A stretch of 64,000 nt of DNA, taken from Macrostomum lignano. Taxonomy: Eukaryota. The position numbers were made by a program, and so were the translations under genes. Location of the stretch: the NCBI GenBank assembly GCA_002269645.1, contig NIVC01001022.1, positions 310,001-374,000 on the forward strand, read 5' to 3'. Positions 1 to 64,000 of the stretch are shown in pieces; the first letter of the stretch is position 1; each line of letters opens with the position of its first letter. The notes under the pieces were generated by a model. That model worked only from the letters and a program-made list of their open reading frames with translations. It did not search any database and was not told the DNA's origin.

Positions 1-610
1 GCAAAGAAGAATGCATAAGCTATTTTATAAAAGTAAAGCCAGCTTTGATAAGTTTAGAAGCCAAGAACCCAAGCTTACAGGCGTAAACAACTTGCTAATT
101 GGTTCAGCCAGAATGTACATTGGCCAGTCCACCGAAATGTACATGGCAGCTTTAGGCTGGAATTCCGAGAAAGGCAATAAAAATTGGGACGAGGCGTGGG
201 GTAGAGGGAAAGGCGCGGTGCGATTGGAGGGTTTAAACTGGAGGTGGGAGGGGGAAGAGCCAATAAATGAGCCCTGGCTTCAAAAATACATTAAAATGCT
301 TGTCTAGCCTACTACTGAACTGAAAGTAGCTTACACGCAAATGTGCCGAGTGGCCCATCTAGTTATTATACTGTCTATGGCCCGTCTCGTATCCTATCGT
401 AACGTCTCCAAGAAACTTAGTTTCCAATCCTACTACATGAGTAGTCCTTGAGTATAATACGCTAATATTTTTCTTGATTTGATTGAGTTATCATTACAAT
501 ATCTATCCTGCATACCGGTTTTATGTACTCAACTGCTTCTATAGTGTCGCCTGATATTGTGAAAATTAGAGCAGTTAATTTATTAATCTGTACAAAAATT
601 GTATTTGCAG

Positions 611-805
611 TTTTTTCGCGGTCAATTCGGTTTAATCACCAAGGACATCGGCTCCGCAGTAGCCGAATTCAATGCCGCTTATCCCAGCGCCAGTGTCGAC
701 GAGGAGGCCGCTGGCTTCTCCGAAAGCGACGGAGACGGCTGGGTGTCGCCAAACATTCTACCGCCGTCTGTGCTGTCGCATCGGCATGAACTGCTGCAGC
801 TGCAG
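611..805 (+). CDS. DMD: Dystrophin, first exon visible in window (rod region; gene starts upstream)
   Basis: ttgcag acceptor ends 610; open frame FFRGQFG...HELLQLQ; CAG|GTGAGT donor at 806; phase 0/0; chains in frame to the downstream exons with unambiguous dystrophin domains. Confidence 0.75.
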
Positions 806-869
806 GTGAGTCTTCGGACGCTTCGGATTTCTTGGGATTAGGATTCTTAGAAATACGATTGGAAACTCA

Positions 870-1125
870 GTTTGAAATTGGAGTCTCGGCTTGGCTCTGC
901 TCGTGCAATTAACACCCCGCTTGAGGGCCACCCCCCCCCCCCAAGGCACAGTGAGTGAAGTGTACATGCCTTACCATCAATAAAGTTAGGGCCGCTGTAC
1001 ACTCCTGTGTGAGTGTGTGCCTGTGCGTATGAGTATGACTGCGTAGGTATCCGCGCGCTGTGGAATGGGCAGCAATGCCTCTCGCCGGTTGTGTGACAAT
1101 GTCGCTTAAAGTGCACACAGGGTGC
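870..1125 (+). mobile_element. SINE family 1, 5'-truncated copy
   Basis: Shares the body CTCGGCTTGGCTCTGCTCGTGCAATTAAC...AAAGTTAGGGCCGCTGTACACTCCTGTGTGAGTGTG...GTCGCTTAAAGTGC; tRNA head absent. Confidence 0.8.
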
Positions 1126-1334
1126 CACAGGAACAGCCTCAAATAAAGAAGACCTCCACCTTGTTGTTTAGTTAATTCTTGAAAACAAAAAATTATTTTC
1201 TTCTTAAATACAAGTTTTTTTCTTTAAAAAGCAAAATGATTTTCCTGTAATTATATTTGTAATGGAATCAGTTTATTATCTAGTAGCAAGTTCTTACATT
1301 TTTATACTCAGTTATCAATATTTTAGCTCAATCA

Positions 1335-1618
1335 TCGATTTTTAACTCAATTATCGATTTTTACCTCAATTATCGATTTTTACCTCAATTATCGATTTTT
1401 TAAACTTAATTATCGATTTTTACCTCACTTATCGATTTTTAAACTTAATTATCGATTTGTAACTCAGTTATCGATTTTTATCTCAATTATCGATTTTTAC
1501 CTCAATTATCGGTTTTTTAAACTCACTTATCAATTTTTAAACTTAATTATCGATTTTTAACTCACTTATCGATTTTTTAAACTTAATTATCGATTTCTAA
1601 CTCAGTTATCGATTTTTT
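1335..1618. repeat. Degenerate ~20-21 bp tandem repeat (CTCAATTATCGATTTTTAA)
   Basis: About 13 adjacent copies ending just before the acceptor at 1632. Confidence 0.85.
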
Positions 1619-1632
1619 CGCACAATTTTCAG

Positions 1633-1749
1633 TCGTTCTGGCGCGATAAAATTGCCTTCTTAGACAAGGAGGTGTCGTTTTTCAATTCGACTCACCAGTT
1701 AGCGACTGAGTTGGTCTCGCTGCAGGAGCAGGTGGCTTCTTCTGGTCAG
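1633..1749 (+). CDS. DMD: Dystrophin exon (117 nt, rod region)
   Basis: ttttcag acceptor; SFWRDKIAFLDKEVSFFNSTHQLATELVSLQEQVASSGQ; CAG|GTGAGT donor; phase 0/0. Confidence 0.75.
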
Positions 1750-2466
1750 GTGAGTCACTTCCTAATGAGATCCTTCTATTTGTTTTACTATTAAAGTGCA
1801 CCTGACCTTCAGTTGACCTCAGAGCCTCGGATTTAATAATGGAGACCTCAGCTTTAGCTTAAATTAAGCTTGTGTCGTTGTCAGGATTCCCGCAACCTAC
1901 CTGTGAATATTCATTTTTTTTTCATTACTATACAAGTACACTCTTACCAAATTTTACCAAACCATGCATAGCAACTCATTTATGGTGATTAAAATGTTAC
2001 CGTGACAATCGGAGAGTCGCGAAAAAGTCGTCCAAGAATCGTTGCGTTTGCGCTTAACTTTCTACTGAGTCAAGTAGACTAAATAGAGTTGTTATCAAAT
2101 GCGAAATGCAATTCTTATTCATCAGAGTCACAGAGTCATAGACAATAAAACGCCTCAAATTGACTTTTTAGCGACTCTTTGAGGACGGTTAGGCGGCTCG
2201 TACCGTGACATCTCGTCGTACATGTGCAACTCCCCCCCCCCCTGATTTACACTGGCCACGCGACTTACTTTTTGACCAAAAATGCGACGTACCTAAGAAA
2301 GAAACCCTAAAGTAAATTAATACCACTTTGGGTAAACGGCAGGAGTAACTTGCATGTCTTATAAAGGCTTAAATGCCTCGTCATCTAATTAGTACTAAAT
2401 CTATATTCTTGGCCTGGTTAGTAGTAGTATATATCCAGCTTCATTTTCCAACATTCGCTTCCCTAG

Positions 2467-2996
2467 CAACCGGCATCGGAGCGAAGAATCGCCTCCCTGA
2501 CTGAGCAGCTGCAGCGCAGAGGCTTTCGCGACCTCGACTGCCTCAACTGGCGACCCCCGGCTACAGCCGAGCCTTCGTCAACTGTAGCAATAGCCTCCGA
2601 CTCGGCCAAGGCGTCCGTGGTTCGAATCCGCTCCACGGCCGATTCGCAGCGCGATCGTCTGGCCGCCGAGCTGAAGCAGCGCCTGCAACGCCTGACTGAC
2701 TCCATCGGGCAGCGGTTTCCTCGGAGCGCCACGGCCGCGCGCAGTCGGACTTCTTCGGGCGGCTCGGGTCCGTTTGTTGACTTCCAAACAGCTCATCAGC
2801 AGCAGCAGCAGCAGCCAGCTTCTATCGATCTGCCCCAGTATTCGGCTATTGTGATGGACAACGCCGCTGATCTTGTCGACGAGTTGAATGGCTGCGAAAC
2901 TGCATTCGCCTCGGCGAATCATCTGTTTACTACTACTCAGCTGTTTAATTTGAGTAGTCAGTTGGATCGGTGCAAGAAAATGCTGGCTTCCGCTGG
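2467..2996 (+). CDS. DMD: Dystrophin exon (rod region)
   Basis: ccctag acceptor; QPASERRIASL...LDRCKKMLASA (includes ORF 2617..3000); GG|GTGAGC donor, phase 2, matching the phase-2 acceptor at 13672. Confidence 0.8.
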
Positions 2997-3065
2997 GTGA
3001 GCATCCTTGTAGCTTTGTATAATTCAATTATCATTATTGATGTTCAAAATGTTTAACTGAATGCT

Positions 3066-4679
3066 GTATATCCCATCTTGGAAATCCCATTTAGTAGATT
3101 CCCAATCTTGGAAATCCCATTTAGTAGATTCCCTATTCTGGAAATCCCATTTAGTAGATTCCCTATTCTTGAAATCCCATTTAGTAGATTCCCTATTCTG
3201 GAAATCCCATTTAGTAGATTCCCTATTCTGGAAATCCCATTTAGTAGATTCCCTATTCTTGAAATCCCATTTAGTAGATTCCCCATTCTGTAAATCCCAT
3301 TTAGTAGATTCCCCATCCTGGAAATATCCCATTTAGTAGATTCCCTATTCTGGAAATCCCATTTAGTAGATTCCCCATCCTGGAAATCCCATTTAGTAGA
3401 TTCCCTATTCTGGAAATCCCATTTAGTAGATTCCCCATTCTGGAAATCCCATTTAGTAGATTCCCCATCCTGGAAATATCCCATTTAGTAGATTCCCTAT
3501 TCCGGAAATCCCATTTAGTAGATTCCCCATTCTGGAAATCCCATTTAGTAGATTCCCTATTCTTCTGGAAATATCCCATTTATTAGATTCCCTATTCTGG
3601 AAATATCCCATTTAGTAGATTCCCTATTCTGGAAATATCCCATTTAGTAGATTCCCTATTCTGGAAATCCCATTTAGTAGATTCCCCATCCTGGAATTCC
3701 CATTTAGTAGATTCCCCATCCTGGAAATCCCATTTAGTAGATTCCCTATTCCGGAAATCCCATTTAGTAGATTCCCTATTCTGGAAATCCCATTTAGTAG
3801 ATTCCCTATTCTGGAAATCCCATTTAGTAGATTCCCTATTCTGGAAATATCCCATTTAGTAGATTCCCTATTCTGGAAATCCCATTTAGTAGATTCCCCA
3901 CTCTGTAAATCCCATTTAGTAGATTCCCCATCCTGGAAATATCCCATTTAGTAGATTCCCTATTCTGGAAATCCCATTTAGTAGATTCCCCATCCTGGAA
4001 ATCCCATTTAGTAGATTCCCTATTCTGGAAATCCCATTTAGTAGATTCCCCATTCTGGAAATCCCATTTAGTAGATTCCCCATCCTGGAAATATCCCATT
4101 CAGTAGATTCCCTATTCCGGAAATCCCATTTAGTAGATTCCCTATTCTGGAAATCCCATTTAGTAAATTCCCCATTCTGGAAATATCCCATTCAGTAGAT
4201 TCCCTATTCTGGAAATCCCATTTAGTAGATTCCCTATTCTGGAAATCCCATTTAGTAGATTCCCTATTCTGGAAATCCCATTTAGTAAATTCCCCATTCT
4301 GGAAATATCCAATTCAGTAGATTCCCTATTCTGGAAATCCCATTTAGTAGATTCCCTATTCTGGAAATCCCATTTAGTAGATTCCCTATTCTGGAAATCC
4401 CATTTAGTAGATTCCCTCTTCTGGAAATATCCCATTTAGTAGATTCCCTATTCTGGAAATCCCATTTAGTAGATTCCCCATCCTGGAAATATCCCATTTA
4501 GTAGATTCCCTATTCCGGAAATCCCATTTAGTAGATTCCCTATTCTGGAAATCCCATTTAGTAAATTCCCCATTCTGGAAATATCCCATTCAGTAGATTT
4601 CCTATTCTGGAAATCCCATTTAGTAGATTCCTTATTCTGGAAATATCCCATTTAGTAAACTCCCCATTCTGGAAATCCC
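3066..4679. repeat. 30-bp minisatellite (GAAATCCCATTTAGTAGATTCCCTATTCTG) with 32-bp variants
   Basis: About 50 head-to-tail copies with no spacers. Confidence 0.95.
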
Positions 4680-4903
4680 ACATGCTACGTGCAGTATCCC
4701 ACCTGGTATATAAGCTGATATAAAATCGGCAACCTTGTGTCAACGCCAGGTAACCTTCTTATCTTATTATTTGAGTTCATATTTACCTTGGCAACTATCT
4801 ATGAAATTATAAAAGCATTATATTTGAACAATGATATGCTACTTAAGATGATGCTAGCTATATAGGCAGCATATGCTGCCGAGCTTCAGTTTTAGTCAAT
4901 ATT

Positions 4904-5262
4904 TTTTTTTTTAGAGGCAGGGGGGTTGTGTGCACCTTGGCGCAATTTAAGCGTCATTGGCACACAACCGGCGAGAGGCATTACTACCCATTCCGCCGAC
5001 TCCCCTGAGCAGGCATACAAGCGCGCGGATACGTTACGCAGGCACACACTCACACAGGAGTGTACAGCGGCCCTAACTTTATTTATTGTTAGGCATGTAC
5101 ACTTCACTGCGCCTTGGGGGGGTTGGCTCTCAAGGCCGTTAATTGCACAAGCGAGCCAAGCCAAGATTCCAATCCAGCCCCAAATTAATGTGGCTGCACT
5201 TGGAATCGAGCCTGGGTCGCGGCACACCAGAGCAGCTGCGCTACCGCTGGGCTACGGCCCCC
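4904..5262 (-). mobile_element. tRNA-derived SINE family 1, full-length copy (antisense in dystrophin intron)
   Basis: Reverse complement of the 41976 copy; poly-A tail; duplication TTTTAGTCAATATT at 4890-4903 and 5263-5276. Confidence 0.88.
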
Positions 5263-5605
5263 TTTTAGTCAATATTAGCTTGGAGTTTTGCTCAGCCAGA
5301 CAGGTACTAAGATGCGGTTGCCATATGTATAAATCACAGCTTAGGTGTAGTTTCATTCGTAGATTTATCTATTTCATGCTGATAAAAGGAAGGCATGCAC
5401 TTATTGAGCCCAGCTGCTCATCCCTCTGGCCAATGAGCCGGCATCACGTGGATAGGTTTGAGTTGAGCTTTGACGAGCGAAATCTGTTTATCTTAATCCC
5501 CTGATTTTTTGTCTCTGTGACCTCAAAATATGGGTATGGCCTTGGGAAAGGCTGTAGTTAAATCGCCTGTGCTAATATACTAGCTATTGATCCATGCTCG
5601 ATAAC

Positions 5606-6264
5606 ATTCAGTGGATTGCTAGACCCTCTCTATTAAATTCAATCTAGTGGATTGCTAGACCCTCCATTACATTCAGTGGATTGCTAGACCCTCTCTCCAT
5701 AACATTCAGTGGATTGCTAGACCCTCTCTACCCTAATCTTTTGTGGATTGCTAGACCCTCTCTACCCTAATCTTCTGTGGATTGCTAGACCCTCTCTACC
5801 CTAATCTTCTGTGGATTGCTAGACCCTCTCTAGCCTAATCTTCTGTGGATTGCTAGACCCTCTCTAGCCTAATCTTCTGTGGATTGCTAGACCCTCTCTA
5901 CCCTAATCTTCTGTGGATTGCTAGACCCTCTCTACCCTAATCTTCTGTGGATTGCTAGACCCTCTCTAGCCTAATCTTCTGTGGATTGCTAGACCCTCTC
6001 TAGCCTAATCTTCTGTGGATTGCTAGACCCTCTCTACCCTAATCTTCTGTGGATTGCTAGACCCTCTCTATAACATTCAGTAGATTGCTAGACCCTCTCT
6101 ACCATAACATTCAGTGGATTGCTAGACCCGCTCTCTATTACATTCAGTGGATTGCTAGACCCGCTCTCTATTACATTCAGTGGATTGCTAGACCCGCTCT
6201 CCATAACCTTCAATGGATTGCTAGACCCACTCTCCGTAACTTTCACTGGATTGCTAGACCCACT
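5606..6264. repeat. ~34-bp minisatellite (GTGGATTGCTAGACCCTCTCTACCCTAATCTTCT)
   Basis: Tandem copies with diverged flanking units. Confidence 0.93.
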
Positions 6265-6879
6265 CTTTGTGCTGTTGAGTGAAATCAGAGGATCTTGAAC
6301 AGTTTTTTTCTTTTTATTATTTATTTTTAAGTGCATACATGTAGTTAGTTATTTTGTTGTGAATTAATCTAGAGCAAGACACATGTATATTGCTATTTAC
6401 AACCGATAATTAGTATTTATAATCAATGCTATAGGAATAGGAATGCATCAGTTTCAATTCCTTGACTCGAACCCCAAACCCCTAGAGTCCTCGGTGATAG
6501 TTAACAGCAGTGCATATTAAACAGTTTTTATTCAAACTACACTTCACTTGTGAAACGTCAGTTCCCTTGTGTTGCTAAATAGATTTTCATCAAATATTAT
6601 CTTGGGAGCCGGGGCCGGCTAATCCTCTTGAGTATATAGCATGCCAGTCAATTGAGGCGATCTTCCGCTCCTATTTACAGGTTTTTTATTGTGCTTATTT
6701 TAAAATTTCCTAAGCATTGAATGTGCTTTGACCTCTGCGGCCCGCTATCTCAGACTTTATTTAGATTACTTTCCTGTGCTCTAGCGATTCTTTGTGTCTC
6801 TGTCAGCTCTATCCACTCTCGGCTGCACCCTACCTCCCTGCCGTTTCTGTCTGGAATAGCTCCTTTTTCTATCTACCTC

Positions 6880-8150
6880 TTGTATCTCTCCTTTCTCTCC
6901 CCCCCTGTCTATCTCTCTCTCCATCTCTGCCTCTCTCCCTCCTGTCTATCTCTCTCTCCATCTCTGCCTCTCTCCCTCCTGTCTATCTCTCTCTCCATCT
7001 CTGCCTCTCTCCCTCCTGTCTATCTCTCTCTCTCCATCTCTGCCTCTCTCCCTCCTGTCTATCTCTCTCTCTCAATCTCTACCTCTGCCTCTCCCCCTCC
7101 TGTCTATCTCAATCTCTACCTCTGCCTCTCTCCCTCCTGTCTATCTCAATCTCTACCTCTGCCTCTCTCCCTCCTGTCTATCTCTCTCTCCATCTCTACC
7201 TCTCTCCCTCCTGTCTATCTCTCTCTCCATCTCTGCCTCTCTCCCTCCTGTCTATCTCTCTCTCCATCTCTGCCTCTCCCCCTCCTGTCTATCTCTCTCT
7301 CCATCTCTGCCTCTCTCCCTCCTGTCTATCTCTCTCTCTCAATCTCTACCTCTGCCTCTCCCCCTCCTGTCTATCTCAATCTCTACCTCTGCCTCTCTCC
7401 CTCCTGTCTATCTCAATCTCTACCTCTGCCTCTCTCCCTCCTGTCTATCTCTCTCTCTATCTCTGCCTCTCTCCCTCCTGTCTATCTCTCTCTCTCCATC
7501 TCTGCCTCTCTCCCTCCTGTCTATCTCTCTCTCCATCTCTGCCTCTCTCCCTCCTGTCTATCTCTCTCTCTCCATCTCTGCCTCTCTCCCTCCTGTCTAT
7601 CTCTCTCTCCATCTCTGCCTCTCTCCCTCCTGTCTATCTCTCTCTCTCCATCTCTGCCTCTCTCCCTCCTGTCTATCTCTCTCTCCATCTCTGCCTCTCC
7701 CCCTCCTGTCTATCTCTCTCTCTCAATCTCTACCTCTGCCTCTCCCCCTCCTGTCTATCTCAATCTCTACCTCTGCCTCTCTCCCTCCTGTCTATCTCAA
7801 TCTCTACCTCTGCCTCTCTCCCTCCTGTCTATCTCTCTCTCCATCTCTACCTCTCTCCCTCCTGTCTATCTCTCTCTCCATCTCTGCCTCTCTCCCTCCT
7901 GTCTATCTCTCTCTCCATCTCTGCCTCTCCCCCTCCTGTCTATCTCTCTCTCCATCTCTGCCTCTCTCCCTCCTGTCTATCTCTCTCTCTCCATCTCTGC
8001 CTCTCTCCCTCCTGTCTATCTCTCTCTCCATCTCTACCTCTGTCCCTCTTCCTCTCTCCCCCTTCTCTCCCTCTCCCTCTCTCCCTCTCCCTCTCTCCCC
8101 TCTCCCTCTCTCTAGGGCCTCTCTTCCTCTATCTCTTTTTTTCTCTCTCT
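6880..8150. repeat. CT-rich minisatellite (CTCTCCATCTCTGCCTCTCTCCCTCCTGTCTAT-like)
   Basis: Tandem low-complexity array; source of spurious ORFs 6721..8219. Confidence 0.93.
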
Positions 8151-8764
8151 CCCGTCTACTCCCTCTCCACCATAGAGAGATATTTTCAATTTTCTCTCCA
8201 TCTACTTCTTTGCATTTAATCCCTATATACAGTTACGACCCTTTGACTTTCTATACGAGCTATATATTTATAAAGTTAGTTATGCAAAATATCGATAACA
8301 CAACAGCAATACGACGTACAATTAAAATGATATTCTAGTAGTATGCAAAGCTAAAACATGTATTCTCACATTTTAGTTATCTAACCAATTTTCTATTGGC
8401 TGAGACAGGGCCAATCAGCGAAGGCCAGTGCCTTTCTAGAAAAGCTAGCAATTTCAGCTGTAGGAAATCTATTCTCCCAGTCACCTTCTTGCATCTGTTA
8501 TAAAAAAGTACTTCAAACTAAGCTAAAGAAAATAAACTAAGCACTGAAGTGCAAACAATATGAACTCCGCTAAGCGTCTGCTAATGAAGTCTTACATAAT
8601 GGATTAAGTTCGGAGTGAACATTGTCGAAGACGGCAAAGTCTGCGTATGGATGTCTCACTCAGCTGCTCAACGGAACGCCAGAATTCAGTGAGTCAATCT
8701 GTTTTATTATATTTTTATATTCTGTCATTGCTTTTGTGAGTTGACTGTGCTTTTTTATTCATAA

Positions 8765-9436
8765 CTGTGCTACTCTCTCACTTCTACATTTGTGCTACTC
8801 TCCCTATCTCTGTGCTACTCTCTCACTTCTACATTTGTGCTACTCTCTCACTTCTACATTTGTGCTACTCTCTCACTTCTACATTTGTGCTACTCTCTCT
8901 ATCTCTGTGCTACTCTCTCACTTCTACATTTGTGCTACTCTCTCACTTCTACATTTGTGCTACTCTCTCTATCTCTGTGCTACTCTCTCACTTCTACATT
9001 TGTGCTACTCTCTCTATCTCTGTGCTACTCTCTCACTTCTACATTTGTGCTACTCTCTCACTTCTACATTTGTGCTACTCTCCCTATCTCTGTGCTACTC
9101 TCTCACTTCTACATTTGTGCTACTCTCTCACTTCTACATTTGTGCTACTCTCTCACTTCTACATTTGTGCTACTCTCTCTATCTCTGTGCTACTCTCTCA
9201 CTTCTACATTTGTGCTACTCTCTCTATCTCCGTGTTACTCTATCTCTATCTCTGTGCTACTCTCTCACTTCTACATCTGTGCTACTCTCTCTCTCCGTGT
9301 TACTCTCTCTCTCTATCTCTGTGCTACTCTCTCACTTCTACATCTGTGCTACTTTCTCTTCTATCTCTGTGCTACTCTCTCTCTCCGTGTTACTCTCTCT
9401 CTATCTCTGTGCTACTCTCTCACTTCTACATCTGTG

Positions 9437-9482
<46 letters not shown>

Positions 9483-10050
9483 ATCTCTGTGCTACTCTCT
9501 CTCTCTCCGTGTTACTCTCTCACTTCTACATTTGTGCTACTCTCTCTTATATATCTGTGCTACTCTCTCACTTCTACATCTGTGCTACTCTCTCACTTCT
9601 ACATCTGTGCTACTCTCTCACTTCTACATCTGTGTTACTCTCTCACTTCTACATCTGTGCTACTCTCTCACTTCTACATCTGTGCTACTCTCTCTCTCTC
9701 TTCTATCTCTGTGTACTCTCTCACTTCTACATCTGTGCTACTCTCTCTCTCTCTTCTATCTCTGTGCTACTCTCTCACTTCTACATCTGTGCTACTCTCT
9801 CTCTCTCTTCTATCTCTGTGCTACTCTCTCACTTCTACATCTGTGCTACTCTCTCTCTCTTCTATCTCTGCTACTCTCTCACTTCTACATCTGTGCTACT
9901 CTCTCTCTCTCTTCTATCCCTGTGCTACTCTCTCTCTCTCTTCTATCTCTGTGCTACTCTCTCACTTCTACATCTGTGCTACTCTCTCTCTCTTCTATCT
10001 CTGCTACTCTCTCTCTCTCTCTTCTATCCCTGTGCTACTCTCTCTTCTCT
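8765..10050. repeat. ~25-bp minisatellite (TGTGCTACTCTCTCACTTCTACATT)
   Basis: Tandem array with embedded (CT)n runs. Confidence 0.93.
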
Positions 10051-10556
10051 ATATGTTAATATATTTTTTTCAAATTGATGTTGAAATGTTTAATATGCTG
10101 AAAAACATAAATTTGAAGTGGCGTGTGCGATGAAAAGTAGACTTCTATCCGCTTAGCTCATCTTGAATTGCGGAGTGAATGGCAGCTAGTTTCATTTTTT
10201 CAACTGACAAGCTCAAAAAGCTTATAATAATGCACGTTGCAAGCTTCTTCTCGAGTAGCTTTGTAGATCAATGCTATTGAAAAAGATGCCACTTTAAAAG
10301 AGAGATTATTTTTCTGTTAAATTGCCATCTGCTCACTGCTCACCTATTTTTAGTCGAATGAACTGGAGCGATGAATGGTTGAACTCATGTGCTGTTTAGT
10401 TGAGTTGATTTTTGTTAATTCAAGTTTAGCCATGCGTACACAACTGACTTATCGTTCACTGGTGCTCTGGGAGCTCTGCTTTTTAGGGTTTGGCCTGGGT
10501 ATTGTTGTTAGGGAATTTTCTATCATATCTGCTGCGCTTGCTCTGAGGATTGTTTG

Positions 10557-10854
10557 AGTGCCTGTCTGTCTGTCTGCCTGCCTGTCTGTCTGCCTGTCTG
10601 TCTGTCTGTCTGTCTGCCTGCCTGCCTGTCTGCCTGCCTGTCTGTCTGTCTGCCTGCCTGCCTGTCTGTCTGTCTGTCTGTCTGTCTGTCTGCCTGCCTG
10701 CCTGTCTGCCTGCCTGTCTGTCTGTCTGTCTGTCTGCCTGCCTGTCTGCCTGCCTGTCTGCCTGTCTGCCTGCCTGTCTGTCTGCCTGCCTGCCTGCCTG
10801 CCTACCTGCCTGTCTGTCTGTCTGTCTGTCTGTCCCTGTCTGTCTTAGTGTCTC

Positions 10855-10921
<67 letters not shown>

Positions 10922-11098
10922 TAGTGTCTGTCTGTCTTAGTGTCTGTCTGTCTTAGTGTCTGTCTGTCTGTCTGCCTGTCTGTCTGTCTGTCTGCCTGTC
11001 TGTCTGTCTGCCTTTGTCTGTCTGTCTGTCTGTCTGTCCCTGTCTGTCTTAGTGTCTCTCTGTCTGTCATGTCTGTCTGTCTGTCTGTCATGTCTGTC
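10557..11098. repeat. (TGTC)n/(TGCC)n microsatellite
   Basis: Direct reading. Confidence 0.95.
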
Positions 11099-11716
11099 TA
11101 TATACGATTATCTATCAATCTATTTTCATGTTTCTTTATTCACATTAGATTTTGCTCATCCCATTGTCTTTACGGATTCAACAGTCAGCAGGAGCGATTA
11201 AAACTGACAGTTATGATCAGCTTAACGGGACTCTGCGTGACGCAAATAATGGTGAAGGTCTTTGCGTACACAATTACATGTATATATGAGTATTTATTAT
11301 GTAAATCATATAATAACTACAAATGTCTACTATTGCTGTAGACGTGCTTATAGCTGGAAAAGCCAAGCTGCTGATAAAGTTGTCCCGGCCTCTGTGTCCG
11401 GTCACGTGATCTCGCTTTATAGATAAATGAAGCCACTCAAATGACAAAGAAAGAAAAATTATAATAGTAAAAATATTTCAGACATTCAAGTGTTTGGCCT
11501 AATAATGAGATTACTTTGCGAGATTTATAAAAGCGCTAGTTAGAACAGATGTTTTTTAATCAAAGAAATAAACTATCGGTGGGGTGGCTGGCTCGTGCTT
11601 GCTTTGACTACACATTGGCACAATTGGCTTTGTTTCATTATTGGTACTGAAATATAGTCTGTTGCTGGTACGGGTCTGGGTGTATTAGGACAGCTGAGCA
11701 GCGGATAGTCAATACA

Positions 11717-11717
11717 T

Positions 11718-11776
<59 letters not shown>

Positions 11777-11809
11777 CAGACAGATGACAGAGACAGACAG
11801 ACAGATGAC

Positions 11810-11886
<77 letters not shown>

Positions 11887-11998
11887 GGACAGACAGACAG
11901 ACAGACAGACAAACAGGCAGGCAAGCAGGCATTATGACACACAGACAGACAGATGGACAATCAGACGGACAGACAGACAGGTAGACAGACAGACAGTC
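11717..11998. repeat. (GACA)n microsatellite
   Basis: Direct reading; reverse complement of the 10557 array. Confidence 0.95.
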
Positions 11999-12582
11999 CG
12001 ATTAATAAACATTGGGTCAGACCAATTGATGCATAAATTCTATTGCCATACGCGATTCGCAAAGCTGCATCCCTGCGCTGCAATTCGCACTACAATGTGC
12101 AGCATTAGAGGACGCGTATCCCGTCAGCGCTAAAAGTCTGAGGCTTCAGTCTCTTCTGCTTTGGCTTGCATCCAATATTTGCTTGATGCCGAAGAAACTG
12201 CACAGCTAATAACAGCTGCTGTTCCTCATCAGCTAATGTGCCACATTGGGATCGCCGCAATTCTCTCTGTGTCCCTGTGTCCGTCTCCGCTTTTTCTCTG
12301 GAACCAAAGCAAGACAAATCTTTTCTGCCGGTTTTCCGCTGCTTTAACATCTTTGTCGAGTTTTCTTTTGGTGTGCTTAACAATCTTTTTAATAAGCGTG
12401 TGCTTGGTTTTTCTTTGTCAGTATGGTGCCTAAATTGCCGATATTTGGGCTTAAGCTGATTGTCTGTTTTTGCCTGTTAATTGCTGTGCGTCTGTAGATG
12501 ACAAAATCAAAATGAATTCTGCGCTTTTTGTATTTTTAAAATGTTTTTTCAGCTTGCATTTAACTATGCTGAAAAGTGAATT

Positions 12583-13440
12583 AAAAGAGTGAAAATGGGA
12601 GAAGGGAAAGAGTGAAAATGGGAGAAGGGAAAGAGTAAAAATGGGAGAAGGGAAAGAGTAAAAATGGGATAAGAGAAAGAGTACAAATGGGAGAAGAGAA
12701 AGAGTAAAAATGGGAGAAGGGAAAGAGTAAAAATGGGATAAGAGAAAGAGTACAAATGGGAGAAGGGAAAGAGTGAAAATGGGAGAAGGGAAAGAGTTAA
12801 AATGGGAGAAAGGAAAGAGTGAAATTGGAGAAGAGAAAGAGTGAAAATGGGAGAAGAGAAAGAGTGAAAATGGAATAAGAGAAAGAGTGAAAATTGGAGC
12901 AGGGAAAGAGTGAAAATGAGAGAAGGATAAGCGTGCAAATGGGAGAATGGAAAGAGTGAAAATGGGAGAAGAGAAAGAGTGAAAATTGGAGAAAGGAAAG
13001 AGTGAAATTGGAGAATGGAAAGAGTGAAAATGGGAGAAGAGAAAGAGTGAAATTGGAGAAGAGAAAGAGTGAAATTGGAGAAGAGAAAGAGTGAAAATGG
13101 GAGAAGAGAAAGAGTGAAAATGGGAGAAGAGAAAGAGTGAAAATGGGAGAAGAGAAAGAGTGAAAATGGGAGAAAGGAAAGAGTGAAATTGGAGAAGAGA
13201 AAGAGTGAAATTGGAGAAGAGAAAGAGTGAAAATGGAAGAAGAGAAAGAGTGAAAATGGGAGAAGGGAAAGAGTGAAAATGGGAGAAGAGAAAGAGTGAA
13301 AATGGGAGAAAGGAAAGAGTAAAAATAAGAGAAAGGAAAGAGTGAAAATGGAAGAAGAAAAAGAGTGAAAATGGGAAAAGGGAAAGAGTGAAAATGAAAG
13401 AAGAGAGAGTGAAAATGGGAGAAGAGAAAACTGAAAATAG
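12583..13440. repeat. ~23-bp purine-rich minisatellite (GAGTGAAAATGGGAGAAGAGAAA)
   Basis: Tandem array. Confidence 0.93.
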
Positions 13441-13671
13441 GAGGAGAAAATGACTAAAAATCGGAGAAATTATTTGGAAATCAGAGATTAAGAATAAAGA
13501 AATCACAGATGTTTTTAAGTGAAAATTTAAATCGGAAAATATTAAGGTTTTTTAATGAAAGATAAAAGTTCAGCTTCTTACACGCTGTTTATTTATTTTC
13601 TCGTTTATTTGCATTTAAAAATACTTTTTTCCGTGGTAATAACTCTCGCCCTTACATTACAAAATTTTCAG

Positions 13672-14079
13672 CCGCTGGATGAACTCAGCGAGTCGATGGC
13701 GCCAATTCATCCTGGAGTTTCACAGCGTCACCAGTACCTGCTGCTCTTGCTGCTCTTCAGCTTCCATTGCCCCTGGCAACCAGTCGAACTGTTTGTTAAA
13801 TCGTATCGAAGCCCTAGTAACCGAAGCCGAAACTCTATTAATCGATGCCGCTATTGAAACTCGCTCGTCATCGCCAGCCCTGAGCAGCAGGGCCAGTCAG
13901 AATTGCCAGCTGATTTGCGTCGAATCTCAGTACTCAAAGTCGGAAGTGTTGACCCTGTTGCGCCAGTGTCGCCAGACTGTGTTAACTGCTCAAGCATTCA
14001 CAGATGTCGCCAATAATGATAAAGATTTGTCAGCAGAGATTAAGTCGCGCTTAGTAATCGGCAGTGAAGCTGAGGCGAT
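13672..14079 (+). CDS. DMD: Dystrophin exon (spectrin-like repeat)
   Basis: aaattttcag acceptor, phase 2; RWMNSASRWRQFILEFHSV...GSEAEA; AT|GTGAGT donor, phase 2. Confidence 0.82.
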
Positions 14080-14469
14080 GTGAGTGGCAGATCGACTGTC
14101 ATGGACTGCCGCCACTGCCTGTGTATCAATTAAGTATCTGTCTACAGGTCTAAATCAGTAGCATACCCAATATGGAAACGAAGCATTTTTAGTATATTAG
14201 ACTAGCCATCTAGCGCCCCCCCCCCCGAAGGGGCGGCCAATAAGCAAATGATGAAAATTATTTATGTAAATCATTTAAAATGAAAGCACATTTCTTAAAA
14301 GCATTCCTTCTTCAGTTTTATAAATCCCCTTATTCGAGTAAAATTGTCAGGGACAAATATTTGGAGAGCCAACAAATAATAAAGTAATTTTTTGAATAAA
14401 CTAAATGTAGCTTCTGACCTCTTAGCCTTCGCATCTCAGAAATGCCCCCCCGTAAGCCTTGACATCTTG

Positions 14470-14925
14470 GTGTGAACTGCAGGGGTTTATGTGAACTGTG
14501 GGGATTAGTGTGAACTGCCAGGGGGTTATGTGAACTGTAGGGATTAGTGTGAACTGCATAGGGTTTATATGAATTGTAGGGATTTGTGTGAACAGTATGG
14601 GTTTATGGGAACTGTAGAGAGTTGTGTGAACTGCAGTGGTTTGTTTAAATTGTAAGGATTTGTGTGAACTGCAGGGGTTTGTGTGAACTGCAGTGGTTTG
14701 TGTGAACTATAGGGGTTTGTGTGAACTTCAGGGGTTTGTGTGAACTTTAGAGATTGTGTGAACTGCAGGAGTTCGTGTAAATTGTAGGGATTTGTGTGAA
14801 CTGGGTTTGTGTGAATTGTAGGATTTGTGTGAACTGCGGGGGGTTTTGTGAACTACAGGGTTTTGCATGGACCTCCAGGGTTTGTGTGAACAACATCGCA
14901 GGGTTTTTGTGAAATAAGGACCTTA
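14470..14925. repeat. Degenerate ~20-bp repeat (TTGTGTGAACTGCAGGGGT)
   Basis: Tandem, diverged copies. Confidence 0.85.
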
Positions 14926-15924
14926 TGTGAATGGAAAGTTTGACACCTTAGTAGTAGACTAAGTATTAGTCAGAAGTCTACTTGTCTTATTAAGAACTAG
15001 GCTGAGCTGAACTTTTTTAGCATAAAAAATTAATCCAAGCTTTTATAAAGTTCTCTGAATAGCTTAGGATTTATTTTAGAAAATAAAATTCCAAAACTTT
15101 CCAATTATATAGATTAGTACAGCTTAGCTTACCAACAAATACTCAGACCGGTGCCCAGTAATTTATCCCATTTATCCTATTTATCCCATCATCACGCAGA
15201 GTCTGATCTGGCAGTTCAATTCCCCCAATCAAACCGGTGTAGAGGAGCACCCAGCGGTACATGTCTTAAAGCTGTACCTCTCTTATTTTTTTCTTCTCTA
15301 TCCGGCTGATTTTGACGATCGTGAAGTTGACGCGAAGATCTGGGAGTTGTTCCGGGACTCTCTGCTCTGCCCAATTCAATCAGCTTCTAAATTCATCCCA
15401 ACAGTCTAACCCTTCCCTGCCCCGGCTGACTGTGCGCATGGGACTGTCCTCTGCCCCCCCCCCTTGCGAGCCGTTCTACCCTAGAGATTTCAGGGAGATT
15501 CTCTGCATTGGAGATGCTCGTTTGCTTTTTTTCGTCTTTCTTATCTGTCTCTCTCTCTCCCTATCTCTCTCTTCCCCTTCATCCTGTTGCCGGCTTTACT
15601 AACTTCTTTCTCCCCGACTGCATCCAGCTGGTCTGTTTTTTCTGTGTCTAATAATATCTGGCAGAAACTGTCTCTATGTTGAATAGCTCTCTTGTATTTT
15701 AGAGTTCACAAGCGCTGTTTCTCTTTTTTGAGAATTTGTGTATTTTTTCGTGTGTTAGACTTTGACTTTTACTCAAACATTAGTTTTTAAAAGTCTGCGT
15801 TTTTTATGATCCCTCCATTCAAATATGTTCACTTTTATCTAATCACTCTTGTCTAGTCACTAATCACTCTCCTCTTTTCACTTTACCTATCTACCCTTCC
15901 TAATGACCACTCCCCTCTCGTTTC

Positions 15925-16492
15925 TTCACTGTCCTTCCTTCACTCCCGTCTCTTCACTCTCCCACTCTCCTTCCTTCACACCCGTCTCTTCACTGTCCTT
16001 CCTTCACTCCCGTCTCTTCACTCTCCTTCCTTCACTCCCGTCTCTTCACTCTCCTTCCTTCACTCCCGTCTCTTCACTCTCCTTCCTTCACTCCCGTCTC
16101 TTCACTCTCCTTCCTTCACTCCCGTCTCTTCACTCTCCTTTCACGCCCGTCTCTTCACCCTCTCCTTCCTTCACTCCCGTCTCTTCACTCTCCTTCCTTC
16201 ACTCCCGTCTCTTCACTCCTTCCTTCACACCCGTCTCTTCACTCTCCTTCCTTCACACCCGTCTCTTCACTCTCCTTCCTTCACTCCCGTCTCTTCACTC
16301 TCCTTCCTTCACTCCCGTCTCTTTACTCTCCTTTCAGTCCCGTCTCTTCACCCTCTGCTTCCTTCACTCCCGTCTCTTCACTCTCCTTCATTCACTCCCG
16401 TCTCTTCACTCTCCTTCATTCACTCTCGTCTCTTCACTCTCCTTTCACTCCCGTCTCTTCACTCTCCTTCCTTCACTCTCGTCTCTTCACTG
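15925..16492. repeat. ~28-bp CT-rich minisatellite (CTTCACTCCCGTCTCTTCACTCTCCTTC)
   Basis: Tandem array. Confidence 0.92.
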
Positions 16493-17489
16493 CCCCCTTT
16501 GTCTCTATCTCGCTCTAGCAGTTCTTTCTCACTTCCTACTCTTTCTTTACATCGCAACTTAGTCTCAAAGCTATGTGTTAGCACCGCTGTGAAAGCTTTC
16601 TAATAAGATTTTGGCATAACAGTGAACAATCGCTATAAGAATTAAGTGTGAGCTCCTATTCACTTTTGTGTTTTCTACGCCAACCAAAATTGATCTTTTT
16701 TCGTCTGTCTCTCATTTTCGCTGTGCCTGCTTTCTGTTTTTCTGATTGCAACTTTTTTTTGGGGGGGGGGGGGTTGCTTCTCTTCTTCAGATATCCAGCT
16801 AACTTGGCTACTGCGCGGAGGTGACCAGCCTTAATTAGCCTGCGGACACGGAGCAGTTGAAAGATTGGCATGAGGGTGTGTGTGGGGGGGGGTTACCTGA
16901 CCTAGCAGCGTCTTTCGCTACCTAATTAGTGCTTAGTGTGTTTTTTATTTACTAGTATTGCAGGGATCTGGAATTTTCGTACTTTTCATTGTAGTAGTAT
17001 ATGGCACCGCATTCCGGAGTTAATTGTAGTTTCAATGCAACCTAGCTTAGTATATTTCATATTGATATTTTTGGCTTTGTAATGCGTAGGTAATTTCAGT
17101 AGCAATTTTCGCACCCCTCATCTAGAAATGCATTTGAGGATGGCAGCTGAGATGCAGAATGCCAGAGATAAAGAGAGAGAGAGGGAGAGAAGTGTATGAC
17201 GTGATCGAGAAATGCAATATAAAATCAAATAAAAAATCCTCGTGTGAATACACATTACCAGGCCAATAACATGTCGATATTGGCTAATCCCGCACCTCCG
17301 TGGCCTGCTGTTTGGGCGGCAATGTTTTTGAGTATCAAGTTTTTTTGTACCCAATCATGTATTTGCTATGCGCTGTTATGCACGGCTGTCTACTCAGATT
17401 ACTAATTCTATTTTTCCGGGAAATGGGCAGATATGACTGGCGGATGCTAAGACAGACAGACAGACGGGCAGACGCTAAAACACAAATTT

Positions 17490-18290
17490 GGACCGACAGA
17501 CACAGACACTAGGACAGACACAGACACTAAGACAGACACAGACACTAAGACAGACACAGACACTAGGACAGACACAGACACTAAGACAGACACAGACACT
17601 AAGACAGACACAGACACTAGGACAGACACAGACACTAAGACAGACACAGACACTAGGACAGACACAGACACTAGGACAGACACAGACACTAAGACAGACA
17701 CAGACATTAAGGCAGACACAGACATTAAGGCAGACACAGACACTCAAGCAGACGCAGACACTGAGACAGACACAGGCATTAAGGCAGACACAGACACTCA
17801 AGCAGACGCAGACACTGAGACAGACACAGGCATTAAGGCAGACACAGACACTCAAGCAGACACGGACACTAAGACAGACTCTAAGACAGATACAGACAAT
17901 AGGACAGACACAGACACTAAGGCAGACACAGACACTCAAGCAGACGCAGACACTGAGACAGACACAGGCACTCAAGCAGACGCAGACACTGAGACAGACA
18001 CAGGCATTAAGGCAGACACAGACACTCAAGCAGACGCAGACACTGAGACAAACACAGGCATTAAGGCAGACACAGACACTCAAGCAGACAAGGACACTAA
18101 GACAGACTCCAAGACAGGCACAGACACTAAGAGACACAGAAATGAAGGCAGACACATAGACACTAAGACAGACGCAGACATTAAGGCAGGCACATCGACA
18201 CCCAGACAGACAGAGACACTAAGACGGAAAGAGGCATTAAGGCAGACACAGACACTAAGACAGACACAGGCATTAAGGCAGACACAGACG
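17490..18290. repeat. 18-bp minisatellite (GACACAGACACTAAGACA)
   Basis: Tandem array related to (GACA)n. Confidence 0.92.
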
Positions 18291-18738
18291 AAGACATACA
18301 CTAATACAGCCAAACTAATAACTATTGTGAATTTAAGATTCATTTTAAACCCTACAAAACTAATGTAAGCAGTTCGCCCTCTGACAAAAATCTGTGCCCA
18401 TCCAGTGCATCTCCTTTGCGGAGCTTCTATGCACACACACACGGGTTAGTGAGTAAGCAAACTCGCTAGTAGTAAGAGATAGAAATAGAAAAAGCTGCGC
18501 ATATTCTTTCTTAGAATCGATCCGCGAGTTGTCCAGATTAGAGAGGCAGGCTATAGCTGCTTGTGGGTGGAGAGAGTGAGAGCCTGTATAACTGGAGGAG
18601 TAAGGCCGTTATTGATCGGTTTCGCTACTCTTGCTACTAGCAGCAGTTCTGTGTTTTACTGAAATAATTCTAAAAAAACTGCCGAGTGTTTTAAGGGTAT
18701 GTTTGTTCGTTCGTTGTGGGACAAAGTCTTAGAATTTG

Positions 18739-18930
18739 CGGTAATCGGTTAGAGCGTCGGCACTCACGACTGAAAGGTCGGGGTTCGATTCTCGACCCCT
18801 TAGGAACAATTAGTGTCATTGAGCAAGACACTTAACTCTGCATTGCTTCAGTTCACCCAGCTGTAAAATGGCTGTCAGCATTAGCTGGGGTAATTGAGGC
18901 TGTGTGTGGCGACCCCCCACCGTCCTTTGA
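18739..18930 (+). mobile_element. tRNA-derived SINE family 2 (CORE-like)
   Basis: Head AGAGCGTCGGCACTCACGACTGAAAGGTCGGGGTTCGATTC followed by GTGTCATTGAGCAAGACACTTAACTCTGCATTGCTTCAGTTCACCCAGCTGTAAAATGG. Confidence 0.75.
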
Positions 18931-19119
18931 ACTGCAGGTGTAATCAATTATTATTATTTTATTAATATTACTTGTTTGCGACCTTCTCAACCGCTGTAAC
19001 AAGATTTGACTTTTTAAACATTCAAACCTTGATGTACGCATAAAAACCACTAATTAGATGACGAGGCATTATCCTAGAGCAATAGAGTCATACCTAATCC
19101 CCTTTGTTTACCTCTCCAG

Positions 19120-19477
19120 GTCTAGCTCAGTCACGTCAACTCCGACGCATTCGATTCGCTCCCTGCCGTCTGCCGAGGCCGCCACCCAGCTGGAGGATTT
19201 AACAAAGGAATGCGACTCCCTGCTGGCTTGGCTGACTCGCGCCAAAGCTACCGTAGAGTCTGGCGCCGAGCGCCATTCTAAGCGCCAATTATTGCTAGCG
19301 GACGATCTGCCTGGTCACCGGCGACTGCTGACTGAACTGGCCGGAGTTCAGACCGGCCTGGAGACCGAGGGTGTTCGCGTCAGTGAACTGCTGGGCGCTT
19401 GCGAGCGGCTGGCATCGGGTCCTGCGGCGGCACAGCAGCAGCACCAGATTGCTGCTTTTAAAGAGAAAGCCGATAAG
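19120..19477 (+). CDS. DMD: Dystrophin exon (spectrin-like repeat)
   Basis: cctctccag acceptor, phase 2; helix-A-like LEDLTKECDSLLAWLTRAKATV; AAG|GTTTGT donor, phase 0. Confidence 0.85.
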
Positions 19478-19643
19478 GTTTGTTGTTTTGTTACCTAGTA
19501 AATTCTTAGCAAGATGTGTTTAATAATTTTCTCAATTTTCTTGATTTCCCAAAAATATTTATCATATTCAATTTTGTCGCCTAATTTCTTAGCGGGGGCT
19601 TTATATCTCTGAAAAGCAGCTTCTTTCAAAACTCCTTCACTTC

Positions 19644-20193
19644 GTATCTCCGACACTTCATATCTCCGACATTTCATATCTCCGACACTTCATATCTCTG
19701 ACAATTCATATCTCCGACATTTCATATCTCCGACACTTCATATCTCTGACAATTCATATCTCCGACATTTCATATCTCCGACATTTCATATCTCCGACAT
19801 TTCATATCTCCGACACTTCATATCTCTGACAATTCATATCTCCGACATTTCATATCTCCGACATTTCATATCTCCGACACTTCATATCTCTGACAATTCA
19901 TATCTCCGACACTTCATATCTCCGACATTTCATATCTCCGACATTTCATATCTCCGACACTTCATATCTCCGACACTTCATATCTCCGACATTTCATATC
20001 TCCGACATTTCATATCTCCGACACTTCATATCTCCGACACTTCATATCTCCGACACTTCATATCTCCGACATTTCATATCTCCGACACTTCATATCTCTG
20101 ACAATTCATATCTCCGACATTTCATATCTCCGACACTTCATATCTCTGACAATTCATATCTCCGACATTTCATCTCTCCGACACTTCATATCT
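19644..20193. repeat. 16-bp minisatellite (CATATCTCCGACATTT/CACTT)
   Basis: About 34 tandem copies. Confidence 0.95.
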
Positions 20194-20283
20194 TTAGAAA
20201 CCATAATAATAAAAAGCAAATCGCACTACTGATTTTTCAAACTAAACAAGTAGTATAAACTTTGTTCTTGAACACGCGCGCAG

Positions 20284-20868
20284 GTCGGCAATCTGTACAG
20301 CCAACTGCAGCTGACCGTAGCGGAGAGGCAGCTGGCTCTGGAATCCGACATCTGCTCTCTAGAAGCGTTCCAAGCCTCTCTAGACGACCTGGAGTCTTGG
20401 ATAGCCAACCAGCTGGTCAGCACTCCAACTTCTCAGGTTGGCGACATGACGTCGGAGCAGCGTCTGGCCCTGGTGGACATCAGCCCGAGAGACTGGTCCG
20501 ACCGAGAGACCGAGTATCGATTATTAACCGAACGGTACTCAACTATGCTGGACGGCCGGCCGGACAATGCCAGCGACTGTGGAGTCAGCGACTCGTTAAA
20601 AACTCGAATGCGCTCACTAGCCAGTGATTGGCTGCGACTAGTTGCTATGTACACCGAGGCCAACCAATCGGCGAGTCCCAGCGCGATTACGCCTCAACGA
20701 CCTCAAACTGTGTCCTCATCTGCTGCTCCTCTATCGTCATCTTCAGCCTCCCCATCGCCAGTATTTGATCCGCAGTCGCTCCATCATTTGGCTGCCTGGC
20801 TGGAGAAAATTCATCATTTTTTGAAGAATCAACGAATTACTATTGGCAAACTGCCAGACTGCGATGAC
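20284..20868 (+). CDS. DMD: Dystrophin exon (spectrin-like repeats)
   Basis: cgcag acceptor, phase 0; LEAFQASLDDLESWIANQL and LHHLAAWLEKIHHFL spectrin helix-A patterns; GAC|GTGAGT donor; 585 nt. Confidence 0.85.
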
Positions 20869-20880
20869 GTGAGTTGCATT

Positions 20881-21822
20881 TGAATCTCATGTGAGAGTCG
20901 CCCTGAATCTCATATGAGAGTCGCCTGAATCTCATGTGAGAATTGCCCTGAATCTCATGTGAGAGTCGCCCTGAATCTCATGTGAGAATTGCCCTGAATC
21001 TCATGTGAGAGTCGCCCTGAATCTCATGTGAGAATCGCCCTGAATCTCATGTGAGAGTCGCCCTGAATCTCATGTGAGAATTGCCCTGAATCTCATGTGA
21101 GAGTCGCCCTGAATCTCATGTGAGAATTGCCCTGAATCTCATGTGAGAGTCGCCCTGAATCTCATGTGAGAATCGCCCTGAATTTCATGTGAGAGTCGCC
21201 CTGAATCTCATGTGAGAGTCGCCCTGAATCTCATGTGAGAATCGCCCTGAATTTCATCTGAAAGTCGCCCTGAATCTCATGTGAGAGTCGCCCTGAATCT
21301 CATGTGAGAATTGCCCTGAATCTCATGTGAGAATCGCCCTGAATCTCATCTTAGAGTCGCCCTGAATCTCATGAGAATCGCCCTGAATCTCATCTGAAAG
21401 TCGCCCTGAATCTCATGTGAGAATCGCCCTGAATCTCATCTGAGAGTCGCCCTGAATCTCATGAGAATCGCCCTGAATCTCATCTGAAAGTCGCCCTGAA
21501 TCTCATCTGAGAGTCGCCCTGAATCTCATGTGAGAATCGCCCTGAATCTCATGTGAGAATCGCCCTGAATCTCATATGAGAATCGCCCTGAATCTCATCT
21601 GAAAGTCGCCCTGAATCTCATGTGAGAATTGCCCTGAATCTCATGTGGAAATCGCCCTGAATCTCATCTGAGAGTCGCCCTGAATCTCATCTGAAAGTCG
21701 CCCTGAATATCATCTGAGAGTCGCCCTGAATCTCATGTGAGAATCGCCCTGAATCTCATGTAAGAGTCGCCCTGAATCTCATCTGAGAGTCGCCCCGAAT
21801 CCCATATGAGAATCGCCTTGAA
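20881..21822. repeat. 23-bp minisatellite (GAGAGTCGCCCTGAATCTCATGT)
   Basis: About 40 copies starting 12 nt after the donor at 20869. Confidence 0.95.
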
Positions 21823-22106
21823 TCCAAAAAGAAAATTGATCTATTCTAAATTCATACTGGTAGTTACCACGCCTGTAAAAAAATGATTCACTTGAGTTCA
21901 CACGGTGTGTAAAGTGAATGAGTTTACCATCTGTGATCACTAGAATATGTTCTTTTGAGTTCACTAAATGTCACTCAAAAACCACTGAACCTTTTCCTGC
22001 TGTATGCATCTGTAGAAAAAAGTTCTAAAAAACCCTAATTTCTACTCAATCGCCTTAAATAAGTAGTGCAGAAAGAACACGCTAAAACTCAATCTCACTG
22101 TTCCAG

Positions 22107-22272
22107 TCGGACCTGTCCCGTCAGTCCATAGCCAGCGTGGACAGCTTAAGCCCGAACGATGCCCTGGTGAAAGTGAAGAACTACATCAACGAGCTGGAGT
22201 CTCGCAGAGACGGTCTGCGTGAAGTCAAGACTCTATTGCGGAGGAAACAGAATTTTCCTTACAATACTCAAG
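22107..22272 (+). CDS. DMD: Dystrophin exon (spectrin-like repeat)
   Basis: ttccag acceptor, phase 0; SDLSRQSIASVDSLSPNDALVKVKNYINELESRRDGLREVKTLL...; G|GTGAGT donor, phase 1. Confidence 0.85.
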
Positions 22273-22352
22273 GTGAGTATATTGGTCTTTGTTTGGGGCT
22301 TAATGCGCTTTAATCGGTTCTTGATGCTTTAGGATTCGATTTTCGATTCGCT

Positions 22353-22610
22353 GTGAAAATCGCCCTGAATCTCATGAGAATCGCCTTGAATCCTATATGA
22401 GAATCGCCTTGAATCCTATATGAGAATCACCCTGAATCTCATATGAGAATCACCCTGAATCTCATGAGCATCACCCTGAATCTCATATGAGAATCGCTCT
22501 GAATCTCATATGAGAATCGCCCTGAAACTCATATAAGAATCGCCCTGAATCTCATATGAGAATCGCCCTGAATCTAATATGAGAATCGCCCTGAATCCCA
22601 TATGAGAATC
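22353..22610. repeat. Second array of the same 23-bp family (GAGAATCGCCCTGAATCTCATAT)
   Basis: Same unit in the next intron. Confidence 0.9.
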
Positions 22611-23129
22611 TTTTAAAAAACTTGTAGATATGAGAGTTGCACAGTGAATAATCTAATTAAAAAAGCTTCTCTTATTAATAAAGTATCAAATTCACATTCT
22701 TTACAAATTTGCGCTTATATTTATGTGGTGTACGTAATCAGGTCAATGCAAAGAAATAATATCAATATCTGTATTTCTTTGTGACTTATTACTTTTTTAA
22801 TTAAACTACTGTAAGAAGAAATTCAGCTCTCAGTTATTAGCTGTTAACCTCCTTCGCTCTCTCTCACACACTTTCTGGATGAAATCGACAGAGTAGGTGT
22901 CAAGTTAAATTAACATTCCTAATTTGGAATATCTTACGCAATTAGTGCAATGGCTCCTTACCCGTGTAGAATTCTTGCACAAAGTACAATTTTGGCTAGG
23001 AGGACCTTTTTCCTCGCTTATGACACAGATCTCAAATATGAAGTACGATATAACTTAAAATATCGATTAAGAATTGTATTGTAGTGCTTTTTCTTCTTGC
23101 ATACATGTACTTTAACTAAAAGAGCACAT

Positions 23130-23195
23130 AGAAGTTGGACAGACAGACAGGCAGGCAGGAAGGCAGACAGACAGACAGACAGATACTAATTAGGC

Positions 23196-23226
<31 letters not shown>

Positions 23227-23261
23227 GGCAGACAGACAGATAGACAGACAGGCAGACAGAC

Positions 23262-23306
<45 letters not shown>

Positions 23307-23433
23307 CTAAGACAGACAGACAGACACTTAGACAGACAGACAGACACTAAGACAGACAGACAGACACTTAGACAGGCAGGCAGACACTAAGACAGACAGA
23401 CAGACACTTAGACAGGCAGGCAGACAGACAGGC

Positions 23434-23496
<63 letters not shown>

Positions 23497-23560
23497 GACT
23501 AAGACAGACAGACAGACACTAAGACAGACAGACAGACACTAAGACAGACAGACAGACACT

Positions 23561-23646
<86 letters not shown>

Positions 23647-23677
23647 GGCAGACAGACAGGCAGACAGACAGGCAGGC

Positions 23678-23722
<45 letters not shown>

Positions 23723-23780
23723 GGCAGACAGACAGACAGGCAGACAGACAGGCAGACAGACAGGCAGGCAGACACTATAA
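23130..23780. repeat. (GACA)n microsatellite
   Basis: Direct reading. Confidence 0.95.
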
Positions 23781-24315
23781 GGCAGTCCAAACAGACGGAG
23801 GGTCAGTGACTAAGTCACGTAGACACAAAAGATAGACAGACCACAAACACTGATAGACAAGAGTGGCTGATAGAGACAAACATCTGAATCTATTAGTCTC
23901 AGTTCTTAGTAGTGGCTAGTATCAATAATTCCCATTGCAAAAGTTTCTGCTGTGTTTTCTGTCCCGAGTACAAATAAAACGCTGGATTTAACTAGCAGCT
24001 ATTGTACTTTCACGCAGGTGTATCTCTAGAAGCTAATTTGACACGTTTCAATCTGTTTTGTTTGCACGACACTGATTATTATAAGGCTGGAACACGAGAG
24101 CGTTCGAGTCAATGCGGCAGGATCTGCTAACTGCCTGTTTATAAAGCTTATATGCGTCACATGTGGAAAGCTGATATCAACAGGCTTGTGTAGCTGCTGC
24201 TGAGAAGCTCTGATTGTATCAATCAGTTTTTTTGCATCATATTTCTCCAACAAGCTAGCTTTGTTACAATGGCTTTAAAGAGAAAAAAGTATCAATGAAT
24301 CGATAAATTCTCCTC

Positions 24316-25935
24316 GAGAATCGCCTTAAAGTCGCTATGAGAATCACCCTGAAATGCTATGAGAATCTCTCCAAAGTCGCTGTGAGAATCACCCAGAAAT
24401 TTTTACGAGAATCTCTCCAACGTCGCTATGAAAATCACTCTGAAATGCTATGAGAATCTCTCCAAAGTCGCTGTGAGAGTCACCCTGAAATGTTATGAGA
24501 ATCTCTCCAAAGTCGCTGTGAGAGTCACCCTGAAATGTCATGAGAATCTCTCCAAAGTCGCTGTGAGAGTCACCCTGAAATGTTATGAGAATCTCTCCAA
24601 AGTCGCTGTGAGAGTCACCCTGAAATGTCATGAGAATCTCTCCAAAGTCGCTGTGAGAGTCACCCTGAAATGTCATGAGAATCTCTCCAAAGTCGCTGTG
24701 AGAGTCACTCTGAAATGCTATGAGAATCTCTCCAAAGTCGCTGTGAGAGTCACCCTGAAATGTCATGAAAATCTCTCCAAAGTCGCTGTGAGAGTCACCC
24801 TGAAATGTCATGAAAATCTCTCCAAAGTCGCTGTGAGAGTCACCCTGAAATGCTATGAGAATCTCTCCAAAGTCGCTGTGAGAGTCACCCTGAAATGTCA
24901 TGAAAATCTCTCCAAAGTCGCTGTGAGAGTCACCCTGAAATGTCATGAAAATCTCTCCAAAGTCGCTGTGAGAGTCACCCTGAAATGTTATGAGAATCTC
25001 TCCAAAGTCGCTGTGAGAGTCACCCTGAAATGTCATGAGAATCTCTCCAAAGTCGCTGTGAGAGTCACCCTGAAATGTCATGAAAATCTCTCCAAAGTCG
25101 CTGTGAGAGTCACCCTGAAATGTCATGAAAATCTCTCCAAAGTCGCTGTGAGAAGAATCACCTGAAATGCTATGAGAATCACCCTGAAATGCTATGAGAA
25201 TCTCTCCAAAGTCGCTGTGAGAGTCACCCTGAAAGGTAATGAGAAACACTCCAAATTCACTGTGAGAATCACCCTGAAATATCATGAGAATCTTTCAAAA
25301 GTCGCTGTGAGAATCACCCTGAAATGCTATGAGAATCTCTCCAAGGTCGCTGTGAGAATCACCCTGAAATTTTAACGAGAATCTCTCCAAAGTCGCTATA
25401 AGAATCACCCTGAAATGCTATGAGAATCACCCTGAAATGCTATGAGAATCTCTCCAAAGTCGCTGTGAGAATCACCCTGAAATGCTATGAGAATCTCTCC
25501 AAAGTCGCTGTGAGAATCACCCTCAAATTTTAACGAGAATCTCTCCAAAGTCGCTATAAGAATCACCCTGAAATGCTATGAGAATCACCCTGAAATGCTA
25601 TGAGAATCACCCTGAAATGCTATGAAAATCTCTCCAAAGTCGCTGTGAGAATCACCCTGAAATGCTATGAGAATCTCTCCAAGGTCGCTGTGAGAATCAC
25701 CCTGAAATTTTAACGAGAATCTCTCCAAAGTCGCTATAAGAATCACCCTGAAATGCTATGAGAATCACCCTGAAATACTATGAGAATCACCCTGAAATGC
25801 TATGAAAATCTCTCCAAAGTCGCTGTGAGAGTCACCCTGAAATGTCATTAGAATCTCTCCAAAGTCGCTGTGAGATTCACCCTGAAATTTTATGAGAATC
25901 TCTCCAAAGTCGCTGTGGGAATCACCCGGAAAATT
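24316..25935. repeat. 45-bp minisatellite (GAGAATCTCTCCAAAGTCGCTGTGAGAGTCACCCTGAAATGTCAT)
   Basis: Tandem array; the unit splits into 23+22 bp halves. Confidence 0.95.
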
Positions 25936-26369
25936 TCACGAGAATCACTTTAAAGCCGCTTTAAAATTCATTTAGAAACCACCTTGAAATGCTATAAAAA
26001 GGTCTCCATGTCGTTTTTTGGAGTCGTTATGAAAATCGTCACGATTTTTGGTAGATATGTGACGAATAAACTGCATTGCTTCGAATAATGTATTTAATTA
26101 GAAATTGGTATAAAAGCATGTATAATATTCGAATACAGCCACCCTGCTGAAAGAGGTTTGTCGGCACGATTTGATTCGTCCAATCACAGAGTTTCAAGTC
26201 TGACAGAACTCCTGTGCATAGATATACACTTAGCTCGCTTCTTTATTATTGGACCAAGGCTCAGCTGGCCTAGGTAATAAATCAGAAAGGTAAGCAAAGA
26301 AAATAACATATTTGCTGCGCGCAGAGCCTGTATTCTCCTTATCGATACTGTCGGTCTTGCTTGCACACC

Positions 26370-27015
26370 ATGACTGCCTACTGGCGAACTTTGAGTCAAG
26401 TCTATCGAGCCACTAAGGCATTCTCAACTATATCGCTAGGTTTGTTTTCTGATCAAAGCGACATCGGTGATGCAGAAACTGACGCCGATCAAAATGAGCA
26501 ATCCAATGACTCTACTACGGAGTCTTCATCTTCGAAGTGTAGCATCGGTAGAAGTAGAAGCTGTAGTTCCGCTGACTCGAATAACGCAACAAATGGCGCT
26601 TCATCAGCTCACATAGCTGCCGGCATAGCCGATTGGTTTTCTCGTCGTTGGGACGAATCTTCTGCTTCAAGCGTTGTTGGTATTGATAAAAACCCGCCGT
26701 CCGGGAAGCGTTTCCGCCGATCAGAATCGGAGACAAACGTACAGGCGGCTGGTAGGCATGCACCAGCATTCCAGATACCCAGCTTGCGGAATGCCAGACA
26801 GAGTGGCAGAATGTGCAGTCCCGACGAGAAATTGCGCCAACAACGAATGCATCTACGTCAGCAGAAGTTAATGCGTCAGGCTACTGACGCCACTAGCGCG
26901 GCAATTTTTGCGGCCTCATCTTGCTCAGAAGAATGTCGGCCTTGTTCGCGTAGGCCGTTTATTGATGATGAAGAAAAAAGTGCTGAATTTCCTATTGTTA
27001 ATGATGCGAACCGTG
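26370..27015 (+). CDS. Candidate alternative first exon of a shorter dystrophin isoform (unique ~215-aa N-terminus)
   Basis: ATG at 26370 in non-repetitive ORF 26361..27038 with upstream in-frame stop at 26304; G|GTGAGT donor at 27016 in phase 1, matching the phase-1 acceptor at 30287. Confidence 0.6.
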
Positions 27016-30000
27016 GTGAGTTCAAGGCGTGTCTTTAGCCACTATGATTTGCAAGATAGACTAAGTTCTACGAATTTTGTCAAGCCATATTTTGCAAGAA
27101 AAAAATCAGATCTTCATCTTTCATTACTCTTGGGATAAAACTAATATTCTAGTTTGGTTACTCGTTAGTAGTAGCTTTATATGCGTCAATATTTTTGAGG
27201 AAAAAGTTCTGCTGTCATTTTCTAAGTCGGATCGTTCTAGATCAGATGTGAGATTCTGCTGCTGTAACGAATTCCAATTACGTAGAGAAAGGTGTAAAAA
27301 TTATGTTCTATTAGTAAAAAATATTAATTAATATTGCTTGTTTTGCTCCCTGATAATTGATGGTTAAGCAAGGTCTTCTGTCACGAATCACGATATGTTA
27401 GTCTTTGTTATGCCCGGGTCGGTCCGAAGTTTTTTTTTAAAAGTTTTCAAGAGTTCTGCTTGCTGCATAGTACTCGTAGATGGGATGTAGCCAAGCGATG
27501 GTTCAAACAGTGAAGCCTATGCAATACAAGTGTAAGACTCTGTGTGACCAGTGTAAGCTGTGCAATCCCAGCGGTATGCAAGAAGTGATTAATAATAAGT
27601 GAACTGGAAGTGGGCTCTAGACGGGACTCCATGGGCCTCACGTTGTGGAAAGCAATTTCGTACACTTGACTGGCCTTCAACTTCAGAGATAGAGAGAAAG
27701 AGGGAGGGGAAGAACTTTTTTTCTCTTAAAAGCTTCCTTGCCTCACGGAACGTCGCAGTTATATTGGTGAGTTTGCCTCAGTGCCGATATGATCCTTGCA
27801 GCAGTCTGTATGGGATATTTCTTCTATCTTGCACACAAGGCGTTAAAGATCGTCTTTAAGTTCGTGACATGATCCTCGGGGGCCCAAATAAATATCTGGC
27901 CCGGTTGGCGCATGCATGCTGGTCCAAGCGTCGCCTCTGCTGCATGAATATTTAATAACTTACTTGACGGGGTTGTGGCCAGCTGCTTTGACCCTCGTCA
28001 AATTATTTGTAGAGTTTTAGGCCTCATATTTTACACCTTTTCGGAGTTGTAGTTCCGTATTTAAAGCAGGCCGTCATGCTCTGTTGTGCCCTGTGATTGT
28101 TTCCATTTTTCATCTTCATTCTCGGGCCTCTTGCCCACACACGGTGGATAGTCTGTTCTGCAGTTGTAATTGTTTCCTTATGCCAACGTTCTTATTTCAT
28201 TGATGATAAAAAATCCTGGGTCCTTTCGTATTTGGCGGCTGTCACGTTTCTGTTTCCTTTTAATAACAGGTCATTGCTGTTTATTAATTTGATTAGCTTT
28301 TCTGTCTTGCGTCTCTTGTTTCATTTCGCAAAAAATCTCTATAAAATCTGGAATTCTAGAATTGAAATAGACAACCGGAGTTGAACCAAATCGGATCGAC
28401 CAAAAGAAGAAGTAACAAAGAAGGTCTTAAGAGCTTTTTCCCGTGTCAAAAGTCCCCGTCTTGACTTATTTTTTTGTCTTGACTTCACAGCTGACAGGAT
28501 GAGGTGATGTTATGGCATTTGAAAGGCGAGAGAAAAAAGTCGCTCTCTAAGGCGGCTCAGGGTGGACTTCTGAAGGATTCAACTTTCTCTGATTCCAATT
28601 TTTTTAACATCCCTCTCTTCTATATGCTGTGTTTTTTCGTTTCTCAAGTCCCCCTCTTGAGTTAGAAGACAGAGCGAGAGAATTTGGAAAATATAAAGCT
28701 GGCTGGCTAGGTTTTATCATCTCTCTCACTGTTCCTCTCTTTTCCTTCGCTGCCGCCAGAGCAGAGATGCGTTGTGGAAACTACGAAAGGATGGGGGTGG
28801 CAGGGGGTTGATGGAGCTTAAGGGTTTTTCCTATCCCCCCTCAGCCTCTTTTTGCTCGTTTTTCTTCTCATGCGCATAGACGGTGTTAGAAAAAAATGGG
28901 AGGAGAGGGTGCTCTGGTTTAACCCCCATCCTCGGCGATGGAAAGGAAGGCATCGAAGAAAGGAAAGGGAGAGGGAGGGAGAAGGGGAAGACGGCGACAG
29001 GACTGGCTGGGGAAGAGCATGATGCTGATGCCGACGCTACTGGCTGCTTCAGGAGAAGCGCGGTGTTTGTGCGGTTGGAGATGAGTGAGGCGCGAGATAG
29101 ACAGGGAAATAGAGAGAGAGAGAGATAGAGAGAGGAGACGGACCCCAGGTACAAGATCGGCGGAAAGGCTTGCGCACAAGACTTAAACTCAGTAAAAAAA
29201 GCCTTATGAATAACTTAAATATAATTAAGTCTCTTCAACAAAATTTAAATAGAAAAAAATGTAGTCCAAACTCGCGCCTGCTAAAAATTGGCTTGTTGGT
29301 CTTTTTTTAGTTTCGCATTATTCAACAAAAAAATGCGAATTTGTGCGACCAGTTGTGCGATAAACGTTTCTAAGACATTGTTTTTGACCTTGGTGAGTTT
29401 TTCATTCCTCGCGTAAATTCTTGGCATCTTTGCTTGATTCGGGTATTTTGAGCTTGCCAAAAGAAACATTAGAAGACTTTTATTATCTGTCTATGAAAAT
29501 TATCTAGTGTCGTCGATATGTATCGAAAGCTTAGTCGCGCTGGACAAAAACACGCCCTTATAGTATCTTGCAAAAAATAAGAAAGCATAATAAAAGTGAG
29601 ATCATAGATAAGAAACTGCCATGCGTGGGAAGCTGCATGCGGAGGCGGATTTCGTTTTGCGAAGCAGGAAATAAAATTTAATCAACTCGTCGCATCTTTC
29701 TCCTGACGCCGAGCTTTCCGCGAGCTTACTACTCCCCGCCCCCTCGCTCACTGGATCGGTCTATAGCGCTCTCCATTACTCTCTCGATCCCCATTGGGAA
29801 TAGAGTAAAGACACACGGACCAGGACAGAATGGCAATCCGGTTGGTATTCTCTTCTGGAGCTATCTGTCTCATATTTCACTAGAGCTTGAGGTGTAGCAG
29901 TTGGTCTGTAGCTAGGGAGGAGATAGAGAATTAAGTAATTGAGTTTGGTTGTTGGATTCACTTGACCAGTTTTGCTGGTCTATAGCTTATCTACTACTGC

Positions 30001-30146
30001 TCTCTGTAGTTCCAATTCTGTTTAATAATTTCTGTTCCAAATGCAGCTACACTTGTTAATTGGCTCACGGAATCTTGAAATTAAGCATCGGGAATGCGCT
30101 TGAAAATAACTTCAATATAGAAGCGCGCTAATACTGTACGCAGGCA

Positions 30147-30190
30147 TGTACACTCTCTGCGCCGTCAGGGGGTTGGCCTTCATGGGTGTA
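30147..30190 (-). mobile_element. SINE family 1, short diverged fragment
   Basis: GGCATGTACACTCTCTGCGCCGTCAGGGGGTTGGCC resembles GGCATGTACACTTCACTGCGCCTTGGGGGGTTGGCT at ~5094-5128. Confidence 0.45.
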
Positions 30191-30286
30191 AATCTCAGGA
30201 CAACCCACCGGCCGCGCATGCCCTCTAAACTACTACTACTCAGTACAGTAGTGTGATTCAGTCCTATCACTCTGCCAATCCTACAG

Positions 30287-30936
30287 TCTCCAGCGTAGTG
30301 TCCAGCTGGGAGGCGGCGGAGTCGGGTCTGCACCAGCGGCGCATTGCCATGGAAGAGACCGCCATCGAGCTCCGGCAATGGGAGCAGAACTGCCAGCACC
30401 TGGAGTCGCTGCTGGAGTGCCTGTCGCCGGATTCAGCAACTGGACTGGACGATCTGGACAGCCAGCTGGGTGCCGCCATCGACTCAGGTGCCCAGCTGTG
30501 CGTCAAGCATTCGAAAGAGAACACGGAACCGATGCGGGAGCGTCTGGACCGGCTTAGGCAGGCCCGACTGCGTCTGGCGGAGCGGAAGCGTCAGCAGCAG
30601 CAGCAGCCGAAGCTGCCACCGAAGCCTCCGCCTCATCGCCGGCCCGACGCGCCGCCAACTCCGCCGGTTCGTCAGTCGTCTCGGGAGCGAGTTGTCGGCG
30701 GCGGCACCGCTCAGCCGCCAATCTCCATGGAAGCGATCGGCAGGCTGGATAAGTCCGAGGCTCGACTCCGGCACTGGGAGGTCTCGCTACCGTTGACGCC
30801 GCTAAGGGAAGATTCACTGGCGACGTCTTCTAGCGGCGTTGCCGACGATGAAGAGAATGAAGATGCTGGCGCCGCCGCAGCTGATGAGCTGGCCGAATTA
30901 ACTGAGGAAGAGAGGCGGCTGGCCGGTCAGCTGAAG
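30287..30936 (+). CDS. DMD: Dystrophin exon (spectrin-like repeat plus Pro-rich linker)
   Basis: cctacag acceptor, phase 1; VSSVVSSWEAAESGLHQRRIAMEETAIELRQWEQNCQHLESLL; AAG|GTGAGA donor, phase 0. Confidence 0.85.
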
Positions 30937-30989
30937 GTGAGACATTTTGTACCTGTGCTGTAGTGCTGCTCTATTGTTCTTTTTGATAC

Positions 30990-31006
30990 TACTACTGCTA
31001 CTACTA

Positions 31007-31092
<86 letters not shown>

Positions 31093-31132
31093 AGTACTAG
31101 TACTAATACTAATACTACTACTATTACTACTG

Positions 31133-31204
<72 letters not shown>

Positions 31205-31205
31205 G
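30990..31205. repeat. (ACT)n microsatellite
   Basis: Fills most of intron 30937..31229. Confidence 0.97.
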
Positions 31206-31229
31206 TACACCCACTACTCTATCTCACAG

Positions 31230-31512
31230 GACTTCGACTCTGAATGCGAGTTGGCCACCGCCGAGCTGCAGCTGCTGGCCGCCCATCATCAGCACCAGCA
31301 GCCGGTGTGCAACCGGGCCGCCAGCCTGCTGCACCGGTGGACCCAGCTGGCCCAGCAGCGCGCCACGCCGCTCCGTCAGGATCTTCGCCGGCGTCAGCAC
31401 AGTAGGCGGAGTCGGCGAAGCCAGTCGCAGGCGCTGCAAGTTCGAGTCAAGTCGCTGGTGGACTGGCTGGCCACGGCGGAGGCTGCGTTGCGGCAGCAGC
31501 AGCTCCTGCTTG
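31230..31512 (+). CDS. DMD: Dystrophin exon (end of R22-like, start of R23-like repeat)
   Basis: ctcacag acceptor, phase 0; VKSLVDWLATAEAALRQQQLLLG resembles human R23 LQELLVWLQLKDDELSRQAPIG; G|GTGAGA donor, phase 1. Confidence 0.88.
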
Positions 31513-31524
31513 GTGAGATTTTAG

Positions 31525-32182
31525 ACTGGGGATCTGAGAGTTGGGGAATCTCACCTTGGGGATCTGAGAGTTGAAGGATCTCAACTTGACAATCTGAAAA
31601 TCGGGGATCTCAGCTTGGGGGGTCAGAGAATCGGAGATCTCAGCTTTGGGGATCAGAGAATCGGGGATCTCAGCTTGGGGATCAGTTAATTGGAAATGAA
31701 TGAATCGGGGATCTCAGCTTGGGGACCAGAGAATCGGGGATCTCAGCTTGGGGGATCATAGAATCGGGGATCTCAGCTTGGGGCGTCAGAGAATCGGAGA
31801 TCTCAGCTTTGGGGATCAGAGAATCGGGGATCTCAGCTTGGGGGATCATAGAATCGGGGATCTCAGCTTGGGGACCAGAGAATCGGGGATCTCAGCTTGG
31901 GGAATCATAGAATCGGGGATCTCAGCTTGGGGCGTCAGAGAATCGGAGATCTCAGCTTTGGGGATCAGAGAATCGGGGATCTCAGCTTGGGGACCAGTTA
32001 ATTGGGAATGATTGAATCGGGGATCTCAGCTTGGGGACCAGAGAATCGGGATTTCAGCTTGGGGATCAGCGAATCGGGGATCTCAGCTTGGGGATCAGTT
32101 AATTGGGAATGAATGAATCGGGGATCTCAGCTTGGGGATCAGTTAATTGGGAATGAATGAATCGGGGATCTCAGCTTGGGAT
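31525..32182. repeat. ~29-30 bp minisatellite (GAATCGGGGATCTCAGCTTGGGGATCAGA)
   Basis: Fills nearly all of intron 31513..32213. Confidence 0.93.
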
Positions 32183-32213
32183 CGAACTCAATTAAAACTC
32201 CCCACTTCTCCAG

Positions 32214-32813
32214 GCGGCGACGCCGAGTCAGTTCGATCCGAGCAGACACCCGAGCTCGAACGCCTCGCCAGCGAACTTCGCTCCCGACGTCCTGAGCTCG
32301 ATTCCGTCCTAGCTGACGCCGAGCAGCAGCAGCAGACTGGCTTCCTTGACAACCGGCTCAACCGGTCCATCGGCCAGCTCGATCGCCGATTCCGCGAGCT
32401 CGAATCGCGAATCGACTCGCACTCGGAGTCGCTCCGGCTCGCCCTGCACGGCCTGGCAGCTCTGGAGGACACGGCGGCTCAGGCAGAGTCGGCCGCTGCA
32501 GCGGCCCAACGCGAAGTGGCGGCCTGGTCCTCTGTGGACTCGCTGACCCCAGCCCAGTGCGCCTCAGAGCCCGCCAGGCTGCAGGAGTTCCTGAGCGGCA
32601 CCCTGGAGCCCCTGACCCGCCTGTCAGCCAGTCTGGAGCGTCAGTCTCAGCAACTGTCAGAGGCTCGAGTGGTTCTCAATCACGATTTAGCCAGCAGATT
32701 AAACTATATTAGACAGCAGGTTATGAGCATGCGATCGGCTATTGAACATCGGTGCGGTCTGTTGGCTAATCTTCGAGAGCAACAGCAACAACAACAACAA
32801 CAACAACAACAGC

Positions 32814-32850
<37 letters not shown>

Positions 32851-33501
32851 GCAAAGACAGTCTTTAGTTCCCAATGTCATGACTGCATCCTACGCTTCCA
32901 TGACAGGCTCTGTGCATTCTGTACAACAGCAACAGCAACAGCAGCATCAACAGACAGCTCATCCAGCCGTATCTAACAGCGTCCGACCTCCTTGGCAACG
33001 AATGCTTCATCCTAACGGTAGTCAGCTTCCCTATTATCGCAATGCCGACACCCGAGAAACCAGCTGGGATCATCCGATCATGGCCGAGCTGATGCAGAGC
33101 CTCACGGAGCTGAACTATATCCGGTATGCGGCTTACCGGACCGCCGCTAAGCTACGCAGACTACAGCGGGCCCTGTACTTGGATCTGGTGTCGCTAGGCT
33201 CCGCCGCTGAGGTGTTCAGAGATCACGGCATTGGCACCGCGGCTGCCGGAGATCGACTCATTGACGTGTCCCAGATGACCAGCTGTCTAGCTGGCCTGTT
33301 TGCCAGATGTCGCACACGCGGTGGCGGAGGCGGCAGCAGCGGCAGTAGTGCTGATGCCGGCCTACAAGCCCAGACTATCGACCTGAGCTTGAATTGGCTG
33401 CTCAACGTCTACGATCACGTGAGAAGCGGTAGACTCCGTGTGCTCAGCTTCAAAGTTGGCCTGGTGCTGCTCTGCGCTGCTGGGTTAGAAGACAAATATC
33501 G
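32214..33501 (+). CDS. DMD: Dystrophin exon: R23/R24-like repeats, polyQ, WW domain, EF-hand region 1
   Basis: PWQRMLHPNGSQLPYYRNADTRETSWDHP (WW); YIRYAAYRTAAKLRRLQRALYLDL and LNWLLNVYDHVRSGRLRVLSFKVGLVLLCAAGLEDKYR are diagnostic dystrophin/utrophin motifs; acceptor phase 1, CG|GTGAGC donor phase 2. Confidence 0.97.
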
Positions 33502-33639
33502 GTGAGCGATGTGGCTGCTTGTGTTTTCTGATATTTATTGTGGTCAGTTGTAGCTTATTGACAATCTCAATCACGGCTTGGCCAACTCCGGCCCGCGAAG
33601 CCTCTATCCTGTCATCGGGTCCTTTGAAACTCTCTTCTT

Positions 33640-34045
33640 ACCTCTCCATCTCCCCTCTCCTCTTTCCTCTCCTCTCTCCCCTCTCCTCTCTCCCCTCTCC
33701 TCTCTCCCATCTCCCATCTCCCATCTCCCATCTCTCCTATCTCACATCTCTCCCCTCTCCCCTCTCCTCTCTCCCATCTCCCATCTCCCATCTCCCATCT
33801 CTCCCCTCTCGCCTCTCCTCTCTCCCCTCTCCCCTCTCCTCTCTCCCATCTCCCCTCTCCTCTCTCCCCTCTCCTCTCTCCCATCTCCCATCTCTCCTCT
33901 CTCCCCTCTCCTCTCCCCTCTCCCCTCTCCTCTCTCCCATCTCCCCTCTCCTCTCTCCCCTCTCCCCTCCCCTCTCTCATCTCTTCCATCTCCCCTCTCT
34001 CCTCTCCCTCCCCTTCTCTCCTATCTCTTCCCTCTTCTGTTCCCT
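33640..34045. repeat. CT-rich low-complexity tract (CTCTCC/CTCCC)
   Basis: Direct reading. Confidence 0.9.
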
Positions 34046-34274
34046 CTCCTGTCCACTCTCATCTGGCCAGCGGCTATGAGCTGTGGGTTCTCTATTAGTT
34101 TTTTAAGGTAATTTTGTTTCTGTTTACCTTATTATTTTTTCAATATTCTTATAATATTGTGTGTACAATATTGTATCGTAGACATGCTTTCCTAGAAAAA
34201 TAAGGAACTCGATTTGAGGGAAGAACTTTTCGTGTCATTTCATTCACTGTCCCCTCCCCAACCGCCGTGCCCAG

Positions 34275-34434
34275 CTACCTGTTCTCTGCTGTGGTGGACG
34301 AGCGGGGTGCCCTGGACCAGCGCCGACTAGGGCTACTGCTGCACGACTGCATGCAAGTGCCGAGACACCTGGGCGAAGCCGCCAGTTTCGGTGGCAGTAA
34401 TATTGAGCCATCAGTGAGATCCTGCTTTGATAAG
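34275..34434 (+). CDS. DMD: Dystrophin exon: EF-hand region 2
   Basis: [53 protein letters not shown] closely matches the dystrophin motif; cccag acceptor, AAG|GTGAGT donor. Confidence 0.97.
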
Positions 34435-35339
34435 GTGAGTAAATATCAATATATAGAGAATTTTAATTATGCCTGTTGCTTGCTTTTTGGAAAAAAATTC
34501 CTGGAAGTTTTCTTCTGAGATTATTAATTATTTATTTATTGACAGTTGATATTTTTCTATTCTAGATCATTCCAGAGTTTCTAAAGCAACCTTGTAGTGC
34601 CCCCCTCTGTTTTCGTTGTTTTTTTTTTTTGATTTTCGCAACGTACTTCATATTATTAATAGTAGAATTTATTAACGAAAATGCTATAAAAAACAACGTC
34701 AGGCCTCTGGCCAAGCCCCGACCGGACTGTCCCGAGCCGACAGTCGGCGCTATCGCCGTATGCCGCGCGATTTGCATCGCCAATTGGCTAATGAGCTGCG
34801 CGCGATTGTTGATAATGATTTTGATGCCGAATCGCAGGTCAGTCTGAGGTCTTTTGTCACTAATACATGTAAACCGCGTTTTTAATAGATTTGCGGCTTG
34901 CATTGTACTACTTATATCGCTTTTACTAGTAGTATTGCTGTAGTATACTAGTTTAATATCAGAGAAATACAAACGAATCTTAAGTAGTTTTAATTCATTG
35001 TTAACATTTAAATTCAAATAAATTCGTTTTTGTTTGTTTGAAGTTGATTTTTTGTTTAATTTTTTACTCAAAATAGTTTTTTCTCCATATGTTTTGCTGT
35101 GATTGTTAAATCGATTATAACTTTGATTTATAGAATGTCTTGATTCTAGATTCCTAATATACATACATGTATGTGCATAAAGTCATTATCTTCGATCAGT
35201 TTTAGTGTGCTAACTAATTGAAGCCAATTCTAATTAATAGTTTTTTTCGCAAGTTGGATTAATCAGGTTAATATTGCTTAAAGTTTATGCTCTTATTTTT
35301 ACATACACCGGTACTACCGATTTTAAAATCTCTGTCCCA

Positions 35340-36068
35340 CCTCAAAACGCTGCCCAGGACTTCTATTACCCCGTTCTCTCTGCCCCACCCACCCCAAAAC
35401 TTGTTGAATAACCCTGCCCGGGACTTTTATTGCCCCGTTTTCTCCGCCCCACCCACCCCAACACTCGTTGAATAACCCTGCCCGGGACTTTTATTGCCCC
35501 GTTCTCTCCGCCCCACCCAACCCAAGACTCGTTGAATAACCCTGCCCGGGACTTTTATTGCCCCGTTCTCTCTGCCCCACCCAACCCAAGACTCGTTGAA
35601 TAACCCTGCCCGGGACTTTTATTGCCCCGTTCTCTCTGCCCCACCCAACCCAAGACTCGTTGAATAACCCTGCCCGGGACTTTTATTGCCCCGTTTTCTC
35701 CGCCCCACCGACCCCAACACTCGTTGAATAACCCTGCCCGGGACTTTTATTGCCCCGTTTTCTCCGCCCCACCCACCCCAACACTCGTTGAATAACCCTG
35801 CCCGGGACTTTTATTGCCCCTTTCTCTCCGCCCCACTCAACCCAACACTCGTTGAATAACCCTGCCCAGGACTTTTATTGCCCCGTTCTCTCTGCCCCAC
35901 CCGGCACCCACCCCAACACTCGTTGAATAACCCTGCCCAGGACTTTTATTGCCCCTTTCTCTCCGCCCCACTCAACCCAACACTCGTTGAATAACCCTGC
36001 CCAGGACTTTTATTGCCCCGTTCTCTCTGCCCCACCCGGCACCCACCCCAACACTCGTTGAATAACCC
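35340..36068. repeat. 64-bp minisatellite, about 11 copies
   Basis: Unit ACTCGTTGAATAACCCTGCCCGGGACTTTTATTGCCCCGTTCTCTCCGCCCCACCCAACCCAAG; period 64 (35463 to 35527). Confidence 0.93.
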
Positions 36069-36152
36069 TCCCTGCCGTCTATGCCAGACCGAAAATTGAC
36101 TTATTTATGCCAGAAATTTTATCTATGCCAATATACTTATCTAAACCAACAG

Positions 36153-36952
36153 ACACAGAGCAGTGGAATCCGACTGTCGCACTTCTTGGCATGGCTTCGC
36201 CTCGAGCCCCAGTCAATAGTTTGGCTACCTGTGCTACACCGGCTCACCTGCTCGGAGCACTCTCTCCACCAGGCCCGCTGCTCATCCTGCAAAGCGATGC
36301 CAATGCGCGGCCTTCGCTACAAGTGCCTGAAATGCTTCAATCTCAACCTGTGTCAGCAATGCTTCTTCTCCGGTCGATCGGCCCGGCATCACAAAGTGAC
36401 TCATCCGATGCAGGAGTACGTCCGACCGCCTGGCAGCGGCGACGGTATTCGCAGTTTGAGTCGGACTCTTAGAAACAAGCTGCGAATCGGCGGCGGCAGC
36501 GGAGGCCACGGCGGCGGCGGCGGCTTCAGCAGCGACCTGGGCGACGGCGGAGGCGGCGGCGCTACCGGCGGCGGCGGGTCCCGCGGCGGCTCGCCGGCCA
36601 AGCTGGGCTACCTGCCCGTCCAGACAGTCCGCGAAGGCCAGGCCATCGAGTCGCCGGCCGGGTCGCCGGCGCACACGTCCAGCCGGGACATGCACAACCG
36701 AGTGGAGGCCTATGCTTCCAGGCTAGCTGAAGTCGAGCAGCAGCAGCAGCAACGGCAGGACAGTCAGAAGATGCCGAAACAGCCGCCCCCGCCTCCGGCT
36801 TCGCCTCTGCCTCATAAAACTGCCACTACTACTAATAGTAGTGCTACTAATACTACTCAACCGCTGCAGCACTCGTTCCCAGCTGATGCGGCCGCCGCCG
36901 ATCGACCGAGTCCTCAGCAGCAGAAATTTGCGTCTACAAGTTTAGTGAACAG
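36153..36952 (+). CDS. DMD: Dystrophin exon: ZZ zinc finger and first syntrophin-binding segment
   Basis: WLRLEPQSIVWLPVLHRL; CSSCKAMPMRGLRYKCLKCFNLNLCQQCFFSG (ZZ); LGYLPVQTV; DMHNRVEAYASRLAEVE; ccaacag acceptor, AG|GTAATT donor. Confidence 0.97.
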
Positions 36953-37330
36953 GTAATTAATCAATCTACGAGATCAGTTCTTCAGAGTCGTTGCAGGTAG
37001 CAGATAAATTATTAGGAAAGAAGCGACTCAATCCGACTCTGAAACGACCGATATGTCACGGTACGATACAAGTTCCCAAAATGTCGTCAAAGAGTCGCCT
37101 AAGGAGAGTCAATTTGAGGTATTCTATTGTCTGCGACTCTGAAACAAAATGACTCTGAAATGAATTAGAATCGCATTTCGCATATATCACGGTAAGGCTT
37201 TCAATAGGTGTCTGTCGCTGTGATTTTGCAGCAGCAATGCCCAAAGCCCCAATTTTGCTGTCTAAACGTCAGCTCTGCATCCTAAATTTAATCAGTTGAC
37301 ATTCATTTGTTCTTCTCTTTACATTTTCAG

Positions 37331-37568
37331 TGACGATGAGCACGCATTGATTGCGGCCTTCGCTGGCACGCTGCGTCAGCGGCAGAACGCCGCTGCGACC
37401 ACCGTCAGTGCTGCCGCCGCAGCCGCCGTTGCCTCCTCGTCCCCGATGCTTCCGCAGAGCCCGCAGCCGTATTTACCGCACCAGCAGCAGCAGCAGCAGC
37501 ACTTCTCATTGCCGCCGGACAGAACCGAGCAGATGAAGGAGCTGGAGGCTGAGAATAAACGTCTACAA
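37331..37568 (+). CDS. DMD: Dystrophin exon: second syntrophin-binding segment and coiled coil H1
   Basis: SDDEHALIAAFAGTL (human IDDEHLLIQHYCQSL) and ELEAENKRLQ; attttcag acceptor, CAA|GTGAGC donor. Confidence 0.93.
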
Positions 37569-37576
37569 GTGAGCTG

Positions 37577-38395
<819 letters not shown>

Positions 38396-38674
38396 AGCGA
38401 CAACAGTGACGACCGAAGCAGTCCTTGCTTTTCGCAGTCCTCGAACGCACCCAAATGAAAGTAAAATCGTATAAGCATAGTCGCCTTAACCCAATCTCTT
38501 CCCTCGAGTGACGTTTATACCTACCATAAAATTTAGCTGGTTTTGTGTTTTCCACGAAGAGTCCAAAAAGGACTGGCCTGTTGTGCTACAATTAACTGGC
38601 TAGCTTTTCTCTGTCCAGTCAGTTTCTATATATAAATATATATATAGTACAACTGGCTAGCATATTTCTGGGCA

Positions 38675-38748
38675 CCCCAATAGCTCAGCGGTCTGACGCA
38701 TGCTGACTGCGCCGCGCTAGACCGGGGTTCGAATCTTGAGCCGTCCTA
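38675..38748 (+). pseudogene. Degenerate tRNA-like sequence or SINE head
   Basis: A-box-like TAGCTCAGCGG (38681) and B-box-like GGTTCGAATC (38726) but no complete cloverleaf. Confidence 0.45.
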
Positions 38749-38800
38749 GCCGCGAGTGCATAATTAAAAAAATCAATCGGGGTTGCCCAATGCTCTAAAA

Positions 38801-38882
38801 GTCAGCATGGCCGAGTGGTTAAGGCGTCGGACTTAAAATCCTATGGGGTTTCCCTGCGCGGGTTCGAACCCCGCTGCTGACG
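38801..38882 (+). tRNA. Class II tRNA with serine-type body and TAA (Leu) anticodon; possibly a pseudogene or variant allele
   Basis: 82-nt cloverleaf: acceptor GTCAGCA/TGCTGAC, T-arm GCGGG-TTCGAAC-CCCGC, variable arm TGGGGTTTCCCTGC, loop CT-TAA-AA (anticodon 38834-38836), discriminator G; one C-T mismatch in the anticodon stem; T7 run at 38902-38908. Confidence 0.85.
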
Positions 38883-38982
38883 CGAAGAGAGAAAGAGAAT
38901 ATTTTTTTAATTTTAACTACTTTCATTAGTTTAGTTAGCGTTTTATCACTATTTTTCTATCTTTCTTATCAATCCACAACAG

Positions 38983-39822
38983 GCAGAATACGAGCGATTG
39001 AAAAGCGACACCTCAGCACAGAGACAGCGACAACAGCAGCATCTGCAGGTGGCTTCACCGCTGACTCCCGTTCGCTCCCTGGCCGCCGCAGCTCCTCCGC
39101 CCCCAGCAACGGCAGCTGCGGCAGCGGCAGCAGCCGAGGCGCGGCTACTGCGAGCTCACAAAGGCCGGCTGGAGGCGCGAATGGCCCTGCTGGAAGATCA
39201 CAACCGGCAGTTGGAGGGCCAGCTGTCCAGACTCCGCAGACTGCTTGCTCAGTCCAGTCAGAGTCCTTCTCCATCGCCCCAGCATCACACCATGCTGCAT
39301 CAGTATCAGCAGCCGCAGCCGCAGTCATCTCTAGCTCAGACTCTGCCCACCGGTGGCCGGCCTCAGCATCCGCATCATCAGCGAGCCGGCAGTTCCGGTT
39401 GCGTGTCGGATTCAGAGTCGACTTTGCCGCCTAATCAGCTGCAGCACTTCCTGCCGCCTGGTCAGCAGTTGCGACAGCAGCACCACCTGCCTTACCATCA
39501 GCAGCAGCCGCCGCCGCAGCATCAGCAGCTGTCAGCGTCTGCCACTCCGTCCAGCGTGTTTCTTCGTCACGGCGGCGGCTCCAGCAGATTCGCTGGCGCC
39601 GGCGGCAGCGAGAGCGACAGCGCCAGCCTGTACGGCAGCCTGACCAGGAATGGCGGCCTGGCTGACTCATGCCCGACCTCGGTTGGCAGGAACTCGGTGA
39701 GCTCGCTGTTTGCCATGGCCGGTCAGGTGAGCAGCGCCATGGGTCAGCTGGTTGACGTGATGAACCGCGACTCGGCCTCTGGCTCTGGCGCACCTGCTGG
39801 TGGCGGCATTGATCAAAACTGA
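38983..39822 (+). CDS. DMD: Dystrophin last coding exon: coiled coil H2 and C-terminal helix
   Basis: AEYERLK; [37 protein letters not shown]; C-terminal [21 protein letters not shown]; stop TGA 39820-39822. Confidence 0.96.
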
Positions 39823-41064
39823 CAGAATCAAGTACAAGTAACCTGCACCCAGTTCGCAACCTCAAGTTTTAGTAAACTTATTTATTTGTTTTGTCTTCCA
39901 GAAATTTATTACTCTCTCCTCGCGTGCTGGCATAAAAATTCAATTAGGAATTATCATTTGTTTATTGTTGAGCACATCGAATCACCTGTACTCATGTTAT
40001 GCTACTTAAAGTAATCCGTGCTTGGTCTCGTGTTCATTTAAACAAAATTATTGATTGAGTTCAATGCATTTTTTACTATTGATCACTAACTTTTCGATAC
40101 AGGAACTGTTCGTTAATAATGTTAATATTATAGCGATATACTACTTACCCTACCTAGTTTGCATCAGTAGTTTGATTGAATATAGCTATCAAAATTTTCA
40201 CCGAATTCTTATTTGTAAGCAGTTTTATAAGTTAAACGTTTTCACTGATTTTGTTTATTAATTTCTATATTATTTTTATGCAACCAATTGATTTGCAAAA
40301 CACATTTTCCCCGCACATTGCTACTTATTTGCATCGCCCTGGCAGTAGTGTGATCAGCGTGGCTGGGCCATCGTTATTTTTTTATTTAATCGTTTCGGTT
40401 TTGCTGTATTTCAGTGTTTTTCAGGCGTGCTTACCTTGGAAACAGAGTTTTTTCGCTTCTTGATTATCGATTGGTCGATTGATTGATTGATTTAAAACTG
40501 TGTTTTTTTTCGTTGTCTTCGTTTTGCTACTTCACCGCAAGTATTTCTCTGTAATTATACTCGTAATATTTGTTACCATGTTGTCGGGTGTTTTTATCTC
40601 TACCATGCATAAGAAAAAGTTTTCCCCTCGCAATTTTACCGTTCACTTGCGCGAATTTCTACTGATAGTAAGTAAAATGAAAAGTGGATTTGTGTAGCGT
40701 TTTTTGCAGTTTGCACTGAAAAGAAATGAACAAAATTTGTTATACTGTGCGCTTAACGTCTTTTGTCCAGTGCAATCTATTGTTTGAGCTGCTTATAGTT
40801 GTAAAGCAAATCAGCAGGTTCATTTGTCAGCTTTGTTGCATCCGCAACCGTTGTTTTGTATTAATTACAATACATGTACGAATCTGAAGGCTTTTTATAA
40901 AAGCTGATTCACTTCTCAACTAAACACGAGATTCCATGCTGAGACTGCAAAGTTTGACTTGCAGATTCATTTTTATGTACAAATAGACCTGCCGTGATTG
41001 CTGTTGCTGAGAGGCATTGCACCGCTGTCCTGTGACAGAGGTCATAGACTCGATTCTTGTAAAG

Positions 41065-41838
41065 GGGCGCCAACCAAGAGACATTGGTTGCCCACCAAGA
41101 GACAGGGTCGCACAAGAAGAGACAGGGGCGCCCAAGAAGAGACAGGGCGCCCACCAAGAGACAGGGTCGCACAAGAAGAGACAGGGGCGCCCACCAAGAG
41201 ACAGGGTCGCACAAGAAGAGACAGGGGCGCCCACCAAGAGACAGGGTCGCACAAGAAGAGACAGGGGCGCCCACCAAGAGACAGGGGCGCCCACCAAGAG
41301 ACAGGGTCGCACAAGAAGAGACAGGGGCGCCCACCAAGAGACAGGGTCGCACAAGAAGAGACAGGGTCGCACAAGAAGAGACAGGGGCGCCCACCAAGAG
41401 ACAGGGTCGCACAAGAAGAGACAGGGGCGCCCACCAAGAGATAGGGGCGCCCACCAAGAGACAGGGGCGCCCACCAAGAGACAGGGTCGCACAAGAAGAG
41501 ACCGGGGCGCCCACCAAGAGACAGCTAGTGGCGCCCACCAAGAGACAGTGGCGCCCACCAAGAGATAGGGGCGCCCACCAAGAGACAGGGTCGCACAAGA
41601 AGAGACAGGGGCGCCCACCAAGAGACAGGGGCGCCCACCAAGAGATAAGGGCGCCCACCAAGAGACAGTGGCGCCCACCAAGAGATAGGGGCGCCCACCA
41701 AGGGACATTGGTTGCCCACCAAGAGACAGGGGCGCCCACCAAGAGACAGGGGTGCCCAAGAAGATACAGGGGCGCCCAAGAAGAGACAGGGGCGCCCAAG
41801 AAGAGACAGGGGCGCCCAAGAAGAGACGGGGCGCCAAC
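41065..41838. repeat. 20/21-bp two-variant minisatellite (CGCCCACCAAGAGACAGGGG / TCGCACAAGAAGAGACAGGG)
   Basis: Interspersed variants in tandem. Confidence 0.93.
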
Positions 41839-41975
41839 CTAAAGACACGGACTGCAGTCCCGTCAAATTAAAATTCCTGCTTACGCCACTGGTCCTCCAT
41901 GCTAGATGTACACAACATAAGTAGAAGTTTATGGTAATGAAACTTAAAAAATCAAATCAATATGTGTACGTAAGA

Positions 41976-42340
41976 AGGGGGGCCGTAGCCCAGCGGTCTA
42001 GCGCAGCTGCTCTGGTGTGCCAGCGACCCAGGCTCGATTCCAAGTGCAGTCACATTAATTTGGGGCTGAATTGGAATCTCGGCTTGGCTCTGCTCGTGCA
42101 ATTAACAGCCTTGAGAGCCAACCCCCCAAGGCGCAGTGAAGTGTACATGCCTAACGATAAAATAAAGTTAGGGCCGCTGTACACTCCTGTGTGAGTGTGT
42201 CCCTGCGTACGTATCCGCGCGCTTGTATGCCTGCTCAGGGGAGTCGGCGGAATGGGCAGTAATGCCTCTCGCCGGTTGTGTGCCTGTCGCTTAAAGTGCG
42301 CCAGAGTGTACACAACCCCCCTGCCTATAATAATAAATAA
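41976..42340 (+). mobile_element. tRNA-derived SINE family 1, full-length copy
   Basis: tRNA-like head GGGGCCGTAGCCCAGCGG...GGCTCGATTCC; (TAA)-rich tail; 12-bp target-site duplication GTGTACGTAAGA at 41964-41975 and 42341-42352. Confidence 0.88.
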
Positions 42341-42532
42341 GTGTACGTAAGACTTGTTTGTACGCTCGTAGTAAGCTATTTTTAGAACAGCGTACATACA
42401 AGTAGTAGGCTTCAAAAACAATTTGGGCCCTAGAAGTGACGATTCTAAAAAGCGAGAGTTGCCGAGATGAATTCCAAGCGACAGAAGTTTGTTTAAAAAG
42501 AGTAAACTTCAGCGTCAACAGGGACCTGCGGA

Positions 42533-44023
42533 ATGAACTATAGAGTTTCGCTTCGAGCTCGACTAGTCCAGATGGCACAATGTCGCCAGCAGGCGGATTA
42601 CAACTACGCAGGACATTTTGTGTTCGATATTGACCTGTTCAGCTTGGGTAGAACGAATCTCTATTCGGCAATCCCACTATTCGGCGCAGTACCGTCCAGG
42701 CCTTTCTCACTGCTCAGCTTTCTCCGACGTGCATCGCTCGGAAGAACTGGCATCGTCCTGCTGCTGCTTGGCCTCATGGCTGTTTTTGGTTGGCTGACTG
42801 TTTTGCCATACCAGATTGATCGGATGACTTCGCAGGATTCGGAAGAGATCATGCCTCTGTTTAACGAACCCCAGTTTTTGCATCCTCGTTCAATTGAAGA
42901 GCCTGTCGAGCCCGGCCAAGATAGCGATATTGCTGTGGTCGTGCTGGCCGCCAAGAGGCCAGAAGTGCACCAGCTGGTGCACCAGCTGGTAGCCCAGAAG
43001 CCGCAGCGAGGATTCCGCATCCTGGTTTCGCTGGATGGTGCAGAAAAGCAAACGACAGCTATTTTGCAGCAGATCGAATCTTCCGAAGTTCGATTGCTGC
43101 GTTTAACGAACGACAAGAGCCGCAGTTTTACTGGTTCGAGCTCGAGCGACAGCTACGCAAAGATTTCGCGGCATTATCTTCGCGTGTTGGACCATGTACT
43201 GATGAAGCTGAACTTCTCGCATGCCGTACTGTTGGAGGACGATTTGCTGATTGCGCCGGACTTTTATCAGTACTTTCGCTCGCTGCGAAGAGCGCTGGAC
43301 ACCGACGAAAGCATCTTCTGTGTATCGGCTTGGAACGACAACGGCCAGATCAGCCTCGTGACCAAGGACCCGCAGCTGCTGCACCGGACTGACTTCTTCC
43401 CGGGTCTCGGCTGGATGATCAACCAGCGTCACTGGCTGCGGGTCAGGAAAGTTTGGCCCAAGACTCAATATGACGACTTTCTGAGGCTCTACATGCTGAA
43501 GAACGGCCTTGTTTGCGTGCGTCCCGAGCTGTCCCGCACGTTCAACATCGGCCGGAGCGGTGGCCGAAACTGCCAGCTCAGTAGTAGATACACTTACAGC
43601 TCGAAGTTTTACCACAACTACCTGAGTCGCATGGCACTGAACAGGTTCAACGTCACTCTGACCAAGAGCGCCGTCGACAAGGTGATTGGTCGCTCGGCTG
43701 ATCAGGAACTGGATAAGTTTGCTCGAAGCCTGCCAGCTATGAACGTGTCACAACTGTTGTCGAGTTCGAGGTTACCGTCGGCAGTGCGTCTTCGCTACGC
43801 TACAGCGGGCGAGTTTATCGCTCTGGCGCTGGGCATTGGCGCCATACCGGAGGTTTGGTTCGGCGCGCCGCGCGCCTCTATCCTTGGCATCTCGACGGTT
43901 TCAGTGCGCGGCAGTCGCGTCTACATCGTTCCGGACAGACGGCTGCCAATTAATAAAAAGATTTTCATACCGACTATGCCATTGTTGAGTACCTCAAAGT
44001 CGCGCAGTTTTTTATTCTTGTGA
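42533..44023 (+). CDS. MGAT1: GT13 glycosyltransferase, GnT-I/MGAT1-like, intronless type II membrane protein
   Basis: TM segment GIVLLLLGLMAVFGWLTVL; KISRHY, LLEDDLLIAPDFYQYF, CVSAWNDNG, RTDFFPGLGW, YDDFLR, CVRPELSRT, GAPRA..GI match MGAT1; start may be ATG 42533 or 42572. Confidence 0.85.
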   Translation: MNYRVSLRARLVQMAQCRQQADYNYAGHFVFDIDLFSLGRTNLYSAIPLFGAVPSRPFSLLSFLRRASLGRTGIVLLLLGLMAVFGWLTVLPYQIDRMTSQDSEEIMPLFNEPQFLHPRSIEEPVEPGQDSDIAVVVLAAKRPEVHQLVHQLVAQKPQRGFRILVSLDGAEKQTTAILQQIESSEVRLLRLTNDKSRSFTGSSSSDSYAKISRHYLRVLDHVLMKLNFSHAVLLEDDLLIAPDFYQYFRSLRRALDTDESIFCVSAWNDNGQISLVTKDPQLLHRTDFFPGLGWMINQRHWLRVRKVWPKTQYDDFLRLYMLKNGLVCVRPELSRTFNIGRSGGRNCQLSSRYTYSSKFYHNYLSRMALNRFNVTLTKSAVDKVIGRSADQELDKFARSLPAMNVSQLLSSSRLPSAVRLRYATAGEFIALALGIGAIPEVWFGAPRASILGISTVSVRGSRVYIVPDRRLPINKKIFIPTMPLLSTSKSRSFLFL

Positions 44024-44799
44024 GCTTCTGAGCACCATTGCCATAAAGTTGATTCCATGTTAAATTGCTGTTTTGACAATGAAAAAATGCTAAGAATTGT
44101 TTCTGATTTGCTGCGCCATGCAATTGCGGCATTTGAATAACCTGCCACCCTCTCCATCAGCTTCTCTCAGCTGTTCAAGAGATCCCCTTCCTAAATAACA
44201 CCTATCCTGTTTTTATATAAAATATTGCGTCACTACAGCCATGTGTAACCGCACGATCGGTTCTGCTGTCAAATTGCTCATGCTCAATAGACAAAGCACT
44301 TATTTCCATAAATTTAGATCTAATAGATAAAATATAGTCTGAATATTCGATGTCAACAAAATCTGTCAAAGTATTTTCTTTGAGACATTTCAGTACTGAT
44401 TTTTATTACGTAGAGAATGCTGTCTGTGTAACTATCTGTGCTGCAGATGTGCCTTTTTGCTTCATAGATTCCAAACTGACCCTTGATTTCCAATCGCTCT
44501 AACAATATTTCAATATACGAGTACTTCAGCGGCTTTTAAATTATAACTCGAGCGCCAATGCTTCCGAATCCCGTCTGGTAAATTAATTTTGAATTTTGCG
44601 CGCCCGGGATGTTAGATCTTATTGATGCTTGTGTAACGACCGAATCCCAAATTAAGGCGGTGTGTGAAATTGAGACATACGTTGCGTCTTTTCGTTCGTC
44701 TCAGTCATACCGCGAGTCCTTGTCGTTTCCAGTAATAATAATAAAATTTGATTACACCTGCCTCAATCGGCAGACGTGCAACCGACAGCTCAGCCGCAG

Positions 44800-45004
44800 C
44801 TATTGCGCAGGCTGCGTACGGCTGTTCAGTCCAAGGACTGGATGGGTCACCACACACACCCTTAGTTACCCCGCTAATGCTGGCACCCATTTCACTGCTG
44901 GGTGAACTGAAGCAATGCAGAGTTAAGCGTCTTGCTCAAGGACACTAATTGCTCCTAGTGAGTCGAGAATCAAACCCCCGACTCCAATCACAAGGCTACA
45001 ACCC
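44800..45004 (-). mobile_element. SINE family 2 copy
   Basis: Reverse complement of the same head and CORE-like segment. Confidence 0.75.
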
Positions 45005-45454
45005 AAGGGAAGCCTTGGAATGCAGTCGATGTTGCTTTGTCAAACCGCTCGGAGGCACGAGGAGAATCATACGGGCAAAGTCATCTTCTTACCGCATACA
45101 AACTTACTCGAGTTTTACTAGTCACAGTTGGGAACTGCCTCCTAAGCCATAGGGAATTTGACAGGAAAGAAGAAAGAAAAAGAAGACAACGGAAGACTTG
45201 CTGGGATGCAACAATGGCAGGATTTTTGGTCTCTACTGAATAGAAGTTTATGCGATCGATGCTGCAAACGGAAAGAACATTGTTTTTTGCTAGGAAGTTG
45301 CTTCGACCGACGCAATACAGGAAACACAGACGCCTAGCGAGAAGGCTTTTCTTAAACAATTAACGCGGTAAGAAGGGAGTAACTGCATTTGAATAAAGTT
45401 ATAAATAAAGCAAGATGAGACTGATGAAATTTCGCTTTTGCGCTAAGTCCTGGC

Positions 45455-46198
45455 ATGACGGTTCGTACCACTACTTTGGTTGCTGTCGTCTTGGCGGTTT
45501 GCCTTGGATCTCTGCCTCCACTGCTTGCTCTGCTGTCGTGCCCTTCTCCATTCTACCTCGAGGCGGGCAAGTGCGTGTTCGTCAACACAGCGCACAGCTA
45601 CACATGGTGCGAGGCCAACCGAATCTGTGCCTCCATAGGCGGTGAGTTGGTCAACTCGTACGAGTCCGTGAAGCTGGTGGTTCGCAGAAACATTTCGAGT
45701 GACAACCGCGGCTGCCAGTTGTGGGTCGGACTGAGCGACCTGGCAGATGAGAGAGGCACTAGCAGGGCTGGCTGGCAGAGAATAAACAGCAAAGGCCTGT
45801 TTCCGGAAGACCACAGTTTGTTCTATCCAGGCGAGCCAGGTGGGGACAACTGCCTACGCAGCTTAAACGATAGCGGCCTTGCTGACAGATCCTGCAACCA
45901 TCGCTACGGTTTTGTCTGCGAGTTTTCTAACGAGCCGACTACATGGACATCCACTTCTGGCTTTTGGAAGCTTGATAATTTCAAGCGCATGCAGTACAAC
46001 TCCGATTACTGTTTCACTGATGTGACGGATGTGAGCGGCGCTATTAGATGCACAGCTGCCGCCATGCGAAATGGAAACTGCAGACACGTGCTGTACAACA
46101 GCAAGCTGAGAGCCTGCCGCCTGCTGCTGTTCACCGACGCTCAGGTGAAGGAGGAGATCGAGACGAGCGCCGACTGGGTCAAGTATCGACTCAACTAA
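45455..46198 (+). CDS. Secreted C-type lectin domain + PAN/apple-like domain protein, copy 1
   Basis: Signal peptide; CPSPF..KC..WCEANRIC...GGELV...LWVGL...GEPGGDNC...DRSC...FVCE lectin pattern; C-terminal C-x7-C...C-x PAN-like pattern; single ORF. Confidence 0.85.
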   Translation: MTVRTTTLVAVVLAVCLGSLPPLLALLSCPSPFYLEAGKCVFVNTAHSYTWCEANRICASIGGELVNSYESVKLVVRRNISSDNRGCQLWVGLSDLADERGTSRAGWQRINSKGLFPEDHSLFYPGEPGGDNCLRSLNDSGLADRSCNHRYGFVCEFSNEPTTWTSTSGFWKLDNFKRMQYNSDYCFTDVTDVSGAIRCTAAAMRNGNCRHVLYNSKLRACRLLLFTDAQVKEEIETSADWVKYRLN

Positions 46199-46809
46199 AT
46201 TGAAGAGACTTTTGACAGTGCAAGAAATCGATTTGGAATGGTCCTCTAAAATAGAAACTTTCCTGTTAAGATTAATAAAACACAAGCTCCGTGGTTCGGT
46301 CTATTCTCTGGCATTCTATCAAGCAAATTAAGCGAATCTTGTTATCGTCTGAGTCATTTAACAGGGCCTGTTTTGTTCTGTTGAGCTGCATGACTGATTT
46401 TTCTGTTCTCATGACCAACTGGCTGAGTTTCATGAGCCCATTGTGCTACAAAAGACATTTTAGACTTCGAGGCTTGTCAAGGTCTTTTTTCTAATGATGA
46501 GGCGCCTAATTTAAGCCAATCTCGTGTGAAAGTTTCGCAGCAGATTTGAGTTCTCCCAAGAAGAGGAGAACTGGAAATCAAACCAGACACAACCTCTGCA
46601 AACAATTGCCATTCATGTTTAAGGGGCTTCCAATATATGAAAAACTCCACCATGCGAATGCTAGAAGCCTCCTTTTTACCTGCCTAATTAGCTAGTTAGG
46701 ATTTTCGCCCCGGAATTCTGCGCATATAAAGCGACAGGCAAAGATGCGATTAGCGCCAGGCTTGCTCAGCCTCTCGCAGAATCGTTAAAAAATTTGGCTT
46801 GTCAAGCAA

Positions 46810-47526
46810 ATGCTCCTACTGCTCCTGCTCCACCTGTGCAGCCAGCCTGTGTTGCTATGGGCTCAACCGTGCCCAGCTCCATTCAAACTCGAGGCAGAAA
46901 AATGCCTGTTCGTGAGCACAGCTCAGAGTCACAGCTGGTGCGAGGCCAACCGGCAGTGCGCCGCGATCGGGGGCGAGCTGGTCAACTCGTACAGCTCGCT
47001 GCAGCTGCTGGCTAGCAACGAAGTTTCGAGCGCCAACTGCAACCTGTGGGTTGGAGTGAGCGACCTGCCGGATGAAAGAGGCCACAGCAGGTCCGGCTGG
47101 CAGAGGGTGAACGGCAGAGGACAGCTTCCGGAGGACAATTCCGTGTTCAAGTCGGGTGAGCCAAGCGGAGACGACTGCCTGCGACTGTCCGATACCTCCG
47201 GCCGACTTGCCGACACATCCTGCAGCTTCGCTGCCGGGTTTGTCTGCGAGTTTTCTAGCAAGACGATCGTCCGAAAGCCGTCTGTCGCCATCTGGAGAGC
47301 CGCTGAGTTCAAGCGAGTGCAGTACAACTCCAAGTACTGCTTCGAAGACGTGATGGACGTGAGCAGCGCTGTCGAGTGCACTGCGGCCGCCATGCGCAAT
47401 GGAAACTGCAGGCACGTGCTGTACAACAGCAAGCTGAGAGCCTGCCGCCTGCTGCTGTTCACCGACGCTCAGGTAGAGGCGGAGATCGAGACGAGCGCCG
47501 ACTGGGTCAAGTTCTGTCTCAACTAA
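46810..47526 (+). CDS. Secreted C-type lectin domain + PAN/apple-like domain protein, copy 2 (tandem paralog)
   Basis: Signal peptide; same cysteine skeleton as copy 1 (WCEANRQC, LWVGV, GEPSGDDC, DTSC, FVCEF); near-identical C-terminus. Confidence 0.85.
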   Translation: MLLLLLLHLCSQPVLLWAQPCPAPFKLEAEKCLFVSTAQSHSWCEANRQCAAIGGELVNSYSSLQLLASNEVSSANCNLWVGVSDLPDERGHSRSGWQRVNGRGQLPEDNSVFKSGEPSGDDCLRLSDTSGRLADTSCSFAAGFVCEFSSKTIVRKPSVAIWRAAEFKRVQYNSKYCFEDVMDVSSAVECTAAAMRNGNCRHVLYNSKLRACRLLLFTDAQVEAEIETSADWVKFCLN

Positions 47527-48390
47527 CTGAGTAGAAAATTTTCGGACTATGCGAGAAAAACATTGAAATTTGCATGTAGCTCCAACATGAAAGTGCAGTT
47601 CCACGTTGGGGACAAGTTGGCCTTGTGACCTTACTGAAAGCTTTACAAAGAGGAGAGGTAGAGGAAGGTGCAAGAATGAGACCATGCGAGATGAGATCAG
47701 TTTTCGAAGTTTAGAGTAGGGTAAATAGCAAAGGAAGTTTTTTCTTGCAGAACTGCTTGTCAAAATACATTTATGGACTAAAAGAACGCCTGGTATGTAA
47801 GTCTGCCATGCCCGAAATACCAGACAATTACTATAAAATTTCAAGCCTTCTCTCCATTTTTATTGCTAATATTTTAGTGATCAAACAAGCAACCTTTAAA
47901 GCAATCAGTTTTTAATAAAACCCAGCTAAAAATAGTACAGCGCACCTAATACACTACTTTACACGCTTCTTAAGTAGTGAACAGCTCGACACAATTACAA
48001 CAGCAGAATCTAAATCGACAGTTAAAACGGTAGTGTCCCTATGGCTAATTAATTGTCACACTGTCATATTGCTCCCTTTCTAAACAAGAAAAAATTATTA
48101 AATCCTCAGACCTATTTTTTGACTGCATCAAGCAGCATTTCTTTTTGATTTTCAATCCTTTTCAAGAACGAATTCGGCAACACCTCTGCATAGAAGAGAC
48201 AAACCACTGAAAATGTTTTAATCCCAGCAGATTAGTTCTTTTGCAAAACGAATTTAAATGCCTGCTGGGGGTTGGGGTTGCAATTCTAAAAATATTTAGC
48301 CGTGCTCACCCTTTGGCTTAAGCTTGCGTAGAGAAGAGCACAGCAAATTGGCTTGATTTTTCACACTGCCTAGGACTTGAAAACCAAAGC

Positions 48391-48690
48391 CCTCAGTTGC
48401 TGAGTCAGCCTCCCAGATCCTCAGTTGCTGGGCCAGCCTCCCAGATCCTCAGTTGCTGGGCCAGCCTCCCAGATCCTCAGTTGCTGGGCCAGCCTCCCAG
48501 ATCCTCAGTTACTGAGCCAGCCTCCCAGATCCTCAGTTGCTGAGCCAGCCTCTCAGATCCTCAGTTGCTAGGCCACCAACCTCCCAGATCCTCAGTTCCT
48601 GTGCCAGCCTCCCAGATCCTCAGTTGCTGGGCCAGCCTCCCATGCAGATCTTCAGTTGCTGGGCAAGCCTCCCAGATTCTCAGTTGCTAT
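48391..48690. repeat. 28-bp minisatellite (CCTCAGTTGCTGGGCCAGCCTCCCAGAT)
   Basis: About 10 tandem copies. Confidence 0.92.
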
Positions 48691-48984
48691 GCCTACGTTG
48701 ATTACGAGCTACAATAAAGCTACATGTAGTCACTGTTTAATCCAGAGATTAAGTGAGTCTGTAATACTAGGATTCAGTATGATTTCCCATAAGACATTGG
48801 ATGGTCCACTTTCGCATGATTTTAAGCTTTTCAAGTTAGCGATTCATCCGTGTTAATTATACCAGCAGTCTCTATCGTGACTAATAACTGGTACCAAATG
48901 TAAAGCTCGGTTTTTTCGTCTTTTCTCAAGCGCTGCAGACTTCGTTAGTTTTTTTATTACCTCGGGATTACGCCTCGGGATTAC

Positions 48985-49086
48985 CTCGGAAGCAATGCAG
49001 AGTTAAGCGTGATCAAGGACACAGATTGTCCTTGAAAACCCCCGACCTTTCAAGTGGTGAATCCGACGCTCTAAGGCTACAACCCC
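48985..49086 (-). mobile_element. SINE family 2, partial copy
   Basis: Head and start of the CORE-like segment, with internal deletions. Confidence 0.6.
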
Positions 49087-49564
49087 ATTCGATACCAATG
49101 CATTCTGTAAAATTACGCATGTTTAAAAAACGCTCATTAATTGCGCTTTTTGCCGCTTCAACCTACTTTAATACATAAAATATTAACTTTAAAAAACTTG
49201 AAATTGAGTCATATCTTTCTGAAGCCAGCAGGCATTGAATATTATTTCATTGCAACATAGACGTTATGGACCAATACATCCTGCCTGCCTGTCAAAGCGA
49301 ATTTAGAATTTAGCAGTGGTTTCATCCAAGTTAGTCATCATCAATTTAAGTCAAGGAAAAGAAAAAGTACATTGTTGAGACTAATTCTGGTCATTTGGGT
49401 GATCTATGACAGCTCTAAATTCGTTTGCAAAGTCAAAATCTTTACCGATGACGTAAGAGTCAGTTCAAACTTATTGTCGCAATTATTCAATGCTCGATTT
49501 TTATAATTTTAGAAAATTGCTTCAACTTTTTTGTCCGTAAACTAACGTTATCTCATCACTGAGC

Positions 49565-49795
49565 AGCGCATCTGAAGGCTGCGTACGGCTGTTCAGTCCA
49601 AGTACTAGGGGAGGTGGGTCGCTACACACCCCCAATTACCCCAGCTAATGCTGGCACCCATTTTACAGCTTAATTTTAGCAATGCAGTGTTAAGTGTCTT
49701 GCTGAAAGACACAAATTGTTTTAGTGGGTTCGGGAATCGAACCCCCGACCTTTCAGTCGTGAGTCCGACGCTCTGACCACTAGGCTACAACCCCC
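49565..49795 (-). mobile_element. SINE family 2, best-preserved copy
   Basis: Minus strand reads GGGGTTGTAGCCTAGTGGTCAGAGCGTCGGACTCACGACTGAAAGGTCGGGGGTTCGATTCCCG plus CORE-like body. Confidence 0.78.
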
Positions 49796-50709
49796 TATAT
49801 TATTGGACCAAGCAAAGCAGTGCAGGCAGTCATCCATCCTGTAAGGCAGGCAGGGATCACTATAGTCAGGCCAATATACTCCACCCCAATTGAGACTTCC
49901 GAGCACCATTGGATAGGACAGATTGGCTTTGGGTAAGTCTGCAGTGCATGAGGAAATTTGCCAGAGAGGATTGAGACCGAATGTCAGATGGGACTTCATA
50001 TCCCGTTCCGCAATTCACACCCGCATGCTTGGCGGAGTCGCCCTTAACTAAGACAGACTGTGCCCGTTGGGGAATCGCATTGCTATAGGAAGAGTTGAGG
50101 AGATAGTACAGGGGAGGGATATATGGGCAATAATACAGGACGCACGCCTCCATGCATATTATTGTAAAAAAAGTGTTGATGCGGGCTAGTCTTATGCAGG
50201 ATATGCCACACATTTTCTCCTTGTATTTACGCTCGTATTCCTCCTCTAATTTTCATCACTTGCAGATGCTGATGGAGGATGTGACCTGCTGAGTGATTTG
50301 GAGACTGGAGAGGGTCGGTTAGTTTGACATCCATACGGTTGAAAACAGTAAACATTACCTCCATGCCTGTTGGCATGGCATTGACTATCAATGATTTGAT
50401 AGATAAGCTCATATTTTTTAGTCAATGAGACAGTGATGAAGAGTGAAGCTTTCAATTGAGCTTGAATACAAAAAACCCGCAAAGAAAAATGCATCGATGC
50501 AGCTCGTATACTGTCCGTTTGATTATGGCATTGTAATAAATCAATATTCTCAGGACGGTTGTACAGGCCATTCCACTGACTCCTGAGCACATGTACAAGC
50601 GGGCCGATGCTGTACTGTACTATTGACTAATAAACGCGTTAAAAAGCGCAAACCTGCTTCATCCGTATAATTCGAAAAGCCCAGAAGCTGAGATATTTTC
50701 GCTTGCCTA

Positions 50710-52002
50710 CGAGGGGCACTATTAAAGTTCTGAGCCTTAATATGAAAGAGAGGAGATATGGGCAAAGTGAGATCAGCTTTTCTCAACATAGTCTCCCCCA
50801 ACCAAGATGCACTTATGGCATCTTGATCGCAGCGCCTCAATGCCACTCTGGAAGAATTGCACCGAGCAGCCCTCAAACCAAGCAGTTGCAGCATCCTTCA
50901 GCGCATCATCAGTGTCAAATCGCTGTCCACGGAGCGCCCGCTTGAGATGTGGAAACAGGTGGAAGTCGCTCGGGGCCAGGTCTGGTGAATAGGCTGGGTG
51001 CGGCAGCTCTCGAAACCCTGCGACACTGACAGCAGCCTTGGCAATCCTGCTAGTGTGGGCCGGTGCATTGTCGTGCAGCAGCACAACACCTCGGCTCAGC
51101 ATCCCTCGCCTATTTTCCTTGATTGCTTCGCGCAGACGGGCGATCAGGTCAGCGTAGTAGGCGCCTGTGACTGTCTGCTTGTGCGGTAGAAAGTCCAGCA
51201 GCAGCGGGCCCTTGGCATCCCAGAAGACGGTGAGCATAATCTTGCCCGCACTGCATGCAGTCCGTGCCTTCAGTGGTGCAGGTGAACCAACTGGCAGCCA
51301 CTGCTTGGACTCCTGCTTGGACTCGGGATCGTGGTGATGGATCCACGTCTCATCCCCGGTCACGCAGCAGGACAGAAAGTTGGCAGGGTCCGGATCGTAG
51401 GAGTCCAGGACAAGCTTTGAGTACTGCACCCGTGCGGTCTTTTGGTCCCTTGTCAAGATTCGTGGGATCCATCTGGCAGAAACCTTGGACAGATGAAGAT
51501 GCTGGTGCAGGATCTCAATGACTTGCGGGTCAGAGAGTCCAGTGTCTGCCGCAAGTTCCCTGACTTTCACCCGCTGGTCACTGTCAACCAGAGCCTGGAT
51601 GCGCTGGATGTTGTCGGCAGTGACAGCAGTCCGGGGTCGTCCACATCGGGGGTCATCTTCGAGCGAGTCGCGGCCACGCTTGAACTCGGCTGCCCAGCAC
51701 TTTATGGTGGCGTATGAGGGGGCAGCGTCAGCGTACACACTAGCCATGCGGCTTTGAATTTCAGCAGGCTTTGAGCCCTCCAGAGTCAGAAATTTAATCA
51801 CTGCCCTGTGCTCAAGCTTCAATTCTTGAGAAAATGCCATGGGGTGCAGGAAATAAAATGGTGCAGTGGGACTTAGGGAATGCAGAAAATTCTGAAAAGT
51901 TGACAATAGACTATTAACATGTGGCGCTTTTAGAGCCTAAAGTTTCAACACTTTGCCACTATAAGATCTTGGTCAGGCTCAGAACTTTAATAGTGCCCCT
52001 CG
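50710..52002 (-). mobile_element. Complete mariner (Tc1/mariner, DD34D) transposon, 1293 bp
   Basis: Perfect 28-bp TIRs CGAGGGGCACTATTAAAGTTCTGAGCCT (50710-50737 and 51975-52002); TA on both sides (50708-9, 52003-4). Confidence 0.97.
50773..51840 (-). CDS. Mariner transposase, 355 aa, uninterrupted
   Basis: ATG at 51840 (MAFSQELKLEHRAVIKF); HTH region; WIPR; catalytic TGDETW, HDNAPAH and YSPDLAPSD with 34 residues between the last two Asp. Confidence 0.96.
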   Translation of the reverse strand: MAFSQELKLEHRAVIKFLTLEGSKPAEIQSRMASVYADAAPSYATIKCWAAEFKRGRDSLEDDPRCGRPRTAVTADNIQRIQALVDSDQRVKVRELAADTGLSDPQVIEILHQHLHLSKVSARWIPRILTRDQKTARVQYSKLVLDSYDPDPANFLSCCVTGDETWIHHHDPESKQESKQWLPVGSPAPLKARTACSAGKIMLTVFWDAKGPLLLDFLPHKQTVTGAYYADLIARLREAIKENRRGMLSRGVVLLHDNAPAHTSRIAKAAVSVAGFRELPHPAYSPDLAPSDFHLFPHLKRALRGQRFDTDDALKDAATAWFEGCSVQFFQSGIEALRSRCHKCILVGGDYVEKS

Positions 52003-52788
52003 TATTTCACTGTTACATTATTTCGGGAGGAAAGCCTCAAGGGAAATTTTCCTTCTTTTGCGAGTACAGCATCCTATATTAGTTGCTTATGGTTTTCATA
52101 ACTGAGAAGTCTTGGGGGTCCTCTTATTTGCAGTGGTTATCGGTCTTCTTCTTCGAGTATATCAGTCAGCTCTGAAGTCATGTCAGCCATTGAATAGTCT
52201 TGCCAATTGCCTGAGAAAGCTATCACTCAGTTTTTAATCTAGCAGAGACTGAGCTCTTCCTATTTAGCCGAGCTCCCGGACCAGCGACATTTTCGAGATC
52301 TGCTCAAGGCCTCGCCTTTCTCACTTTAATCTGCGCCAGGCGCCACTTCTAAACGTCCTTCGCTTGACTTTGTAGGAAAACCTGGCGAAGTACCTTAAAC
52401 TTCACTTGTCTGCCAGCTCAAGCCCAATGAGACTCACTCTTTCCAAATACTGAAGTTAGGGTTGTTTAGAGGCCCTCCCCTTAGAAGCAGTAGCTTAGAA
52501 CTTCTCAACGACATCTCAAGATTTCCGCTTGGAGGACTGGATCGATTTCGATCCGGCTTATCTAAGCTTGTAAGAGTTTAAAGCTCAGGATTGCCAGCTA
52601 CAGTGCTGAGAGAGAAGCAGAGCAGAACTGAAAAACATTGTCACATCTCTCTTGTTTGTGAAAATAAAAGACAACTTTATTGGCATCAAATTGGCGCGAA
52701 AAATTAGGTATTACATGTAGAATTCGTCGCAGAAACTGAGGCAAAAAGTTTTATACACATCCTCAGGAGACCGTACAACCGCCGGATC

Positions 52789-53535
52789 CTACATAAGTCT
52801 GCACTGGTTCCTTCTCAGAGCCTCTTGCACCCTGGCCGACGCGGCCTTGTGACCGGAGTCGCGCTGCTCGATCGCCTTCAACAATTCGCGGAACGCTGCG
52901 CTGACTCGCCAGTTGTACTTGGCTGAGCACTCGGCATAGGTGCACTTCCACTGCTTGCGCACGATGTTGCTAATATCGCTCTTGCTGCCTCCCTTGGCTT
53001 CTTTGTTGTTTCGACTGGCTGAATCAGCTGCTAGATCGGCCTTATTAGCCACAACTAGAGTTGGGACGCTGATACCTTGGTCTAATAAGCGTTGTCTCAC
53101 CTGGCGCACGTACTGGAAGCTGAGCTCCTCCGTGATGTCGAATACCAGCACGTAGGCGGTGGCCGACCGCAAGCCGCAGCCGCGGTAACAGCTGGAAAAC
53201 TCCTGCAGAGAATCCTCCGGAAAATACTCCAATGGTGGGCAGTCAACTAAACGGGTGTCGTAAGTTCGGTCGTTCACCGAAATAGACGGCCGATGAACGA
53301 TGGGCTTCAATGTCGGCTCGTAGACCTCGGGACATTCGCAATGGACAAACTGTTGAACCAAGCTGGTTTTGCCGACGGCTTGAGCTCCTAAAACTGCAAT
53401 CCGAAGCAGTGCTGGCTGCGACGGTCGATGCACCGCCCCAGCGTCTTGGTCGGCAGTGCCACCGGCTCCGATACCATTGGTGTCAGCTGTTGCTAGCCTT
53501 TGGCTGATGCCGTTTTGCTGGCTTTGCTGTTGCAT
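52789..53535 (-). CDS. RASL10: Ras-like small GTPase, RASL10 family, intronless
   Basis: G1 GAQAVGKT, G2 YEPT, atypical G3 LVDCPP (RASL10 ILDFPP), GLRSATAYVLVFD, G4 NKAD, VRKQWKCTYAECSAKYNW, C-terminal ALRRNQCRLM CaaX. Confidence 0.88.
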   Translation of the reverse strand: MQQQSQQNGISQRLATADTNGIGAGGTADQDAGAVHRPSQPALLRIAVLGAQAVGKTSLVQQFVHCECPEVYEPTLKPIVHRPSISVNDRTYDTRLVDCPPLEYFPEDSLQEFSSCYRGCGLRSATAYVLVFDITEELSFQYVRQVRQRLLDQGISVPTLVVANKADLAADSASRNNKEAKGGSKSDISNIVRKQWKCTYAECSAKYNWRVSAAFRELLKAIEQRDSGHKAASARVQEALRRNQCRLM

Positions 53536-54939
53536 GCTCTGATATGCTTGCGTTGCTAATAACAGATCCTAGGATTTAAATATGCTTGGACTGGGCTGGA
53601 ATTAAGACTTGTCCATCTCTCCTTTCGAGCAGGATATTTTCTGCCGGTCGGAGAAATTCTCTGATTCGCTTTGTTAGCTTGTCCAATTAAATTGCTCGCT
53701 TGTCGAAAAATTCTCGCGATAGAAGACGGTCTTTTCGAACTTCTCAGCCCGGCGCTGGGAGCTGTTTATCAACCTTGCCAATCAGTAGGGAACGAAAGAC
53801 CCATTGGCACAGCGCTATCTGCCAACAAGAAAGTAGTAAAGTGTGGCAACATGGCCAAGGCACTTGGACTGCTCGAAGGGAACTCCCGATGGAAAGTAGG
53901 AAGAGTGAGAGCTTCTGTGTCGATCGATCTTCTTTTTAGAATGAAATAGTCGCAGTTGCTATCGCAGTAAACAGATGGAGGGGTATTCGTATCGTTTTAA
54001 TTTAGTGTGGTACAATACACCTACGCTTTCTAATAACTTTTTTCAATAAAAACTAAAAAAATAAAACTTAAAGCTCTAAGCAGGATTAATCTAAAACCAC
54101 ACAAACCACATATTAGTCTTTCACGGACAAGCCTGAAACCAAATGGCTATAGCTTTAGCGTTCAGAATCTAGGACGGTACACGAGTATTTGAGTATCCGT
54201 CCATCTCAGTCCTTCCGTCCGTTCTGACATATTTCAACATCCGTTATTTTATCTATGAGCCAAAATCTTATTGAAAGCTGTTTGAAAATGGCCAAAGTCA
54301 ACCGAAACGCGTCACAATGGATAAATAATCAGCGGTCCCAGTGCGTGACAACGATTGTCTATGGCTCGCGCCTATAGACAATGATTTAAATTTTTAATTT
54401 ATTCAAAATTAAAAGATAGAATCCAACAGAATAAAATAATCTATCCATGATGGTCGCATTTGAGGAGGACTTCGCTCCCCACAACCCGATTTCGGTGCCG
54501 CACACTCACTTTTGCACTGATAGTGTGACCTTGATCAGCTTCAATGTCTACGGTTATGCGTGCACCCGTACTATAACGCCAATGCAATAAGGCGTTAATA
54601 AAATCATCAGAGGGCTTTGCATGGCCACAGTTTCCTGATCAAGGACGTGAATGCAGTGGTCAGATGTCTGTATAAGCACACAGGAATACATTGCTAGAAT
54701 AGCAATTGCGATTAAAGGTTTTTTATCGGCATTGTTAGGACCAAAACCACAGACACAAACTCACTGACTACAAGGTGAGAACCTATAAAAGTAATGCTTT
54801 CCGAAGAGTAAGTTATTTATAAGATCGGCCTTCAACTTTTGTACTGTCCCGTCCCTTAGTGTTGAGTAGTTCATGCAATTAGCAATGCAGTGTTTCGATG
54901 CCAAGAATTTATAACCACCATTTACTAGATGGCAACTAG

Positions 54940-54948
54940 CGAGAGAGA

Positions 54949-55016
<68 letters not shown>

Positions 55017-55057
55017 GTTGAGAGAGAGAGTGGGGGAGAGAGAGGGAAAGAGAGAGA

Positions 55058-55115
<58 letters not shown>

Positions 55116-55571
55116 AAGAGAGAGAGAGAGGGAGAGAGAGAGAGAGAGGGTTGAGAGAGAGGAAAAGAGAGAGAGAGTGGGGGGAGAGAGAGAGGGAAAG
55201 AGAGAGAGGGAGAGAGAGAGAGAGAGAGGGGGGGGGAAAGAGAGAGAGGGAGAGAGAAAGAGAGAGGGATAGAGAGAGAGGGAAAGAGAGAGAGAGGGAT
55301 AGAGAGAGAGGGAAAGAGAGAGAGAGGGAGAGAGAGAGAGGGAAAGAGAGAGAGAGAGGGGGGAGAGAGGGGGAAAGAGAGAGAGAGGGGGAGAGAGAGA
55401 GAGAGGGGGAGAGAGAGAGAGGGAGAGAGAGAGAGGGAAAAAGGGAAAGAGAGAGAGAGGGAAAGAGGGAAAGAGAGAGAGAGGGAAAGAGAGAGAGGGA
55501 GAGAGAAAGAGAGAGGGAAAGAGAGAGAGGAGAGAGAGGGGGAGAGAGAGGGAGAGAGAGAGAGAGAGGAA

Positions 55572-55605
<34 letters not shown>

Positions 55606-55623
55606 GAAAGAGAGAGAGAGAGG

Positions 55624-55658
<35 letters not shown>

Positions 55659-55773
55659 GGAAAGAGAGAGAGAGGGAGAGAGAGAGAGGGAGAAGAGAGA
55701 GAGAGAGGGGAGAGAGAGAGAGAGGGGAGAGAGGAGAGAGAGAGAGAGAGAGAGAGAGGGGAGAGAGAGAGCA
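54940..55773. repeat. (GA)n-rich tract
   Basis: Direct reading. Confidence 0.96.
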
Positions 55774-56740
55774 AATGGATGGGAGTTACAGAAACTCTTT
55801 AAACAAACTCGGCCTGTTGAGACTGCCCTCGCACTATGGCTACAACTACTCGAACTTCGAGCTGTTCAAGCTCACTATATGTTTTGAGGTTCGACAACCC
55901 TGAACTCGAATTTCACCACAGCGTTTTCACAGCTGCGTGCGCCTCATGCGGCCCAGCCTAATCAAAGCCGCCGACTCTGACCTGCACTGGGAGGCTCTGA
56001 AGATATGGCACCTGGCTGTCAATCAACTGTTTGACGAGTTCAAATGGGCCTCCGTATTGGTGCATCTGAGCACAAACAAATTTACAATCCGCTCAGGAAG
56101 TGCAGCCTTGGAAACAGAAGAGCTTACATTATGCACCTTTGGTACCGGATCCGTTCATTGTGCAGTACCGCATAAGCTCCATTGGGACAGTGGACTTATG
56201 CAGCTTGCTTTGGTGACATGTTTTGCTTCGTTCTGTTTGGCAAAGCTGACCAAGTTAAATGAAAGAATAGTTAAAAACGACCCATTCGAATTTACGTGCT
56301 CTAGTACTCACAATAGTTTGTACCATGCACTGTGCTTTTTGTTAGAAATTCGGTATTTTTCTGCGTAAAACAAATAAGATTAGATCAGATCAGATTATCT
56401 ACCTGTATGCTTGGAATGAAACAAGCAATGAAATAGTGGCATAAATTATACTGTGTGGACGACTAGCTACAACCATGCAGAGTTTCACTATGAAAATTTA
56501 CTTAAAATTTAGATTTCAAAATTTAGTAGATTTTTCTATTTTTTGCTTAATGTGTTTAAAACAGATTTGAATTGGCCTGAAAATTATTTTTCAGCTTTGG
56601 TTCTCTGACTTTGAGAGTTTCTGCGCTAAGGAAAGTGCCAGATGGTTTTTTTACAGACGAAAAAACCTTGTCTTTAAACCTTGGTTTTAATTGCAACACA
56701 TAAATTGGTGCTTATTGGACCAAAGCAGCAGCGTTTTGTA

Positions 56741-57400
56741 CCATAGACAAACTCTCGTATCATAGACAAACTCTCGTACCATAGACAAACTCTCGTATCA
56801 TAGACAAACTCTCGTACCATAGACAAACTCTCGTACCATAGACAAACTCTCGTACCATAGACAAACTCTCGTACCATAGACAAACTCTCGTACCATAGAC
56901 AAACTCTCGTATCATAGACAAACTCTCGTATCATAGACAAACTCTCGTACCATAGACAAACTCTCGTACCATAGACAAACTCTCGTATCATAGACAAACT
57001 CTCGTACCATAGACAAACTCTCGTACTATAGACAAATGCTCGTACCATAGACAAACTCTCGTACCATAGACAAACTCTCGTACCATAGACAAACTCTCGT
57101 ACCATAGACAAACTTTCGTATCATAGACAAACTCTCGTACCATAGACAAACTCTCGTACTATAGACAAATGCTCGTACCATAGACAAACTCTCGTATCAT
57201 AGACAAACTCTCGTACTATAGACAAATGCTCGTACCATAGACAAACTCTCGTATCATAGACAAACTCTCGTACCATAGACAAACTCTCGTACCATAGACA
57301 AACTCTCGTACCATAGACAAACTCTCGTATCATAGACAAACGCTCATACATAGACAAAGACTCATATACCATAGGCAAATGCTTGTACCAAAGACAAACG
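56741..57400. repeat. 19-bp minisatellite (CATAGACAAACTCTCGTAC)
   Basis: More than 30 tandem copies. Confidence 0.95.
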
Positions 57401-57833
57401 CTCAATTTCTTCGTACTTTGGCAAACATAACTCGGATCAAATCCAAAATTGGCTGCAAAAAGCTATATTAAAAGATCGGTTTTCGCTAGACTGCAAAATT
57501 CTTAGGTACACGAGCACGAGTGCACGCGAAGGTGTAAAAACGAAAGACAAACTGGAATTTTTTAATAATCGAATTACAAAAATTCAATTGAAAATGTCAG
57601 CAGGCACACTATGACAATCTGTAAATGGGATTTATTTCGATTTCTTTAGCAGAATGGTGCTAAAATTTCAGTCAATGTTTTTTATTGGATACTTTATTGA
57701 TACTTGCGACTGGTTTTAGGCTAAATAGAATTGCACAAAAATTTCCAACAATAAGCAACTTAACTGGAGAGATTTTATTTTTAGTCCAAACGGTAAATTT
57801 TATTTTTCAACGCGAGCCACTAAATTAACAAAG

Positions 57834-60800
57834 ATGCTGCTAAAACTAGCAGCGTGTTATCTACTAACACTCTTGCTGATTCACGGCGGTACCTGCAGCA
57901 GGTTTGTCAGGCATCCAAAGTTCGCTAAGACCACCAGACCAGCAGAAATAGTGGACTCGGGAATTTGGGACGCTAGCTACGGTACGAGCGTTCGCGGTCT
58001 GCGATCAAACATGAAGTCAGCCTCGCAGGGTATACCGTTGAACTTTGTTATCGAGCAACTGCCGAATAAAAATGATTTCAAACTAGCAATCAGCCTTTGG
58101 TGCAGCAGTCAAAATTCGGCCGATCGTATTGTACTGCAACGCAATCTGCCATTTTTATTGCGCGACGAAACATTCTGTGAGACGGAGTTTCCTGTGACGA
58201 TACGGACCACCGATTCTGAATGGTTTAAGTCGGATAACCAAACCAAGTATAGTTTGAGACTTTCTATATACAGAGCATCCAGAAATCAAGCAAGCTCGAA
58301 CTTTAAGGACACGTTCCGAAAAAAGTTTGAGACTGAAATTTTTATTTATTAGCACCGAGTGGAGCCTGGAAACCAACAGCCTGTACCTGTGGAATTGGGA
58401 ATCTGCGTTTAGCAGCGCAAACGTGAGGCCAACCCATCCTCAGCACCAGACTAATAGATACTTTTTGACTGACGCAACAATCAACTTGATAATGAACTCT
58501 GAATGGCCAAGATCGGGCAACTCTTTCGAATCAATTCAATTTATAGAGCCACGCTTAGTAAATCTGATCAACCATACAACAGAGTACGTTCGAAACTATA
58601 TAAACATTGAGGCTATCATGCTACTGGGATTTGGAATTGCATCTCAATGTTAGACTTCTCGTCCCGAGTACACAACTGTGTACGCATCTCACAAGGCTGG
58701 AACTCTTGAGCAGCACGATTTCATGCTCAAAGTTTGTCATTTGGACAGGGAAACAGGAAAGCTGACATTCTCGCGGCATGGACTTAGCCGTGCGCTGGTT
58801 CGCTTCAATGAGCTCAATCGCAAGCAGCTTGTGTGGCGCGAGAAAAAGGAGTTATATGATAATTACATCCTGAGGATTTGCGCTGGTATTCAGCTGCAAC
58901 ACAATATGCGACCAGTTACCGAATACCGAAGTGTGCTCACGGTTAAGAATCCAAATTTGGGCTATAAGGTACTCGGAGTAGACACGCATGAATGCGAGAT
59001 TGTCGGTTCGAGTACGAAACGAGTAACTTTTTTCTCCGATTCCGGAATCAACCAACTAATATGCCTGATTGTCTGCTCCAGCTATCGGGAGCAATTCGTT
59101 TTCAGCAGAGGCGACGTAATACTTAGACCGAACTCAACGCGATGCAAAACGGGCTACATCAATGACAATGTTTTTGCTTACAAAACAGGCAACGTCATAG
59201 AAATTCGAGGCGCCTTAACCCACGAAGATGCAGGTCAGTACCAGTGCTCGGCTGGAGGAAAAAAAGTCACCTTTGAAGTAAGCGTCGTTTCAATGCCACG
59301 GTTCACCGAGAAACTGCTTACTGGCGAAAAGATGAATGGTGAGCTGCCCGAAAGAGTCTACGCTATGGAAGGTGAAGGCTACTACATTAGCTGCACCGTT
59401 TTCTATTCAGGATTACATCGTTCTATAACGTTGGAGCCAGAGCTTTATCTAAGATCGCACGGTTCTATCAGGGGCATCTACAACTGGACAAAAAGTACTT
59501 TTGAAGAGTTTAAAACCAAAGTTAAGACAGCCGAAGCTGAAATAGACACAAGACACAATAGCAAAACAATCACTCTGACTGTTGGCCGTATTCCCAAAGT
59601 TTGTAGTCCGCAACGCAATTTATTTAATCATCGATATATGTGCAACGCAGCTGCTTCCTCAGAAGATGCACGTCGCTACGGCTTGATGGACTATTCGACG
59701 CAGAGTGCTGCAGATGTATATTATCTAGCAAGACCTCGACTAAATGACTTTGTCTCAGACAGCAGTAGCTCACAGTGATATCACTGTCCAACAAGAAATT
59801 ATTTTGGCGCAAATTGTATCATAACGGTTTCATTGACGCAGGGTGTGCTTAGCTTCTTGAAAACTATCGGACTGATCGTTGAGACAGGGCTGCTATCATC
59901 GCAGCCGGAGTTGACTGATGTCATCTTGAAGCCCTCCAGGATAACTATCACGATTGGAAACCCCGGCTTGCTTAAGTCAGAGCAGCAGAGGAGAAGTCTA
60001 CTAGCGGTCGCTCCGATTTTTCGCTATAAGAACGGCAATTCAATAGTCAGTTTGAGTTCGTTTCGAATGATTCGTAGCAACGAATCGAACAGCAGCGATG
60101 ACAGAAAGTGCCTTGCTAACCCAGCGTGCCTATTTTCAACTCGGTTTGAGAAAACCCTGGCCAGCCAGCTTACTCTTGCCGAAATTATTATCTTTAAGGC
60201 CAAGACTGCTTCGTTGACTGTACCTTCATGGATCAGTAAGTGGTCTGCTCAACCGACAACTGTGGCTCCAGTAAATTTTTCAAACGAATCGGTTCGTTCT
60301 TTAACAACTAGAACTAATAAAAACATGCGGGAAAAATTAGCAACAAGAACAACAGCTGAGGCAGGAGCAACAAATACGCCTCCGACAGCAATAGAAGCGA
60401 GAACAACGAAGACGCCAAGATCGACAGTAGAACCAAGAACGACAGAGACACCAACAACAACCGAAACAAGAACAACAAAGACACCAAAAACAGCTAAAAC
60501 AAGAACAACAAGGACTCCAACAACAACCGAAATCAGAGCAACAAAGACACCACCACGATCGACAACAGTAGAAACAAGAACAGAAACACTATCGACAGCC
60601 GAAGCAAAAACTGCAGCAAAGACAACAGCGAATACAACAAAAGGTAAGTACTAATAAAAATGCTTGATCATTTAGTAAACCGATGCATTAATTTGTAAGT
60701 TCCTATGCCAGCTCCATGTAAAAAAACACTTTCAGAATCACCCGAACCTCCAAATAATTCGGCGACTAAATCGGGACCATTCGAGTGTGTGCTAGTACTT

Positions 60801-60839
60801 CTGGCCGCTTTCCTGCTGATGCCTATGGTTATTATTTAG
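57834..60839 (+). CDS. Putative GPI-anchored Ig-domain protein with Thr-rich mucin-like stalk (internal junctions uncertain; could be a pseudogene)
   Basis: Signal peptide at 57834; Ig signature EDAGQYQCSA; second Ig-like unit YYISCTV...YMCNA; T/K/R-rich stalk ~60330-60643; G|GTAAGT donor at 60644 splices in phase to 60712 or 60736, giving ...NNSATKSGPFECVLVLLAAFLLMPMVII*; AATAAA at 60899. Confidence 0.55.
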
Positions 60840-61555
60840 AACGCTATAAGTTTTTGTTTGTTCTCGGTCACGGCGTACCTGATGTTTCGAACTTATTAAA
60901 TAAAACAAGCTGTTTTCCCCAACTGCTTTGTTCTGAAAAGTAAAAGTAGAGTACTGACTGCATTAAAACAATATCCAGCAGTAGTTATAACTTCAACAAG
61001 CGCAGGTCACTGTGAAACCCAAATACGCTCTTTTATTTTAGGCATAAACATATAAATTTCAAGCTCCAATTAAGATTTCTATGAACGCTCTCCGCAAATC
61101 AAACAGTCAAATCAATACTAAAAGCTAAAAAATACGATTGGCGTTTTAACGGATCAGTGAAAAAAATTAATTGGATTTTTCTAAGTTTAACTTATAGCTG
61201 TTTGTGATTTACGCACTAAGCTAGTAAAAAACAATCTAAAGTGTACAATTTTTTTAAAATTGGGAGAACTTGCGTTGAAGAAACTTTTAAAGAACCCCAA
61301 AATCGCAGGCACGCGTGAATGTCCGGAAAGTTCTGACAATTTTTTACACCACGTTTTTCACATTTTAAAATGAAACAAAATAAATTTAATGTGATCACAC
61401 AGTTTCTACTTGTACACTGTTTCGTCGCTTTGTACACTAGTCATGTGGGTTAAACAGCCCATACTTACCATGCACCGCATTACCACTTATTAACTCGCAA
61501 TTACATGCAACTCTCAATTATAGTCCAATTCCAAGCAGTTAGAATCGCTATTGAA

Positions 61556-62104
61556 CTAAATAGGAGCCGCGATACCGCGGAATTGCTGCTTAGCCGCGGC
61601 GGCGGAGCCCATCTCAAAGGTCACGAGCACGGCTCGCACCTTGAACGGCTCTCCGGCAGCTTGGGCAGCTGCGTTGGCAGCCGCTGGCAGCAATAGTAGA
61701 TCCTCAGGCCCATCGGCAGACTGCGGGCCATCATCGCTCGGTCGAGAAGACGAGTCCATTTCAACTCGGACAGGCGGCAGAGAGCGGTCCCTGGGCAGCA
61801 GGAACACTGCCGCCCGGTAGCCGCAACGCGATTCGCTCGGCCAGGCGCGCCGCATCGCCTCGGACAGTCCGGCCGGGGACACAGGCGGCTCGGACTCCGG
61901 CCAAGGATGCAGCAGCAAGCAAATTGGACGGCCAATATTTTCGGCCATGCTGATGGCGTTTACTACGGCATTTATGCCGGTCTTGCTTGCGCCGTGCTTG
62001 ATTAGATCTAATTCGCGACAGCTCAGGTTGCTGCCGGAGCTAACTAAGCAGCGGTTGTCGGCCAGGCAACCAAATATGCTCACCATGGCCAGAAGCTCGT
62101 CGAT
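61556..62104 (-). CDS. Hypothetical protein, exon 2 of a two-exon gene
   Basis: Minus-strand acceptor ctctcattag ending at 62105; IDELLAMVSIFGCL... open to stop at 61556; GC-rich, coding-like. Confidence 0.55.
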   Translation of the reverse strand: MDELLAMVSIFGCLADNRCLVSSGSNLSCRELDLIKHGASKTGINAVVNAISMAENIGRPICLLLHPWPESEPPVSPAGLSEAMRRAWPSESRCGYRAAVFLLPRDRSLPPVRVEMDSSSRPSDDGPQSADGPEDLLLLPAAANAAAQAAGEPFKVRAVLVTFEMGSAAAAKQQFRGIAAPI

Positions 62105-62334
62105 CTAATGAGAGCGGAGCAGCAGAGCGCCACGTTTTCTACTTCAAAAGTTAAAGCAAGAAGAGCCACAGGTGGTGATATTGCGCCCCTAGTGCTGTAC
62201 GAGCTATAGCGCTCAATGCATATGGGCTGAAGTATGTAAGAATAGTCTAAGCCTTTAAGGAAAATATTCAGAATCTGGAGTGAGATTAGTATAAGAAATC
62301 TGTAGGAGAGTGAGATTAAGAATTTGGGAAAGAT

Positions 62335-62835
62335 GTTTGAGAATCCAGGAGTGAGACCAGGACTATAAGAGTCAGATTGAGAATCCGTGAGTGAGACCAG
62401 GACAAGAGTCAGATTGAGAATCCAGAAGTGAGATCAGGACTCTGAGAGTCAGATTTAGAATCCAGGAGTGAGTCCAGGACTCTAAGAGTCAGATTAAATA
62501 TCCAGGAGTGAGACCAGGACTCTACGAGCGTAAAAGAGGCAGATTGAGAATCCAGGAGTGAGATTAGGACTCTGAGAGTCATATTGAGAATCCAGGAGTG
62601 AGATTAGGACTCAGAGTCAGATTGAGAATCCAGGAGTGAGATTAGGACTCAGAGTCAGATTGAGAATCCAGGAGTGAGACGAGGACTCTAAGAGTCAGAT
62701 TGAAAATCCAGGAGTGAGAACAGGACTCTACGAGCGTAAAAGAGTCAGATTGAGAATCAAGGAGTGAGATTAGGACTCTGAGAGTCATATTGAGAATGCA
62801 GAAGTGAGTCCAGGACTCTAAGAGTCAGATTAAGA
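62335..62835. repeat. ~40-bp minisatellite (GAGAATCCAGGAGTGAGATTAGGACTCTAAGAGTCAGATT)
   Basis: Tandem copies in the intron of the minus-strand hypothetical gene. Confidence 0.88.
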
Positions 62836-62839
62836 ATCC

Positions 62840-63125
62840 GGAGATTGACAATCCGGCAAGCGAGATTGACAATCCGGCTAGTGAGATTGACAATCCGGCT
62901 AATGAGATTCATAATCCGGCAAGTGAGATTGACAATCCGGCAAGTGAGATTGAGAATCCGGAAAGTGAGATTGACAATCCGGCAAGTGAGATTGACAATC
63001 CGGCTAATGAGATTGATAATCCGGCAAGTGAGATTGACAATCCGGCAAGTGAGATTGAGAATCCGGAAAGTAAGATTGACAATCCGGCAAGTGAGATTGA
63101 CAATCCGCAAGTGAGATTGAGAACT
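62840..63125. repeat. 21-bp minisatellite (GAGATTGACAATCCGGCAAGT)
   Basis: About 13 tandem copies directly after the 40-bp array. Confidence 0.9.
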
Positions 63126-63204
63126 CGGGATCGAGTGAGATGAATAATTAGACTCCCTGCAGAGAAACGCTTGAAAAAATGAAGACAATGGAACTTCTCC
63201 TAAC

Positions 63205-63384
63205 CTGCGAGCCATTCAGCGAGCTCTTCGAGAACTCCCCTTGGATGAGGCACCCATGGCTCAGCTTCAGCGGCAGCAGGCCGCACTCTTGCACGGCTGT
63301 CTGCAGCCAGTCCAGCGAATGGGCCGACTGTAGCGGCACTTGAACTTGAAGGCTCGACCAAAGCGTTTCGGTTGATTGTCGCAT
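63205..63384 (-). CDS. Hypothetical protein, exon 1 of a two-exon gene
   Basis: ATG at 63384 (MRQSTETLW...SLNGSQ); CAG|GTTAGG donor in phase 0, matching the phase-0 acceptor at 62104; joined product 242 aa. Confidence 0.45.
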
Positions 63385-64000
63385 CGTGTTTCGTTCAGTT
63401 TCAATTTTCTTATTTCTATGTTGCGAAATTGTCAATAAACAAGACGAGAAACGCGTCGCTCTCTTTAAGTTGATTCTGGCTGGCAAAGACGGGGACAGGT
63501 CACAGTTGGTTTTGTAACCCTAAGCCTGCCTATTCGAGGTCTTATCTATGCGAGGGGGTGGTGGGCGCGCGCGAAGGGATAGAGGGGTAAAAGTTAGTAC
63601 GCTAATTATACTGCAGCGATAAGGCTAATGTACATTGCAGCGCTAGATTGGATGAACACACTTGGATTGGCGGCGGGGAGGGGGGTTAAGAGAATGAAGT
63701 TGACTTGGCCGTTGAAATGGAGACGTTTAAGCTGTAAAGCCCTGTTCTGTCTGCCGTTTTTGTCGCACTTTAATAAACTAAACCAGTCTTTTTTATGCTT
63801 TGCTTATTTTGCGTATTGCGTGTTTACATTGCATTTTTCGTTCTCTGGATTGCACGAACCTCGGTCGGAACGGTGTGTTTCTTGTGACATTTTCGTTTGC
63901 CTGCAGACAGACAGCTGCAGCAGTGTAAAAGCAAAGGCTATATAAAAAATGCAGCAATGAAGATGCGAATAAATGCGTTCGTTATTTCTTATTTGTTTAG

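What the first reader, a model, noticed from the sequence alone, without database searches (positions are those of the whole stretch)
26370..27015. Large hidden alternative first exon predicting a ~1630-aa short dystrophin isoform with a novel N-terminus
Seen: inside the 8-kb intron 22273..30286 is a non-repetitive ORF with ATG at 26370, an upstream in-frame stop, and a consensus G|GTGAGT donor in phase 1, the phase required by the acceptor at 30287. The main chain splices correctly without it. Splicing it on gives 4905 nt (1634 aa + stop): about 215 unique residues (S/D/E-rich, with KRFRRSESE and LRQQRMHLRQQKLMRQ segments), the last spectrin repeats and the whole WW-EF-ZZ-CT region. Established: vertebrates (Dp260/140/116/71) and Drosophila (Dp186, with a long unique N-terminus) make short dystrophins from intronic promoters. 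Inference: an analogous and possibly independently evolved internal-promoter isoform.
Basis: partly seen in the sequence, partly recalled or inferred. Interest (0 to 1): 0.7.

Follow-up and report, generated by a model that had tools for sequence, protein, structure and literature searches.

The report
Candidate internal first exon of flatworm dystrophin
An 8-kb intron of the dystrophin gene of the flatworm Macrostomum lignano holds a 646-base protein-coding-looking stretch that could start a shortened dystrophin, as internal promoters do in flies and vertebrates, but no transcript or related sequence could be checked here to show it is used.

Summary
There is a non-repetitive open frame at 26307-27035, with ATG at 26370 and an in-frame TAA at 26304-26306. 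A G|GTGAGT donor at 27015|27016 is in phase 1, which matches the shared acceptor at 30287. Joining them gives exactly 4905 nt (1634 aa) containing WW, EF-hand and ZZ domains.

The window comes from Macrostomum lignano assembly Mlig_3_7. Sequence-only tests favour a real coding exon:
- Three-base periodicity is far above that of chance open frames and lies within the range of verified exons.
- The compositional signal starts near the ATG and ends at the donor.
- The 249 nt upstream contain no ATG.
- The start context is ACCATGA.
- Elsewhere in non-repetitive DNA of the window, long open frames ending at a GTRAG donor are verified exons or the unidentified 58-60.6 kb ORF cluster.

Three points count against it or leave it open. 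Third-position GC (0.41) equals intron GC, whereas every verified coding sequence here has 0.58-0.78. No homologue was found, although a genuine neighbouring exon used as a control also found none. No separate gene record for a short isoform overlaps the 3' end of the dystrophin gene.

Transcript evidence could not be reached. Best reading, at about 0.5: an alternative first exon giving a Dp186-like short dystrophin, possibly evolutionarily young. It would be a new member of a known kind and is of moderate interest.

The parts
26109..26114 (+). TATAAA motif about 260 nt upstream of the ATG. A CCAAT lies at 26180-26184. Candidate core-promoter elements; inference only.
   Evidence: Motif scan. 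The last upstream ATG (26118) lies just after this TATAAA.
26121..26369 (+). Putative 5' leader: 249 nt without any ATG. It contains the in-frame TAA at 26304-26306 and a possible acceptor gcgcag|AG at 26324|26325.
   Evidence: No ATG where 3.8 are expected, Poisson P=0.023. Only 2% of ATGs in the neighbouring non-repetitive intron are preceded by such a gap. Acceptor list.
26370..27015 (+). Candidate alternative first coding exon: 215 codons plus 1 nt, phase 1, with start context ACCATGA.
   Evidence: ORF. Periodicity chi2 is 34.4 against a null mean of about 8. Autocorrelation peaks at lags that are multiples of 3, with no repeat. The composition shift coincides with the ATG and the donor. 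GC at codon positions 1/2/3 is 0.50/0.56/0.41.
27016..27021 (+). GTGAGT donor, 21 nt before the ORF's own stop (TAG 27036-27038).
   Evidence: It matches the species' donor motif GT[G/A]AG (PMC8629364) and 6 of the 7 donors in my exon model.
22273..30286 (+). Host intron of the full-length dystrophin chain (8014 nt), between donor 22272 and acceptor 30287, both phase 1. About 2.5 kb of it is tandem repeats.
30287..39822 (+). Seven shared downstream exons (30287-30936, 31230-31512, 32214-33501, 34275-34434, 36153-36952, 37331-37568, 38983-39822). They encode spectrin-like repeats, WW, EF-hand_2/3, ZZ and the C-terminal coiled-coil region.
   Evidence: Model. Pfam hits. The annotated gene ends at the same stop, 39822.

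Best explanation
The segment 26370-27015 is an alternative first coding exon of the Macrostomum lignano dystrophin gene.

Proposed mechanism:
- Transcription starts inside the 8-kb intron, probably between about 26120 and 26370. Less likely, a spliced leader is added there.
- Translation starts at the ATG at 26370.
- The GTGAGT donor at 27015 joins the acceptor at 30287 that the full-length mRNA also uses.

The product would be a 1634-aa protein. It lacks the actin-binding head and most of the rod. It keeps about four spectrin-like repeats plus the WW, EF-hand, ZZ and C-terminal regions that bind dystroglycan and its partners in characterised dystrophins. Its unique N-terminus is 215 residues, hydrophilic, rich in Ser, Ala, Arg and Asp, and probably mostly disordered.

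Shown here: the sequence anatomy, the frame compatibility and the intrinsic coding signal.

Inferred: the promoter, actual use of the splice junction, translation and any function.

Third codon positions sit at intron composition and no homologue was found. Both suggest a lineage-restricted, possibly young exon.
For: - The frame, the ATG, the upstream stop, the donor and the phase are all verified, and the full model is 4905 nt without a stop.
- The host is a dystrophin-family gene.
- Three-base periodicity chi2 is 34.4. The null for chance-open frames has a mean of 7.5-8.3 (P<=0.0003). Non-repetitive intron windows reach at most 20.3. Verified coding windows give 23-108.
- Nine of the ten strongest autocorrelation lags are multiples of 3, with no tandem repeat.
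- Low T at position 2 and high G at position 1 start at the ATG and stop at the donor.
- GC at positions 1 and 2 (0.50, 0.56) departs from the intron background, while GC at position 3 (0.41) equals it (0.39-0.45). That is the pattern expected of a coding sequence without codon bias.
- I tested 744 combinations of GTRAG site and phase in the window. Upstream open frames of 200 codons or more occur in verified exons, tandem-repeat arrays, the unidentified ORF cluster at 58-60.6 kb, and here.
- The 249-nt leader has no ATG, P about 0.02, and the start context is ACCATGA.
- The donor matches the species motif GT[G/A]AG.
- There is precedent. Vertebrate Dp260/140/116/71 arise from internal promoters. 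Drosophila Dp186/205/117 have unique N-termini and 4, 2 and 0 spectrin repeats (PMC2840664). Sea urchin has SuDp98 (PMC1790709).
Against: - No transcript, 5'-end or junction evidence was accessible.
- The codon-usage log-likelihood is -0.007 bits per codon, against +0.24 to +0.45 for every verified coding segment. It is no better than other frames of the same DNA.
- GC3 of 0.41 is below the lowest 215-codon window of verified coding sequence, 0.49.
- The periodicity is concentrated in 26400-26680. The 3' third of the ORF is weak, with chi2 of 5-10 per 72 codons.
- There is no homologue among the proteins, none among 1.84 billion representatives, no Pfam family and no PDB match. The control exon shows that this absence carries little weight.
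- Only one gene record, of 4076 aa, overlaps the gene's 3' end in the deposited annotation, which was built from RNA-seq.
- GGTGAGT also occurs at 27766 and 29392 in the same intron without an ORF.
Confidence: 0.5

Rival explanations
1. It is a chance open frame in intronic DNA that happens to end near a cryptic GTGAGT. It is not expressed as protein.
For: Open frames of at least 243 codons arise in about 3% of simulated 64-kb windows, so hundreds are expected across the genome. Codon usage is indistinguishable from non-coding DNA, and GC3 equals intron GC. GGTGAGT occurs three times in this intron. No homologue was found.
Against: Periodicity is far above that of chance-open frames (P<=0.0003), with multiples-of-3 autocorrelation and no repeat. 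The composition shift is bounded by the ATG and the donor. The leader is ATG-free, the start context is good, and strand and phase are correct. In non-repetitive DNA of the window, the other donor-terminated frames this long are verified exons or the unidentified 58-60.6 kb ORF cluster.
Confidence: 0.17
2. It is a separate gene nested in the intron. The ORF would either be translated to its own stop at 27036-27038, giving 222 aa, or be spliced from 27015 to exons other than 30287.
For: The ORF has its own ATG and its own stop. M. lignano has dense, often trans-spliced transcription units (PMC5730564). The composition differs from the host gene.
Against: No gene with the 222-aa or 225-aa product is on record in the annotated assembly. 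The first AATAAA after the stop is at 27887, about 850 nt downstream. No other coding-like block lies between 27016 and 30286 on this strand. The strong donor sits 21 nt before the stop and is in phase with the dystrophin acceptor.
Confidence: 0.1
3. It is an internal alternative (cassette) exon of the full-length transcript, entered from donor 22272 through an acceptor inside the open frame. The best candidate is 26929-27015, 87 nt and 29 codons. The long upstream ORF would then be incidental.
For: Thirteen AG sites are phase-compatible. The one at 26929 (tgcggcctcatcttgctcag|AAGA) has a pyrimidine fraction of 0.71 and a CAG, like verified acceptors. Any such exon keeps the main frame.
Against: The coding-type signal is strongest upstream of 26929, at 26400-26680. 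A mini-exon does not explain the 243-codon frame, the ATG context or the ATG-free leader.
Confidence: 0.1
4. It is a decaying relic: a former first exon or captured coding fragment that is no longer used.
For: Third positions sit at intron equilibrium and the coding signal is weak in the 3' third. No separate gene record for a short isoform overlaps the gene's 3' end.
Against: The frame, the ATG and the donor are all intact. A disused 729-nt frame would soon acquire stops.
Confidence: 0.08

Closest known systems
Drosophila Dp186 (also Dp205 and Dp117), short dystrophins made from internal promoters
   Same: The first exon lies in an intron of the long gene. The unique N-terminal domain is not shared with the long isoforms. 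The actin-binding domain is lost. A few spectrin repeats are kept (Dp186 has 4; about 4 here), together with the WW, ZZ and coiled-coil regions (PMC2840664).
   Different: The fly isoforms are proven by cDNA, mutants and expression, and their N-termini are conserved among Drosophila species. Here nothing is proven beyond sequence anatomy. The 215-aa segment has no detectable similarity to anything.
Vertebrate Dp260, Dp140, Dp116 and Dp71; G-utrophin; sea urchin SuDp98
   Same: N-terminally truncated products from promoters inside introns, spliced onto common exons. The Dp116/G-utrophin/DRP2/SuDp98/Dp205 intron is argued to hold an ancient promoter (PMC1790709).
   Different: From my own knowledge, vertebrate unique N-termini are very short (none to roughly a dozen residues), against 215 here. 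Whether the host intron is orthologous was not tested. Also from memory, human intron 55 is phase 0, whereas this intron is phase 1.
Spliced-leader trans-spliced gene starts in M. lignano
   Same: An AG acceptor at 26324|26325 precedes the ATG. The species' spliced leader ends in ATG (PMC8629364), and that ATG would be in frame with the ORF if trans-spliced there (my reading).
   Different: The site reads GCGCAG, not the enriched [T/C]TNCAG motif, and its pyrimidine tract is weak at 0.53.

Membership tests
Dystrophin family (host gene) | WW domain, EF-hand_2 and EF-hand_3, and a ZZ zinc finger in that order, followed by a coiled-coil C-terminus | tested here: met
   Pfam gives EF-hand_2 at 9e-35, EF-hand_3 at 3e-16, ZZ at 1e-11 and WW at 2e-4 (WW is below the gathering score). 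One spectrin repeat at 4e-5. The best matches to the WW-EF-ZZ region are dystrophins and utrophins at up to 53% identity.
Internal-promoter short dystrophin isoform (Dp type) | A unique first exon inside an intron of the full-length gene, on the sense strand, with its own start codon | tested here: met
   Exon 26370-27015 lies inside intron 22273-30286 on the + strand. TAA at 26304-26306 precedes the ATG at 26370.
Internal-promoter short dystrophin isoform (Dp type) | In-frame splice from the unique exon onto the common downstream exons, keeping the Cys-rich and C-terminal regions and losing the actin-binding domain | tested here: inconclusive
   The sequence allows it: both sites are phase 1 and the ORF is 4905 nt without a stop. 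No junction reads could be examined.
Internal-promoter short dystrophin isoform (Dp type) | Transcription starts in the intron (5' RACE, CAGE or RAMPAGE evidence) | not testable with these tools
   Only motifs are available: TATAAA at 26109, CCAAT at 26180 and an ATG-free leader. RAMPAGE data exist publicly but cannot be reached here.
Internal-promoter short dystrophin isoform (Dp type) | The unique N-terminus is conserved in related species, as for the fly isoforms | tested here: inconclusive
   No hits. The genuine exon 30287-30936 also found none, and the conserved-region search listed only proteins under 600 aa and no close relative. The test therefore had no power.
Typical M. lignano coding sequence | GC-rich third codon positions and the codon preferences seen in verified exons of this locus | tested here: not met
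   GC3 is 0.41 against 0.58-0.78. The codon log-likelihood is -0.007 against +0.24 to +0.45 bits per codon.
Protein-coding DNA in general | Three-base compositional periodicity beyond what stop avoidance produces | tested here: met
   Chi2 is 34.4 with P<=0.0003. Autocorrelation peaks at lags that are multiples of 3.
Spliced-leader trans-spliced 5' end | [T/C]TNCAG acceptor at the start of the first exon | tested here: not met
   The only acceptor between the TAA and the ATG is GCGCAG|AG at 26324|26325, or AG|CC two bases later at 26326|26327.
Nested independent gene | Its own stop followed by a nearby polyadenylation signal, and an annotated product | tested here: inconclusive
   A stop is present at 27036-27038. 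The nearest AATAAA is at 27887. Neither the 222-aa nor the 225-aa product is on record.

The most novel reading that the evidence does not exclude
The 215-residue N-terminus is a lineage-specific coding exon born recently from intronic sequence. Third positions are still at intron composition, no homologue is found anywhere, and the product is mostly disordered. It has been recruited, with a new internal promoter, onto the ancient dystrophin C-terminal module. That would be an independent origin of a Dp186-like isoform in flatworms and a datable case of a new N-terminal domain arising de novo.
Probability: 0.15. Interest if true: 0.55.

Novelty: new member of a known kind. Interest (0 to 1): 0.35.

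Why it matters
Short dystrophins from internal promoters are well studied in vertebrates and Drosophila, and one is known from sea urchin. I found none described for flatworms or other lophotrochozoans.

A confirmed case in M. lignano would bear on an open question: whether such promoters are ancestral to bilaterians (PMC1790709 argues that one intron's promoter is ancient) or arise repeatedly. M. lignano is a transgenic, regenerating model animal.

It would also provide an isoform-specific handle, a unique 646-nt exon, for RNAi or reporter work on non-muscle dystrophin functions.

If the exon proves young, it would be a clean example of a new coding first exon added to a very old gene.

If it is not expressed, it is a caution. 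In a repeat-rich genome, long open frames with good splice sites occur by chance.

Tried and rejected
- Homology. The 215 aa found nothing in the search for homologous proteins, in the full HMMER scan of 1.84 billion representatives, in Pfam or in PDB sequences. I ran the genuine exon 30287-30936 as a control and it also found nothing. The WW-EF-ZZ search listed only proteins under 600 aa, none more than 53% identical. The negatives therefore do not count against the exon.
- Exact-product look-ups. The 222-aa ORF (from the ATG) and the 225-aa ORF (from the TTG) are not on record.
- Organism. The neighbouring GNT-I ORF matched exactly, which identified the source as GCA_002269645.1, contig NIVC01001022.1, M. 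lignano. A lectin ORF look-up found nothing.
- Transposon, duplicate or decayed repeat. Rejected: no repeats, no inverted or direct flanking repeats, and no second copy in the window.
- Donor as a by-product of a TGA stop. GTGAG contains TGA, and the GNT-I ORF end at 44019 is such a case. Rejected here, because the TGA inside GTGAGT is out of frame and the ORF stops at a TAG 21 nt later.
- Compressibility as a repeat measure was not discriminating at this length.
- Structure. A single-sequence AlphaFold model had mean pLDDT 54.8. Only helix 151-183 was confident, so I ran no fold search.
- Functional link with the downstream gene. The GNT-I ORF is closer to MGAT1 (1e-52) than to POMGNT1 (7e-21), so no dystroglycan-glycosylation link is suggested.
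- Sigma-70 promoter and terminator scans were not used, because the organism is a eukaryote.

Full report
**What is there**

Window positions 26307-27035 form a 243-codon open frame on the + strand. An in-frame TAA lies at 26304-26306 and the first ATG is at 26370, in the context CACACCATGA. A CGTG|GTGAGT donor ends the putative exon at 27015. The stretch 26370-27015 is 646 nt, which is 215 codons plus one base, so phase 1.

The full-length chain's donor, AAG|GTGAGT at 22272, is also phase 1. The acceptor cctacag|TCTC puts 30287 at codon position 2. Either upstream exon therefore supplies the G of a GTC (Val) codon.

I rebuilt the downstream exons independently from open frames and from GT/AG sites in compatible phases. 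The exons are 30287-30936, 31230-31512, 32214-33501, 34275-34434, 36153-36952, 37331-37568 and 38983-39822. An alternative acceptor six bases downstream, at 36159, would give 4899 nt.

Pfam finds EF-hand_2 (9e-35), EF-hand_3 (3e-16) and ZZ (1e-11) in these exons. WW is weaker, at 2e-4 and below the gathering score. One spectrin repeat scores 4e-5. The host is a dystrophin-family gene.

**Where it comes from**

The neighbouring 496-aa GNT-I ORF (42533-44023) matches exactly one record: GCA_002269645.1, contig NIVC01001022.1. The gene just upstream of it in that record ends at window 39822, which is my stop codon, and has a 4076-aa product. NIVC01 is the annotated Mlig_3_7 assembly of Macrostomum lignano (PMC5730564).

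The deposited annotation was built from RNA-seq together with trans-splicing and poly(A) evidence. Only one gene record overlaps the 3' end of the dystrophin gene. Only a gene's longest product is on record, so a short isoform would not be visible.

**Is it more than chance?**

Length alone is not strong evidence. I simulated 64-kb windows with a second-order Markov model trained on the local non-repetitive intron. An open frame of at least 243 codons, on either strand, appeared in about 3% of them. Many long ORFs in this window are products of tandem repeats.

This ORF is not repetitive. Tandem Repeats Finder reports nothing at score 30. There are no flanking or internal repeats and no other copy in the window.

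Several independent features add to the length:

- **Periodicity.** The chi-square for base composition by codon position is 34.4. Frames kept open only by stop avoidance give a mean of 7.5-8.3, with P<=0.0003. Non-repetitive intron windows have a median of 4.6 and a maximum of 20.3. Verified coding windows give 23-108.
- **Autocorrelation.** Nine of the ten strongest lags are multiples of three, with no single dominant period. GNT-I and a dystrophin exon behave the same way; introns do not.
- **Boundaries.** The shift to low T at position 2 and high G at position 1 begins near the ATG and ends at the donor.
- **Donor-terminated frames.** I tested all 744 combinations of GTRAG site and phase in the window. 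Upstream open frames of 200 codons or more occur in verified exons, tandem-repeat arrays, the unidentified ORF cluster at 58-60.6 kb, and at 27015.
- **Leader.** The 249 nt before the ATG contain no ATG, where 3.8 are expected (P about 0.02). The 220 nt before that contain six.
- **Donor type.** The donor is of the GT[G/A]AG type that dominates in this species (PMC8629364). Six of the seven donors in my exon model are of that type.

**What counts against it**

Codon usage is unlike every verified coding sequence in the window.

| Measure | Candidate exon | Verified coding sequence |
|---|---|---|
| GC at third positions | 0.41 | 0.58-0.78 |
| Lowest GC3 in any 215-codon window | n/a | 0.49 |
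| Codon log-likelihood (bits per codon) | -0.007 | +0.24 to +0.45 |

The candidate's log-likelihood is also no better than that of other frames of the same DNA.

I read this as follows. Positions 1 and 2 (GC 0.50 and 0.56) depart from the intron background of 0.39-0.45, while position 3 sits on it. That is what a coding sequence without codon bias looks like. The exon differs from the rest of the gene, which suggests low or restricted expression or a young age. This is inference.

The periodicity is also uneven. It is strong in the Ser/Asp-rich part at 26400-26680 and weak in the last third. GGTGAGT occurs twice more in this intron, at 27766 and 29392, without an ORF.

**Homology and structure**

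The 215 residues find nothing in the word-indexed protein collection, in a full HMMER scan of 1.84 billion representatives, in Pfam or in PDB sequences.

My control shows these negatives carry little weight. The genuine exon 30287-30936 also finds nothing. The conserved WW-EF-ZZ region retrieves only proteins under 600 aa, at 53% identity or less, with no close relative.

The segment is hydrophilic (GRAVY -0.82), with S 36, A 26, R 21, D 15 and E 12 of 215 residues. A single-sequence AlphaFold model is mostly low-confidence. One helix, residues 151-183, is confident at pLDDT about 90.

**Most likely mechanism**

An internal start in the intron produces an mRNA whose first exon carries an ATG-free leader and 646 nt of coding sequence. 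Candidate promoter elements are TATAAA at 26109 and CCAAT at 26180. The exon is spliced from 27015 to 30287.

The product is a 1634-aa dystrophin. It lacks the actin-binding head. It keeps about four spectrin-like repeats, of which one has Pfam support and the rest are inferred. It also keeps the dystroglycan-binding WW/EF/ZZ module and the C-terminal coiled coil. The architecture resembles Drosophila Dp186, which has a unique N-terminus and four repeats (PMC2840664).

A variant is spliced-leader addition at 26324|26325. The leader's terminal ATG would then be in frame with the ORF. However, the site reads GCGCAG rather than YTNCAG and has a weak pyrimidine tract.

**Rivals**

- **Chance ORF, about 0.17.** See the evidence above.
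- **Nested gene, about 0.10.** The ORF's own stop is at 27036-27038, but the first AATAAA is 850 nt downstream and neither ORF product is on record.
- **Cassette exon, about 0.10.** The best phase-compatible acceptor, at 26929, would give an 87-nt exon. It leaves the long frame, the ATG context and the leader unexplained.
- **Decaying relic, about 0.08.**

**Comparison with what is known, and verdict**

Internal-promoter short dystrophins are established in vertebrates and flies, and one is known from sea urchin. One promoter-bearing intron is argued to be ancient (PMC1790709). If real, this is a new member of a known kind.

I could not test whether the host intron is the orthologous one. I also could not test expression, which is the defining feature.

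Confidence in the alternative-first-exon reading is about 0.5. Interest is about 0.35.

The public RNA-seq, RAMPAGE and spliced-leader tracks for this assembly would settle the question in minutes.

Noticed in passing
window 58258-60651 (+), frame 1: Three long open frames (58258-58650, 58654-59775, 59779-60651; 131, 374 and 291 codons) lie in one frame, separated by single stop codons. They have no Pfam match and GC3 of only 0.38-0.47. The last is Thr/Pro-rich and mucin-like. This may be a pseudogene, a gene with assembly errors or a degenerate mobile element.
   Followed up: partly
window 27766-27772 and 29392-29398 (+): Two more exact GGTGAGT sites lie in the same 8-kb intron, making three including 27015, where about 0.4 are expected per strand. 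I saw no compatible long ORF upstream of either. They could be decoys, untranslated alternative exons or chance.
   Followed up: partly
window 26324-26327 (+): The M. lignano spliced leader ends in ATG (PMC8629364). If it were trans-spliced at gcgcag|AG (exon start 26325), that ATG would be in frame with the ORF and add 15 residues. The site does not match the YTNCAG motif.
   Followed up: partly
window 42533-44023 (+): A 496-aa single-ORF GNT-I family glycosyltransferase lies 2.7 kb downstream of dystrophin. It is closer to MGAT1 (PDB 1FO8, 1e-52) than to POMGNT1 (7e-21). Its stop codon is the TGA inside a GTGAGC, so a donor-like motif at an ORF end can arise as a by-product of the stop.
   Followed up: yes
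window 45428-46195 and 46789-47523 (+): A tandem pair of paralogous ORFs each carries a C-type lectin domain and a weak PAN-like match. GC3 is 0.67 and 0.78.
   Followed up: partly
window 3000-4500, 6700-10100, 10500-11300, 17450-18400, 19600-20250, 23138-23774, 24328-25932, 33550-34100, 35240-36060, 37570-38460, 40900-41900, 54900-55900: Extensive tandem and microsatellite arrays, such as (GACA)n and a 45-nt unit repeated 36 times, create many 100-500-codon open frames in several frames and on both strands. ORF length alone is misleading in this genome.
   Followed up: partly
window 32790-32880 (+, inside exon 32214-33501) and 36153-36159: A run of about 26 glutamine codons lies just upstream of the WW domain, inside the coding exon. 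Two AG acceptors six bases apart, at 36153 and 36159, would add or remove two residues (Thr-Gln).
   Followed up: no
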